DNA of 64,000 bases from Piromyces finnis finn (lineage: Eukaryota; Fungi; Neocallimastigomycota): NCBI GenBank assembly GCA_002104945.1, contig MCFH01000096.1:1-64000 (forward strand), given 5' to 3'. The notes below the pieces were generated by a model. The model saw only the letters and a list, made by a program, of their open reading frames with translations, made no database searches and was not told where the DNA came from. How positions within the stretch are numbered: the stretch's first letter is position 1; every line of letters begins with the position of its first letter. A program made the translations under genes and the position numbers. Shown here one piece after another: positions 1 through 64,000 of this stretch.

Positions 1-1676
1 AATAATTATTAAATAAAATAAATTATTAAATAAAATAAAACGACTTAATCCAATAATGTACTAAAATAATAAAATAATAATAAATAAATAAAAATGAATA
101 AATAAACTAAAAATAAAATGGTATACATCAAATCATTAATTCTAGTGTTTATCCAAGTGTTCTTTAGAAATTCTCTTAAACTTATAAGTTAATAAATAAC
201 TAATTGAGTAATTATTACTAAAATGATAAACTTAAAACCTGGAAATAGAACAATAATAACAATTCCAAAGATAAAATACAGAACTCTTTTATGTTTCTGT
301 ATAAAATGAGTGTTTATAATAATTGATACTTTTAATATTTTAATTTCATTTTAATTTTATTTTAATATTATTTAATTTTAAATTTTAATTATTTTATTCA
401 AGGTATTATACATTTAATGATAGTCAATGATAATTTATAATAATTTTTCTAAATTTAAACATTTTGAAGTAATAAGAAAATCAAATAATTAATATTCTAT
501 AATATTTTATAATACTAAGACATAATTCTAATTTATTCTTTTAATTTTAATAAATAATAACAATAGTAATAATAATATTTAATAGTTAAAAATAATAATA
601 CATGTAATAAATGAAAATGTATAAAAGGAAGATAAAATTCTTCTTTATAAAGGGCGGACAATAAATAGAGAATAAAAAGACCATAAACAGATAATAAATA
701 AATTATAAAATATAATAAAGATTTAATTTAAAACATAATAAGAGTTTATTTTCGAGTTTTGAGTGATTTATTTGTTAATTATAAAACATATTTTTATTTT
801 ATTTTAAATTTATTGTTTCATCATAATAATATAGAATTTATTATTTATTAAAAACATTATATTATTCAAAAATATATCGGTCAACGCATCAAATTGATAA
901 ATAATGAAATTAATAAATATAAAATTATTATTAAACCTGATTTTTAAGTTAACCCTAAAAGTAACTTAAAATAAGTTATAGTTTAATTAAGTACTTTACC
1001 AAAATTCTAAAATGAAATTAATCCTAAACACTGCATATATTTTGATTATTGAAAGAAAATAATAAACTTTAATTAATCGAGATCAAAATATATAACTTTT
1101 GTTAAATTAATTGTTAAATTAAATATTTAATAACTTCGTTAGTAAATTACACTTTAAAAGTAAACAAATATAATAATTCATGTTATAAAATAATATAATT
1201 AAACACCTTTATTAAAACATTAAAAATAATTATTACTTTAATTAATTGTAAAATAAACAACTTTTTATATTCTTTAACTTTTAATTATTTCTTTTATTGT
1301 TATTTCTAATTACTTTTATTACTTTTATTGTAAATAGTTATTAATTTTATTGTTTTAATGTAAATAGTTTAAATTTAAAAGAAAATATAAATACATGTAA
1401 ATATTCTCATTTTTAATCATTATTATTATTAATAATAAAGAAATATTATATAGTTTAGTTAATATTTTTGTAATTTTAATAATCACTTTTATACTTAAAT
1501 AAATAAAATTTTAAATATTTAAATATTAGGAAAACAAGTGTTTCTAATAAAACAACTTTATTAATTTTTACAAAAACAATTTTAATTCCTAATCCATATA
1601 ACTTATATAGTTATACTCAAAGATATAATATAATAATCACTTTTTGAAGTAAAATTCAAAATTAAGATTATTATCA
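1..1676 (-). mobile_element. Mirror copy (partial, cut by window edge) of solo LTR X2
   Basis: Reverse complement of 12391-14067; ends ...TTATCA at 1676 followed by AATT. Confidence 0.7.
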
Positions 1677-1743
1677 AATTATATCATTTAATTGATATGC
1701 TACTCCCATAAAAACATAATAAAAATAGTTGAATAAATACGAT

Positions 1744-2736
1744 TGCGAAGATATTAACTGGATTTAAAACAAATTCAGATAATATCTATAATTAATTAAA
1801 CATAATAATTATAATTAAATAATCCCAACAGTTATTTTAAAACACCTTTAAAAGTCACCTTTTAAATTTTGATTCAGTGAAAGGGTTATGATTTCAAAAA
1901 ATTTAATATCAATACACTATAACCCTTAGCCAAAAATAAACAAATACGAAACTACGCATAACTCGTCAAAAACGAGCGTTACGGCTGTAAGTGCTACGGC
2001 TGTGAAACCAGGTTTATTAGAAAGCTTAAGGGAAAAGCTATATTTTGGTACAATCGCGGTCCTTCTAACTGGTCATTTAAGGAAGATATGGTCATTTAAA
2101 GATTTTAATAGGTAAATTAAAATCAATATGATATCAAGTATGGATCATAGACATTTCTTATGACTTGACAAAAATTAAAAATATATCAATAGAAATTTTA
2201 ATTATATTAATTTAATTAATGTTAGTAACTGTTACTAAAGATAGAACTAAACCATTTAGGTGTAACAGTTAACATTTATAAATTAAATAATTCTAATTAT
2301 TATAAAATAGGTTAATGGATCAAGTGTTTAAATGATTAATCATATGTTTACTTTATTTTATGTCATGACAAAACAAACAAACAAACAAACAATCTTATTA
2401 TATTATTAATATATTACATGTAATACTTTATTTTTATCAATTTAATAATCTGAACAAAGAATATAAAATAGAATGATTTGAATTCGATTTTAATTCTTTG
2501 TAAAGATTATAGTTATAATCTTAATTATATAGTTATTAAATATATTATCATTTATATTATTATTACTAAATAAATAAAATTTTATAAAAAAGTTATTCTA
2601 AAGAATAAATGTTAATTTTTCATTTGGAAGTTTAAAGTGTTATTGTACATTTAAATTTAATTTCTTAAAAAACATATTTACTATATAATTAATAACATTC
2701 TGACCTGGCCGCATAACCAAATCCAAAAACTTTACA
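1744..2736 (+). repeat. 5' LTR of Gypsy A copy 1 (993 bp)
   Basis: TG...CA. Boundaries defined by the shared start with copy 3 and by an 11-nt PBS at 2737-2747. Confidence 0.8.
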
Positions 2737-2771
2737 ATAATCTTTACCCGCTGTTTAGTGGCTACTTTAGA

Positions 2772-3809
2772 ATGTTCACTCCAGTTCCTAAATTCCCAGA
2801 CGAAATAAACCAACTTAGAGAGGATGCTACTTAGACTGCCAAAGATATCATTGAGGGTATCAATGAAAATTTGGTTTTCCGTGAAGATTTTCAAAATTTT
2901 TCCAATGATGTAAATAATCGTTTAAATGAAATCATGGGAATATTAACAAGTATGAATAATAGTCAAGCTACTCAGAATGAAGATGAACATCCATTGTTAC
3001 ATACCAACTATGATAGGATAGCTACTCCAAGACCTAATGCCTTTAGAGATGATGAGTCTACTTCAACAAGATTTGATTTAGATCATGATGTTATCATGAG
3101 AGGTCGTTTTGCTACTCCAATTACTCAAGTCCCAGATCTAGGTATGTTTTCCGGTAAGACTAGTGAGACCGATCTATTTTGTCAATTATGTGAAGATACT
3201 TTTAAAACTCTACCAAATCGAACTTTACCAGAAGAAACAAAAATTAATTTTGTACAATCCCGTCTTCGTGATGCTGCTAGAAATTGGTATCTTGCCAAGT
3301 ACAAGGATAATATTTATCCAGCTACCATGCAAGAATTATTGGATGGATTAAGAATTGCTTTCTCCAATGTTGCTAGTTACAAGATAGCTAAAATCAAAAT
3401 AATGCGTTTAAAACAACAATATGGTAAAATAAATGATTATATCGAGGAATTCCGCTCTCTTTCGCAACAATTTAAATGGAATGAAGAAGCATTATCTTTA
3501 ATCTTTTACAATGGGTTACATCCAAAATATCAGGAAGAAATTGAAAAGATGGAGATATTTCCAACCACTATGGAGTCCATTATAACTAGATGTATTTTGA
3601 TTGAAAGTTCTCTTTCTACAAAGAATAAGATTACCCAGTCTTCCAGTTCCAAATCTAACAAGAAAAGAAATTCACATTTCAACCACCACAGACCATACAA
3701 TAACAATAACTATAACAATAACAATAACAATAGCAATAACTTCCAAAAACATAATAATAATTACTATAACAACAATTATAAGGCTCAAAAAATTAGTTCA
3801 AAAAACTAA
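2772..3809 (+). pseudogene. gag: gag of Gypsy A copy 1 with a premature stop
   Basis: ATG at 2772 matches MFTPVP of copy 3; CAG->TAG at 2832-2834. The track ORF 2871..3809 is the remainder. Confidence 0.9.
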
Positions 3810-3832
3810 ATAAAGGACTTCCATTGAAGTCC
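3800..3832 (+). promoter_or_regulatory. -1 ribosomal frameshift signal (A AAA AAC + hairpin GGACTTC-CATT-GAAGTCC)
   Basis: Heptamer 3800-3806 abuts the gag stop. The pol frame is -1 and open through the junction. Perfect 7-bp stem at 3815-3832, 8 nt downstream. Confidence 0.85.
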
Positions 3833-5056
3833 CATCACCACTCGAATATAAAAATATTAAACTACACTTTTCCCACTATCAATAAAGATAATACATTACC
3901 TTCAACATTTTTTACTTTTAATACATATATATTATCCAATAATGGAGGTACAAATAAAATACATAATAAAACTATATGTACATCACTATTAGATAGTGGA
4001 TCTTATTGTAATTTTATGTCGTACAAACTATTACGTACATTACAATTACATTCTCATAAAATGAATAATGTTATCACTGTACAAGGTATCAGTGGTACTT
4101 CAATTGAACTTGATGAATATATCAACCTAAACTTCCAGTTAAAACTATTTATCAACAATAAATTTCATTTCATCAATTTCAAAGAAAAATTTTTACTTGC
4201 GGATTATATTCCGACAGATTTATTATTTGGAAATATATTCATGTCCAAATATGAAATTCATTATAATTATAATAAAAAATATTTATATTCAAATTTAAAA
4301 TATGATTTTAACAAAAAGAAATTCAATATGAAGCATGCTACTAAGTTTTTAAATTTAGAAAAATTCATTTCTTATAATAGAAATGATAAGAATACTACAC
4401 CTACCACTTCTACAGGTGCAAATAATAATAAAAAATATTCCGCTACTTTTTATAATTTAAAAAATAAAATTCATAATTTTTATTTCAGATCCAAAACCTT
4501 TAAGAAGAAGAAAAATGGTCGATTCCACAAATTCAAATCTAAACGTTCCAAATTTTCTAAAAAAGTTATATTAAATAAAAATAATTATGATGGATATAAT
4601 TATAATTATTTAATTCATACTTTTTTGTCCGAAAAACCAGAAGAAGTAAGCAATTTAGAAGAACATACAATTGAGGATATTCCAGAACCCTATCGAGATT
4701 TGGCAAAAGTTTTCAGCAAACAAGAAGCTGATAAACTACCGCCACATAGAATTACAGATTGCAAAATAGTACTAGAAAAAGATGCTACTCTTCATTATGG
4801 TCCCATCTATCCTTTATCAGAAGAAGAATCAAAAGTTTTAGAAGAGTATATCAAGGAAAATTTAGAAAAAGGCTTTATTAGACCATCCGAATCACCCGCA
4901 GGATATCCAGTGGTGTTTCAGAAAAAGAAAGATGGTACTCTTAGAGTTTGTATTGATTATAAAAAACTCAATTCTGTAACGATACGTAATTCCTACCCAA
5001 TACCGCTTATTACCGACATTATAGAACGTGTCAAAGTAAATGATAATAACCCTTAA
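3824..5056 (+). pseudogene. pol: Truncated pol of Gypsy A copy 1 (aspartic protease + RT N-terminus)
   Basis: LLDSGS protease motif; [24 protein letters not shown] start. The last few codons come from the LTR-X junction. Confidence 0.9.
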
Positions 5057-5219
5057 AAATGAATGAATAATAATTTTATGAAAATATAACCCTTTCTTAA
5101 ATAAATAATATTCTCTTTATTATATAATAAATTCTGAGTAAAAACGACCTAATAGTGATAATAATAAAATAAATTATTAAATAAATAAAACGACTTAATC
5201 CAATAATGTATTAAAATAA

Positions 5220-6300
5220 GATATATTTTATTTTTATTAGTTTTATTATTATTATTTTTGTTATCGTTTTCTTCTTTGCTTCCTTCATCATAGCTTATTT
5301 CATTTTGATTATAATCTTCATATTTAATTCACTTTCATCTTCTGTGAAATATCCATTACTCTTCTTCTTTTGCTTTAATATATTAATTTAGGGTTGGTTC
5401 AAAATGGATGATTTTATTATTGATTTATTAACATTATTTTATTTTTATCTAATAATTTAGTAGATATACTTTTATTTTTGTGAAGCACATTTATTGTATT
5501 TAAATTTTTGTTTAGACATGCAGAAAGATTGCATACTCCCATCAATTAATTTAAATAATTTCCATCATCATAACTTTCAGGACATTCGAAGTCTTGATGA
5601 CCAATACGTAAGCAATTTGCGCAAAAGTTTATTTTAAGTTCAGATAATTTTTGGGATAACTCTTGAATTTCGTCGTTATTGTTAGTATTATTTTTAAGTA
5701 TATTTCTTTCTTTCATTCTGTTATTAAACTGGTTTCTATTATAATAGTTACTTCTTTGTTCATTATTAATTATCTTATTATTGTAATTATTATTTAAATG
5801 ATCGTTGTTGTTATTATTTTGATAATAGTTATTATAACCGCTTTTATTGTTAGAACAATCATAACTTGGTGTATTACTGTAAATTTTGTAGTTTGGATTA
5901 TTATTTGAATTGTTGAAGTTAGGGATATATCTGTTATTACTATTATAATTTCTATATGTATTGTAATTATTGTGCATTTTCTTAATTCTGTCATTGTTGT
6001 TACTTGTATTTGGTAGTAAATAAAATGTACTAGCTTTATTCTTTGTGTTGTATATATTTTCACTATGATTTATATTTTCTTGAAGTTTATTGTATTTTTC
6101 TTTTTTTTTTTTTTTTTCCAGAGGAGATTACTTTTCCTTTTTTTTCTTTCATTAGATTCATTATTTTCTCTTTCTTCGAGGTTATTTTCATGGAGTTTTC
6201 TAAGGTTACTGGTTCTCCTTCCATAAGATTTTCGTAAATTAGGTAATCTATTAAAAGTTATAATTTTTGTTTGGTTGTCCATTTTCTGTACTATTAGTAT
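5220..6300 (-). pseudogene. gag: Degraded Gypsy relic E (C/D-clade gag C-terminus + start of pol)
   Basis: ORF 5546..5977 ends ELSQKLSELKINF-CANCLRIGHQDFEC-...YLN* (CCHC knuckle, same layout as the C and D gags). An alternative frame near 6200 reads EGEPVTLENSMKI, matching EKEVTLAEAYKL and KQPKTLKDAMVI. Multiple frameshifts. Confidence 0.75.
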
Positions 6301-8796
6301 GTATTATTATATTATATTAAGTAATTATCTACTTTATTAATTATTGCTATTTCCTATTTCTTATTTTTTTTATCAATTAATGATTATTAATATTTTTGAT
6401 AATAATTATTATCTGTACCATTATTAAATGAAAAATTTTTATTATAGTCTATTATTATTTATATATATATATTCTATTATTTTAATTTAATTATTATATC
6501 AAGTCACGTAGCAATTTATATATTTAAAATAATATTTATTATTATTTGTATATTTTATATCTCAATTTCTCAATTAATGTATTTAATTTACTTTATATAA
6601 ATGCATTTATATAACTTCATATGTTTTATTACAATTGTTATTAAATATTATTATTATTCACTATTAATATATTTCTTATTAAATTACATATATATATTCT
6701 TATTATTTTAATGTGTAATTATTAAATTCTATTTTAAATTAATTAATTATTCTATTGATTATATAATAACTTAATTTATTTTTCAATTTTTAATAATATT
6801 GCATTTTTTTTTAAAAAAAAGATGTAAATATTAATATTTAGCTTCACCGGCCTTTAAAGTTTGATACGAGAAGATATTATCTTAATTCTATAAATGAATA
6901 TAGAAAGTGATAATATCTGTATCTAAAATTTTAATAAATAAAAATAAGAAAATAAAATAAATGATTTTTATACTTGTTCATCTGCAAGTCTTTGCTAGTT
7001 TAAAATATAAAAATATTTTATTTAATTATAAAGTTTTAATATTTAATAACTCTTGTATTATTAAATATATATATTATTATTATTCAATACATCTCATATG
7101 TATATAATTATAATTACAAATATTATTTTATATAAATTATATATTTAATTTTACTGGATTATTAGGAACCATTTAATAAATTTAATATAATATATCTAAT
7201 TTTGACGGATTATTAGGAAAAATTTTTAAATGAACATTTTCTATTACTATTTATACAAAATTATTATTTTAAAGCATAATTATAAACAAATATAAACTAT
7301 TTAATTTAAAAAGAAATAAACAATTAAATAATCATAAATTTTACATTTATAATTTCTAATTTAATAATTTTATGCAAGTTAATTATTTTAATTTTTAACT
7401 ATCTGTGTTTTAATAATAATTTGCAATTTATAATTTTGAATTTTACTTCAAAAAGTGATTATTATATTATATCTTACAGTATAACCGTATAAGTTATATT
7501 TATAAAATATTTTTTCATAAAAATTATTAAAATTGTTTTATAATAACACAAAATTGTTTTATTAGAAACACTTGTTTTTCTAATATTTAAATATTTAAAA
7601 TTTTATTTATTAAATTATTAAAATGATTATTAAAATTATAAAAATATTAACAAAACTATATAATATTTTCCTTGTTAATAATAATAATTAAAATAAGAAT
7701 ATTTACATGTATTTATATTTTCTTTTAAATTTAAACTATTTACATTAAAATAATAAAATTAATAACTATTTACAATAAAAGTAATAAAAGTAATTAGAAA
7801 TAGCAATAAAATAAATAATTAAAGTTAAAGGATATAAAAAGTTGTTTATTTTACAATTAATAAAGTAATAATTATTTTTAATATTTTAATAAAAGTGTTT
7901 ATTATATAATTTTATAACTTATTTTAAGTTACTTTTAGGGTTAACTTAAAAATCAGGTATAATAATAATTTTATGTTTATTAATTTCATTATTTATCACA
8001 ATGATGCGTTGACCGATATATTTTTGAATAATATAATGTTTTTAATATATAATAAATTCTATATTATTATTATGATGAAACAATAAATTTAAAATAAAAT
8101 AAAATATGTTTTATAATTAACAAATAAATCACTCAAAACTCGAAAATAAACTCTTATTATGTTTTAGATTAAATATTTATTATATTTTATAATTTATTTA
8201 TTATCTGTTTATTGTCTTTTTATTCTCTATTTATTGTCCGCCTTTTTATGAAGAAGAATTTTATCTTCCTTTTATACATTTTCATTTATTACATGTATTA
8301 TTATTTTTAACTATTAGATATTATTATTACTATTGTCATTATTTATTAAAATTAAAAGAATAAATTAAAATTATGTTTTAGTATTATAAAATATTATAGA
8401 ATATTACTTATTTGATCTTCTTTTACTTCAAAGTGTTTAAACTAAAAAATTATTATAAACTATCATTAACTATCATTAAATGTATAATACCTTGAATAAA
8501 ATAATTAAAATTTAAAATTAAAATAAAATTAAAATAAAATTAAAACAAAATTAAAATATTAAAAGTATCGATTATTATAAACACTCATTTTATACAGAAA
8601 CATAAAAGAGTTCTGTATTTTATCTTTAGAATTGTTATTATTATTCTATTTCCAGGTTTTAAGTTTATCATTTTTAGTAATAATTACCCAATTATTTATT
8701 TATTAATTTATATATGTAAATTTAAAGAACTTGGATAAAACACTAAAATTAATAATTTGATGTATACCATTTTATTTTTGGTTTATTTATTTATTT

Positions 8797-8839
<43 letters not shown>

Positions 8840-9010
8840 TTATTTTATTATTTTAATAAATTATTGGATTAAGTCGTTTTATTTATTTAATAATTTATTT
8901 TATTATTATCACTATTAGGTCGTTTTTACTCAGAATTTATTATATAATAAAGAGAATATTATTTATTTAAGAAAGGGTTATATTTTCATAAAATTATTAT
9001 TCATTCATTT

Positions 9011-10243
9011 TTAAGGGTTATTATCATTTACTTTGACACGTTCTATAATGTCGGTAATAAGCGGTATTGGGTAGGAATTACGTATCGTTACAGAATTGAG
9101 TTTTTTATAATCAATACAAACTCTAAGAGTACCATCTTTCTTTTTCTGAAACACCACTGGATATCCTGCGGGTGATTCGGATGGTCTAATAAAGCCTTTT
9201 TCTAAATTTTCCTTGATATACTCTTCTAAAACTTTTGATTCTTCTTCTGATAAAGGATAGATGGGACCATAATGAAGAGTAGCATCTTTTTCTAGTACTA
9301 TTTTGCAATCTGTAATTCTATGTGGCGGTAGTTTATCAGCTTCTTGTTTGCTGAAAACTTTTGCCAAATCTCGATAGGGTTCTGGAATATCCTCAATTGT
9401 ATGTTCTTCTAAATTGCTTACTTCTTCTGGTTTTTCGGACAAAAAAGTATGAATTAAATAATTATAATTATATCCATCATAATTATTTTTATTTAATATA
9501 ACTTTTTTAGAAAATTTGGAACGTTTAGATTTGAATTTGTGGAATCGACCATTTTTCTTCTTCTTAAAGGTTTTGGATCTGAAATAAAAATTATGAATTT
9601 TATTTTTTAAATTATAAAAAGTAGCGGAATATTTTTTATTATTATTTGCACCTGTAGAAGTGGTAGGTGTAGTATTCTTATCATTTCTATTATAAGAAAT
9701 GAATTTTTCTAAATTTAAAAACTTAGTAGCATGCTTCATATTGAATTTCTTTTTGTTAAAATCATATTTTAAATTTGAATATAAATATTTTTTATTATAA
9801 TTATAATGAATTTCATATTTGGACATGAATATATTTCCAAATAATAAATCTGTCGGAATATAATCCGCAAGTAAAAATTTTTCTTTGAAATTGATGAAAT
9901 GAAATTTATTGTTGATAAATAGTTTTAACTGGAAGTTTAGGTTGATATATTCATCAAGTTCAATTGAAGTACCACTGATACCTTGTACAGTGATAACATT
10001 ATTCATTTTATGAGAATGTAATTGTAATGTACGTAATAGTTTGTACGACATAAAATTACAATAAGATCCACTATCTAATAGTGATGTACATATAGTTTTA
10101 TTATGTATTTTATTTGTACCTCCATTATTGGATAATATATATGTATTAAAAGTAAAAAATGTTGAAGGTAATGTATTATCTTTATTGATAGTGGGAAAAG
10201 TGTAGTTTAATATTTTTATATTCGAGTGGTGATGGGACTTCAA
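9011..10243 (-). pseudogene. pol: Truncated pol of Gypsy A copy 2
   Basis: Identical protein to 3824..5056. Confidence 0.9.
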
Positions 10244-12323
10244 TGGAAGTCCTTTATTTAGTTTTTTGAACTAATTTTTTGAGCCTTATAATTGTTGTTA
10301 TAGTAATTATTATTATGTTTTTGGAAGTTATTGCTATTGTTATTGTTATTGTTATAGTTATTGTTATTGTATGGTCTGTGGTGGTTGAAATGTGAATTTC
10401 TTTTCTTGTTAGATTTGGAACTGGAAGACTGGGTAATCTTATTCTTTGTAGAAAGAGAACTTTCAATCAAAATACATCTAGTTATAATGGACTCCATAGT
10501 GGTTGGAAATATCTCCATCTTTTCAATTTCTTCCTGATATTTTGGATGTAACCCATTGTAAAAGATTAAAGATAATGCTTCTTCATTCCATTTAAATTGT
10601 TGCGAAAGAGAGCGGAATTCCTCGATATAATCATTTATTTTACCATATTGTTGTTTTAAACGCATTATTTTGATTTTAGCTATCTTGTAACTAGCAACAT
10701 TGGAGAAAGCAATTCTTAATCCATCCAATAATTCTTGCATGGTAGCTGGATAAATATTATCCTTGTACTTGGCAAGATACCAATTTCTAGCAGCATCACG
10801 AAGACGGGATTGTACAAAATTAATTTTTGTTTCTTCTGGTAAAGTTCGATTTGGTAGAGTTTTAAAAGTATCTTCACATAATTGACAAAATAGATCGGTC
10901 TCACTAGTCTTACCGGAAAACATACCTAGATCTGGGACTTGAGTAATTGGAGTAGCAAAACGACCTCTCATGATAACATCATGATCTAAATCAAATCTTG
11001 TTGAAGTAGACTCATCATCTCTAAAGGCATTAGGTCTTGGAGTAGCTATCCTATCATAGTTGGTATGTAACAATGGATGTTCATCTTCATTCTGAGTAGC
11101 TTGACTATTATTCATACTTGTTAATATTCCCATGATTTCATTTAAACGATTATTTACATCATTGGAAAAATTTTGAAAATCTTCACGGAAAACCAAATTT
11201 TCATTGATACCCTCAATGATATCTTTGGCAGTCTAAGTAGCATCCTCTCTAAGTTGGTTTATTTCGTCTGGGAATTTAGGAACTGGAGTGAACATTCTAA
11301 AGTAGCCACTAAACAGCGGGTAAAGATTATTGTAAAGTTTTTGGATTTGGTTATGCGGCCAGGTCAGAATGTTATTAATTATATAGTAAATATGTTTTTT
11401 AAGAAATTAAATTTAAATGTACAATAACACTTTAAACTTCCAAATGAAAAATTAACATTTATTCTTTAGAATAACTTTTTTATAAAATTTTATTTATTTA
11501 GTAATAATAATATAAATGATAATATATTTAATAACTATATAATTAAGATTATAACTATAATCTTTACAAAGAATTAAAATCGAATTCAAATCATTCTATT
11601 TTATATTCTTTGTTCAGATTATTAAATTGATAAAAATAAAGTATTACATGTAATATATTAATAATATAATAAGATTGTTTGTTTGTTTGTTTGTTTTGTC
11701 ATGACATAAAATAAAGTAAACATATGATTAATCATTTAAACACTTGATCCATTAACCTATTTTATAATAATTAGAATTATTTAATTTATAAATGTTAACT
11801 GTTACACCTAAATGGTTTAGTTCTATCTTTAGTAACAGTTACTAACATTAATTAAATTAATATAATTAAAATTTCTATTGATATATTTTTAATTTTTGTC
11901 AAGTCATAAGAAATGTCTATGATCCATACTTGATATCATATTGATTTTAATTTACCTATTAAAATCTTTAAATGACCATATCTTCCTTAAATGACCAGTT
12001 AGAAGGACCGCGATTGTACCAAAATATAGCTTTTCCCTTAAGCTTTCTAATAAACCTGGTTTCACAGCCGTAGCACTTACAGCCGTAACGCTCGTTTTTG
12101 ACGAGTTATGCGTAGTTTCGTATTTGTTTATTTTTGGCTAAGGGTTATAGTGTATTGATATTAAATTTTTTGAAATCATAACCCTTTCACTGAATCAAAA
12201 TTTAAAAGGTGACTTTTAAAGGTGTTTTAAAATAACTGTTGGGATTATTTAATTATAATTATTATGTTTAATTAATTATAGATATTATCTGAATTTGTTT
12301 TAAATCCAGTTAATATCTTCGCA
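9031..12323 (-). mobile_element. Ty3/Gypsy element A, copy 2 (mirror of copy 1; LTR 11331-12323)
   Basis: Reverse complement of 1744-5036. Confidence 0.9.
10258..11295 (-). pseudogene. gag: gag of Gypsy A copy 2 with premature stop (11233-11235)
   Basis: Mirror of 2772-3809. Confidence 0.9.
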
Positions 12324-12390
12324 ATCGTATTTATTCAACTATTTTTATTATGTTTTTATGGGAGTAGCATATCAATTAAATGATATAATT

Positions 12391-14319
12391 TGATAATAAT
12401 CTTAATTTTGAATTTTACTTCAAAAAGTGATTATTATATTATATCTTTGAGTATAACTATATAAGTTATATGGATTAGGAATTAAAATTGTTTTTGTAAA
12501 AATTAATAAAGTTGTTTTATTAGAAACACTTGTTTTCCTAATATTTAAATATTTAAAATTTTATTTATTTAAGTATAAAAGTGATTATTAAAATTACAAA
12601 AATATTAACTAAACTATATAATATTTCTTTATTATTAATAATAATAATGATTAAAAATGAGAATATTTACATGTATTTATATTTTCTTTTAAATTTAAAC
12701 TATTTACATTAAAACAATAAAATTAATAACTATTTACAATAAAAGTAATAAAAGTAATTAGAAATAACAATAAAAGAAATAATTAAAAGTTAAAGAATAT
12801 AAAAAGTTGTTTATTTTACAATTAATTAAAGTAATAATTATTTTTAATGTTTTAATAAAGGTGTTTAATTATATTATTTTATAACATGAATTATTATATT
12901 TGTTTACTTTTAAAGTGTAATTTACTAACGAAGTTATTAAATATTTAATTTAACAATTAATTTAACAAAAGTTATATATTTTGATCTCGATTAATTAAAG
13001 TTTATTATTTTCTTTCAATAATCAAAATATATGCAGTGTTTAGGATTAATTTCATTTTAGAATTTTGGTAAAGTACTTAATTAAACTATAACTTATTTTA
13101 AGTTACTTTTAGGGTTAACTTAAAAATCAGGTTTAATAATAATTTTATATTTATTAATTTCATTATTTATCAATTTGATGCGTTGACCGATATATTTTTG
13201 AATAATATAATGTTTTTAATAAATAATAAATTCTATATTATTATGATGAAACAATAAATTTAAAATAAAATAAAAATATGTTTTATAATTAACAAATAAA
13301 TCACTCAAAACTCGAAAATAAACTCTTATTATGTTTTAAATTAAATCTTTATTATATTTTATAATTTATTTATTATCTGTTTATGGTCTTTTTATTCTCT
13401 ATTTATTGTCCGCCCTTTATAAAGAAGAATTTTATCTTCCTTTTATACATTTTCATTTATTACATGTATTATTATTTTTAACTATTAAATATTATTATTA
13501 CTATTGTTATTATTTATTAAAATTAAAAGAATAAATTAGAATTATGTCTTAGTATTATAAAATATTATAGAATATTAATTATTTGATTTTCTTATTACTT
13601 CAAAATGTTTAAATTTAGAAAAATTATTATAAATTATCATTGACTATCATTAAATGTATAATACCTTGAATAAAATAATTAAAATTTAAAATTAAAATAA
13701 TATTAAAATAAAATTAAAATGAAATTAAAATATTAAAAGTATCAATTATTATAAACACTCATTTTATACAGAAACATAAAAGAGTTCTGTATTTTATCTT
13801 TGGAATTGTTATTATTGTTCTATTTCCAGGTTTTAAGTTTATCATTTTAGTAATAATTACTCAATTAGTTATTTATTAACTTATAAGTTTAAGAGAATTT
13901 CTAAAGAACACTTGGATAAACACTAGAATTAATGATTTGATGTATACCATTTTATTTTTAGTTTATTTATTCATTTTTATTTATTTATTATTATTTTATT
14001 ATTTTAGTACATTATTGGATTAAGTCGTTTTATTTTATTTAATAATTTATTTTATTTAATAATTTATTTTATTATTATCACTATTAGGTCGTTTTTACTC
14101 AGAATTTATTATATAATAAAGAGAATATTATTTATTTAAAGAAAGGGTTATATTTTCATAAAATTATTATTCATTCATCTTTAAGGGTTATATTTTCATA
14201 AAATTATTATTCATTCATCTTTAAGGGTTATTATTGTTTATTTTTATTATAAGTTACTATGGGTTAAGTCGTGTTTATTCAGCTAGTTTTTATCATGTTT
14301 TTATGTGAGTAGCGTATCA
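12391..14319. mobile_element. Solo LTR X2 (1929 bp) with 4-bp TSD AATT
   Basis: TGATA...TATCA terminal inverted repeat; AATT at 12387-12390 and 14320-14323; a 40-bp tandem duplication at ~14143-14222. Confidence 0.7.
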
Positions 14320-14323
14320 AATT

Positions 14324-15155
14324 TGCTACGGTTCAAATAAGATATCACAAAACACTTGAATAGTTATAAAAATAAAAATTTATTTAATTTTAATTTTTAT
14401 TCATTTAATTTATTTTTGATTTTTCAATTTTTAAAAATTTTCTCAAAAATCCTCGTACTTTTTCCAACTATCCATTATTTGAAATTTAATGGTTTTGGAT
14501 AGCTAAGGATTTAAATTGATTTCATTCATAATATATGGATCATTCACTATAACATATATTAATTAAATCCTTAATATATATTATGAATAATCTCTTAATA
14601 TTTGAATAGAAAATTTTTTAATTTATAATTAATAAAATTTTAATTTATGATATGTGTAACATTTTTGCATATCATATATTATATATTTTATTATGACATA
14701 TAATAAAATTATATTATTCAATTAATTATGCCCTTTTTTAGACATAAATAATAATTTTTCTGTCGAGGTATCTTCTGTTTTGTGTGTAACAGTTGCCTCT
14801 TTTAGTAAAAATTATAATTAAATTCTATGTCATAATTTCAAATTATAAAATATTATACAATAAAGTTAATTAATAAAATAAACCTTAAATAATAATAAAA
14901 TTTTGTAAAATTTATAAGTATAAAATATTATAAGTAATTATACTAATACTAATAATAAAGGTCTTAAATAACTATATACAAATAATATAACTATATAATA
15001 AAAATATGAATAATTACTAGAAAAATGTATAAAAATTATATATTATAATTTTTATATTTTAAAAATAGAGTTAAACACTAGTAAGGAATATAAATAGTTG
15101 AAGGTTAATTCCTAAAATTCTAGCTAATTCAACTATTTATGTTCATTCCTTAACA
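14324..15155 (-). repeat. 3' LTR of Gypsy C1
   Basis: TGTTAAGGAA...CCGTAGCA on minus; purine-rich tract GAAGGGCATTC immediately upstream (15156-15166). Confidence 0.95.
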
Positions 15156-15179
15156 GAATGCCCTTCGTTAAAACTCAAG

Positions 15180-18100
15180 CTACTCCGTTGCTGAGTTATA
15201 TTTAACGACATTTTTGAAATGTACATTTCTGTTCATTAGTACTCCAGTTTCTGGGTCTGCTAAGACTACTGTATTGAACTGTTTCTGGACCACTTTGAGA
15301 GGTCCTACAAAGTAAGGTTCCAATTTTGTTCTACTGAAGTTTCTTACCAAAACTAGGTCACCTACTTTTATTTTCTTAGCTTGGTTCATACTTAATTTTT
15401 CTTCTCTTCTCATAGACCAATATTTATTAGCCGTCTTTACATTTTCAGCAGCTTCTAGGGTCCATCGGTAGTGATTTATAAACTTTTCCAAAAGAATTTC
15501 ATCGGAACTCTTGTTTTGATCTTTAGTGGGTCGGGCAGCTATATCAAAAGGTTGTTGGTCTTCCCTACCATAAACTAGCTCAAAACTTGAATGTTTCGTA
15601 GCCGTATTCTTTGTAGTTCTTAAGGCCCAAAGCGCGGAAGGTAGAACTTCATCCCAGTCTTTACTTTCTTTCCCTAAAAGTCTTAAAAGTTTCCCAATTT
15701 CCTTATTTCGGTTTTCTGTTAATCCATTACTTTCAGGGTGGTAGGGAACTGTGAACTTCACATATACGTCATATAGGTCTAGAAATATCTTTGTCATATC
15801 TGAGGTAAATTGAGTTCCATTATCTGTAGTAATAACTTGTGGTACCCCATGTCTTGCAAACACATTTATTAAAAACTTTATCACGTCCAGAGAAGTAACA
15901 GTTTCCACCGCTTCGGCTTCTACCCATTTAGTAAAATAGTCAACTATGACTATTATATATTGTTTACTATTTCTTGTCTTAGGTAATGGCCCAATAATAT
16001 CCAAACCTAGATGTACAAATGGTCCTTCCACTTTAGTAGCTTTGTCCTCAGTTGGTTCTGGATAAGGTTGTGGTCTATTTACTTGACACTTCTCACACTT
16101 GCTAATAATTCTTTTAATATCCGCTATCATATCATTCCAATAATAATTTTTCTTTAACCTTTGATAAGTCTTATAATAACCTTCATGACCTACGTTATGT
16201 GCTTGAAATATTAACTTTACTTTTTCTTCTACAGTAGATATTAGCTGACGTAAGTTATTACCATCTACGAAATAGTCCTTCCCATCTATGGTAGTAAATT
16301 TTTCAGCTATAAACTCCTTAATAACTTTGGTTAATAACTCTTCATTATTAGTTTTATTAATTTTTGTTACCAGTATCTTTTTCTCCTCTTTATTCTTCAT
16401 TCTTGATAATGCATCAGCTATAACATTATTCTTTCCTTTATCATATTGAATATCAATATCCAACTGACTTACTGTAAGACACCATCTGTTGTGACGTGCA
16501 CTATTTGGTTCCTTATTTTTAAATAAACCCAAAAGTGGTTTATGGTCCGTATAAACCATAGTAGTGTACGGGTTTCCTAAAATATAAGGTTTTAACTTAC
16601 TCACGCAAAAGAATAACGCAGCACCTTCTAACTCTGTTATTCCATAGTTCTTCTCCGCTTTACTAAGACTTCGACTAATATAATGTACCGGGTGTTCTAT
16701 TTTGTTAGTTTCATCTTCTTGTAATAAAACACCACCCACTCCTTCATACGACGCGTCCGTACGTATGATAAAAGGCTTATCAAATTCAGGAAACTTTAAA
16801 ATGGGAGCGTTTATCAGTTTTTCTTTTAATACTTTAAATGCTTTTTCATGTTTTTCTTCCCATTTATATCGTACATTTTTCTTTAATAACTCACATAAGG
16901 GCGCGGTTACTTGAGAATAATTAGGAATAAAATTTCGATAATATCCTACTGCACCCAAAAATGAACGTAACTCATGAATATTTCCTGGAGCTTCCCACTT
17001 CCTTATGGCTTCTATTTTACTTTCCAAAGGACTCAAACCTTTAGTAGATAACCTGTGACCTAATACATTTACTTCTTCCTTCATAAAACTACATTTCTCA
17101 AGATTTATTTTTAATTCATTTTCTTTCAATATTTCAAATACTCTCTTAATATGTTCCATGTGTTCTTCCACACTCTTGGAATATATGAGTACATCATCAA
17201 TAAAATTATATACACAATTTCCTATTAAAGGAAATAATATCTTATTCATTTCCCTCTGAAAAGTTGCTGGTGCATTAGTTAACCCAAACGGCATGACCTT
17301 AAACTGATAGTTACCAAACTTGGTAGTAAAACTAGTAACCTCAGTGCTTTCCTCATGCATAGAAATTTGATGATAACCTGAATATAAGTCCATAGTAGTG
17401 AATATTTTGGCTCCGTTCAGACTATCAAATATTTCATCAATATAGGGGAGTGAATAAGAGTCCTTTTCCGTGAGGTCGTTCACTCTCCTATAGTCCACAC
17501 ACATTCTCCACTTACCATTATGTTTTGGAACCAGAACTACAGGGGAGGACCATTCTGAATAGGACGGCTCTATTAACTTTTTTTCTATTAGCTTAGTTAA
17601 CTCTTCTTTTAGTATATCTGATTTAAATTTAGTTAACCTATAAGCTCTTTGTTTAACTGGTTTTACACCAGCCTTTAGATTTATTTTATGTGGTGATAAT
17701 TTAGAAGGCGTTAATTCCTCAGAAGACGTCGCAATAATCTCTAAGTTTTCTTCCAAAAGTCGGAGTATTTCTTTCCGTTTATCTTTTGGTAAGGTGTTCA
17801 AGAATATCTCATTGTGTATATACTCCTGAGGTGGTAAACCTTCAATAGACTTCAAGCTTTTAGTATCTCCATCTGGTATCTTCTTAATAGTACATACCAA
17901 TTTTCCTTCATTATAATATTGGTTATTGATAGGTACTATTTCTTCTACTACACCTCTTTCTTTCACTTGACATAAGCTCTTGGTTACTGGATTTATATAT
18001 AATAAATTATCTACTTGAGTTTTATAATTTATTAACATATCATAGAACGGTTCTTCTTTTTCAAGTATTCTGAAGTCAACCACTAGTTCTACCTCTCCTA

Positions 18101-19157
18101 TTCTAACTGGTATACACACCACAGTACCCTCAGAGTATTCTTCATCAGTAGTAGCTAGTCGAATACGTCCTTTGCTTATTCCTACCACTTCATATTCCTT
18201 TGGTAGTCTTTTGTAAAAAGAAGATGTAATAACATTTAAGTTACTACACGTATCCACCAGTAGTTTTCCTGGTATTCCATCCACAGTCGCATCCACCATT
18301 GCTATATCCTCTTCTGAAGCTTCATTATTCTTACTTATATAGTCATGGTAGATATTATTTAATAAGGTTGTAGTAGCTACTATGTTATTTAATGCACCTG
18401 ATACCTTGCTTTGTACTTTCTCTAACTTTAGTCCTTGGGAAAGTTGTGTTCTTATTTTTGGGCATACATTAAATAACTGTCCATAAGTAATATCACATTT
18501 AGCTGTGTTTAAATCTTCAAAAATATCATAATCACTGGTATCACCTCTCATTTGGATATTACGTGTGACTTTCTCCTCTTTAGTTTTATCTTTTTCTTTA
18601 TCTTTAGTCATTTTCAATAACGTCGGTAGAATATCTGTATTTTTCTTTTTAGCTTTTTCTACTTCTACTTTATCTTCCGTATCAATACTGACCTCCATAT
18701 CTTCGTTTTCTTCTCTTTCGTCTTTATTTATGGGGGTTGGTGGTTTACTTCTTTGTTTTTCTCTGAGTCTTTTACTTTTTTCTTTTTCCTTGTTAATATT
18801 AGGTTGACTCAGAACAGACGTGTCAAGTTGGTTCTTGGGTTGTGATGGTGAACCTGATTCTAAACTCTCATTACTGAGTTCACGTTCTTGTTGCTTCCTA
18901 GTAGCAGGGGTAACTATTGGTCTTGGGTCTTCTTTTAATGATTTTTGTACTCTTTTCTTGGAAGAGTCTTCTTCATCATTAGCTTTTCTTTTAGCTGCAG
19001 CAATAATTTTATCTTCAATAGAAGATATTTCTTCATTATCTGATAAGTCAGAATACTCAGAATATTCAGAGTACTCATTATTATCAACTGAACTGTTATT
19101 AAGTGAAGCTATTTTTGGATTACTGGGAGTGCTTCTTCTCCCACTATCTAATTTAAA
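15180..19157 (-). CDS. pol: pol of Gypsy C1 (PR-RT-RH-IN with GPY/F motif, no chromodomain), reached by -1 frameshift
   Basis: Track ORF 15180..18698; the frame stays open up to the T TTA AAT heptamer (19151-57). Motifs VDTCS, FIDDVL, TDASYEG, LDIIGP, TDNGTQF, PYFVGP. Confidence 0.93.
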   Translation of the reverse strand, partial: FKLDSGRRSTPSNPKIASLNNSSVDNNEYSEYSEYSDLSDNEEISSIEDKIIAAAKRKANDEEDSSKKRVQKSLKEDPRPIVTPATRKQQERELSNESLESGSPSQPKNQLDTSVLSQPNINKEKEKSKRLREKQRSKPPTPINKDEREENEDMEVSIDTEDKVEVEKAKKKNTDILPTLLKMTKDKEKDKTKEEKVTRNIQMRGDTSDYDIFEDLNTAKCDITYGQLFNVCPKIRTQLSQGLKLEKVQSKVSGALNNIVATTTLLNNIYHDYISKNNEASEEDIAMVDATVDGIPGKLLVDTCSNLNVITSSFYKRLPKEYEVVGISKGRIRLATTDEEYSEGTVVCIPVRIGEVELVVDFRILEKEEPFYDMLINYKTQVDNLLYINPVTKSLCQVKERGVVEEIVPINNQYYNEGKLVCTIKKIPDGDTKSLKSIEGLPPQEYIHNEIFLNTLPKDKRKEILRLLEENLEIIATSSEELTPSKLSPHKINLKAGVKPVKQRAYRLTKFKSDILKEELTKLIEKKLIEPSYSEWSSPVVLVPKHNGKWRMCVDYRRVNDLTEKDSYSLPYIDEIFDSLNGAKIFTTMDLYSGYHQISMHEESTEVTSFTTKFGNYQFKVMPFGLTNAPATFQREMNKILFPLIGNCVYNFIDDVLIYSKSVEEHMEHIKRVFEILKENELKINLEKCSFMKEEVNVLGHRLSTKGLSPLESKIEAIRKWEAPGNIHELRSFLGAVGYYRNFIPNYSQVTAPLCELLKKNVRYKWEEKHEKAFKVLKEKLINAPILKFPEFDKPFIIRTDASYEGVGGVLLQEDETNKIEHPVHYISRSLSKAEKNYGITELEGAALFFCVSKLKPYILGNPYTTMVYTDHKPLLGLFKNKEPNSARHNRWCLTVSQLDIDIQYDKGKNNVIADALSRMKNKEEKKILVTKINKTNNEELLTKVIKEFIAEKFTTIDGKDYFVDGNNLRQLISTVEEKVKLIFQAHNVGHEGYYKTYQRLKKNYYWNDMIADIKRIISKCEKCQVNRPQPYPEPTEDKATKVEGPFVHLGLDIIGPLPKTRNSKQYIIVIVDYFTKWVEAEAVETVTSLDVIKFLINVFARHGVPQVITTDNGTQFTSDMTKIFLDLYDVYVKFTVPYHPESNGLTENRNKEIGKLLRLLGKESKDWDEVLPSALWALRTTKNTATKHSSFELVYGREDQQPFDIAARPTKDQNKSSDEILLEKFINHYRWTLEAAENVKTANKYWSMRREEKLSMNQAKKIKVGDLVLVRNFSRTKLEPYFVGPLKVVQKQFNTVVLADPETGVLMNRNVHFKNVVKYNSATE

Positions 19158-20068
19158 TGACCTTTTCTGGCCTTTTGTTTGTTTTCTTCTACTATGGCAC
19201 TCAGCTTAGGACAATGATATTGAAAGTGTCCCTTCTCGTTGCAAAAGTAGCAAGTTTTGATAGTTAAGTTTCTCATTTTCTCCGTCAACTCATTCATAGG
19301 ATCTTTCTTATCATTACCATAATTCGCTATTGTTGGCTTCTTGTTCCTTTCATAGCTATCTTCTTTTCTTTCATATTTATTTTTATATCTTTTATCAGAG
19401 TTAGAAGAGGTGGATACATCATAATTGTTAGCTTTATGACGATTTCTTAAATTTAGTCTGTCCCCATCTTCGGCAAGCTTGTAGGCTTCTGCTAAGGTAA
19501 CTTCTTTTTCCCTACGCACATTTTCCCAGGCTTTATAGTTAGGCTCAATGGAATCTAAGTAATCTTCAACATCTACTTTCCTTCTACGCTTCTTGTCTAG
19601 TTTGACATACAAGGAACGGTACCTTATGTTGAAGTCTTTTACTTTTTCATTCTTTTTGATTCGCATATCCCTAAGCTCCTTGAGAAGTTCTATTTGATCT
19701 TCCTTTACTCCATAAAATTCTTCTAACATAGTGACTATCTTTTTAAGGGAAGGGTAGTGAGCTCTTCTCTTTCCTCTACCTTCATCTTCTTCATCACTAT
19801 CTTCACTGTCTTCATCACTTTCGAAGTCCTTATTAGGATTCAACTCTTGAATAAGTTCATTTGGTGTTCCTGTAGTAGTAAACAAACAAGCTAGAAACAC
19901 CATTTTTGGACTTTTAACATCTTGAAGCATAGTCCAATACTTTAATTGACTATACCAAGTCTTAATGTCCAAATTATCTTCGGTTAATCTAGTGACATGC
20001 TTTAATTCCTTCATTAATTTAGCAAAGTCAATAGATTTATCAGCTCCCGTACTCATTTTTATATACAA
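19148..20068 (-). CDS. gag: gag of Gypsy C1 with CCHC zinc knuckle
   Basis: CYFCNEKGHFQYHC near the C-terminus. The true start is probably the ATG of MSTG. Confidence 0.9.
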   Translation of the reverse strand: MYIKMSTGADKSIDFAKLMKELKHVTRLTEDNLDIKTWYSQLKYWTMLQDVKSPKMVFLACLFTTTGTPNELIQELNPNKDFESDEDSEDSDEEDEGRGKRRAHYPSLKKIVTMLEEFYGVKEDQIELLKELRDMRIKKNEKVKDFNIRYRSLYVKLDKKRRRKVDVEDYLDSIEPNYKAWENVRREKEVTLAEAYKLAEDGDRLNLRNRHKANNYDVSTSSNSDKRYKNKYERKEDSYERNKKPTIANYGNDKKDPMNELTEKMRNLTIKTCYFCNEKGHFQYHCPKLSAIVEENKQKARKGHLN

Positions 20069-20448
20069 GTTTTAAATAAAGATAAAAATACAATTTTACA
20101 ATAATATTAAAGAATGAAACAAGTTTAAAAAAAAAATAATTTTCTTTTATAAGAATTTAAAAGAATGAATTACAACAATATTTGAAATATATTTAATTAA
20201 CAACACTAATAATTATTCTCTTTAGTTAAACTAGTAATACCAATATAAAATACTTCCTTAACTGCACCAATTAACAATATTAATTTCTCTCTATTAACTA
20301 TTTTAATTGTGCCTTGAAGTATATAACTTTTTATTATACTAGTATAACCCTCTTTTGAATTATTAACTATTTTAATTAAATAATAATACAAAAATAAATA
20401 TAAAAATAACTATAAAAATGTAGTGTGATATCAATATGTTATTATTAT

Positions 20449-20465
20449 CCCCGATATCTCCACCA
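20449..20465 (-). promoter_or_regulatory. PBS of Gypsy C1, complementary to a tRNA-Ala-type 3' end
   Basis: TGGTGGAGATATCGGGG; implied tRNA end ...TCTCCACCA has A73 and U70 (Ala identity). Confidence 0.8.
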
Positions 20466-20472
20466 TTAATTA

Positions 20473-21304
20473 TGCTACGGTTCAAATAAGATATCACAAA
20501 ACACTTGAATAGTTATAAAAATAAAAATTTATTTAATTTTAATTTTTATTCATTTAATTTATTTTTGATTTTTCAATTTTTAAAAATTTTCTCAAAAATC
20601 CTCGTACTTTTTCCAACTATCCATTATTTGAAATTTAATGGTTTTGGATAGCTAAGGATTTAAATTGATTTCATTCATAATATATGGATCATTCACTATA
20701 ACATATATTAATTAAATCCTTAATATATATTATGAATAATCTCTTAATATTTGAATAGAAAATTTTTTAATTTATAATTAATAAAATTTTAATTTATGAT
20801 ATGTGTAACATTTTTGCATATCATATATTATATATTTTATTATGACATATAATAAAATTATATTATTCAATTAATTATGCCCTTTTTTAGACATAAATAA
20901 TAATTTTTCTGTCGAGGTATCTTCTGTTTTGTGTGTAACAGTTGCCTCTTTTAGTAAAAATTATAATTAAATTCTATGTCATAATTTCAAATTATAAAAT
21001 ATTATACAATAAAGTTAATTAATAAAATAAACCTTAAATAATAATAAAATTTTGTAAAATTTATAAGTATAAAATATTATAAGTAATTATACTAATACTA
21101 ATAATAAAGGTCTTAAATAACTATATACAAATAATATAACTATATAATAAAAATATGAATAATTACTAGAAAAATGTATAAAAATTATATATTATAATTT
21201 TTATATTTTAAAAATAGAGTTAAACACTAGTAAGGAATATAAATAGTTGAAGGTTAATTCCTAAAATTCTAGCTAATTCAACTATTTATGTTCATTCCTT
21301 AACA
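20473..21304 (-). repeat. 5' LTR of Gypsy C1
   Basis: Same 832-bp sequence as 14324-15155. Confidence 0.95.
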
Positions 21305-21321
21305 AATTAAATTAATTATTA

Positions 21322-21403
21322 GTTACTTTGGCGGAGTGGTTAACGCGGTGGCCTGCTAAGCCATTTCCCTTTGGGAGCGCAGGTTCGAGTCCTGCAGGTG
21401 ACG
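21322..21403 (+). tRNA. tRNA-Ser(GCT)
   Basis: Acceptor GTTACTT/AGGTGAC, anticodon arm GTGGC-CTGCTAA-GCCAT, long variable arm, GGTTCGAGTCC T-loop; 82 nt. Confidence 0.97.
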
Positions 21404-21413
21404 AATAGTTATT

Positions 21414-21486
21414 GCGAAGTTGGCGCAGTCGGCAGCGCGTAAGTCTCATAATCTTAAGGTCGTGAGTTCGAACCTCACACTTCGCA
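21414..21486 (+). tRNA. tRNA-Met(CAT), elongator type
   Basis: Acceptor GCGAAGT/ACTTCGC + A; anticodon arm TAAGT-CTCATAA-TCTTA (U:U pair as in yeast elongator Met); GTTCGAAC T-loop; followed by TTTT. Confidence 0.96.
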
Positions 21487-24032
21487 TTTTATTATTGGGT
21501 TTATACTATATTTTAATTATTAAAAGTATTAAAGAAAGAAATTTAAAAAGTATTTCAATTACTTTAATATTTTTATTTTATAATCTATTTATTTTATTGC
21601 ATAATTATAATATGTCTTGACGTTATTAGTTTATAGATAATGATAAATAAATTGAAATGCTAATTTTATTTCTAATATATTTTAGATAATAATTAATTAA
21701 ATATATTTATTTAAATTATTTATTTAAATATAACTGCTTTAAAAGTATACATAGCTTTTAACTAAATGTTAATTAATAATGAAACATAAATTATAATTAA
21801 AAGTATAATTGTATAAATTATTTGTTTATTTAAAATACTATTAAGATCGAGTAATTGTTACATTATTTTTTTTTATTATTTATTTATTAATATTCAACTA
21901 AGAATATATTTATTATTTCTGTTATCTTTATTTTAATATGTAATTTAAATTATATTCATTATATAAAACTATATTAACAGTCAAAATTTATCAACCAGAA
22001 ACAATTTTTATTAAGGAAAGGCATAAAACTAATAAATTGATAAATTATTATGATTATATTTAAAGCTAATTTCAAATAGTGTCTTATTAATTCAATTCAA
22101 AAATTATTTCAAATGATTATTGGTAAAAAAATTTTAAAAAAAATTAATTTATTAAAAATTAAAGTCAATTATAATCCTTTAATAAAATAAATAATACATA
22201 AAATGAATAATATCCTCCAAAATTCACACACTACCGTCATTTTCTAAAAGAACTTAAACTATCTTTTCTTGCTCTAGCTTTCAGTTACATACTAATATTT
22301 ATAAGAGTTATAGTAATATAACATTTTGATTATTTAAATTAGTATAGAAGATATATGTTATAAGTCTATATTGGCTTGATAACTATTCATCACATTATTA
22401 CATTTTTTAATTAATATAATAATATTACTAAAAGTAAAATCTCAATATATACTTATTTATATGCCTATTTATATGGTTAATCATTATTTATGAAATAATA
22501 AACTATAAACTGTATTTACTATGAATATAAAAGTTGTCATTTTTTAAAACTTTTAAAATTAAATATTTATTTATTAAAATCTTCAAGATAGGGTTTAGAT
22601 AATTAGTAAGAATGAATTAGAAGCCATAAATATTTATTAATACTTTTATTGCTTTTTATTATTACAAATTTATATAACAAATGACTAATTATTAAATAAT
22701 TTATAATTTATTTTTAAAGTTATGACTTAAATTAATATATAATAATCTATATTACTTAATGTTAAATTAATTATATATTAAAATCAAATAATTTTTTAAG
22801 TTAAAATTAGAAAGCTATAAACATAGTTGTTTATACACAAGAAATAATTTTTATTATTAAAAACTATTGATGAATATTTTTAATTTAGAAATAGTTAAAC
22901 ATTACCCAAATAAAATGAATCATTTTAAAATATTAACTATGATACAATAATATAATGTAATATAAATAAAAATAGAAAAATAGAAATATTGTTTTAATTT
23001 TATTTAATAATTTAGTAAGTTTGTAGAATAAATTAGTAAAAACAATCTGGAATATATAATATATCACTTTCTGTATAATTTATAAAACTAAAACATATTA
23101 ATTTAGCATTTATTTATAATAAAGAAGGCATTAATAATATAATTTTTATTATCAATATATCAATAAGTAGTTTTATCTTTCATAAATATAAATGAATTTA
23201 TAATAGTTTATTTAAATAATAGTTTTATTTAGTTATTTAATTAAATAAAGCTTTATTATTTAATAGTTTAGGAGATTATTAATTATATTATGGTTATAAA
23301 ATATTTTATATCAGTATAAAACGTCTTTATTTACTTAATTTAAAAGAAAATTAAAAATAATTTAAAACGATTATTCTTAAATTACATAATCAAAATCATT
23401 AAATAAATTAGTTTTAACTAATCATAAATAAGAGATTTTACTTTCCTTTAAGAAATCAAAGTTCATAATTATAAAATAATTATAATATAATTATTTATTC
23501 ATATATCCACATCCACATATAGTTACATAAAAAAAAAATATTTTGTTGATAAAGTATAGTCATTATATGTTAAATAGTAATAACAATAATAATAATTGTA
23601 GTTGGAGTGAAACTCATTAATATATATTTTTGCTTTTTATATAAATATAATTTAAATTTCACACATTTTTCGACTTTGTTAAAATTATAATGAAATAATT
23701 TTATATTTTATTTACTATTAATTAATTATATAATTATATATTATTTAAATTTTTATGTATTAATTAAATTAATTATATGAAAAGTATAATTTTATTTAAT
23801 ATTATATAAATATATATTTTTTACTATTATTAAAATGTAGTTCTTTTCATAATATAAGAAAAGACATTATTAAATAACTTGTATTAAATAATAATAAATA
23901 TTAATAACAAATATTAATAAATAAATAATAATAAATAAATATAAAATAATATATATACATATTATACAAATATTTATTTATAAAGTGTTGGTGTTATATA
24001 AAATATTATAATAATAATATTTAATCATAAAA

Positions 24033-24046
24033 GATTAAGAGTCTCA
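24033..24046 (+). promoter_or_regulatory. PBS of Copia-1, complementary to the anticodon arm of tRNA-Lys(CUU)
   Basis: GATTAAGAGTCTCA is the reverse complement of TGAGA-CTCTTAA-TC. Confidence 0.7.
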
Positions 24047-24060
24047 ATTGTCTCAAGAAA

Positions 24061-27000
24061 ATGTCTAATAATAAAAATAAAAATCTACTAAGTTCAAATA
24101 TGGACCCTTCTAGTTTTATAGGAAAATTCCAAATAGAACTTAATAAAGAAAATTTTCAAGCTTGGCAGATCAAAGTCAGAGATATTTTAAGATGCTGCGG
24201 TTTGGAAGAATATATTGATGAAAATAAAACTCCAAAGATATATATAAAGAATATATCAGAGAGTGAAAAAGAAAATTATAAAGAAGTCCCACATGAGCCT
24301 AACATGTACTATAATAAAAATGTAACAGATGAAACTCTTGCTATTGATAATAAAGTAAGAATGTTTATTAGAAGTACATTGGCACCAAAATCAGTTGAAG
24401 ATGTTCAAAGTAGAACACTTACTGGTTACCAAATATGGAAAACTTTAGAAAGTATATATATAGGAAACCAATCCAGTAAGAAAACTGACCTTATTAAAGA
24501 AGTGAATAGAATGAAATACAACCCACAAGATAGTATAGCCAGTTTTGTAAATAAACTAAATTTAAAATTTGAAACATTAGAATCCATGGGAGTCCATATA
24601 GATGAAGAAGAAAAGGCCGCCGTTTTATACAGAGCTATGCCAAAACAATACCAATGGATAAATATATTCGATTATGAAGGTAACTGGACTTTATGTAGAG
24701 AATATGTATCAAATAGAGTTCAGTCTGTTCAAAGGTCAGAAGAAAGGGAACGAAGTAATAGGCTTGGATTTAATCAAGTTTTTAGTAGTGAAAGTGGCTA
24801 TGGAAATTATGATAATTATAATCATAAAAATAATAAATTTTCAAATTATAAAAATAAAAATAATAAAAATAAAAATGATATAATATGTCATTTTTGTAAT
24901 AAAAGAGGCCACATTGAAAGAAACTGCATATTTAAAGAAAAATTAGCAAAAGAATATAATTCAAACAATAAAAATTATAAAAATAAACAAAATAAAAAAT
25001 ATAAAAAGAAATATGCAGATGTAGTTACAAAACAAAGAAGTAACTACAAGGATATAACACCAAATTTATTCAACGTGGATTATGATTCTACATATGAAAA
25101 AGAATCAAACAGTGTTGTAAAAGTAAATTTTTCAAATAAAAAATATAAAAAGGTTATAAAATCAAAAGGGAACTTTAGTATGTGGATGCTAGATTCAGGA
25201 GCATCAGTTCACCTTACAAACGATATTAAATTATTATATAAAATTAAAAGACATAAAGAACCAATTTACTATGCGGATGGTGAAGTTGGTTATTCTACAC
25301 ATATAGGCAACATAAAAGGCTACTTTAATAAAGAACAAATAATTTTAAAAAATGTTTTATATGTTCCAGATATTAAAAGGAATTTAATATCTATTTCAAA
25401 TTTTGTTAAAGAAGGTCTTAATGTAAATTTTAAATATATAAATAATGCTGCCACAGCATTTATCCAAGATAAAAATAAAAATAATATATATGTATCAAGA
25501 GAAGATGAACATAACATATTTAATGTTTATATATCAAAGACAAAATTATTTAACTACCAAATACAAAATCCAATGTATTGTTATTCAATTAGGAAGTTAA
25601 ATAATGATGAAAAATTACATCTTTGGCATAGAAGATTAGGTCATTTTCATGCCAAAAGTATTGAAAATAAATTATTAAATATAAACATTAAAGATATTTG
25701 TGAAACATGTTCATTATCAAAATTAAAAAATCAACCATATCATAGTTCTACTAATAAAAGTACAGAAGTACTTCAATTAGTACATACTGATATAGTTGGA
25801 CCCATTAACGCGTCATCTATATACGGTAATCATTATTTTATTACCTTTTTAGATGATTATTCAAGATATGGATGGGTAATTTTTATAAAAAATAAAAGTG
25901 ACGCGTTTAACGCGTTTAAAATATGGTATAATAAAGTTACCAATGAATTTAAAAAGAATATTACATATTTAAGAAGTGATAATGGTACAGAATATAAGTC
26001 TTTAAATTTTAAAAATTTTTGTGATACTCATGGTATTACACAACAATTCACTGTACCATATAATCCACAACAAAATGGACGCGCTGAAAGGTTTAATGGA
26101 GTACTAATCCATGCAGCTACCACTATGATGCAAGATGCTAAATTATGTAGAAGATTCTGGGAAGACGCAGTCAGAACTGCCAATTATATACATAACAGGT
26201 TACCTCACAATGGAAATGACTTGAAGGTACCCTATGAAATGTTATATAATATCCCAGTAGACTACAGTAAATTTCGTGTTTTTGGATGTAAAGTGTTACA
26301 TCTTAAACGTAACACTGAAAAACACAAATTTGAAAGCACTTCGCTACCTGGCATATTTATTGGTTATGATGACACTTCTACCGGATTCAGAATTTTTGAC
26401 TTAAATTCTTTTAAAATTGTCATCAAAAGAGTAGTTGAATTTTTAGAAGACCAACCAGGTAATTTTAATTTTGATGATAACGTCAAAAATGTCAATTTCA
26501 TCGATCATGATTCATTAATCAATGAAATGGAGGGGGACGATAACGAAAGTCTTCAACAGGACATAGAAATTGGCATATCATCAAACATTAATAACAATGA
26601 TTTTCCAAATAATTTTAATAAAATAAAATATAATGCCAACAATAACTATATCGGCATTAATAGTAATAATAATAAGGATAATATTATTTATAACAATAAT
26701 AATAAAGAAAACATTAAAAATTATAACATAAATGAAAATAACAATTTAAATATAAATAACAATTTAAATATAAATAACAATTTAAATGAAAATAATATTT
26801 TAAAAGAAAATAACGATTTAAACACAAACAATAATTTAAATGAAAATAATAATTTAAATGAAAATAACAATTCAAATAAAAACAATAATTCAAATGAAAA
26901 CGATAATCCAAATAAAAACAATATTTCAGATGAAAATAATAATTCAAATGAAAGTAATGATTTAAATAAAAATAAAATAAAAAATAAAAATAAAATAAAA

Positions 27001-29169
27001 AATAAAAATAATAATACAAAAGAAGATAATAATTTAAATAAAACAAATAAAAATATTAATGAAATATATGATGATAATGATATTAATAATATAAATTATA
27101 TAAATAAATTTAATGATAATAATGACGATAACAACGTTAATATTATTAATTCACATAATAAGAATAATATAAATAATAATATAAATAATAACTTCATTAA
27201 TAATATGAAAGACAATAACAGTTATAAAATTAAAAACAACAATAATAATATTCATAAAAAGAAAAATAAAAGAAAAGTAATCGACAGTGACGAAGAAAGT
27301 GAAGATGAAAGTAAAATTAAAATTAAAAGAAATAAATTCTTAAACAAAGAAGAAAGGATAAATAAAACAATTGAAAGCGAAAGAAAATCTAAGAACAAAA
27401 TTTCTTATAAGGCTAAAGACTTGGACAATGGAATTAGTTTATCAGAATTAAATAAAAATAAACAAAAAAATAATAACTCATTAAGCTATATTCCAAACCA
27501 TTCACTAGATGTAGAACAAAGACAATATCCAAATTATCCAAGGAACAAAAGAAAAATTTTGGATAATAATGAAAAGTATACAACTAGTAAAAGAATAAGA
27601 AAAGAAATAAATAACGTTGATAAATCATCAACGACAGATAACCAAATAACAGAACCAACAAGTTTTTTTGAAATCTTTAAGAGAAAAGATAAAAGAAGAT
27701 GGCTTGACGCTATAAATGATGAATTAAACAATATGAAAGAACGCAAAGTATATGAAAAAATAAACAAAGTTCCACAAAATACTAATGTAATTACCTCAAA
27801 ATGGGTGTTCAAAATTAAAAGGGATAGCAAAGGAAACATTACCAAGTATAAAGCACGCTTAGTAGCTAGAGGATTCACTCAAGAATACGGTACGGACTAC
27901 AAAGAAACATTTTCTCCAACATTAAAACATGATTCACTAAGAATTCTTACAGCTATTTCAGCAGAAAAGAAATTTTATATACATCAATTAGATATAAAGG
28001 CAGCTTATTTATATGCTGACTTAAATGAATGTATTTATATGTATGCTCCAGAAGGAGACTCTACTTACCGAAAAGGCTATTGGAAACTAAATAAGGCACT
28101 CTATGGTCTCAAGCAAGCAGCACGAGAATGGAATAATAATATAACTGATACTTTAACTAATATCGGATTTAAAAGACTGGTAAGTGAACCCTGTATTTTC
28201 GTTAAGAAAGATGATAACAATAATATAAAATGTTTGTTAGGAATATATGTCGATGATATCCTAATATCAGGTAACAATTATGAAATAAATAAAACTAAAG
28301 AATTACTAAAGAAAAGATACAAAGTTACCGATATTGGATATGCAGATTTTATTATTGGAATTAAATTTGAAAAATTAAACAATGGATACTTACTTCACCA
28401 AGAAAGATACCTTAGAGATATCTTAAGAAAATTCAACTTAGAAAACTGTAAACCTTGCAAAACACCTAAACCAGCAAACGAAGTTGATGATAAACAAGAA
28501 AAATATAACCCAACAAAGTATCGTGCAGCCATTGGTAGTTTACTATATCTTGCTATATCTACTAGACCAGACATTTTATTTTCAGTCACCAAAGCAGCCA
28601 GAAAATCACAAGAACCTACTTTTAAAGACTGGGAGAATGTTATTCAAATTTTTAAATACCTCAAAGGAACCATTAATTACGGATTGCTCTATTCAGGCGA
28701 AGCTTCTTTAAAGACCTTTGTAGACGCAGACTACGGTAGTGACAAAGTAACCAGAAGATCAACCACCGGATTTGTTTTCTTCATGGGAAGTGGTCCCACG
28801 AGTTGGTTTTCGAAACTTCAACATTGTATTGCTACCTCTACAGCTGAGTCAGAATATTACAGCTTATGTGAGTGCGGAAAACATTCACTTTGGTATGCAA
28901 ACATACTTAATGAGTTAGGGATAACTCATAAATGTACTGTAATAAACATTGACAACCAGGCAGCAATTTATAATGCTGAAAATGATACTATTAATCCAAA
29001 ATCAAAACATATTGATATTAAGTATCATAAAATAAGAGAAATGGTAAAAGAGAAAAAAATTAAATTGGAATATATCAAGTCCTTAAATAACATTGCTGAT
29101 GGTTTCACAAAATATTTGGATGCTACAAAAATGTCTATTTTTAGAAATAATTTATTACATAAATATTAA
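24061..29169 (+). CDS. pol: Gag-Pol polyprotein of Copia-1 (gag-CCHC-PR-IN-RT-RH), 1702 aa
   Basis: CHFCNKRGHIERNC, WMLDSGAS, LWHRRLGH, HTDIVGP, RSDNGTEY, YKARLVARGF, YVDDILI, FVDADYG, KHIDIKYH; Copia domain order (IN before RT). Confidence 0.97.
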   Translation: MSNNKNKNLLSSNMDPSSFIGKFQIELNKENFQAWQIKVRDILRCCGLEEYIDENKTPKIYIKNISESEKENYKEVPHEPNMYYNKNVTDETLAIDNKVRMFIRSTLAPKSVEDVQSRTLTGYQIWKTLESIYIGNQSSKKTDLIKEVNRMKYNPQDSIASFVNKLNLKFETLESMGVHIDEEEKAAVLYRAMPKQYQWINIFDYEGNWTLCREYVSNRVQSVQRSEERERSNRLGFNQVFSSESGYGNYDNYNHKNNKFSNYKNKNNKNKNDIICHFCNKRGHIERNCIFKEKLAKEYNSNNKNYKNKQNKKYKKKYADVVTKQRSNYKDITPNLFNVDYDSTYEKESNSVVKVNFSNKKYKKVIKSKGNFSMWMLDSGASVHLTNDIKLLYKIKRHKEPIYYADGEVGYSTHIGNIKGYFNKEQIILKNVLYVPDIKRNLISISNFVKEGLNVNFKYINNAATAFIQDKNKNNIYVSREDEHNIFNVYISKTKLFNYQIQNPMYCYSIRKLNNDEKLHLWHRRLGHFHAKSIENKLLNINIKDICETCSLSKLKNQPYHSSTNKSTEVLQLVHTDIVGPINASSIYGNHYFITFLDDYSRYGWVIFIKNKSDAFNAFKIWYNKVTNEFKKNITYLRSDNGTEYKSLNFKNFCDTHGITQQFTVPYNPQQNGRAERFNGVLIHAATTMMQDAKLCRRFWEDAVRTANYIHNRLPHNGNDLKVPYEMLYNIPVDYSKFRVFGCKVLHLKRNTEKHKFESTSLPGIFIGYDDTSTGFRIFDLNSFKIVIKRVVEFLEDQPGNFNFDDNVKNVNFIDHDSLINEMEGDDNESLQQDIEIGISSNINNNDFPNNFNKIKYNANNNYIGINSNNNKDNIIYNNNNKENIKNYNINENNNLNINNNLNINNNLNENNILKENNDLNTNNNLNENNNLNENNNSNKNNNSNENDNPNKNNISDENNNSNESNDLNKNKIKNKNKIKNKNNNTKEDNNLNKTNKNINEIYDDNDINNINYINKFNDNNDDNNVNIINSHNKNNINNNINNNFINNMKDNNSYKIKNNNNNIHKKKNKRKVIDSDEESEDESKIKIKRNKFLNKEERINKTIESERKSKNKISYKAKDLDNGISLSELNKNKQKNNNSLSYIPNHSLDVEQRQYPNYPRNKRKILDNNEKYTTSKRIRKEINNVDKSSTTDNQITEPTSFFEIFKRKDKRRWLDAINDELNNMKERKVYEKINKVPQNTNVITSKWVFKIKRDSKGNITKYKARLVARGFTQEYGTDYKETFSPTLKHDSLRILTAISAEKKFYIHQLDIKAAYLYADLNECIYMYAPEGDSTYRKGYWKLNKALYGLKQAAREWNNNITDTLTNIGFKRLVSEPCIFVKKDDNNNIKCLLGIYVDDILISGNNYEINKTKELLKKRYKVTDIGYADFIIGIKFEKLNNGYLLHQERYLRDILRKFNLENCKPCKTPKPANEVDDKQEKYNPTKYRAAIGSLLYLAISTRPDILFSVTKAARKSQEPTFKDWENVIQIFKYLKGTINYGLLYSGEASLKTFVDADYGSDKVTRRSTTGFVFFMGSGPTSWFSKLQHCIATSTAESEYYSLCECGKHSLWYANILNELGITHKCTVINIDNQAAIYNAENDTINPKSKHIDIKYHKIREMVKEKKIKLEYIKSLNNIADGFTKYLDATKMSIFRNNLLHKY
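26731..26964 (+). repeat. In-frame 18-bp minisatellite (13 degenerate NENNNL units) in the IN-RT linker
   Basis: Read from both the translation and the DNA. Confidence 0.85.
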
Positions 29170-29203
29170 ATGAATATTAAATGAATATTAAATGAATATT
29201 AAA
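29162..29203 (+). repeat. 11-bp tandem repeat (AATATTAAATG, ~4 copies) over the Copia-1 stop codon
   Basis: Seen directly. Confidence 0.8.
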
Positions 29204-29589
29204 TAAAAGTATTTATACTTTTGGGAGAATGTTAAAATTATAATGAAATAATTTTATATTTTATTTACTATTAATTAATTATATAATTATATATTATTTA
29301 AATTTTTATGTATTAATTAAATTAATTATATGAAAAGTATAATTTTATTTAATATTATATAAATATATATTTTTTACTATTATTAAAATGTAGTTCTTTT
29401 CATAATATAAGAAAAGACATTATTAAATAACTTGTATTAAATAATAATAAATATTAATAACAAATATTAATAAATAAATAATAATAAATAAATATAAAAT
29501 AATATATATACATATTATACAAATATTTATTTATAAAGTGTTGGTGTTATATAAAATATTATAATAATAATATTTAATCATAAAACTTT

Positions 29590-29820
29590 ATAAATATATA
29601 TTTATTTATAATAAGTATATTTATTATTTTATATATTTATTATTAATATTTATCATTAATATTTTATTATTATTCAATACAAGTTATTTAATAATGTCTT
29701 ATGAAAAGAACAACATTTTAATAATAGTAAAAAAAATATATTTAAATAATATTAAATAAAATTATACTTTTCATATAATTAATTTAATTAATACATAAAA
29801 AATAAATAATATATAATTAT
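29590..29820 (-). repeat. Old, inverted, truncated Copia-1-family LTR
   Basis: The reverse complement contains TTATATGAAAAGTATAATTTTATTTAATATT and AGACATTATTAAATAACTTGTATT of the Copia-1 LTR, with indels. Confidence 0.8.
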
Positions 29821-30278
29821 GTAATTTTATTTAATATTATATAAATAAATATTTTTACTATAATTAAAATTATTTTAGAATTTTAGGTTTTTTAATATTT
29901 ACTTTATTATGGTAATTTATTAATATTTCATTACAAAGATTTAATTAACAATTACAAGTTTGTATTTATACTAAAATTTATGGCTTATGCTCTAATACAT
30001 ACATTATCAATTTATCAATACATTACATTATATTAAATACATTTTACTAATGAATAAGGTTTATAATAAAATTTGAGATTTTCTAACATTCCCCCTCAAA
30101 CTTGATTTCATTTTGAAATTCAATGTTTGGAAGTTTTGTTTTAAAATATATAAAATGAAATAAAATAAAATAAAAAAATTTTTTTTTTAATAGAACTTTG
30201 TCTGATTATTATTGAATGTATAGATAAGTTTAGGTAAATATAAAGTGTAATAAAGTAAATAATGTTTTGTGCAACTTA

Positions 30279-33200
30279 TTATTTTACAAAATTTTTATCT
30301 GTAAAATTTCTAATTTTTGTAGAATTTAAATATTTTGTGAGTGCATCAGCCAACATATCATTTGTGTTCTTATATTCTAGCTTTACTCTTTTATTTATAA
30401 TATTATCCTTGTTGAAGTAGTATTTTATTGAGATATGTTTGAGTTTTGGGTTGGCTTCTCCATTTTCAATAATTGCTTTGCTTGATTTGTTGTCCGTAAA
30501 TATTGTAATGATTATTTTTTGATTGAATAATTCCTTTATTAAGTTTCTCATCCATAAGACCTTTTTTACACATTCTGAGGTGCTAATGTATTATGCTTCT
30601 GCAGTTGATGTAGCAACTTTGGATTATTTTTCGAAAACCAGTAGATAGGAGAGTTTCCCATAAGTATTATATGACCAGATGTTGATTTTCTGTCTTTGGT
30701 GTTCCCCGCAAAATCTGCATTTGTATAGGCTGTAATAAAACCTTTTCCGTCGTATTTCAGTTTGTAATGAATTGTGTTGTGTAAATACTTAAGGATAATA
30801 AGGACACAATGCCAATCTGATACAGTAAGATTTTCACAAGATCTAGCAGCTTTGTGTACTGCAAAAGAAATATCCGGTCTGGTGCATTTTTCAAGGTAAA
30901 TGAGGGATCCTAATGCACTTTTATATGTTGTGGCGTCAATTTTTTCATCACGCATTTGTGGCTTGTCAATACAACATGGAGTATTACATCGATAAGTGTA
31001 ATTAGTGTTAATAATTCCAAAGTTTTGTAAAAGATTTTCAATAAAATTTCTTTGCGAAATAAAATAGGAGTAGCTAGATTTTTCAACAGTTATGCCTAAT
31101 AAGTAATGGATTTTTCCATAATTTGAAATATTAAATTTGTTATTGATCTTATTTATTATGGATTCGATGATGTTAATATTGCCACAGATGATCATATCAT
31201 CAATGTAAATACCAAGAATGCATATTGTATTATTGTTATGAGATTTTTTAAATATACATGGTTTTGATTTAAGCTGGTAGAAACCTGAATTAATGAGAAA
31301 ATTTGAAATGGTAATATACCATTGTCTTCCGGATTGTCGAAGACCATATAATGCTTTGTTGAGTAGCCAATATCCTTTATTGTAGTTCTTGTCACCGGGA
31401 GGTATTGTGGCGTAGATTTCTTTATCAAGTTTAGCGTTTAGATAAGCGGCTTTAATATCCAGTTGGTAAATTTCCCATTTAAGTTTAGCAGCAGTAGAAA
31501 TAATAAACAAACTATTAGAATTTAATGTTGGAGAATAGGTTAAGTCAAAATCGGTCCCGTAAACTTGAGTGAAACCTCTGGCTACGAGTCTGGCTTTATA
31601 TTTAGTGATATTATTATTTTCATCCCTCTTGATGGTGAATACCAATTTTATGGAAATTAATTTTCTTTCTTTGGGAATTTCGGGAACAAAAGTCATGATT
31701 TTATTAGAATATAAATTGTTAAGTTCTTCATTAATTTCATTGATCCAGTATGATTTATTGGAACACGTAGTGGCTTGTTTGTAATTAAATGGAATATCTG
31801 ATTCATATGTATACGTGGATTCTTCTAAATTTAAAACCAGTCTTTTGTTATCATTAAGCAGTGGTGAATCATATGGATGCTTTTTAGGGATATTGATGTT
31901 TGACTGTTCATTTATGTTACCTGAAATTGTTTTATTATCATTATTTGAAACATTTGAATCATTGTCTGAATCCTTGTAGTTAGTTTTATTTTCAAAAGTT
32001 GTATTAGCATTTTCATTTGTGGCGTCGTAGTTTTTATTAATATTATTGTTGTTGTTGGAAAAATTATTATTACAGTATTCGAATGTGGCGTTATTATTCA
32101 TGACATCATTAAAATTCTTATCCATTTGTTCATTGGTGTTATCAATCCCAGTATTGAGTCTTTCAAATATATTGTAGTGGTTGATATTTGTATTGTAGTT
32201 TGGATGATTGTTAGTGTTATACTGGTTATTGAACGTAAAATTTCCTGGCTCCTCTTCAAGAAAAACAGCTTCTTTTACTAAATGAATAGATTGATCACGT
32301 TTATCCATAATTATATAACAATTTGTGTCGAATTTTATTCCCAAGAATATGCCTTTTTGTGAATTAGTTTCAAATTTAGACGCTTTATTTTGAATCTTGC
32401 TATAGTAGGATACACAGCCAAATACTTTGATTTTATCAATTTTTACGGCTTTATTTTAGAAAATTTCATTTGGTATTAAATTTAAGATTCCCTTTCTTGG
32501 TGTAATGTTATACAGGTGATTTGTATAAATTACAGCATATGACCAGAAATCTAAGCTAAGTTTAGCCCAAAAAATTAAGGTCTTCGCAGAGTTGATAATG
32601 GTTTGGTTGAATCTCTCGGCAATACCATTATTCTCAGGATTATATGGTGGGGAAAATATTTTCGATACCGATTTTTCTACAATATTTCTTTATTCTTTTG
32701 TTGTTAAATTCACGTCCGTTATCACTTTTGAAAAATTTAATATTATTTTCAAAGTGATTATTTATGAATTTTAAAAAATTTAAAATTGTGTTGGTTGCTT
32801 CGGCCTTCTCTTTGAGTAAGCAAACCCAGGATTTTCTACTAAATTCATCAAGAAATGTGATGATATATTTCATATCATCTATTGATGTGGGTTTTATAGG
32901 TCCGATGATGTCAGAATGGATAGTTTCCAGGATATTAGATGCTTTTGGAGTAACTTTATTATGGGGTTTTGCCTTCAATTTTGATATTTTGCAATCTAGG
33001 CATTGGTCATTTTCCTTCGTTCTGAGTTCCAAATATTTGTTTAAATCTTCCTGGTAGTAGTGACCTAGACGACGATGCCATAAGTCTTGGTTAAAAGTTT
33101 CAGTGGAGCAAAATTGTTGATTAAGATTATTGAATTTTATCCTAATAACATTATTGCTGTCAGGTTCGTGTTTACTAATAACTTTGTCTGTATGGTCAGA

Positions 33201-33560
33201 CAAAATTAAGAGAACCTTACCATTTTGATTCTTTAACTGAGTATTAATACCGGCTATCGTTAGTTTTATTCCACTGATAAGATTTTTATTAACTTCATTT
33301 GATAAAAGTACTCTTTCTAAGACTATCACAGTTCCGTTTATGGCTCCGCGGTAAGTACCATGGCCCTCAAAAGTACAAGTAGAACCATTTGCACAGCTCA
33401 TAGTAATTTTTTCGTTAATGAAGTTTTCTAAGATCCCTTTGTTGTTCGTTATATGTTCACTTGCTCCAGTATCATAAGTCCATACTGATGTTGTGTAACC
33501 TTCATTTTGGTCATGTGATTTCCGAAAATTACATGAAAATATTTCTTCTCTATTTTCTAA
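30279..33560 (-). pseudogene. pol: Frameshifted Copia-2 pol: PR (~33480), IN (32640..33401), RT (30566..32344), RNase H (30279..30551)
   Basis: WTYDTGASEH, LWHRRLGH, HSDIIGP, KSDNGREF, YKARLVARGF, YIDDMII, KLKHISIKY; several frameshifts and stops. Confidence 0.92.
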
Positions 33561-34402
33561 TGGAAAATGTTTTCAAGGATTAAATCATCAAGTATATTTA
33601 TCACGTGGTTGACATTCTGATTGGTCAGTGTTTATGTTTGTGTAACATTTATTTTCAGGGATGGAAATTTTTGGATCATACATTTTTTCATTACTCTTAA
33701 TTTCATTTTCAATATTATCGGCAGAAGGTCCAAACATTGTATTGATTTCTTCAAAGCATGGAGTACTATCCGAGGTTGTCTCGTTCTCAATATTAGAACA
33801 ATATTTGTCGTCCTTTGATTTTCCTTTGTTTGGTTAAGTTTTATAATTTTCGTTAAATTTATTATTTTTCTTGGTTCTGGTTGAACGGCTGGGGTTATAA
33901 TAGCAATCCTTGGCCAAGTGTCCCGGAATGTCACAGATAACACAGTATTTGTTTCTGTGATATTGTTTTGTATTTCTTCTATTTCCATTTGAACGTTTTC
34001 CTTCTATATTGTCTATATCCATATAGTCATTGTTTGAATTTTTGAAGTTGTTGATGAATGGGTTATTATTTTTTCTTATGTTTCTAGGGTTAAAATTGCT
34101 ATTTCTTTGGTTGTGGGTTTGGTTATTATTGTATTCCATTTGGTAGAGAATAACTGTATATCTATCTTTTATAATTTCATATAGTGTTTCTGGTGTATAT
34201 TGGGAACTCATTAGTATTTTATCCTTAAGGATGTTTGGTAGAGCGTTGTACATAATTGTTATTTTTTCCATGTTTGATTTGTTCATGCATGAGTTTTCGA
34301 GTAAATTAAATAACTCCATAATCTCATTCATGACATTCATGGTTTCCTTAAGGTTGGTAGCCTTGAGAGATCCTAATCTTCTTAACCACTCTCCATGGTT
34401 AG

Positions 34403-34829
34403 TGTAACGAGAACTAGTGAGAACCACTAGGTTGTTGTAGGAAATAATAATAAATAAAATAAATAAATAAATAAAAACACAAAATTAGATAAACGATATT
34501 ATTTAGGATTTTATACTATTTTATTTATTATTATTCAATGTTAATAATAGCTCAAAGAGCATAAAATAAAAATAATACATGGTCATTTATATTCGTTAAT
34601 TCTAATTCTATAATACATGATTGGATTTTACATTAATATAAAATTTATCTATTCTATAATTATTCATACATTTAATTTAAATATAATTTATCTAACTATT
34701 CATTTAATTAAAATATAAATTATAAAAAGTAAATAATAGGATTCGAACCAGTGACAAAATCCATACTAAACCAAAGCCAGGTACCATTGAGCTATCCTAA
34801 TGGTTATAACGGTACTTGATATCGTTACA
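34403..34829. mobile_element. Solo LTR S1 (427 bp) with 5-bp TSD GTTAG
   Basis: 8-bp TIR TGTAACGA/TCGTTACA; GTTAG at 34398-34402 and 34830-34834; second copy at 44462. Confidence 0.9.
34724..34801 (-). promoter_or_regulatory. tRNA-type Pol III promoter (A-box TAGCTCAATGG, B-box GGTTCGAATCC, T5) inside LTR S1
   Basis: A-box T at 34794 and B-box second G at 34748 are 46 nt apart (45 in a standard tRNA); T5 at 34724-28; no cloverleaf. Function is not demonstrated. Confidence 0.7.
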
Positions 34830-35156
34830 GTTAGGAGTCATCCAGTTTGTACAAGCTCGAGTTTCTCCATCTTCTCATATGCGGACTCACAGTTCATAAT
34901 GTACCTTTTAACAGAGTCGGTACAATTTGTAAAAATGATAATTCCTGCGAGTGCATCATTTGGTTCAAATTTGCTTGGTTCATTGAATGTTTTGTAGTTA
35001 CTCTTGATGTAACCACCAAGCTGTTTGGCCCTTAAGTAGCCTTCAATTGTACAGTACCATATATCAAAGTTGGAACTGCCTTGTAATTTATCCCTTTCGC
35101 TTAATATGAATTCAGGCATTTTATTTATATTTTATAATATTTCTTTGTGAGCCAGT

Positions 35157-35170
35157 TGAGACTTTTAATC
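35157..35170 (-). promoter_or_regulatory. PBS of Copia-2, complementary to the anticodon arm of tRNA-Lys(UUU)
   Basis: GATTAAAAGTCTCA directly after the LTR CA is the reverse complement of TGAGA-CTTTTAA-TC. Confidence 0.7.
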
Positions 35171-35626
35171 TGTTAGAATTTTAGGTTTTTTAATATTTAC
35201 TTTATTATGGTAATTTATTAATATTTCATTACAAAGATTTAATGAACAATTACAAGTTTGTATTTATACTAAAATTTATGGCTTATGCTCTAATACATAC
35301 ATTATCAATACATTACATTATATTAAATACATTTTATTAATGAATAAGGTTTATAATAAAGTTTGAGATTTTCTAACAAATTTAGCTCTTTTCAATGTAT
35401 AAGAAAAAACGCGTTCCTATATACTTGTATTATGATAATAATAAATATTAATAAATAAATAGTTAAAATAAATATAAAACAATAAAAATTAATTATACAA
35501 ATATTTTTTTTATATTGTTTGTGTTATATATAATATCATAACTATTAATATAAAAATAATATAAAATATAATCTTTCAAATAATTATTAGTTAAATTAAC
35601 ATTAACAAAACATTAAGTAAAATTAT

Positions 35627-35698
35627 AGGGGCGTTCCGGATTTGAACCGAAGACCTATTGATCTGCAGTCAATTGCTCTACCGCTGAGCTAACACCCC
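35627..35698 (-). tRNA. tRNA-Cys(GCA)
   Basis: GGGGTGT/ACGCCCC acceptor, ATTGA-CTGCAGA-TCAAT anticodon arm, GGTTCAAATCC; 72 nt. Confidence 0.97.
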
Positions 35699-36407
35699 AT
35701 TCTTATTGTTGTCAAAAAGCGATTTTTTTATTAAAGAAAAGTGTGGTAAGCACACTAGTTATATTGTCAAAATCACAATTCATGAAATTTGACATTTCAT
35801 GAAATTTCATAATTTTGAATTAATAGTTAAATTAATTAAAATATTAATTTAATAATATTTTACTAATAATAGTTTATTTAATATAAATATTAATTGGAAA
35901 GCTATTTATTATCCGGAGATAAATAGAGTGTAACAATTAATTAATATTAAACAAACCAATTAGTAAAATAAGATTCATTTAAATAATTATTAATATTATT
36001 TTTAACAACTTATTAATATCGATATTTAAAGAAAATTATATTATTATTACTATTATATTTTATTAATATTTATATTTATATTATTATACATGTATAACTT
36101 AAATTATATTATTATTATACTTTATTAATATCAACATTATATTAAAAATGAAGTATAAATAAGTTGAACAAAGAACAACTTTAAGAAGTTCTTTGTGAGA
36201 TTATTATACTCATTTTTATATAGTAAATTCAATATTTAAAATTAATAATTATCATTTACTTATATTATAAAAATTAAATAAAATATTTCTTAAAAAACTA
36301 TATTTATTACTCTTTTACTTATAAAAATTTATTATTTACTATATAATTAAGCCTATCCTAACCTAGTAGACTTAATTATAATTCTAAATCCACTCTAACT
36401 CTTGACA

Positions 36408-36417
36408 ATAATCTCAC
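36408..36417 (+). promoter_or_regulatory. Self-priming-type PBS of Gypsy B
   Basis: ATAATCTCAC (plus the terminal A of the LTR) is the reverse complement of GTGAGATTATT at 36195-36205 inside the LTR. Confidence 0.75.
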
Positions 36418-36441
36418 CTTAACTTTGGTTACTACCTTAGG

Positions 36442-37542
36442 ATGGCAGAACAAAACTTTGCTAGCTCTTGGCAAACTATGGATGAAGTTAATCAACTCCG
36501 CGAAGATGCTAAAACTACTGCTGTAGACATTATGAACAGCGTTCAAGAAAACTTTGCTACTATTAGTCAAGTTAAAGACTTTGAAAAACATATTGAATCT
36601 CAGTTTCAAGAAATTAAAAGAAATACTGCTAATTTCGCACAAGTTTTGGAATCGGTCTCTAACAATATCAACACCATTCAAGAGTATTTAAATAAGAATG
36701 GAAAACCAAGTGGTGGTCAGCCAGACCTAACCCCTTCAGTTGCCCCATCTACATCTACAAAATATGATTTGGATTTTGATGTAATAATGAGATCAAAATA
36801 TTCCACTCCAATAAATCAAGTTCCAGACCCAGGTCTTTTTTCTGGTGATCCTCATGAAACTGAACTATTCTGTCAAATTTGTGAAGATACTTTTAGCACC
36901 TATCCTAATAAACATATGATGGAAGAAGCCAAAATTAATTTTGTTAAAACAAGATTAAGAGGAATTGCTAGAACTTGGTATTTAACAAGATACAGTGGAA
37001 ATACCCATCCCTCTACTATGTTCGAATTATTAGGAGAATTAAAAAACGCTTTTCCAAATGTTTCAAGCCGTAAATTAGCTAAGATCAAGCTAAGTAAATT
37101 GAAACAAACATATGGAAAAATTAATGAATATATGGAAGAATTTAGATCATATATTCAATATTTTAACTGGGATCAAGAGGCTGTTACTCTTATGTTTTAT
37201 ACTGGTCTTCATCCTAAGTATCAAGAAGATATTGAAAGATTAGATGACTTTCCTACTACTCTCGAAGCTATTTTCACAAGATGTATTTTATTTGAACAAA
37301 ACAATGTTTCAAATAAAAAGTTAAACCAAATTAATAATAAAAGCCATGGAAGAAAAAATTCATTTTATAATAACAATAACAATAATTATAATAATAATAG
37401 AAACAATTATCAAAAATATCACAATAATAATAATAACAATAATAATTTAAAATCTAATTATTCAACTAATAATAATGGTGGTAATAATAATAATAATTAT
37501 TCCACTACAAAAACCCAAAAAATTTCTTCAAAAAATTTTTAA
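36442..37542 (+). CDS. gag: gag of Gypsy B
   Basis: Clear paralogue of the A gag (FDLDHDVIMR / YDLDFDVIMR; QVPDPG); no zinc knuckle. Confidence 0.92.
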   Translation: MAEQNFASSWQTMDEVNQLREDAKTTAVDIMNSVQENFATISQVKDFEKHIESQFQEIKRNTANFAQVLESVSNNINTIQEYLNKNGKPSGGQPDLTPSVAPSTSTKYDLDFDVIMRSKYSTPINQVPDPGLFSGDPHETELFCQICEDTFSTYPNKHMMEEAKINFVKTRLRGIARTWYLTRYSGNTHPSTMFELLGELKNAFPNVSSRKLAKIKLSKLKQTYGKINEYMEEFRSYIQYFNWDQEAVTLMFYTGLHPKYQEDIERLDDFPTTLEAIFTRCILFEQNNVSNKKLNQINNKSHGRKNSFYNNNNNNYNNNRNNYQKYHNNNNNNNNLKSNYSTNNNGGNNNNNYSTTKTQKISSKNF

Positions 37543-37577
37543 ACAATGAACACCATAAGACGTCAATGGATGTTCAT
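37530..37577 (+). promoter_or_regulatory. -1 frameshift signal of Gypsy B
   Basis: Overlapping A AAA AAT / A AAT TTT before the stop; -1 frame open; stem ATGAACA-CCAT / ATGG-A-TGTTCAT at 37546-37577. Confidence 0.8.
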
Positions 37578-40500
37578 AATACACCAAAAATTATTTATTA
37601 TAATTTCCCATCTCTAGAGAACAAAGAAAATCCCAATTTAAATTCATTTCTAACCTTTAATTCATATATTCCTAAAGAATTTCTAAATAACAACTCTAAT
37701 TTTATTACCAATTCTCCAATAACCTGTAATTCAATACTTGATTCAGGTTCCTCATGTAACTTTATTTCTACCATATTTGTAGAAAAATATAATTTAATTA
37801 AAAGAAAATTAAAAAACAAATTGATTATAAAAGGTATTAGTGGGTTTACTACTGATATCAATAATTATGTTTATTTAAAATTTCAATTAAAAATTTTTAT
37901 CAAAAATAAATTTTATTTTATATCTTTTAAAGAAAAATTCTTAGTTTCAGAACATATTCCTATGGATTTATTATTTGGAAATAAATTCATGAAGAAATTT
38001 AAGATTCATTTTAATTATAAAAATAATCATTTATATTGTAATAATTTTAAACACTTCAATAATAAGAATTTAAAAATTTTTTCAAAAAATTTAAAAATTT
38101 CTCATTCTAAAAAAGATTTTAATAATTCATTTTCCGATAATACTAATAATAATTCTACTAATTTCTCTCATAAATCTAATCGTCAAGTTAAAGATAATAA
38201 TTCTACGTCTTTTAATAAGAGTGATATCAATTATTTTATCCATTCATTTTTATCTGAAAATGTCGAAAATTTTGAAGATGATGAAGAAAATGACCTAACC
38301 CTTATCATGGATGATATCCCTAATGAATATAAAGATCTTGCTGTTGTTTTCAGCAAATCAAAAGCTGATAAGTTACCTCCACACCGTTTAACTGATTGTA
38401 AAATAGTCCTAGAAAATGACGCCACTTTACATTATGGACCTATCTATCCTTTATCAAGACAAGAGGAAGAAGCCTTACAAGAATATATTAATGAAAATCT
38501 TAAAAAAGGTTTTATTAGGCCCTCTGAATCTCCTGCAGGTTACCCTGTTGTTTTCCAGAAGAAAAAAGATGGCTCATTAAGGGTCTGTATTGATTACAAA
38601 AAGTTGAACGCTGTAACAGTAAGAAATTCGTACCCTTTACCTTTAATTTCAGATATCATTGAAAGGGTTAGGGGTTCAAAAATTTTCACTAAATTGGACT
38701 TGAGATCAGCTTATAATTTGATAAGAATAAAAGAAGGTGATGAATATAAGACTGCTTTTAGAACAAAGTTTGGTCATTACGAATATTCAGTAATGCCATA
38801 TGGATTAAAAAATGCTCCAGCAATATTTCAATCATTCATAAATTCAATATTACGCGAATATTTGGATAAATTTGTTATTTTATACATGGATGATATTTTA
38901 ATTTTCTCAGAAAATCTCAACGATCATATCAACCATGTAAGATCTGTTTTAGATAAATTAATACAAAACAACTTATATGCAAAATTTGAAAAATGTGAAT
39001 TTCATAAAAATGAAGTTGAATTCTTAGGTTTCACTATTTCAGGTAATGGTATCTCTACTGATCCAAAGAAGATCGAAGCTATTAAAGAATGGCCTAGACC
39101 AAAATGTGTTAAAGATGTTCAACGCTTTCTTGGTCTTTGTAATTATTATAGAAGGTTTGTTAATAATTTTGCCAAAATCGCCAAACCTTTACATAATTTA
39201 ACTAGGAAAAATGTTAAGTTTCATTGGAATAAGATATGTGATGATGCTTTCGTAAATTTACAAAATAAATTAATTACCTCTCCCGTTTTAGTTTTTCCTG
39301 ACACTAATAGGCCGTTTATAGTAGAATGTGATGCCAGCAATTTCGCAATAGGTTCCGTTTTATCTCAATATGATGATGATAAAAAACTACATCCTGTTGC
39401 TTATTTTTCCAGAAGTTTAAATGATACAGAAAGGAACTATTCTATTACAGATAAAGAACTTCTTTCTATTAAATCTGCTTTTTCGGCTTGGCGACATCTA
39501 CTTTTAGGTGCTAAATTTAAAGTAAAGGTTTATACAGACCACCGCAATTTACTTTATACTTTAGGTGGAAAAATTCAAAATCAACGTCAACATCGTTGGC
39601 ATCTCTTCTTTCAAGAATATGATTTTGAATTAATTTATCGCCAAGGAAGAAAAAATGGTAAGCCAGATAGTCTCTCTAGAAGACCTGATTATAATTCTGG
39701 TAATGAACAAATAAAACCTGAGCATATTTTAGATATAAAAAATGTTAAAAACATTCCATGTTTTGTGGGAATTCTTAGTGACTTTATTGATAAAGTTATC
39801 GAATATACAAAAAAGATAATACTGCAAACGATATTAGATTATATTTTGCACCAAATAATGCTAATCAAGGTTATTTTTATAGACCTTTTAGAAAAATGAA
39901 TAAATTCAAGATTCAAAATAATATGATTCTTTATAATAATTTAATATATATTCCTGAAGCTTTAAGATTAGAAGTACTTATGCGATACCATGAAAATCCT
40001 GCTGCTGGTCATTTGGGTATTAAAAGAACTGAAGAATTAATTACTAGAAACTATTGGTGGCCAAAAATTCATAAAGATGTAACTGAATTTGTTAATTCTT
40101 GTGAAACTTGTACTAGAAACAAATTCAATAAACACAAAAAATATGGTCCTTTACAACCTTTAGAAACTCCTGATAGACCATGGCGTTCTGTTGAAATTGA
40201 CTTTTTATGTGGTTTACCTGATTCTAAAGGATATACTGTTCTAATGGTTACTGTAGATAGATTTTCAAAAATGATTCATTTAGTTCCTTTTAAGAAAATA
40301 CCTGATGCTAAACAAACAGCTACAGCTTTTATTAAAAATATATTCAAACTTCATGGATTACCTTCTGATATTTATACTGATCGCGGTTCTCAATTTACTA
40401 GTGATCTTTGGAATAGTTTAATGGAAGAACTTAAAGTTAAAACTAAAATTGCTACCACTGATCATCATGAAACGGTCGGGCAAGTTGAAAGATGTAACTC

Positions 40501-41245
40501 TTTTATTGAACAATATCTCCGCTGTTATTCAAAGTCCTATTATCATGATGATTGGGTTGAATGGATTCACTTAGCCGAATTTGTTTATAACAATTCTATT
40601 AATGAGTCTACCAAACAAAGTCCTTTCTTTATTAACTATGGATTCCACCCTCCTGTTGATGATGTTTTCCTTTATGACAAATCCTATACTAATAATAATT
40701 TTATTAGAAATGTTTGTGATAATTTTAATTATGTTAAAGAAGTTTTATTTAGAGCCAAGGATTTATATAAAAAACATGCCGATAAGAAAAGGATGTCACC
40801 TCCTATATTTAAAGTTGGCGATAAAGTTTGGATTCAAGCTCCTCCATCCTTTTCTACGGAAGAAACTCCAAAACTTTCTCCTTGTAAATATGGACCCTAT
40901 AAAGTTTTATATGTTTTGGAAAATAACAATTATAAAATAGATATACACAACTCTCCTTTCCCAAAACATCATCCAATCTTCCATATTTCGGAACTTGAAC
41001 CTTTTATTCCTACCCCTTCAAGATTTTTATCAAGATCAAAGGATCCCGAATCAATTAAAGACATCATTGAGATTGCGGGATTTCGAACTAATTATAAACT
41101 TAAACGGTATGAATACAAAATTAGATACAAATACCGTTCTCAATATAATTGGGTTCCTTCTAGTGAAGTTGAAGATAACCCAAGAAACCAAAATATCTTC
41201 TTATTATATTTAAAGAACAATAGGAAGCCTATTGATATCGCTTAT

Positions 41246-41251
<6 letters not shown>
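37566..41251 (+). CDS. pol: pol of Gypsy B (PR-RT-RH-IN-chromodomain-like), split by one 1-bp deletion at 39809-39814
   Basis: ILDSGS, YMDDIL, ECDASN, IEIDF-type IN motif, TDRGSQF, KYGPYK, C-terminal YEYKIRYK...NWVPSSEV. Adding one A to the A6 run restores alignment to A. Confidence 0.92.
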
Positions 41252-41288
<37 letters not shown>

Positions 41289-42686
41289 AGAGAAAGAGAG
41301 AGAGAATGAAAAAAAAAATGAGAAAACTATTATAATACAAAATTACTTCAATTTAACCCATCACAGATTTAAAAATTGAAATTTCAAAAATTTTTATATT
41401 CACTATTTTTTAATTATAAAATTTATTTTTCAGCTTATTATTATTAATATTTTTAATATCAAATTTTAAAAATTTCAAAAAACATAAAAAACCCTTTAAA
41501 ATCAAAATTTAAAATTTCAAAAAATTCAAAATTTCAATTATGACAGTTGTACAACATAAAAAATTTCAAAAACACATTTTTTATACAATACATATATGTA
41601 TTTCATAACAAAATTTCATTTTTACCAATTTTTGACAACTTTTGAAATTTCGCGAAATGGCCATTTAAAATTCATTCCTCCATCCTCATGTGACCATTTC
41701 GAAATTTCAAAAATTTTGAAAATATTAAAATTTCAATATTTTAAATTCAATATAAGATATTCTACTATCAAAAAATTGTCTAGTATCCAATTTTAGTGGA
41801 AGGGCGTTGTCAAAATCACAATTCATGAAATTTGACATTTCATGAAATTTCATAATTTTGAATTAATAGTTAAATTAATTAAAATATTAATTTAATAATA
41901 TTTTACTAATAATAGTTTATTTAATATAAATATTAATTGGAAAGCTATTTATTATCCGGAGATAAATAGAGTGTAACAATTAATTAATATTAAACAAACC
42001 AATTAGTAAAATAAGATTCATTTAAATAATTATTAATATTATTTTTAACAACTTATTAATATCGATATTTAAAGAAAATTATATTATTATTACTATTATA
42101 TTTTATTAATATTTATATTTATATTATTATACATGTATAATTTAAATTATATTATTATTATACTTTATTAATATCAACATTATATTAAAAATGAAGTATA
42201 AATAAGTTGAACAAAGAACAACTTTAAGAAGTTCTTTGTGAGATTATTATACTCATTTTTATATAGTAAATTCAATATTTAAAATTAATAATTATCATTT
42301 ACTTATATTATAAAAATTAAATAAAATATTTCTTAAAAAACTATATTTATTACTCTTTTACTTATAAAAATTTATTATTTACTATATAATTAAGCCTATC
42401 CTAACCTAGTAGACTTAATTATAATTCTAAATCCACTCTAACTCTTGACATATATTAATTAATAAATATAATACGCTTTCCTATTGAAGGCGTAAAGCTA
42501 ATAATATTTATATAAAGAAATTTAAATAATATTTTTATTTTAGCAATAACTTAATATCAGCATATATTAAGTTATTAAAAATATTAAAATTTTTAAAGTT
42601 TTAGGTTTTATAGGAGTTTATAAATTTTATTAACTTTAAGTTAAAAAAATTACTAACGCTAAAGCTTCGTAATTTTTGTCAATTTT

Positions 42687-43520
42687 TGTTCTTTTTATAC
42701 ATGAACAATTTTAATTATTACATTTTTTAATTTTAATTAATTATTATCTAATTATAAAATATTTAATTTTTATAAATTAATAATTAATATAATTATTGTA
42801 AATAGTTAATAAATTTAAATTAAAATTTTTAATAATAAAATTTTAATAATTTTAAAAAATTTAATAATTTCAAATATTAGAAATTTTATACTTTGAAATT
42901 TTTTAATAAAATTTTAAAAAATAAATTTTTTCAAATTTTCAAATTTTCAAATTTTAAAAAAATTTTTAATTTTTTCCATGTGTCCAAATTTTTTAAATTT
43001 TTATATATGTTATTGTGACATAATTTTATAAAAGGTGTTTTTATAATATTAGTTAATAAGTTATATAAGTTAGTTAATTAAGTTAGTTATTACCTCTCTA
43101 TACGAGTTAATAACTAAATAAAGTTTTATAAAAAATAATAAAAGAAAGAAAATAAATATTATAACACGAATAAATACAAGTATATATAAATATTATTATG
43201 AAATAAATTTACTTAAATAATTAATTTTAATTATATCTTTTATTTATTTAGTATAATTATAATACATTAATTATTATTATAGTTACTAATTTACTTTAAT
43301 ACTAACGCTAAAGTATTTAACGTTAGTTTTAACTATACTATTTAACTATATTAGTTTATTTTCTTTACCACTTGATTGGGTGAAGCAAATAAACTTCCTA
43401 TTTAATTAATAACCATTAATATATGGTTATACATATATCTGGCCAATAAATGGTGACCAGAATATATGGTTTCAATTGAAATATTTGTGGGCAAACTTAT
43501 GGCCACAAATATTTCTTACA
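42687..43520 (-). mobile_element. Solo LTR of the F family (left end tentative)
   Basis: 42970-43520 matches 55614-55664 + 61677-62171; starts TGTAAGAAAT on minus; ATTTT at 42682-86 and 43521-25 is a candidate TSD. Confidence 0.6.
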
Positions 43521-43525
43521 ATTTT

Positions 43526-43579
43526 TGTCAAAAAGCGATTTTTTATTAAAGAAAAGTGTGGTAAGCACACTAGTTATAT
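43526..43579. repeat. Second copy of the G-element start (G2)
   Basis: Near-identical to 35710-35764 (one T-run indel). Confidence 0.85.
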
Positions 43580-44461
43580 TGTTAATAATAGAAGACGATT
43601 AAAAAATAAATTAAATATTCAAATAAACAATTTAAAAATCAAATTTATATTTCAAAAATTATAAAACACTTTTTGTCAGGGATAAATTTAATTTACACTT
43701 AAATTTATTTATAAAACTATTTGGTTTTTTATAATCTTTTATTTTTTTATATTTATTTTATAATATAAATATTGTAACTTTCTTAAATCTTTTTTTAAAA
43801 ATAACCAAAGAATAAAAAAATGTAGTACAATATTAATTTATAATTTTGTAAAATACAAATACATAAAAAATACATAAAATATTATTTTTGGAATGTATTT
43901 TATTTTCACACTCCCCCAAAGTTATAAATTCATTATTTGTATTTATATAATAAACTGTCTCTAAATATTTTCATCTTATTTTTATTCAAGTATTTAGTAA
44001 AACCATCTGCTAAATTTTCTTCTGATTTTATATATTCTAAACTGATTTTATTTTCTTTAATTAATTCTCTTACTTTATGATACTTAATATCAATATGTTC
44101 TGATTTTAGATTAATTGTTTCATTATTTACGTTATAAATAGTTGCTTGATTACCAATATTGATCTTTAAACATTCTTCCTTTATTTTCAATTCACTAAAG
44201 ATATTTTTATACCACAAAGCTTGCTTTGAGCATTCACAAAACCCATAATATTCTGCTTCGGCGGTTGAAGTTGATACACATTTTTGCAGTTTTGAGTACC
44301 AGCTTGTTGGTCCATTTCCTAATAAAAATACAAATCCAGTGGTAGACTTTCTTGTTTCCTCATCTCCCCCATAATCTGAATCTACAAAAATCTTCAAATT
44401 TAAGTTTCTTTCAAAACGGATTCCGTAATAAGGATTTTCTTTCAGATATTTGAATATCTGT
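43580..44461 (-). mobile_element. 3' fragment of Ty1/Copia element 3 (RT end/RNase H, PPT, 3' LTR ~43580-43910)
   Basis: FVDSDYGGD, STAEAEY, EHIDIKYH in 43933..~44460; PPT GGGGGAG at 43911-17. The LTR distal end is tentative. Confidence 0.75.
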
Positions 44462-44804
44462 TGTAACGAGGAACTAGTGATAACCACTAGGTTGTTGTAG
44501 GAATTAATAATAAATAAAATAAATAAATAAAAACACAGAATTAAATAAATATTATTATTTGGATTTTATATTATTTTATTTATTATTATTGAATGTTAAT
44601 AATAGCTCAAAGAGCATAAAATAAAAAATAATTCATGGTTTTTATATTCAATATATCTATTCTAAATTACATGATTGGTTATTACATAAAAATATAACAA
44701 TATTAATTTTATAAAAAGGAAACAGTCAGATTCGAACCAATGACAAAATCCATATCAGACTACGACCAGTACCATTGAACTATCAAAGCCGTTATAACGA
44801 TACT
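44462..44804. mobile_element. LTR S2 (diverged copy of S1), interrupted 13 bp from its end
   Basis: Starts TGTAACGAG; aligns to S1 up to ...ATAACG(G/A)TACT. A-box TAGTTCAATGG (T at 44782) and B-box GGTTCGAATC (second G at 44737) on minus, 45 nt apart, then T5. Confidence 0.88.
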
Positions 44805-45510
44805 TGTTAAGGAACCAACAAATAATGTTATTCTTGTCATAATTAATGATTATGACCTAATCCATTATTGTTCCTAAATGTATGAAAACTTTACAATATT
44901 CTTATTTGTAAATTAATGTATACACTTAAATTATATTTAAAATTATTAATAATTATTTTTATTGAACTTAAATTTTATTTTATTAAACTTAAAAATTAAT
45001 TTAGTAATAATAATATATTGAAAATTATAGTTTATTGAACTTTTAGTTTAATTTATCAAGTTAATGAATTTTTATTAATTAAAATTATGAATAATATTTC
45101 TGTAAAATAGTAAAATTCTTTAGTTAAATATATTTAAAGTAAACTTTTAATGTATGTTAATCAATTTAATAATATGTATAAATATTTATTATAATAGTAA
45201 TGTAATTTTATTATTCATTTAAAAGTAATTTAAATACTAAAATTAATGTAAATAATTAAAGACTAATTCTTTTAATTAACACTACTTAATTTTTTACAAA
45301 AAGTATAAAAAGGTGTATATTATAAGAATTAGAGAATAGACAGATATTTTTATTTTTATTTTTATTTTATTTTATAATTTTATATTAATATCTTAATAAA
45401 ACAATTTTATTAATAAAACAATTTTTCTTATTTCATTTTAATATTATTTTTGAGTATTAATAAATTTATTAATATTTTATAAATAAAAGTAAATTCCTCG
45501 AACCGTAACA
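44805..45510 (+). mobile_element. Solo LTR C' (706 bp; C-related) with 4-bp TSD TACT
   Basis: TGTTAAGGAA...GAACCGTAACA termini like C; TACT at 44801-04 and 45511-14. Confidence 0.85.
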
Positions 45511-45514
45511 TACT

Positions 45515-48500
45515 TGTTAAGGAATGAACATAAATAGTTGAATTAGCTAGAATTTTAGGAATTAACCTTCAACTATTTATATTCCTTACTAGTGTTTAAC
45601 TCTATTTTTAAAATATAAAAATTATAATATATAATTTTTATACATTTTTCTAGTAATTATTAATATTTTTATTATATAGTTATATTATTTGTATATAGTT
45701 ATTTAAGACCTTTATTATTAGTATTAGTATAATTACTTATAATATTTTATACTTATAAATTTTACAAAATTTTATTATTAAAATAGTTATAGGTATTTTA
45801 TTATTATTTAAGGTTTATTTTATTAATTAACTTTATTGTATAATATTTTATAATTTGAAATTATGACATAGAATTTAATTATAATTTTTACTAAAAGAGG
45901 CAACTGTTACACACAAAACAGAAGATACCTCGACAGAAAAATTATTATTTATGTCTAAAAAAGGGCATAATTAATTGAATAATATAATTTTATTATATGT
46001 CATAATTAAATATATAATATATGATATGCAAAAATGTTACACATATCATAAATTAAAATTTTATTAATTATAAATTAAAAATTTTTCTATTCAAATATTA
46101 AGAGATTATTCATAATATATATTAAGGATTTAATTAATATATGTTACAGTGAATGATCCATATATTATGAATGAAATCAATTTAAATCCTTAGCTATCCA
46201 AAACCATTAAATTTCAAATAATGGATAGTTGGAAAAAGTACGAGGATTTTTGAGAAAAATTTTAAAAATTGAAAAATCAAAAATAAATTAAATGAATAAA
46301 AATTTAAAATTAAATAAATTTTTATTTTTATAACTATTCAAGTGTTTTGTGATATCTTATTTGAACCGTAGCATAATTAATGGTGGAGATATCGGGGATA
46401 ATAATAACATATTGATATCACACTACATTTTTATAGTTACTTTTATATTTATTTTTGTATTATTATTTAATTAAAATAGTTAATAATTCAAAAGAGGGTT
46501 ATACTAGTATAATAAAAAGTTATATACTTCAAGGCACAAATTAAAATAGTTAATAGAGAGAAATTAATATTGTTAATTGGTGCAGTTAAGGAAGTATTTT
46601 ATATTGGTATTACTAGTTTAACTAAAGAGAATAATTATTAGTGTTGTTAATTAAATATATTTCAAATATTGTTGTAATTCATTCTTTTAAATTCTTATAA
46701 AAGAAAATTATTTTTTTTTAAACTTGTTTCATTCTTTAATATTATTGTAAAATTGTATTTTTATCTTTATTTAAAACTTGTATATAAAAATGAGTACGGG
46801 AGCTGATAAATCTATTGACTTTGCTAAATTAATGAAGAAATTAAAGCATGTCACTGGATTAACCGAAGATAATTTGGACATTAAGACTTGGTATAGTCAA
46901 TTAAAGTATTGGACTATGCTTCAAGATGTTAAAAGTCCAAAAATGGTGTTTCTAGCTTGTTTGTTTACTACTACAGGAACACCAAATGAACTTATTCAAG
47001 AGTTGAATCCTAATAAGGACTTTGAAAGTGATGAAGACAGTGAAGATAGTGATGAAGAAGATGAAGGTAGAGGAAAGAGAAGAGCTCACTACCCTTCCCT
47101 TAAAAAGATAGTCACTATGTTAGAAGAATTTTATGGAGTAAAGGAAGATCAAATAGAACTTCTCAAGGAGCTTAGGGATATGCGAATCAAAAAGAATGAA
47201 AAAGTAAAAGACTTCAACATAAGGTACCGTTCCTTGTATGTCAAACTAGACAAGAAGCGTAGAAGGAAAGTAGATGTTGAAGATTACTTAGATTCCATTG
47301 AGCCTAACTATAAAGCCTGGGAAAATGTGCGTAGGGAAAAAGAAGTTACTTTAGCAGAAGCCTACAAGCTTGCCGAAGATGGGGATAGACTAAATTTAAG
47401 AAATCGTCATAAAGCTAACAATTATGATGTATCCACCTCTTCTAACTCTGATAAAAGATATAAAAATAAATATGAAAGAAAAGAAGATAGCTATGAAAGG
47501 AACAAGAAGCCAACAATAGTGAATTATGGTAATGATAAGAAAGATCCTATGAATGAGTTGACGGAGAAAATGAGAAACTTAACTATCAAAACTTGCTACT
47601 TTTGCAACGAGAAGGGACACTTTCAATATCATTGTCCTAAACTGAGTGCCATAGTAGAAGAAAACAAACAAAAGGCCAGAAAAGGTCATTTAAATTAGAT
47701 AGTGGGAGAAGAAGCACTCCCAGTAATCCAAAAATAGCTTCACTTAATAACAGTTCAGTTGATAATAATGAGTACTCTGAATATTCTGAGTATTCTGACT
47801 TATCAGATAATGAAGAAATATCTTCTATTGAAGATAAAATTATTGCTGCAGCTAAAAGAAAAGCTAATGATGAAGAAGACTCTTCCAAGAAAAGAGTACA
47901 AAAATCATTAAAAGAAGACCCAAGACCAATAGTTACCCCTGCTACTAGGAAGCAACAAGAACGTGAACTCAGTAATGAGAGTTTAGAATCAGGTTCACCA
48001 TCACAACCCAAGAACCAACTTGACACGTCTGTTCTGAGTCAACCTAATATTAACAAGGAAAAAGAGAAAAGTAAAAGACTCAGAGAAAAACAAAGAAGTA
48101 AACCACCAACCCCCATAAATAAAGACGAAAGAGAAGAAAACGAAGATATGGAGGTCAGTATTGATACGGAAGATAAAGTAGAAGTAGAAAAAGCTAAAAA
48201 GAAAAATACAGATATTCTACCGACGTTATTGAAAATGACTAAAGATAAAGAAAAAGATAAAACTAAAGAGGAGAAAGTCACACGTAATATCCAAATGAGA
48301 GGTGATACCAGTGATTATGATATTTTTGAAGATTTAAACACAGCTAAATGTGATATTACTTATGGACAGTTATTTAATGTATGCCCAAAAATAAGAACAC
48401 AACTTTCCCAAGGACTAAAGTTAGAGAAAGTACTAGGCAAGGTATCAGGTGCATTAAATAACATAGTAGCTACTACAACCTTATTAAATAATATCAACCA

Positions 48501-50140
48501 TGACTATATAAGTAAGAATAATGAAGCTTCAGAAGAAGATATAGCAATGGTGGATGCGACTGTGGATGGGATACCAGGAAAACTACTGGTGGATACGTGT
48601 AGTAACTTAAATGTTATTACATCTTCTTTTTACAAAAGACTACCAAAGGAATATGAAGTGGTAGGAATAAGCAAAGGACGTATTCGACTAGCTACTACTG
48701 ATGAAGAATACTCTGAGGGTACTGTGGTGCGTATACCAGTTAGAATAGGAGAGGTAGAACTAGTGGTTGACTTCAGAATACTTGAAAAAGAAGAACCGTT
48801 CTATGATATGTTAATAAATTATAAAACTCAAGTAGATAATTTATTATATATAAATCCAGTAACCAAGAGCTTATGTCAAGTGAAAGAAAGAGGTGTAGTA
48901 GAAGAAATAGTACCTATCAATAACCAATATTATAATGAAGGAAAATTGGTATGTACTATTAAGAAGATACCAGATGGAGATACTAAAAGCTTGAAGTCTA
49001 TTGAAGGTTTACCACCTCAGGAGTATATACACAATGAGATATTCTTGAACACCTTACCAAAAGATAAACGGAAAGAAATACTCCGACTTTTGGAAGAAAA
49101 CTTAGAGATTATTGCGACGTCTTCTGAGGAATTAACGCCTTCTAAATTATCACCACATAAAATAAATCTAAAGGCTGGTGTAAAACCAGTTAAACAAAGA
49201 GCTTATAGGTTAACTAAATTTAAATCAGATATACTAAAAGAAGAGTTAACTAAGCTAATAGAAAAAAAGTTAATAGAGCCGTCCTATTCAGAATGGTCCT
49301 CCCCTGTAGTTCTGGTTCCAAAACATAATGGTAAGTGGAGAATGTGTGTGGACTATAGGAGAGTGAACGACCTCACGGAAAAGGACTCTTATTCACTCCC
49401 CTATATTGATGAAATATTTGATAGTCTGAACGGAGCCAAAATATTCACTACTATGGACTTATATTCAGGTTATCATCAAATTTCTATGCATGAGGAAAGC
49501 ACTGAGGTTACTAGTTTTACTACCAAGTTTGGTAACTATCAGTTTAAGGTCATGCCGTTTGGGTTAACTAATGCACCAGCAACTTTTCAGAGGGAAATGA
49601 ATAAGATATTATTTCCTTTAATAGGAAATTGTGTATATAATTTTATTGATGATGTACTCATATATTCCAAGAGTGTGGAAGAACACATGGAACATATTAA
49701 GAGAGTATTTGAAATATTGAAAGAAAATGAATTAAAAATAAATCTTGAGAAATGTAGTTTTATGAAGGAAGAAGTAAATGTATTAGGTCACAGGTTATCT
49801 ACTAAAGGTTTGAGTCCTTTGGAAAGTAAAATAGAAGCCATAAGGAAGTGGGAAGCTCCAGGAAATATTCATGAGTTACGTTCGTTTTTGGGTGCAGTAG
49901 GATATTATCGAAATTTTATTCCTAATTATTCTCAAGTAACCGCGCCCTTATGTGAGTTATTAAAGAAAAATGTACGATATAAATGGGAAGAAAAACATGA
50001 AAAAGCATTTAAAGTATTAAAAGAAAAACTGATAAACGCTCCCATTTTAAAGTTTCCTGAATTTGATAAGCCTTTTATCATACGTACGGACGCGTCGTAT
50101 GAAGGAGTGGGTGGTGTTTTATTACAAGAAGATGAAACTA
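45515..50140 (+). mobile_element. Gypsy C copy 2, truncated in RNase H (5' LTR 45515-46373; PBS 46381-97)
   Basis: Near-identical to C1; its LTR is ~27 bp longer; homology ends at ...GATGAAACTA 50140. Confidence 0.93.
46778..47698 (+). CDS. gag: gag of Gypsy C2
   Basis: Near-identical to 19148..20068. Confidence 0.9.
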   Translation: MYIKMSTGADKSIDFAKLMKKLKHVTGLTEDNLDIKTWYSQLKYWTMLQDVKSPKMVFLACLFTTTGTPNELIQELNPNKDFESDEDSEDSDEEDEGRGKRRAHYPSLKKIVTMLEEFYGVKEDQIELLKELRDMRIKKNEKVKDFNIRYRSLYVKLDKKRRRKVDVEDYLDSIEPNYKAWENVRREKEVTLAEAYKLAEDGDRLNLRNRHKANNYDVSTSSNSDKRYKNKYERKEDSYERNKKPTIVNYGNDKKDPMNELTEKMRNLTIKTCYFCNEKGHFQYHCPKLSAIVEENKQKARKGHLN

Positions 50141-50154
50141 TTTTCAATATTTAA
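47689..50154 (+). pseudogene. pol: Truncated pol of Gypsy C2 (PR, RT, start of RH)
   Basis: T TTA AAT at 47689-95; the -1 frame is open into track ORF 48148..50154; no integrase. Confidence 0.9.
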
Positions 50155-53100
50155 AGAAGGTGGGGCTTGAATCCAAACTAGATCATCAATTTTAAAATTT
50201 GGAGCTTCTAAACGACTTTTATCCACTCTTCTTTTATACAATTCTTTGGAGCGTAGTAACACTTCTTTTATGTGGTTGAATGCATCATTAACGTTTTGAA
50301 CTAGTTTATGATTAATATTACATTGTGGTAATAGGGTCATTTCATCCATCGGAGGATGAAAACCATAATTAATGAAGAATGGTGTTTCTTTGGTTGATTC
50401 ATTAACAGCATTGTTATAAGCGAATTCTGCAAGTGGAAGCCAGTCAACCCAATCGTCATGATAAAAAGACTTGGAATAACATCTAAGATACTGTTCAATA
50501 AAAGAATTTGACCTCTCGACCTGTCCAACAGTTTCATGATGGTCAGTAGTAGCTATTCTTGGATGAATATATAATAAATCCAAAAATTCGAGCCAAACAT
50601 CACTTGTGAATTGTGAGCCTCTATCAGTATATAGGTCATAAGGGAGACCATGTAGACGATATACATTGTTTAAAAAAGCTTTAGCAGTTTGTGCTGCATT
50701 TGGAACTTGTTTAAACGGAACTAGGTGAATCATTTTGGAAAAGCGGTCAACCACTACCATAATAACGGTGTATCCTTTAGACTCAGGAAGGCCACAAAGA
50801 AAATCAATTTCTATAGATTTCCATGGGCGTTCTGGAGTATCTAAGGGTTGCAATTTTCCATACTTACGATGTCTAGTTACTTTATTTCTTGCGCATGTTT
50901 CACAAGAATTAACAAATTTAGTGACATCATCTTTAATTTTAGGCCACCAAAAATTTCGAGTTATCAATTCTAAAGTTCTTTTTATACCAAGATGTCCAGC
51001 AGAGGGTTGTTCATGATATTTCATAAGAACATCTAAACGTAGTTTTTCAGGAATATAAACTAAGTTATTATATAGAATAAGATTATTTTTTAATTCAAAC
51101 TTGTTCATTTTCCTAAATGGTTTATAAGCCTTTTGGTCATTATATGGGCTGAAATATAACATAATATCCTTAGCGGTTTCATCATCCTTTAAGTATTGAA
51201 TAACTTGTTCCAAGAAGTTACTCATAATACCTATGAAGCTTGGTATGAGTTTTACATTTTTTGAGTCTAAAATAAATTCTGGCTTTACTTCATAAGTCTT
51301 ATCCATGTAATCAGGTCTGCGAGATAGACTATCAGGTTTACCATTCTTACGACCTTGTCTGTATATAAATTCAAAATTGTATTCTTGAAAGAAAAGGTGC
51401 CAGCGATGTTGTCTTTGATTACCTACCTTTCCTCCAAGAGTATAAAGTAAGTTTCTATGATCAGTGTAAACTTTTATTTTGTACTTAGCACCAAGAAGAA
51501 GGTGCCTCCAAGTAGAGAAAGAATCCTTAATGGCTAATAATTCTTTATCTGTTATAGAATAGTTAACTTCAGAACTACTGAGACTTCTGGAATAGTAAGC
51601 AACAGGATGTAAACGATTTTCTGAATCATATTGAGATAGTATAGAACCAATAGCAACATTACTTGCATCACATTCTAAAATATATTGTTTTTGAGGATCA
51701 GGATGTGATAAAATAGGTGCGGAAGTTAAACGAGTTTTTAAAATGTTAAATGAGGATTCACATTCTGTAGACCACTTGAACTTTGCATTCTTTTTTGTTA
51801 AGTTGTGGAGGGGTTTAGCCAAGTCTGCAAAATTCATTACAAAGCGTCTATAATAGTTACAAAGACCTAAAAATCTTTGTACATCCTTAACTGTGGTAGG
51901 AGTAGGCCAATTTTTGATTGATTCTATCTTTTTTGGGTCGGTAGCAATTCCTGAACCTGAAATAACATACCCTAAGAATTCAACTTGTGGTTTGTCGAAT
52001 TCACATTTAGGAAGCTTAGCGTATAGATTATTTTCTAATAGTTTTGAAAGAACTTCACGTACATGTTGGTGGTGTTCTTCTAAGGTTTTTGAAAATATAA
52101 GAATATCATCCAAATAGAGAATAACAGATTTTTCTAAGAAAGGTCTGAGAACAGAATTTATAAATGCCTGGAAAGTAGCAGGAGCATTACGTAAACCAAA
52201 TGGCATCACTAAATATTCATAGTAACCAAATTTTGTGCGAAAAGCAGTTTTATATTCGTCACCATTTCTTATTCTAACTAAATTATAAGCAGAGCGTAAG
52301 TCGAGCTTGGTGAAATAATTTGCACCTTTGACACGTTCTATAATGTCGGTAATAAGCGGTATTGGGTAGGAATTACGTATCGTTACAGAATTGAGTTTTT
52401 TATAATCAATACAAACTCTAAGAGTACCATCTTTCTTTTTCTGGAACACCACTGGATATCCTGCGGGTGATTCGGATGGTCTAATAAAGCCTTTTTCTAA
52501 ATTTTCCTTGATATACTCTTCTAAAACTTTTGATTCTTCTTCTGATAAAGGATAGATGGGACCATAATGAAGAGTAGCATCTTTTTCTAGTACTATTTTG
52601 CAATCTGTAATTCTATGTGGCGGTAGTTTATCAGCTTCTTGTTTGCTGAAAACTTTTGCCAAATCTCGATAGGGTTCTGGAATATCCTCAATAGTATGTT
52701 CTTCTAAATTGCTTACTTCTTCTGGTTTTTCGGACAAAAAAGTATGAATTAAATAATTATAATTATATCCATCATAATTATTTTTATTTAATATAACTTT
52801 TTTAGAAAATTTGGAACGTTTAAATTTGAATTTGTGGAATCGACCATTTTTCTTCTTCTTAAAGGTTTTGGATCTGAAATAAAAATTATGAATTTTATTT
52901 TTTAAATTATAAAAAGTAGCGGAATATTTTTTATCATTATTTGCACCTGTAGAAGTGGTAGGTGTAGTATTCTTATCATTTCTATTATAAGAAATGAATT
53001 TTTCTAAATTTAAAAACTTAGTAGCATGCTTCATATTGAATTTCTTTTTGTTAAAATCATATTTTAAATTTGAATATAAATATTTTTTATTGTAATTATA

Positions 53101-53538
53101 ATGAATTTCATATTTGGACATGAATATATTTCCAAATAATAAATCTGCCGGAATATAATCTGCAAGTAAAAATTTTTCTTTGAAATTGATGAAATGAAAT
53201 TTATTGTTGATAAATAGTTTTAACTGGAAGTTTAGTTTGATATATTCATCAAGTTCAATTGAAGTACCACTGATACCTTGTACAGTGATAACATTATTCA
53301 TTTTATGAGGATGTAATTGTAATGTACGTAATAGTTTGTACGACATAAAATTACAATAAGATCCACTATCTAATAGTGATGTACATATAGTTTTATTATG
53401 TATTTTATTTGTACCTCCATTATTGGATAATATATATGTATTAAAAGTAAAGAATGTTGAAGGTAACGTATTATCTTTATTGATAGTGGGAAAAGTGTAG
53501 TTTAATATTTTTATATTCGAGTGGTGATGGGACTTCAA
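50122..53538 (-). CDS. pol: pol of Gypsy A3 (PR-RT-RH-IN), C-terminally truncated
   Basis: LLDSGS, YLDDIL, ECDASN, TDRGSQF; the last codons derive from the C2 junction. Confidence 0.92.
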   Translation of the reverse strand: MKSHHHSNIKILNYTFPTINKDNTLPSTFFTFNTYILSNNGGTNKIHNKTICTSLLDSGSYCNFMSYKLLRTLQLHPHKMNNVITVQGISGTSIELDEYIKLNFQLKLFINNKFHFINFKEKFLLADYIPADLLFGNIFMSKYEIHYNYNKKYLYSNLKYDFNKKKFNMKHATKFLNLEKFISYNRNDKNTTPTTSTGANNDKKYSATFYNLKNKIHNFYFRSKTFKKKKNGRFHKFKFKRSKFSKKVILNKNNYDGYNYNYLIHTFLSEKPEEVSNLEEHTIEDIPEPYRDLAKVFSKQEADKLPPHRITDCKIVLEKDATLHYGPIYPLSEEESKVLEEYIKENLEKGFIRPSESPAGYPVVFQKKKDGTLRVCIDYKKLNSVTIRNSYPIPLITDIIERVKGANYFTKLDLRSAYNLVRIRNGDEYKTAFRTKFGYYEYLVMPFGLRNAPATFQAFINSVLRPFLEKSVILYLDDILIFSKTLEEHHQHVREVLSKLLENNLYAKLPKCEFDKPQVEFLGYVISGSGIATDPKKIESIKNWPTPTTVKDVQRFLGLCNYYRRFVMNFADLAKPLHNLTKKNAKFKWSTECESSFNILKTRLTSAPILSHPDPQKQYILECDASNVAIGSILSQYDSENRLHPVAYYSRSLSSSEVNYSITDKELLAIKDSFSTWRHLLLGAKYKIKVYTDHRNLLYTLGGKVGNQRQHRWHLFFQEYNFEFIYRQGRKNGKPDSLSRRPDYMDKTYEVKPEFILDSKNVKLIPSFIGIMSNFLEQVIQYLKDDETAKDIMLYFSPYNDQKAYKPFRKMNKFELKNNLILYNNLVYIPEKLRLDVLMKYHEQPSAGHLGIKRTLELITRNFWWPKIKDDVTKFVNSCETCARNKVTRHRKYGKLQPLDTPERPWKSIEIDFLCGLPESKGYTVIMVVVDRFSKMIHLVPFKQVPNAAQTAKAFLNNVYRLHGLPYDLYTDRGSQFTSDVWLEFLDLLYIHPRIATTDHHETVGQVERSNSFIEQYLRCYSKSFYHDDWVDWLPLAEFAYNNAVNESTKETPFFINYGFHPPMDEMTLLPQCNINHKLVQNVNDAFNHIKEVLLRSKELYKRRVDKSRLEAPNFKIDDLVWIQAPPSLNIENSFIFL

Positions 53539-55613
53539 TGGAAGTCCTTTATTTAGTTTTTTGAACTAATTTTTTGAGCCTTATAATTGTTGTTATAGTA
53601 ATTATTATTATGTTTTTGGAAGTTATTGCTATTGTTATTGTTATTGTTATTGTTGTTGTATGGTCTGTGGTGGTTGAAATGTGAATTTCTTTTCTTGTTA
53701 GATTTGGAACTGGAAGACTGGGTAATCTTATTCTTTGTAGAAAGAGAACTTTCAATCAAAATACATCTAGTTATAATGGACTCCATAGTGGTTGGAAATA
53801 CCTCCATCTTTTCAATTTCTTCCTGATATTTTGGATGTAACCCATTGTAAAAGATTAAAGATAATGCTTCTTCATTCCATTTAAATTGTTGTGAAAGAGA
53901 GCGGAATTCTTCGATATAATCATTTATTTTACCATATTGTTGTTTTAAACGAATTATTTTGATTTTAGCTATCTTGTAACTAGCAACATTGGAGAAAGCA
54001 ATTCTTAATCCATCCAATAATTCTTGCATGGTAGCTGGATAAATATTATCCTTGTACTTGGCAAGATACCAATTTCTAGCAGCATCACGAAGACGGGATT
54101 GTTCAAAATTAATTTTTGTTTCTTCTGGTAAAGATCGATTTGGTAGAGTTTTAAAAGTATCTTCACATAATTGGCAAAATAGATCGGTCTCACTAGTCTT
54201 ACCGGAAAACATACCTGGATCTGGGACTTGAGTAATTGGGGTAGCAAAACGACCTCTCATGATAACATCATGATCTAAGTCAAATCTTGTTGAAGTAGAT
54301 TCATCATCTCTAAAGGCAGTAGGTCTTGGAGTAGCTATCCTATCATAGTTGGTATGTAACAATGGATGTTCATCTTCATTCTGAGTAACTTGACTATTAT
54401 TCATACTGGTTAATACTCCCATGATTTCATTTAAACGATTGTTCACATCATTGGAAAAATTTTGAAAATCTTCACGGAAAACCAAATTTTCATTGATACC
54501 CTCAATGATATCTTTGGCAGTCTGAGTAGCATCCTCTCTAAGTTGGTTTACCTCGTCTGGGAAGTTAGGAACTGGAGTGAACATTCTAAAGTAGCCACTA
54601 AACAGCGGGTAAAGATTATTGTTAAGTTTTTGGATTTGGTTATGCGGCCAGGTCAGAATGTTAGCAATTATATAGTAAATATGTTTTTAAGAAATTAAAT
54701 TTAAATATAAAATAACCCTTTAAACTTCCAAATGAAAAATTAATATTTATTCTTTAGAATAACTTTTTTTTATAAAATTTTATTTATTTATTAATAATAA
54801 TATAAATGATAATATATTTAATAACTATATAATTAAGATTATAACTATAATCTTTACAAAGAATTAAAATCAAATTCAATTCATTCTATTTTATATTCTT
54901 TGTTCAGATTATTAAATTGATAAAAATAAAGTATTACATGTAATATGTTAATAATATAATAAGATTGTTTGTTTGTTTGTTTGTTTTGTCATGACATAAA
55001 ATAAAATAAACATATGATTAATCATTTAAACACTTGATCCATTAACCTATTTTATAATAATTAAAATTATTTAATTTATAAATGTTAACTGTTACACCTA
55101 AATGGTTTAGTTCTATTTTTAGTAACAGTCACTATCATTAATTAAATTAATATAATTAGAATTTCTATTGATATCTTTTTAATTTTCGTCAAGTCATAAG
55201 AAATGTCTATGATCCATACTTGATATCATATTAATTTTAATTTACTTATTAAAATCTTCAAATGATCATATCTTCCTTAAATGACCAGTTAGAAGGACCG
55301 CGATTGTACCAAAATATAGCTTTTTCCTTAAGCTTTCTAATAAACCCGGTTTCACAACCGTAGCACTTACAGCCGTAGCGATCGTTTTTGGCAAGTTACA
55401 CCTTGTTTCGTGTTTGTTTATTTTTGGTTAAGGGTTATAGTGTATTGATATTAAATTTTTTGAAATCATAACCCTTTCACTGAATCAGAATTTAAAAGGT
55501 GACTTTTAAAGGTGTTTTAAAATAATTATTGGGATTATTTAATTCTAATTATTATGTTTAATTAATTATAGATATTATCTGAATTTGTTTTAAATCCAGT
55601 TAATATCTTCACA
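50141..55613 (-). mobile_element. Gypsy A copy 3 (5' LTR 54620-55613; lacks IN C-terminus and 3' LTR)
   Basis: TGTGAAG start; PBS 54609-19; intact gag; frameshift site 53556-62; pol truncated after WIQAPPSLNIE. Confidence 0.93.
53553..54584 (-). CDS. gag: gag of Gypsy A3 (343 aa, intact)
   Basis: Full ORF from MFTPVP. Confidence 0.92.
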   Translation of the reverse strand: MFTPVPNFPDEVNQLREDATQTAKDIIEGINENLVFREDFQNFSNDVNNRLNEIMGVLTSMNNSQVTQNEDEHPLLHTNYDRIATPRPTAFRDDESTSTRFDLDHDVIMRGRFATPITQVPDPGMFSGKTSETDLFCQLCEDTFKTLPNRSLPEETKINFEQSRLRDAARNWYLAKYKDNIYPATMQELLDGLRIAFSNVASYKIAKIKIIRLKQQYGKINDYIEEFRSLSQQFKWNEEALSLIFYNGLHPKYQEEIEKMEVFPTTMESIITRCILIESSLSTKNKITQSSSSKSNKKRNSHFNHHRPYNNNNNNNNNSNNFQKHNNNYYNNNYKAQKISSKN

Positions 55614-56239
55614 ATTTTTTCCATGTGTCCAAATTTTTTAAATTTTTATATATGTTATTGTGACGAAATGATAACGGATTGGTAGTTATATTACAACTTT
55701 TTAACTACTTCTTCTGTTATCTTATATTGTTTTATCTCGACAGCTATTGTACGAGCTTTAACAATATCTACTAGTTTTATTAATTTATTTTAAGTTATTT
55801 TATAATTTTAATAGTTTTATTATTTTAATAATATTTATATAGAATAATAACACCAGATTTATTCTATAAAATATTATTTATTATTAACACAATAATTACA
55901 AATTAGACAAGTTTAATTTCGTTTTTATATTTTCTTTTATTTATTGTTCTTACGCTCTTTTTAACAATAATTTTATTATATAAAAACTTATTTTTGTCTT
56001 TTAAATATATTATGTATTCACTAATTAATTATATTAACTATTATTAAAATTTAACTTATTATTAATAATCTAAGTCTTCTTATTTTCTACTAAAAAATAT
56101 TATTATTCTTTATAATAAAAATTATTTTTATAATTTAACCCAATCAAATATATAAATTTATAAAATATTTGATTTTATGTAAATTATATTTTTATAATAA
56201 ACTATATAAAATTATTTAATAATTATTTTATAATAAAAT

Positions 56240-57083
56240 TGTCACGAATACTAGTGAAAATACAATTTCAAGATCACTTGGAATTGTGAAATCACTTATG
56301 AAAATTCAAAATCAACAAATATTTTATTTTCAAGTAAATTATAAAATTTTATTAAGAAATATTTAAAAATTTAGGAAAGGTTAAAATATGACCTTAACCC
56401 TTAATAATTTTTATAATAAATAACTTTAACCCTTATCGTTAAAATGGAATAAGGAAAAACACGCGTATCTCCTCAACGAATGACGATTTTTGAATAAAAA
56501 TGTTTTGGTTATAATTACGTTCGTTAGAAAGCCACGCTCGAGACAAACAACATATCTTAAAATCAGGTCAATATCTCTGCTGGTTCACGAGATATTCCAA
56601 TTTAAAGATATTTTGTTAGCAATGATTAATTGTTTATTCAGAGAATGATCACCCCTGATATATCAAACATAAATCATTCACTCAAAGTATAAAAATTATT
56701 GTTTAATTAAATTAAAATTATTAACTATAAATTATTAACTATAAATTATTAACTATGAATTATTAACTATAAATTATTAACTATAAATTATTAACTATGA
56801 ATTATTAACTATAGATTATTAACTAGAAATTATTAACTATTAATAATAATTAATACTTAATGAGTATTACTACTAAATAATCTTATTATTATATTTTAGC
56901 AATATATTATTAAATAAAATAAAAGAAATTATTTTAACCATAATATATAATTTAATTATTCATTTATAAATCAATTAAGATTATTTTAATAAAATATTTT
57001 TTTTTTCTAACCTAGTTATCTTTTAACCTTTTATTTAATTTGATATTTTAATATTAAATTATAAGTTTAGTAAAACTTTTACA
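56240..57083. mobile_element. Solo LTR H (844 bp) with 5-bp TSD AAAAT
   Basis: TGT...ACA; AAAAT at 56235-39 and 57084-88; removing it restores D'. Confidence 0.8.
56715..56840 (+). repeat. 14-bp minisatellite AAATTATTAACTAT x9
   Basis: Nine contiguous units counted. Confidence 0.95.
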
Positions 57084-57869
57084 AAAATTTTCTACTAATA
57101 TCAAATGTATAATATATTTATAATTATTATTTATCATCTGATAAATAATAATTATAAATATATTATACATTTGATATTAGTAGAAATTTTTATTATAAAA
57201 TAATTATTAAATAATTTTATATAGTTTATTATAAAAATATAATTTACATAAAATCAAATATTTTATAAATTTATATATTTGATTGGGTTAAATTATAAAA
57301 ATAATTTTTATTATAAAGAATAATAATAATTTTTAGTAGAAAATGGGAAGACTTAACATATTAATAAGAAGTTGAATTTTTAATAATAGTTAATATAGTT
57401 AGTTAAATAATACATAATAATAATTAAAAGACAAAAATAAGTTTTTATATAATAAAAATTATTGTTAAAAAAAAGTATAAAAACAATAAATAAAAGAAAA
57501 TATAAAAACGAAATTAAACTTGTCTAGTTTGTAATTATTGTGTTAATAATAAATAATATTTTATAGAATAAATCTGGTGTTATTATTCTATATAAATATT
57601 ATTAAATAATAAAACTATAAATATTATAAAATATTATAAAATAAATTAAAATAAATAATAAAACAAGTAGATATTGTTAAAGCTCGTACAATAGCTGTCG
57701 AGATAAAACAATATAAGGTAACGAATAAGTAGTTTAAAAAGTTGTAATATAACTACCAATCCGTTATCAAGTGGTGGAGAACCTCAGTCGTCCCGTGGGA
57801 AAGCCGAAAATTTAAATAATTCCTATTAATTAGTATATTTAGTATAATTATCTTATTTATTTACTAAAT

Positions 57870-58724
57870 ATGACTGAAAATAAAAACAATTTTGAAAGAG
57901 CCGCTAGTATGGCTAAAGAAATAAGCCCTCTTGGCAAGAAAGATACTAAGTTCTTCAGATGGAAAATGGAACTTGAAGATATCTTAGAAGACTTAGCTCT
58001 TTCTGAAAAAGAAAAGAAGAGAATTGCTTTGCTTGCTACTACCGGTAACTCAAAGGATCTTTGTAGTGATATTTATTATGAAGATAGATCCCTATCTTAT
58101 AATGAATTTATCAATAAAATATCTAACTTATTTGAGGATGATAAAACCTCTAATAGAAACCTAAATAAGTTAGAAAAAATAAAAGTAAACAAAAGCTCTG
58201 TTAGAGAATTTAACCGTTCTTTTAACGACCTTTTGAAAGAAATTAAAGAAAGGGACAAGCCTTCTGAAGAAAGACTTGTTTTTCTTTATACAAAAGCTTT
58301 TAATAGGAGAACTTCTATATTAAATTCTCTTATTAACAAACAACCAAAAACTTTAAAGGATGCTATGGTCATTGCTATTAAAGCAGATGAGCTTCTATCT
58401 GCTTATGAAAGTGATGATGAATATGTACCCAATAAAAGAACTCAAAACAAAAATAATTATTATAAGAGAAAAATAGAAGTTGAAGATAAAACCTCTTATA
58501 ATAATAACGAAAATAATAGTAGTACTGATAATGAAAAGACTACTAAAGAAGAAGCTAAAGAATCAGATCTGGATGCTTTGACCAAAAGCTTTGCCCAGAT
58601 GAAAATTCATATCTGCCACCGTTGTAACCAGAAAGGACATGATGCCCGCTTCTGCCCAAACGAAATGACCGATGTGAACAAAATCATAGCTACCCTCCTC
58701 AAAACCCAAAACCATTTAAATTAA
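57870..58724 (+). CDS. gag: gag of Gypsy D with CCHC knuckle
   Basis: CHRCNQKGHDARFC; ends HLN* like C. Confidence 0.9.
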   Translation: MTENKNNFERAASMAKEISPLGKKDTKFFRWKMELEDILEDLALSEKEKKRIALLATTGNSKDLCSDIYYEDRSLSYNEFINKISNLFEDDKTSNRNLNKLEKIKVNKSSVREFNRSFNDLLKEIKERDKPSEERLVFLYTKAFNRRTSILNSLINKQPKTLKDAMVIAIKADELLSAYESDDEYVPNKRTQNKNNYYKRKIEVEDKTSYNNNENNSSTDNEKTTKEEAKESDLDALTKSFAQMKIHICHRCNQKGHDARFCPNEMTDVNKIIATLLKTQNHLN

Positions 58725-60712
58725 ATGGGGGAAGTTCTCAATCTTCCCCTTCTAACTCCAAAATTGATAATAACCAAACCCACAACATCAACAACATTAA
58801 TGAGCAAATCTATGTTGATGATACACGTGATTTCCATAAAACAAAAAAATTTCCAAATTCTAAAGAAAAATTCTCTAACCCTTTGGTGGATGATCCAATC
58901 AATGATGATGATAAGGATTACGTTACACGTGATCACGTGACAAATACAGTCGATGATAAGGACATCGAAAACCTTATTTATGCATTCAAGAGAAAAAGTT
59001 CTGAAGAAAGTGATGAAAGTGATGATGAGGATCACGTGACTCAGTCGAAGAAAAAGAAACTTCGAGAAAATCCATTACCAATACACACAAAGGCCACTCA
59101 GATGAAAGAACAGCAAGAAATTCGTAATGAGAAAAATTCAAATTTTCATACCACTACTTCCCGCCTAGACATCTTAGACCCCTCGGTAATTGCAGGCAAG
59201 AATATTTCCTCTGCTAAGATGAAAAATAAAGAAACCAGAAATAAAAGAAGAATTGGTCCAGATATACCAAGTAAACAGGACGAATTAGAAGAAGTTATAG
59301 ATAGCAAAAAGTCTCCCAAAAGCAACTATTATGACTTCCTACGTTCTATTGTCATGTTGGGCAAAAATAAAGAATATAATATTTTTGATGCCCTTAATAA
59401 TACAAATGCTGGTATCTCTTTTGCACAATTGCTTGCAGTCAGTCCTATCATCAGAAGACTTTGTGCCAAAGGTTTAAAGCTTGATCCAAATGACGTTCGG
59501 AAAATAAACGCCATTCAAAATATGGATCTTAATGATGATGATATTAATTCATTTATTAATATCATTAATGAAAATTATAATAATAAAAATAATGAAAACA
59601 ATGATGATGCTGATAATGACAATGATGATGATATTATCAATATAGCAGATAACGAAATTAATGTCATTAATAAAATCAACATTGCTTCTGTCATTGGCTC
59701 AATTGATAATAACATTGTCCGAGTTTTAGTAGATACTGGTTCTGATGTTAATGTTATTACTAAATCCTTCTTTAATTTAATATCAGCAAATCATAATATT
59801 ACACATTTTAAGAGAACTTTCTTTAAATTAGCTAGCAAACAAGTTATTTCAACAAATCAAGCTGTTAATTTAACTCTTAAATTTGGTGATTTAAAAATCT
59901 ATGCATTATTCTGGATTCTAGAAGATGAAGATTCATGTTATGATATTATATTAGGTCGTCAATCTCAAAAGAATCACCGATTATACATTGATCCTGATGA
60001 TGACTCTCTCTACATGAAAACTAATTCATCTCCTATTATGGTTGCTCGTCCCTCAAATTTTAAACAAAATAAAAATAATCTTTCAAATATTTCAATGATT
60101 CATTGTTTCAATCCATCAAATATTAATGAATCTCAATTTAATTCATTTAATAATAATATCAAAATTCAAAATTTTAATTCGACTTTTAACAATAAAAACA
60201 AACTTTTATATTCAATTAAATTTCGACATTTATTCAAATTTAAAAATAAATATTTTTATCCAAAATATCACATTTTTCATTCAAATTTCAGCAAATTTCC
60301 AAAAAGAATTAAAAACGATTCACTTATTAAATTTTCAATTAATAAGTCAAATCTTGTCGGCCGTGATGAAGCAGAAAAAACGCCAATTATTCACGAAAAA
60401 TGCCACAAAATCAAGATATATAAAAATAAAAGTAAAATTCTAAAATATAATCATTTGAATATTAATATTAACAGGAAATTAAAATCAAGAAAAAAGCGAA
60501 ATAAACAAAATGATATAATCAAAAATTCATCAAATAATTCGTTTAAGAATATATATTTCAGTATAATAAAAAGTGTAAAAGAAAGTATTTCAAATTCAAT
60601 TATTTTCAATCTAAAAGATTATATCAAATCAGTAACTTCAATTTTAAAACGACATTATTTCGACATATTAAAATCAAAATTTCATCTATTTTCAAAGTTT
60701 AAAGAAAGATAA
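58715..60712 (+). CDS. -1 frame ORF of D: linker + aspartic protease + low-complexity tail
   Basis: T TTA AAT at 58715-21, hairpin GGGGAAG-8nt-CTTCCCC at 58728-49, frame open into track ORF 58883..60712; VLVDTGSDVNVI, IILGRQ. Confidence 0.85.
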   Translation, partial: FKLNGGSSQSSPSNSKIDNNQTHNINNINEQIYVDDTRDFHKTKKFPNSKEKFSNPLVDDPINDDDKDYVTRDHVTNTVDDKDIENLIYAFKRKSSEESDESDDEDHVTQSKKKKLRENPLPIHTKATQMKEQQEIRNEKNSNFHTTTSRLDILDPSVIAGKNISSAKMKNKETRNKRRIGPDIPSKQDELEEVIDSKKSPKSNYYDFLRSIVMLGKNKEYNIFDALNNTNAGISFAQLLAVSPIIRRLCAKGLKLDPNDVRKINAIQNMDLNDDDINSFINIINENYNNKNNENNDDADNDNDDDIINIADNEINVINKINIASVIGSIDNNIVRVLVDTGSDVNVITKSFFNLISANHNITHFKRTFFKLASKQVISTNQAVNLTLKFGDLKIYALFWILEDEDSCYDIILGRQSQKNHRLYIDPDDDSLYMKTNSSPIMVARPSNFKQNKNNLSNISMIHCFNPSNINESQFNSFNNNIKIQNFNSTFNNKNKLLYSIKFRHLFKFKNKYFYPKYHIFHSNFSKFPKRIKNDSLIKFSINKSNLVGRDEAEKTPIIHEKCHKIKIYKNKSKILKYNHLNININRKLKSRKKRNKQNDIIKNSSNNSFKNIYFSIIKSVKESISNSIIFNLKDYIKSVTSILKRHYFDILKSKFHLFSKFKER

Positions 60713-62192
60713 AACCACATTAAACATTTATATACAAATAATACGACAATTACATTACAAAAATATTTACACTACGACATTTAACAAAATTTCACTTCAT
60801 TTTTTTTATTTCTCTTTGAAAAAAAATTTTATTAATAAAAATTTTCAAATTTTTCATCATTTTTTTTATAAACCTTATTTTATATTATTTTTATCATATA
60901 TATATATATATATATAGAAAAAAAAAAAAAATTAAATTTTTAAATCTTTAGTATAAAAATATCAAAAACTTATATATTTATTATTATTTATGAATATTTT
61001 TATCAGCTACCACTAAGTCGTATCTTAGGGGAGGAAATCTTGATAAATAATAATTATAAATATATTATACATTTGATATTAGTAGAAATTTTTATTATAA
61101 AATAATTATTAAATAATTTTATATAGTTTATTATAAAAATATAATTTACATAAAATCAAATATTTTATAAATTTATATATTTGATTGGGTTAAATTATAA
61201 AAATAATTTTTATTATAAAGAATAATAATAATTTTTAGTAGAAAATGGGAAGACTTAACATATTAATAAGAAGTTGAATTTTTAATAATAGTTAATATAG
61301 TTAGTTAAATAATACATAATAATAATTAAAAGACAAAAATAAGTTTTTATATAATAAAAATTATTGTTAAAAAAAGTATAAAAACAATAAATAAAAGAAA
61401 ATATAAAAACGAAATTAAACTTGTCTAGTTTGTAATTATTGTGTTAATAATAAATAATATTTTATAGAATAAATCTGGTGTTATTATTCTATATAAATAT
61501 TATTAAATAATAAAACTATAAATATTATAAAATATTATAAAATAAATTAAAATAAATAATAAAACAAGTAGATATTGTTAAAGCTCGTACAATAGCTGTC
61601 GAGATAAAACAATATAAGGTAACGAATAAGTAGTTTAAAAAGTTGTAATATAACTACCAATCCGTTATCACAGAAATTGTAAAAGGTTTTTATATATGTT
61701 AGTTAATAAGTTAAATATAACAAGTTAATTAAGTTAGTTATTACCTCTCTATACGAGTTAATAACTAAATAAAGTTTTATAAAAAATAATAAAAGAACTA
61801 AAATAAATATTATAACACAAAAATAAATATAACACAATAAATATTAATATGAAATATTATTTACTTAAATAATTATTATAATTATTATCTTTTATTTATT
61901 AGTTATAATTATATACATTAATTATTATTATAGCTATTAATTTACTTTAATACTAACGCTAAAGTATTTAACGTTAGTTTTGACTATACTATTTAACTAT
62001 ATGAGTTTATTTTCTTTACCACTTGATTGGGTAAAGCAAATAAACTTCCTATTTAATTAATAACCATTAATATATGGTTATGCATATATTTGGCCAATAA
62101 ATGGTGACCAGAATATATGGTTTCAATTGAAATATTTGTGGGCAAACTTATGGCCACAAATATTTCTTACAATGCCCCCCTAAGGAGAAAAC

Positions 62193-64000
62193 CTAGGCAG
62201 GGTTTTGGACACTAACCATGAATTCCTGGTAGCATTTATCTTGAAATTCCTTGAGTAGCTTATCATAGTGGGAGTTCTTGTCAATGATATCGGCATCAAC
62301 CCACTCTTGTCTAAAGTCACTAAAGGTAGCTAAGTATTGGTAGTTATCCTTCTTTCTTCTGGCATTCATGATTTTGATAATTTTCTGGTAGCCCACTGGT
62401 GCAGGTGTTAGTTCTTCAGGTTTGTTATGGTAGGGTTCAAGTTCACTGATATGAAACACAGGGTAGACATTGGGGAAAGGTGACTTGCTGATATCTAACC
62501 GGTAGTTGAACTTGCTTTCATCAATTCCAATAACCTTGAAGGGACCGTACTTTCTTGCTTGTAGCTTGTAGAAGGGAAGAGGGTTGTAATTTTCTGGTTT
62601 TCTTAACCACACCAAATCCAGGAGCCTAATTTTAGGGTAGTTAAGTTCTCTTCTATGGTCCAAATGGTCTAAGAACCGTGTTCTTGATATGTCCAACATG
62701 TGCTTTAAGTTACCTAAGTTGTGAGCGAAGCTATCTAATATAGGAGCTTCACCAAGTGAGTGGACAAGTTCTGAGTCTTGAGGGTTCATATGTACATGGT
62801 AGTTATACAAGGCTAGGAATGGGGACTGCTTAGTAGAACTGTGCACTGCATTATTATAACAGAACTCAGCTAAGTACAAGTACTTCAACCATTCGTCGTC
62901 ATCAAAGGTCTTCACAAAGCATCTAAGGTACATACTTACGTAGGAGTTGTTACGTTCTACCTGACCAACTGTTTCATGATGGCCAGTAGTAGCAAGGTTT
63001 ACTTCTACGCCAAAGAACCCCATAATGTCCTTCCACAACTTACTAGTGAACTGGACACCACGATCCGTAGTAACCGATTTGGGACAACCATGTAACTTGA
63101 ATACATGTTGTAAGTATGCTAAGGCTGTTTCTTTAGCAGTAGGCATACTCCTAAATCCCACTAAGTGTATCATCTTGGTTAACTTATCGCTACAAACCAT
63201 GATACAACCTCTTCTAGTGACTTCTGGGGGTTCTGAGGGACTACTACCTGGTTTTCTACGTTCCTTAATAGGTAGGTCCGTCAGGAAGTCAATTTCTACT
63301 TCTTGCCAAGGTAAGTCTGCAACTTTTACCCTAGCAGCGCTACCGTACGGCTTGTGTCTGTTGTCCTTTTGGGTACAACATATGGTACAAGCTTTAATAT
63401 ATCCCGCAATGTCATCCTTCATTTTTGGCCAGTAGTAGTTTCTGGCTATCAGGTCATAAGTTTTATCTTTTCCCAGATGACCTGCTGTTTCACTATCGTG
63501 GTTAAGTTTTATGATTGTTTCTCTTAACACCTTTGGTACATATGTACGTTCTGGTGCATCCTTTCTAACAATCAACCCATTAACCATCAACCACTTCTTT
63601 TTGATGAGCTTGTGGCCTCTTTTTGCGTCAAGACCATCTCTAATTTCCCTAGCAAGCTCATCCGTGTTGTAAGCTTGTTTCAGTTCTCCTACAAAGCTTA
63701 CTTCTAACACCGCATAGCACTCTTCTTCCACGGGTGGAAATTCTTTTACCTGTTCAGGTCGAAGGAGGCTAGCTTTTTCCATCTCCAGTTGTACCTGTTC
63801 TGGAGATACCATTCTTGATAGGATATCGGCTCTACCATTCATTTTCCCTGGCCGATATATTATTTCGAAGTTGTATGCAGCAAACAGCTCTTGCCATCTT
63901 GCCTGTCTTGCTGTCAACAACTGTGGTTTTGTGGCGAACAGGAGATTCCTATGGTCACTATATACTAGGACCTTATGTTTCGCACCCATTAACAGGTGTC
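62193..64000 (-). CDS. pol: pol C-terminus of Gypsy F (RH end, integrase, GPY/F, chromodomain-like tail); continues beyond the window
   Basis: VYSDHRNL, HDSETAGHLG, YYWP, VEIDF, TDRGVQF, KYGPFK, YQYLATF...EWV. Confidence 0.93.
   Translation of the reverse strand, partial: HLLMGAKHKVLVYSDHRNLLFATKPQLLTARQARWQELFAAYNFEIIYRPGKMNGRADILSRMVSPEQVQLEMEKASLLRPEQVKEFPPVEEECYAVLEVSFVGELKQAYNTDELAREIRDGLDAKRGHKLIKKKWLMVNGLIVRKDAPERTYVPKVLRETIIKLNHDSETAGHLGKDKTYDLIARNYYWPKMKDDIAGYIKACTICCTQKDNRHKPYGSAARVKVADLPWQEVEIDFLTDLPIKERRKPGSSPSEPPEVTRRGCIMVCSDKLTKMIHLVGFRSMPTAKETALAYLQHVFKLHGCPKSVTTDRGVQFTSKLWKDIMGFFGVEVNLATTGHHETVGQVERNNSYVSMYLRCFVKTFDDDEWLKYLYLAEFCYNNAVHSSTKQSPFLALYNYHVHMNPQDSELVHSLGEAPILDSFAHNLGNLKHMLDISRTRFLDHLDHRRELNYPKIRLLDLVWLRKPENYNPLPFYKLQARKYGPFKVIGIDESKFNYRLDISKSPFPNVYPVFHISELEPYHNKPEELTPAPVGYQKIIKIMNARRKKDNYQYLATFSDFRQEWVDADIIDKNSHYDKLLKEFQDKCYQEFMVSVQNPA

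Follow-up and report, generated by a model that had tools for sequence, protein, structure and literature searches.

The locus considered here raises the question of why a solo long terminal repeat (LTR) contains the promoter boxes of a tRNA gene, and whether the RNA polymerase III (Pol III) machinery has ever made use of them. The LTR, which we call S, lies in a window of 64,000 nucleotides from Piromyces finnis (contig MCFH01000096.1, positions 1 to 64,000). The window has about 22% G+C and is dense in retrotransposons. We examined the anatomy of S, its copies in the genome, the elements that have inserted beside it, and the insertion of the same elements beside genuine tRNA genes.

Results

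The S element and its copies in the genome

S is a solo LTR of 427 bp at window positions 34403-34829, given here on the plus strand as written in the first-pass annotation of this DNA, which need not be the sense of a parent element. It starts with TGTAACGA and ends with TCGTTACA. Its TG..CA termini are inverted over 8 bp, and the 5-bp duplication GTTAG stands on the left (34398-34402) and on the right (34830-34834), in agreement with the earlier description of a bona fide solo LTR with an 8-bp terminal inverted repeat and a 5-bp target duplication. The insertion has split a minus-strand Copia reading frame. When nested inserts are read through, perfect 5-bp duplications are also seen at two more copies, GTTAT on contig C227 and GTAAA on C170. 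Integrase-type ends with a 5-bp duplication, as in Helenus-type elements, were accordingly found at three loci, and on the basis of these perfect duplications S was made by an integrase.

Near the LTR end opposite the tRNA-like part, S carries the hairpin CTAGTG-AGAAC-CACTAG (34414-34430, plus strand). The first-pass annotation had described this hairpin as conserved, and we can confirm it: 10 of 14 copies have it intact, and in two divergent copies (L009 and L012) it shows paired changes that are apparently compensatory. An LTR at window 56249 that has the common terminus TGTCACGAATACTAGTG was tried as a guide to the orientation of S and was dropped; the gag and protease frames downstream of it belong to another element, whose own LTRs begin at 57139 and 61041.

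We searched the genome assembly (56,455,805 bases in 232 contigs) and recovered about 10 copies of S and four or five copies of a diverged form, S2, plus fragments, which gives about 14 independent S/S2 copies. The S2 copy of the window lies at 44462-44804 on the plus strand and is without the tip. Every S/S2 copy is solitary. Their left flanks are unrelated, apart from those of a duplicate of the window locus on C206, and the copies are therefore separate integrations. The duplicate is part of a segmental duplication in which window 32903-35710 and G000:C206:10894-13700 are 99.25% identical over 2.8 kb, including S and a tRNA-Cys gene; the similarity stops 12 nt before tRNA-Cys, from where the two copies continue with different retroelements. 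On C230, an S copy and an S2 copy lie inverted to each other and 494 bp apart (G000:C230:42539-43794, loci L003/L013). This S copy (C230:42539-42965) is not bordered by a target duplication and may thus have arisen by recombination or represent one end of an element that was lost; no reading frame was found in its flank.

A second S LTR in the same orientation was found neither among the 48 genome matches nor within about 17 kb of nine copies. Likewise, the genome hits and the flanks of about 17 kb of the nine copies yielded no full-length or TRIM parent of S with paired LTRs and a short internal region. A sequence common to the S flanks at L010, L012 and L015 was considered as the internal region of S and rejected, since it turned out to be another LTR, about 1 kb long and abundant. 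This LTR family occurs in arrays at G000:C79:831524-849360 and also on C74 and C47; the period of 5.57 kb with two LTR copies each suggests tandem LTR-internal-LTR arrays.

A tRNA-type module inside the LTR

Read on the minus strand, S begins with 35 nt that precede the A box; the B box comes next and, 10 nt beyond it, TTTTT. The A box TAGCTCAATGG (34784-34794) agrees with TRGCNNAGTGG at 10 of 11 positions, the B box GGTTCGAATCC (34739-34749) agrees with GGTTCGANTCC at 11 of 11, and the T5 run (34724-34728) takes the terminator position of a tRNA gene. The corresponding features of S2, again on the minus strand, are found at 44772-44782 (A box), 44728-44738 (B box) and 44713-44717 (T5). From start to start, the two boxes are 45 nt apart in S and 44 nt apart in S2. 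The first-pass annotation had recognised an A box and a B box at tRNA spacing followed by T5, which we can confirm, and its values of 46 and 45 nt reflect a difference in counting. The distances within the module of S are those of an intron-less tRNA gene plus its terminator. Considering that this DNA is AT-rich and that T runs are common in it, the T5 run is by itself weak evidence of a terminator. The boxes of S are no chance match: the window contains six B-box-like 11-mers where 0.9 would be expected, and all six are located in three real tRNA genes or in S/S2.

Since all copies carry the module although their loci are unrelated, it belongs to the LTR. When the genome was searched with the module itself, all 12 matches fell within S/S2 copies. 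Accordingly, the module is neither a free SINE nor a neighbouring gene, and a candidate SINE headed by it was rejected on the same result.

We then consider whether the module could be a tRNA gene. ARAGORN at default settings and Rfam RF00005, at the gathering threshold and even at E<=10, called no tRNA on S, and relaxed ARAGORN was inconsistent, with another call for each S copy; the two programs found only tRNA-Ser, tRNA-Met and tRNA-Cys in the window. The predicted RNA of 85 nt folded no better than its shuffled versions (z = -0.15). These results are in line with the earlier observation that the acceptor, D and T stems do not pair, and judged by the cloverleaf the module is not a tRNA gene. 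The stretch 34724-34808 on the minus strand is therefore best described as a predicted Pol III unit of about 85 nt, a putative decayed copy of a tRNA gene that has no cloverleaf. In the Rfam scans, no 5S rRNA match was found in S, and the boxes of S are of the tRNA type. A tRNA-derived stretch of the LTR that carries both boxes, as in Helenus and other TRIMp3 elements, is thus present in S. No RNA run was found to contain the S stretch. The only sequencing run with part of S, of unknown type, contains 7% of the sampled words from the stretch, with contigs that cover the left junction and a diverged copy; the contigs with pieces of S have a depth of 2-3, too low to speak to transcription.

Conservation of the boxes and the possibility of a replication promoter

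The first-pass annotation had proposed that the boxes are conserved while the intervening sequence changes. On the one hand, S and S2 differ at 1 of 22 box positions and, outside the boxes, at 15 of the other 64 positions of the module (Fisher P = 0.06), and this part of the proposal stands as a weak contrast between subfamilies. On the other hand, over the 14 independent copies the B box reached a conservation of 0.88 and the A box one of 0.83, compared with an LTR mean of 0.835. Since G/C positions decay faster in this genome, they were also compared alone; the box G/C sites (0.82) showed no excess over all G/C sites (0.80) in the decayed copies (permutation P = 0.34). The comparison of boxes with flanks over all copies, which the annotation had named as a check on its own proposal, thus placed the boxes no higher than the LTR average among decayed copies. 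Extra conservation of the boxes over the rest is weakly supported and borderline between the subfamilies. Decayed solo LTRs hold little information on past selection.

The contrast between the subfamilies would suit a Cassandra-like replication promoter, in which Pol III would transcribe from the 5' LTR through a short TRIM to the 3' LTR, with the boxes under selection for transposition. This model was shown for Cassandra and, as far as the account in Kojima 2024 (PMC10886601) extends here, has been proposed for Helenus/TRIMp3. However, neither paired LTRs nor a short internal region was found among the genome matches. Also, the T5 run 10 nt after the B box and further T5 runs predict that a Pol III transcript would stop at about 85 nt, and such a transcript could hardly be an element genome. 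In addition, the S LTR is longer than any Helenus LTR in the portion of PMC10886601 considered here (427 bp against at most 323 bp). We consider this reading rather unlikely.

Nested insertions at the tip of S

The complete tip on the tRNA side is found only in the window/C206 copy and in the C230 copy. In 11 of 14 copies, the homology to S ends within a zone of 10 nt, and a foreign TG..CA terminus begins there, 17-26 nt ahead of where the A box starts and 10-19 nt before the notional tRNA +1. The corresponding zone of the window copy, at 34811-34820 on the minus strand, is uninterrupted. The missing tip was recovered further on, at a distance of 3.0 kb on C170, 3.7 kb on C227, 6.6 kb on C79 and 15.7 kb on C181. 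The inserts on C79 and C181 are bordered by a duplication of their own, GATAC, and the duplications of the inserts on C170 and C227 are not clean. From the recovered tips and the duplications, the foreign termini are nested insertions and not an alternative end of the LTR. In the remaining 400 bp or so of S, no insertion was found in any copy.

The inserted elements belong to several families. Their termini read ...TTCTTACA, ...TTGTATCA, ...CCTTAACA and ...TCTTTACA, and both orientations occur. Beside S2 in the window, the start of a foreign LTR (TGTTAAGGAACC..., 44805-44830, plus strand), a related LTR, lies 22 nt upstream of the A box. The window also contains a third S-like fragment (45440-45514, minus strand), which has lost the A box by deletion but still has the B box; a Ty3-like element adjoins this fragment at the equivalent place. 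LTR elements inserted about 10-20 nt upstream of a Pol III-transcribed unit, in either orientation and with their own duplication, are what marks a target of Ty3-type integration, and this is what was found at S.

Two structural features of the visiting elements may be added here. The insert by S on C79 (L041/L035) is a non-autonomous LTR element of about 2 kb with no reading frames; its 578-bp LTRs are 97.8% alike, its internal part has 836 bp, and one of its LTR ends carries a long (ATT)n expansion. Where LTRs abut S and tRNA genes, their ends start with palindromic units of 38-50 bp, TGTAA-arm-loop-arm'-TTACA, and the sequence of the arms varies by family while their complementarity is kept (L031:2507-2548; L002:2813-2856; L004, L007, L009, L012 and L013 next to S). 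These units may be integrase sites, hairpins or miniature elements.

The same elements at genuine tRNA genes

Ty3 and similar elements integrate just before tRNA genes, at a short fixed distance, in both orientations and with 5-bp duplications, and are tethered there by the Pol III initiation complex. We searched the genome for the pattern 'TTCTTACA, 5-32 nt, A box, 25-55 nt, B box' and obtained 20 matches, against 0 in the reversed control. The same pattern starting with 'TTGTATCA' gave 6 matches, again against 0. Each of the 26 matches has the sequence of a normal tRNA gene (Trp, Gly, Cys, Ser, Glu and others), and the element ends lie 11-22 nt upstream of the mature tRNA 5' end. Measured to the A box, the distance is 18-29 nt at tRNA genes, which matches the 17-26 nt in S. 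One of these tRNAs was verified by Rfam (C156:96907-96978, 68.5 bits), and the tRNA-Cys type among the matches is that of the window gene called by both Rfam and ARAGORN, with its C206 copy called by ARAGORN.

The window itself provides a full-length element for comparison. A Ty3/gypsy element at 14320-21304 on the minus strand, with 837-bp LTRs that are 99.9% alike, the duplication AAATT, and protease, reverse transcriptase, RNase H and integrase, ends 17 nt upstream of tRNA-Ser (21322-21403). A truncated copy of it at 45515-50140 on the plus strand, 98.9% identical to the element beside tRNA-Ser, touches the third S-like fragment with its 5' end. Similarly, the LTR of about 1 kb that stands beside S at L010, L012 and L015 also stands 19 nt upstream of tRNA-Cys on C206. 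The same families are thus observed at S and at tRNA genes, at the same distance.

Other arrangements around the tRNA genes of the window were noted. The genes tRNA-Ser and tRNA-Met lie 10 nt apart (21322-21487), like tandem tRNA pairs elsewhere in the genome. A Ty3/gypsy element of the chromodomain type (35765-42450; region 35627-35765), whose 643-bp LTRs have one mismatch and which is bordered by the duplication TATAT, lies 66 nt upstream of tRNA-Cys, inside a 55-nt remnant whose ...TTGACA end is 11 nt from the tRNA.

The insertions at S could also be explained if S were an inert relic, that is, a dead tRNA pseudogene that binds no Pol III factor, and if the integrases preferred the palindrome GATATC, which the LTR tip of S contains, or LTR ends as such. 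The boxes conserved no better than the LTR average, the degenerate boxes that several interrupted copies now carry, and the duplication GATAC common to two inserts would agree with this explanation. However, the same families insert at the same distance before many real tRNA genes whose upstream sequence is unrelated. The junctions in S are scattered over 10 nt, with at least four terminus types and both orientations, and their distance from the A box is that seen at tRNA genes. Accordingly, we consider an inert relic improbable. Considering the degenerate boxes of the interrupted copies, any occupancy of S by Pol III factors must be placed in the past.

Discussion

We consider it likely that S is the solo LTR of a small old family, whose relic tRNA module was recognised as a target by Ty3-like elements through Pol III factors. 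According to this interpretation, an S LTR would have acquired a copy of a tRNA gene or of a tRNA-derived SINE. The cloverleaf would then have decayed, while the A box, the B box 45 nt downstream and the T run at the terminator position were kept. TFIIIC on the boxes may have placed TFIIIB about 10-20 nt upstream of the notional tRNA 5' end, which is 9-19 nt inside the LTR tip, and Ty3-like retrotransposons that integrate at Pol III start sites may have taken this TFIIIB complex as their target. If the boxes of S assembled an initiation complex, the visitors would have handled S as a tRNA gene, and repeated insertion at one place would be expected. We consider that the module was probably bound by the Pol III initiation machinery and was live at least when the insertions happened. 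This occupancy, and by extension a capacity for a Pol III RNA of about 85 nt, we infer from the insertions. For the live promoter that the first-pass annotation had proposed, the insertions are thus evidence of an indirect though independent kind. Such a putative RNA is judged to be a by-product without tRNA function.

The first-pass annotation had suggested that S carries its own TFIIIC insulator to survive in silenced chromatin, and that the module would be kept for this shielding. tDNAs and B-box sites can act as chromatin barriers, and the occupancy that the insertions indirectly support would agree with such a role. However, all copies are solo LTRs in which nothing is left to protect. 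Instead, 11 of 14 copies had their LTR tip severed by insertions that the module drew, and this speaks against its helping S to survive. The suggestion is thus unsupported, and we give an insulator very little probability.

Equally improbable, in our estimation, is that the module is a relic of a primer tRNA, in which the tRNA-like stretch would be antisense and would come from a reverse transcriptase that copied the whole primer tRNA beside U5. With the plus strand as the sense strand, the module would indeed lie antisense near the U5 end with the complement of the T arm first, like an extended primer site. However, this presupposes one particular orientation of S, and no CCA complement follows the acceptor position. 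Also, the T5 run stands exactly at the terminator site of a tRNA gene, which argues for a copy derived from a gene or a SINE and not from a mature tRNA.

For the recognition of the relic module by tRNA-targeting elements, which we prefer, the elements nested in S and near tRNA genes offer the closest parallel to known integration systems. LTR elements that target tRNA genes include Ty3 in Saccharomyces cerevisiae, Tj1 in S. japonicus and DGLT-A in Dictyostelium, and Ty3 in yeast also hits tRNA relics. The P. finnis visitors resemble Ty3 in being of the Ty3/gypsy type, in ending 11-22 nt upstream of mature tRNA 5' ends, in making 5-bp duplications and in using both orientations; this likeness concerns the visitors and not S itself. 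The targeting of tRNA genes by such elements is the subject of reviews and primary papers (PMC4600332, PMC6101501, PMC5006619). As for LTRs with a Pol III promoter, foamy viruses carry Pol III-driven microRNA units in the U3 of their LTRs, with type-2 promoters and defined miRNA products. S shares with them a type-2 promoter in the LTR of a retroelement, while foamy viruses are vertebrate retroviruses with miRNA products. S also resembles a tRNA-derived SINE (SINE2) in having a decayed tRNA head with A and B boxes. However, a SINE2 begins directly with its promoter, has a tail that is A-rich or of LINE type, and makes variable duplications, while the ends of S are TG..CA and its duplication is always 5 bp long. 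Also, 35 nt of S precede the A box, and roughly the first 20 nt would remain outside the transcript, unlike in SINE2.

The comparison with Cassandra made in the first-pass annotation is apt, in that both place an internal Pol III promoter and a terminator of a small-RNA gene inside the LTR. The two differ in that S has a type-2 (tRNA) promoter and Cassandra, a plant family, a type-1 (5S) promoter; full-length elements and transcripts are documented for Cassandra, while S is present as solo copies with a predicted promoter. A closer precedent than Cassandra is found in Helenus/TRIMp3, as described in the parts of Kojima 2024 (PMC10886601) on which we draw. There, Helenus elements are miniature LTR retrotransposons with a tRNA-derived LTR sequence in which the A and B boxes are conserved, from rust fungi (Pucciniales), a few Agaricomycetes, several animal phyla and Selaginella. 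Together with Cassandra and Ajax they form TRIMp3, for which an origin by SINE insertion into an LTR is proposed (PMC10886601). Fungal members have 5-bp duplications, some families are represented only by solo LTRs or fragments, most cannot encode a working tRNA, and the promoter function is stated to be unvalidated (PMC10886601).

Measured against this portion of PMC10886601, S appears in kind to be a Helenus-type (TRIMp3) LTR in the features tested, known here from solo LTRs only. Like Helenus, it keeps boxes A and B in a tRNA-derived stretch of the LTR that yields no working tRNA; like fungal Helenus it makes 5-bp duplications, and like some Helenus families it is represented by solo LTRs only. 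On the other hand, the host of S belongs to the Neocallimastigomycota, while Helenus in fungi has so far been described there from Basidiomycota only. The termini of S resemble those of a Ty3-like LTR family, not Copia, and the genome hits and the flanks of about 17 kb of nine copies contained no copy with the order LTR-PBS-PPT-LTR. Recurrent targeted insertion before the module is a feature of S, of which the same portion of PMC10886601 makes no mention for Helenus.

If the relic module of S was recognised in the way that we prefer, S-type LTRs might have acted as mobile decoy tRNA genes. They would have offered harmless insertion sites to the tRNA-targeting Ty3-like families and seeded nested clusters of transposable elements, and they may have spared real tRNA genes. 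We put this forward only tentatively and with low confidence. In a stronger form, the module may have been kept by selection on the element or the host, for its decoy role or for a small RNA.

Conclusions

LTRs with a tRNA-derived promoter have been known since Kojima 2024 (PMC10886601), as far as that work is drawn on here, and the idea of S is therefore not new in kind. Within the same scope, S appears to extend LTRs with a built-in tRNA-type promoter, as in Helenus/TRIMp3, from Basidiomycota to an early-diverging fungal phylum. For annotation, modules of the S type are liable to be missed or to be misread as tRNA pseudogenes. The family also offers a natural experiment on promoter use, in which the integration footprints of tRNA-targeting retrotransposons would mark the S module as a site of the Pol III machinery. 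In terms of genome architecture, it suggests that one mobile element can redirect the landing sites of others. If the decoy interpretation is true, one retrotransposon family would spread landing sites for Pol III in a gene-poor, AT-rich fungal genome.

Follow-up and report, generated by a model that had tools for sequence, protein, structure and literature searches.

The window analysed here is a 64,000-nt stretch of Piromyces finnis DNA (contig MCFH01000096.1, positions 1 to 64,000, forward strand). Its G+C content is 24%, and almost throughout it consists of LTR retrotransposons nested in one another. The features that concern us are two copies of an LTR named S, the elements C1 and C2, a solo LTR named C', and a tRNA-Ser gene with its tRNA-Met neighbour (Table 1). 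Genome-wide searches were performed on the 56.46-Mb assembly of 232 contigs, in which the window is contig C229.

Table 1. Positions of the S copies, the elements inserted beside Pol III promoters and the tRNA genes in the window
Feature	Coordinates	Strand	Remarks
C1 AATT duplication, copies	14320-14323 and 21305-21308		
C1, full-length Ty3/gypsy element	14324-21304	-	4-bp duplication AATT
tRNA-Ser(GCT)	21322-21403	+	genuine Pol III target of C1
tRNA-Met	21413-21487		9 nt past tRNA-Ser
S1 5-bp duplication CTAAC	34398-34402 and 34830-34834		
S1, complete solo LTR S	34403-34829	-	427 bp
S1 B box	34740-34749		
S1 A box	34784-34794		
S1 TACT	34813-34816		single
S2, remnant of LTR S	44462-44804	-	from alignment to S1
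S2 T5 run	44713-44717	-	about 11 nt past B box, the tRNA-gene terminator position
S2 B box, GGTTCGAATC	44729-44738	-	44 nt past A-box T, tRNA-gene spacing
S2 A box, TAGTTCAATGG	44772-44782	-	A-box T 22 nt from C' junction
TACT target-site duplication, proximal copy	44801-44804	+	S positions 14-17
Solo LTR C'	44805-45510	+	706 bp; U3 start toward S2
TACT target-site duplication, distal copy	45511-45514	+	
C2 5' LTR	45515-46373	+	
C2, Ty3/gypsy element	45515-50140	+	gag and part of pol

At S2, the order of features is TACT, C', TACT and C2. As the first-pass annotation of this DNA had noted, TACT is single in S1 and doubled around C' in S2, and C2 begins right after the second TACT with its 5' LTR. 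C' starts with TGTTAAGG and ends with CCGTAACA. S2 covers S positions 14-427 and belongs to a subtype with an internal deletion; when the head of S was searched for across the window only S1 matched, so the first 13 nt of S2 are absent from the window. The distance from the junction to the A-box T is 22 nt at S2 versus 24 nt for C1 at tRNA-Ser, and the U3 end is toward the promoter in C1, C' and C2, again as annotated. For C1 the orientation comes from gag and pol, which run away from tRNA-Ser and thus place the U3 start facing the gene; for C' and C2 it comes from the homologous end. C2 had also been described as intact-looking, which did not hold: the element is truncated at 50140, where another element cuts it, and the 3' LTR is part of the ~2.4 kb that is missing. 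The order of the two insertions at S2 had been left undecided. We consider it likely that C2 inserted first and C' then entered the same TACT, because the distance to the promoter acts as a fixed ruler and the reverse order would place the target of C2 700 bp from the S module. The site upstream of tRNA-Ser, where C1 ends 17 nt from +1 and 24 nt from T8, is stacked likewise: another LTR end, AATT, C1 and AATT.

The ends of S1 are inverted repeats (TGTAACGA..TCGTTACA), and this LTR interrupts a copia gag; the same copia gag is present without S in a public contig, which represents the empty site. Where the 3' end of an S copy was recovered, the DNA that follows differs from copy to copy, and no direct S-S pair was found among the S copies, indicating that S survives only as solo LTRs. 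Two other identities for S were ruled out. It is not the 5' LTR of the neighbouring copia, since S1 interrupts the copia gag and owns a 5-bp duplication, and it is not a tRNA-derived SINE, given the TGTAACGA..TCGTTACA ends, the 5-bp duplication and the lack of an A-rich or LINE-like tail. From S position 29 onward, the LTR has the geometry of a tRNA gene. The A box occupies positions 36-46 (A-box T at 36) and the B box positions about 81-91, with GGTTCGAATCC 44-45 nt past the A-box T and then about 10-11 nt to a T5 run. Between the two S subfamilies, which are otherwise 78% alike in this module, the T-run and both boxes are conserved and what lies between the boxes varies.

The pol of C1 has the domain order Asp_protease, RVT_1, RT_RNaseH, Integrase_H2C2, rve, which is the Ty3/gypsy order; no chromodomain match was found in C1 pol, and the closest named relatives of its polyprotein are Orpinomyces proteins. 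C and C' are young, high-copy families. At least 131 candidate copies of C' were found at ~100% identity, with full-length pairs ~7.2 kb apart, and a 17-mer pattern found 185 LTR starts of C and C' together across the genome. A pattern in which a B-box core follows the LTR start of C or C' after 55-85 nt gave 50 matches, versus 0 for the reversed control. About 30 of the 50 were ordinary tRNA genes, at which the LTR end lies 14-17 nt from +1; the others were S2 (once), the LTRs T1 and T2 described below (~16) and another Pol III-like sequence (~6). In a sample of 76 tRNA-Cys/Ala/Thr-type genes, which includes some tandem duplicates, at least 72 were preceded by an LTR whose end lies at about -11 to -19, and at least 12 families were represented upstream of these genes. 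C or C' was present at 12 of the 76, and the end involved was the U3 start, not the U5 end, every time; wherever either was observed at tRNA genes the U3 start was toward the gene. These tallies, and those for the T copies below, were judged by eye from the 63-80 nt printed for each pattern match. We conclude that Pol III genes are targets of both C and C'. Upstream of real tRNA genes the sequence varies from gene to gene and is unlike that of S, and the distance to the A box is constant.

A census of S, in which BLAST and pattern search agreed, yielded 14 scorable copies. Twelve of these are interrupted at S positions about 9-20, i.e., 17-24 nt upstream of the A-box T, although these junction counts are upper bounds because some copies may have been counted twice through assembly or segmental duplication, as is the case for S1 and the C206 copy, which represent one event. 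The intact independent copies are S1 and a copy on C230+. At least seven LTR families abut the broken copies: C' at S2, C at an S-like head (C156:1018097), F twice, G twice, H and L, with further LTR ends from J, K and others, at least three families being unnamed. For the copy on C170, the missing S(1-13) was found 3 kb away. No second interruption elsewhere was seen in the interrupted S copies; a few separate fragments of S do occur. The proposal in the first-pass annotation that S serves as a landing pad would have lost its ground if no other S copy were struck at this position, which was not the outcome, and the proposal is supported. The position recurs at other S copies and the family varies: C and C' were found only at S2 and at the S-like head, and the remaining insertions belong to other families.

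In our samples, C and C' keep a strict orientation. Other families do not all do so: G was found both ways, the C170 copy being a case in point, and at C181 the U5 end of a gypsy element abuts S. One of the S insertions is by H, a family without tRNA targeting. Family E was observed about 50 nt inside abutting LTRs, in what looks like a second register. Both unstruck S copies have good boxes, and some struck copies have damaged boxes, although these mutations may postdate the insertion. A separate repeat of a different family, which shares only the B-box half of S, was struck in 0 of 5 copies.

T1 and T2 are LTRs that start with TGTAAYGAAT and carry an A box and a B box of their own; T1 also has a long T-run. 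An 18-nt piece of the module matched 135 T1/T2 copies. Among the first 100 of these copies listed, 20 are 3' LTRs that follow a polypurine tract, with partners 5.4-6.1 kb off, and 41 have a foreign LTR end at T positions 2-12. The insertions in T lie 19-23 nt from the A-box T, involve nine named families and form no fewer than 34 different junctions. Matching near-side junctions to far-side ones, at which the T head meets a C or C' U5 end, revealed the 4-bp duplications AATA, AATC and GAAT; the inserts in these pairs are solo LTRs or 7-8 kb elements. Reversed-pattern controls for the T searches gave 0 matches. Within the T pairs, a search for RVT_2 (copia) found no match inside 11 pairs among the 150 candidates scored, and a gypsy RT query found none inside clean 5.4-6.1-kb pairs among the 103 of 1497 candidates scored. 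One 5' LTR of T1 precedes a degenerate same-strand gypsy gag-pol, which is suggestive only.

As a control we used LTR H, which starts with TGTAAAGATATCA compared to TGTAACGATATCA in S, one base apart, and has no module. H is interrupted in 1 of the 100 copies listed, and its head is intact in the other 99. By Fisher's exact test, the difference from H is p ~1e-13 for T and p ~2e-13 for S. Chance nesting in a transposon-rich island, which the almost wholly nested content of the window might suggest, has a negligible probability in our judgment, given that 12 insertions fall within one 16-nt stretch of the 427-nt LTR (~8e-18 under uniform insertion), that H is so rarely struck and that the reversed patterns have no matches.

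We also asked whether the S and T modules could be real, if unusual, tRNA genes, in which case there would be no decoy. The A box, the B box, their spacing and the T-run are all tRNA-like. However, ARAGORN made no tRNA call on the S or T modules, and the Rfam tRNA model RF00005 gave no match on them at E up to 1, versus 68 bits for a neighbouring tRNA-Cys. Furthermore, the halves of the T-stem are not complementary, and the modules reside inside repeats with TG..CA ends. Real tRNA genes at these positions are therefore extremely unlikely. We conclude that the first 100 nt of S contain a decayed copy of a tRNA gene that has lost its cloverleaf and retained its promoter geometry, and that S resembles a tRNA gene at the promoter level only. 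Because the modules are not tRNAs, what they have in common with the real targets is promoter geometry rather than RNA shape.

It is conceivable that what the integrases prefer is the local sequence with which S begins (around ATCAAGTA) and not a Pol III complex. The insertions do crowd into a short AT-rich stretch, and the duplications are AT-rich 4-mers. Yet H, whose first 13 nt are nearly identical, is almost unstruck, which excludes a preference for LTR ends in general and speaks in the same way against one for local sequence. In addition, the sequence upstream of tRNA genes varies and the A-box distance does not, and the head of T1/T2 differs from that of S while the insertion distance is the same. 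We thus regard a preference for local sequence as very improbable.

Real tRNA genes, S and T have only promoter geometry in common, making a Ty3-type explanation the best available. In Ty3, tethering of the integrase at TFIIIB that has been placed by TFIIIC is established (PMC5911963). We think it highly probable that the S module assembles a tRNA-type Pol III complex and that LTR families consequently insert at the equivalent spot, in the manner of Ty3. In such a scheme, TFIIIC on the A and B boxes would position TFIIIB upstream, and the integrase would, most likely by the Ty3 mechanism, be tethered at the TFIIIB/TFIIIC complex. The same complex, if assembled on the S module, would cause S copies to be struck at the equivalent position. 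At S2, C2 would have inserted onto TACT, C' would later have inserted onto the same four bases, and C' would then have recombined to a solo LTR. What we observe are the junctions and their distances, the duplications, the orientation and the enrichment across the genome; the binding of factors, the role of the integrase and any transcription of S are what we infer from them.

A more limited role for the module, in which it binds TFIIIC only (similar to extra-TFIIIC sites) or keeps chromatin open and has no working Pol III promoter, is unlikely, although it deserves more weight than the readings above. In three public RNA-archive runs of uncertain type, available as contigs, no short-RNA start or end was found at S, and this transcript look-up together with the decayed tRNA body is in keeping with a TFIIIC-only module; so is the presence of several families with different registers at the same site. 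(Contigs from the same runs also contain another S copy fused to a G LTR.) On the other hand, the register measured from the A box differs from that at real tRNA genes by no more than 1-3 nt, which fits TFIIIB placed by TFIIIC, and a T-run is kept at the terminator position across divergent S subfamilies. Moreover, sites in yeast that are occupied by TFIIIC alone are not targeted by Ty3 (PMC5911963). Assembly of a tRNA-type Pol III complex on the S module is therefore the reading that we retain.

Pol III-directed integration has been described for Ty3 (Saccharomyces cerevisiae), Tj1 (S. japonicus), Tyl/Ylt of Yarrowia and DGLT-A of Dictyostelium (PMC5911963). Ty3, too, marks non-tRNA Pol III sites (PMC5911963). 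The P. finnis system is like the Ty3 group in that the elements are Ty3/gypsy, insert in a zone only a few bases wide immediately before tRNA genes and stack at one site. It differs in that at least 12 families have the same habit, with C and C' strictly oriented, in the ~95% occupancy of the sampled tRNA genes, and in its host phylum, Neocallimastigomycota, which is new. The target-site duplication of Ty3 is 5 bp, whereas here it is 4 bp.

LTRs with the promoter of a small-RNA gene are known from Helenus, Cassandra and Ajax ('TRIMp3'), as set out in Kojima 2024 (PMC10886601). S is like the Helenus LTRs described there from other fungi in that it contains a tRNA-like segment whose A and B boxes are conserved and that encodes no functional tRNA, in its 5-bp duplication, as in fungal Helenus (CTAAC at S1, one clean case), and in persisting as solo LTRs, which is also true of some Helenus families (PMC10886601). 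In contrast, Neocallimastigomycota is outside the host phyla given for Helenus (PMC10886601). There are also differences from TRIMs. The S copies found are solo LTRs, none of them part of a full-length element with PBS and PPT, and the T1/T2 LTR pairs, at 5.4-6.1 kb apart, are much larger than a TRIM. The first part of the Results and the Discussion of Kojima 2024 make no mention of Helenus-type LTRs as integration targets (PMC10886601). Profiling of TRE5-A in Dictyostelium, in which insertions were read as the footprint of Pol III complexes at non-tRNA sites, is similar to our approach in that integration scars mark non-tRNA Pol III sites (PMC5391098). However, TRE5-A is a non-LTR element and the sites there are fixed rDNA sites (PMC5391098), whereas the sites here are mobile and multiplying.

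Pol III-directed integration and tRNA-like LTRs are thus already known separately. Our literature search found no paper that combines the two, and no report of tRNA targeting in anaerobic fungi. In P. finnis, tRNA-directed integration is extreme, with ~95% of the sampled tRNA genes and at least 12 families involved, and the copies of one mobile element spread landing sites for others. The integration scars would constitute in vivo evidence, obtained without ChIP, that a decayed tRNA promoter in an LTR still assembles Pol III factors.

A further proposal, which we regard as speculative and rather doubtful, is that the promoter modules of S, T1 and T2 are kept by selection in the elements that carry them and form a transposon-on-transposon targeting network. 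If so, the benefit may be that incoming Ty3-like elements are steered into the 5' LTR within 12 nt of its outer end, a place at which little harm would result; alternatively, the modules may have an insulator role, as tRNA genes do. The multiplying modules would then be a second class of integration sites, itself mobile, and would influence the places at which a dozen other families accumulate. With respect to the mechanism that we favor, the assembly of a Pol III complex on the S module, our results suggest that safe landing sites for Ty3-like elements can themselves be mobile and multiply, and they offer a natural system in which to study how TFIIIB/TFIIIC is recognised by integrases and why Pol III promoters occur in some LTR elements.

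Within the LTR abutting S, the 427-bp solo LTR with a decayed tRNA-type promoter (A box, B box and T-run), LTRs of a further family, E, sit at a depth of ~48-55 nt, some 70 nt ahead of the A box; this looks like a second integration register. A pseudo-tRNA module resembling that of S stands at the start of the LTRs of families T1 and T2 and was found at 135 places genome-wide. The two LTRs of a T1/T2 pair are separated by 5.4-6.1 kb, and a polypurine tract (CCTGGAGGAGGACCA) precedes the 3' copy; the flanks of intact copies are fairly G+C-rich, and these copies are not located upstream of tRNA genes.

Two other repeats carry a B box. Insertions of C and C', the Ty3/gypsy families that insert just upstream of tRNA genes, were observed ~15 nt before a repeated sequence starting around CCAGTTTTTATCCTGGTTGTTAAGGCG, which may be an odd tRNA or other Pol III gene. 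A separate repeat, which follows a poly-A run, is common with S over positions about 68-270, B box included, and lacks the A-box half; the sequence upstream of it was identical and uninterrupted in all five of five copies.

Locations of LTRs, repeats and tRNA genes (C plus number, contig, C229 being that of the window; L plus number, extracted genome locus)
Feature	Location	Remark
LTR E	window about 56249-56932	
LTR E inside S-abutting LTR	L010:1857-1950; L040:402-1598	
T1/T2 examples	L035:808-1308; L034:about 9300-9824; L016:about 480-1000	
C/C' insertions before CCAGTTTTTATCCTGGTTGTTAAGGCG repeat	C13:414975; C14:45104; C90:355713; C167:414718; C197:103264	
B-box-half repeat sharing S	C80:6051; C188:161341; C208:139801; C215:98773; C215:153028; also L017-L021	
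tRNA-Cys	C229:77605-77705	
tRNA-Cys	window 35627-35698	LTR end at -11
tRNA-Ser(GCT)/tRNA-Met(CAT)	window 21322-21487	9 nt between genes
Inverted duplication, 5.2-kb	window 4-5219 vs 14064-8848	99.96% identity

The closely spaced tRNA-Ser/tRNA-Met layout resembles that of dimeric tRNA genes in fission yeast. Separately, the arms of the inverted duplication border the left part of the window (1-14064).

At C47, C74 and C79:834264-845464, tRNA-Cys genes whose upstream junctions are identical follow one another at intervals of ~5.57 kb; these look like tandem arrays in which a single LTR element and its tRNA gene make up the repeat unit. Just past the window, three C LTRs (C229:77681, 83856 and 90031) are spaced by exactly 6175 bp, and this trio is a tandem array of C elements that has the tRNA-Cys gene at C229:77605-77705 as its anchor.

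Genome-wide, at least 72 of the 76 tRNA genes sampled (Cys/Ala/Thr-type) were preceded by an LTR terminus lying between about -11 and -19, the termini being drawn from at least 12 LTR families. The sites upstream of tRNA genes are close to saturated by LTR insertions.
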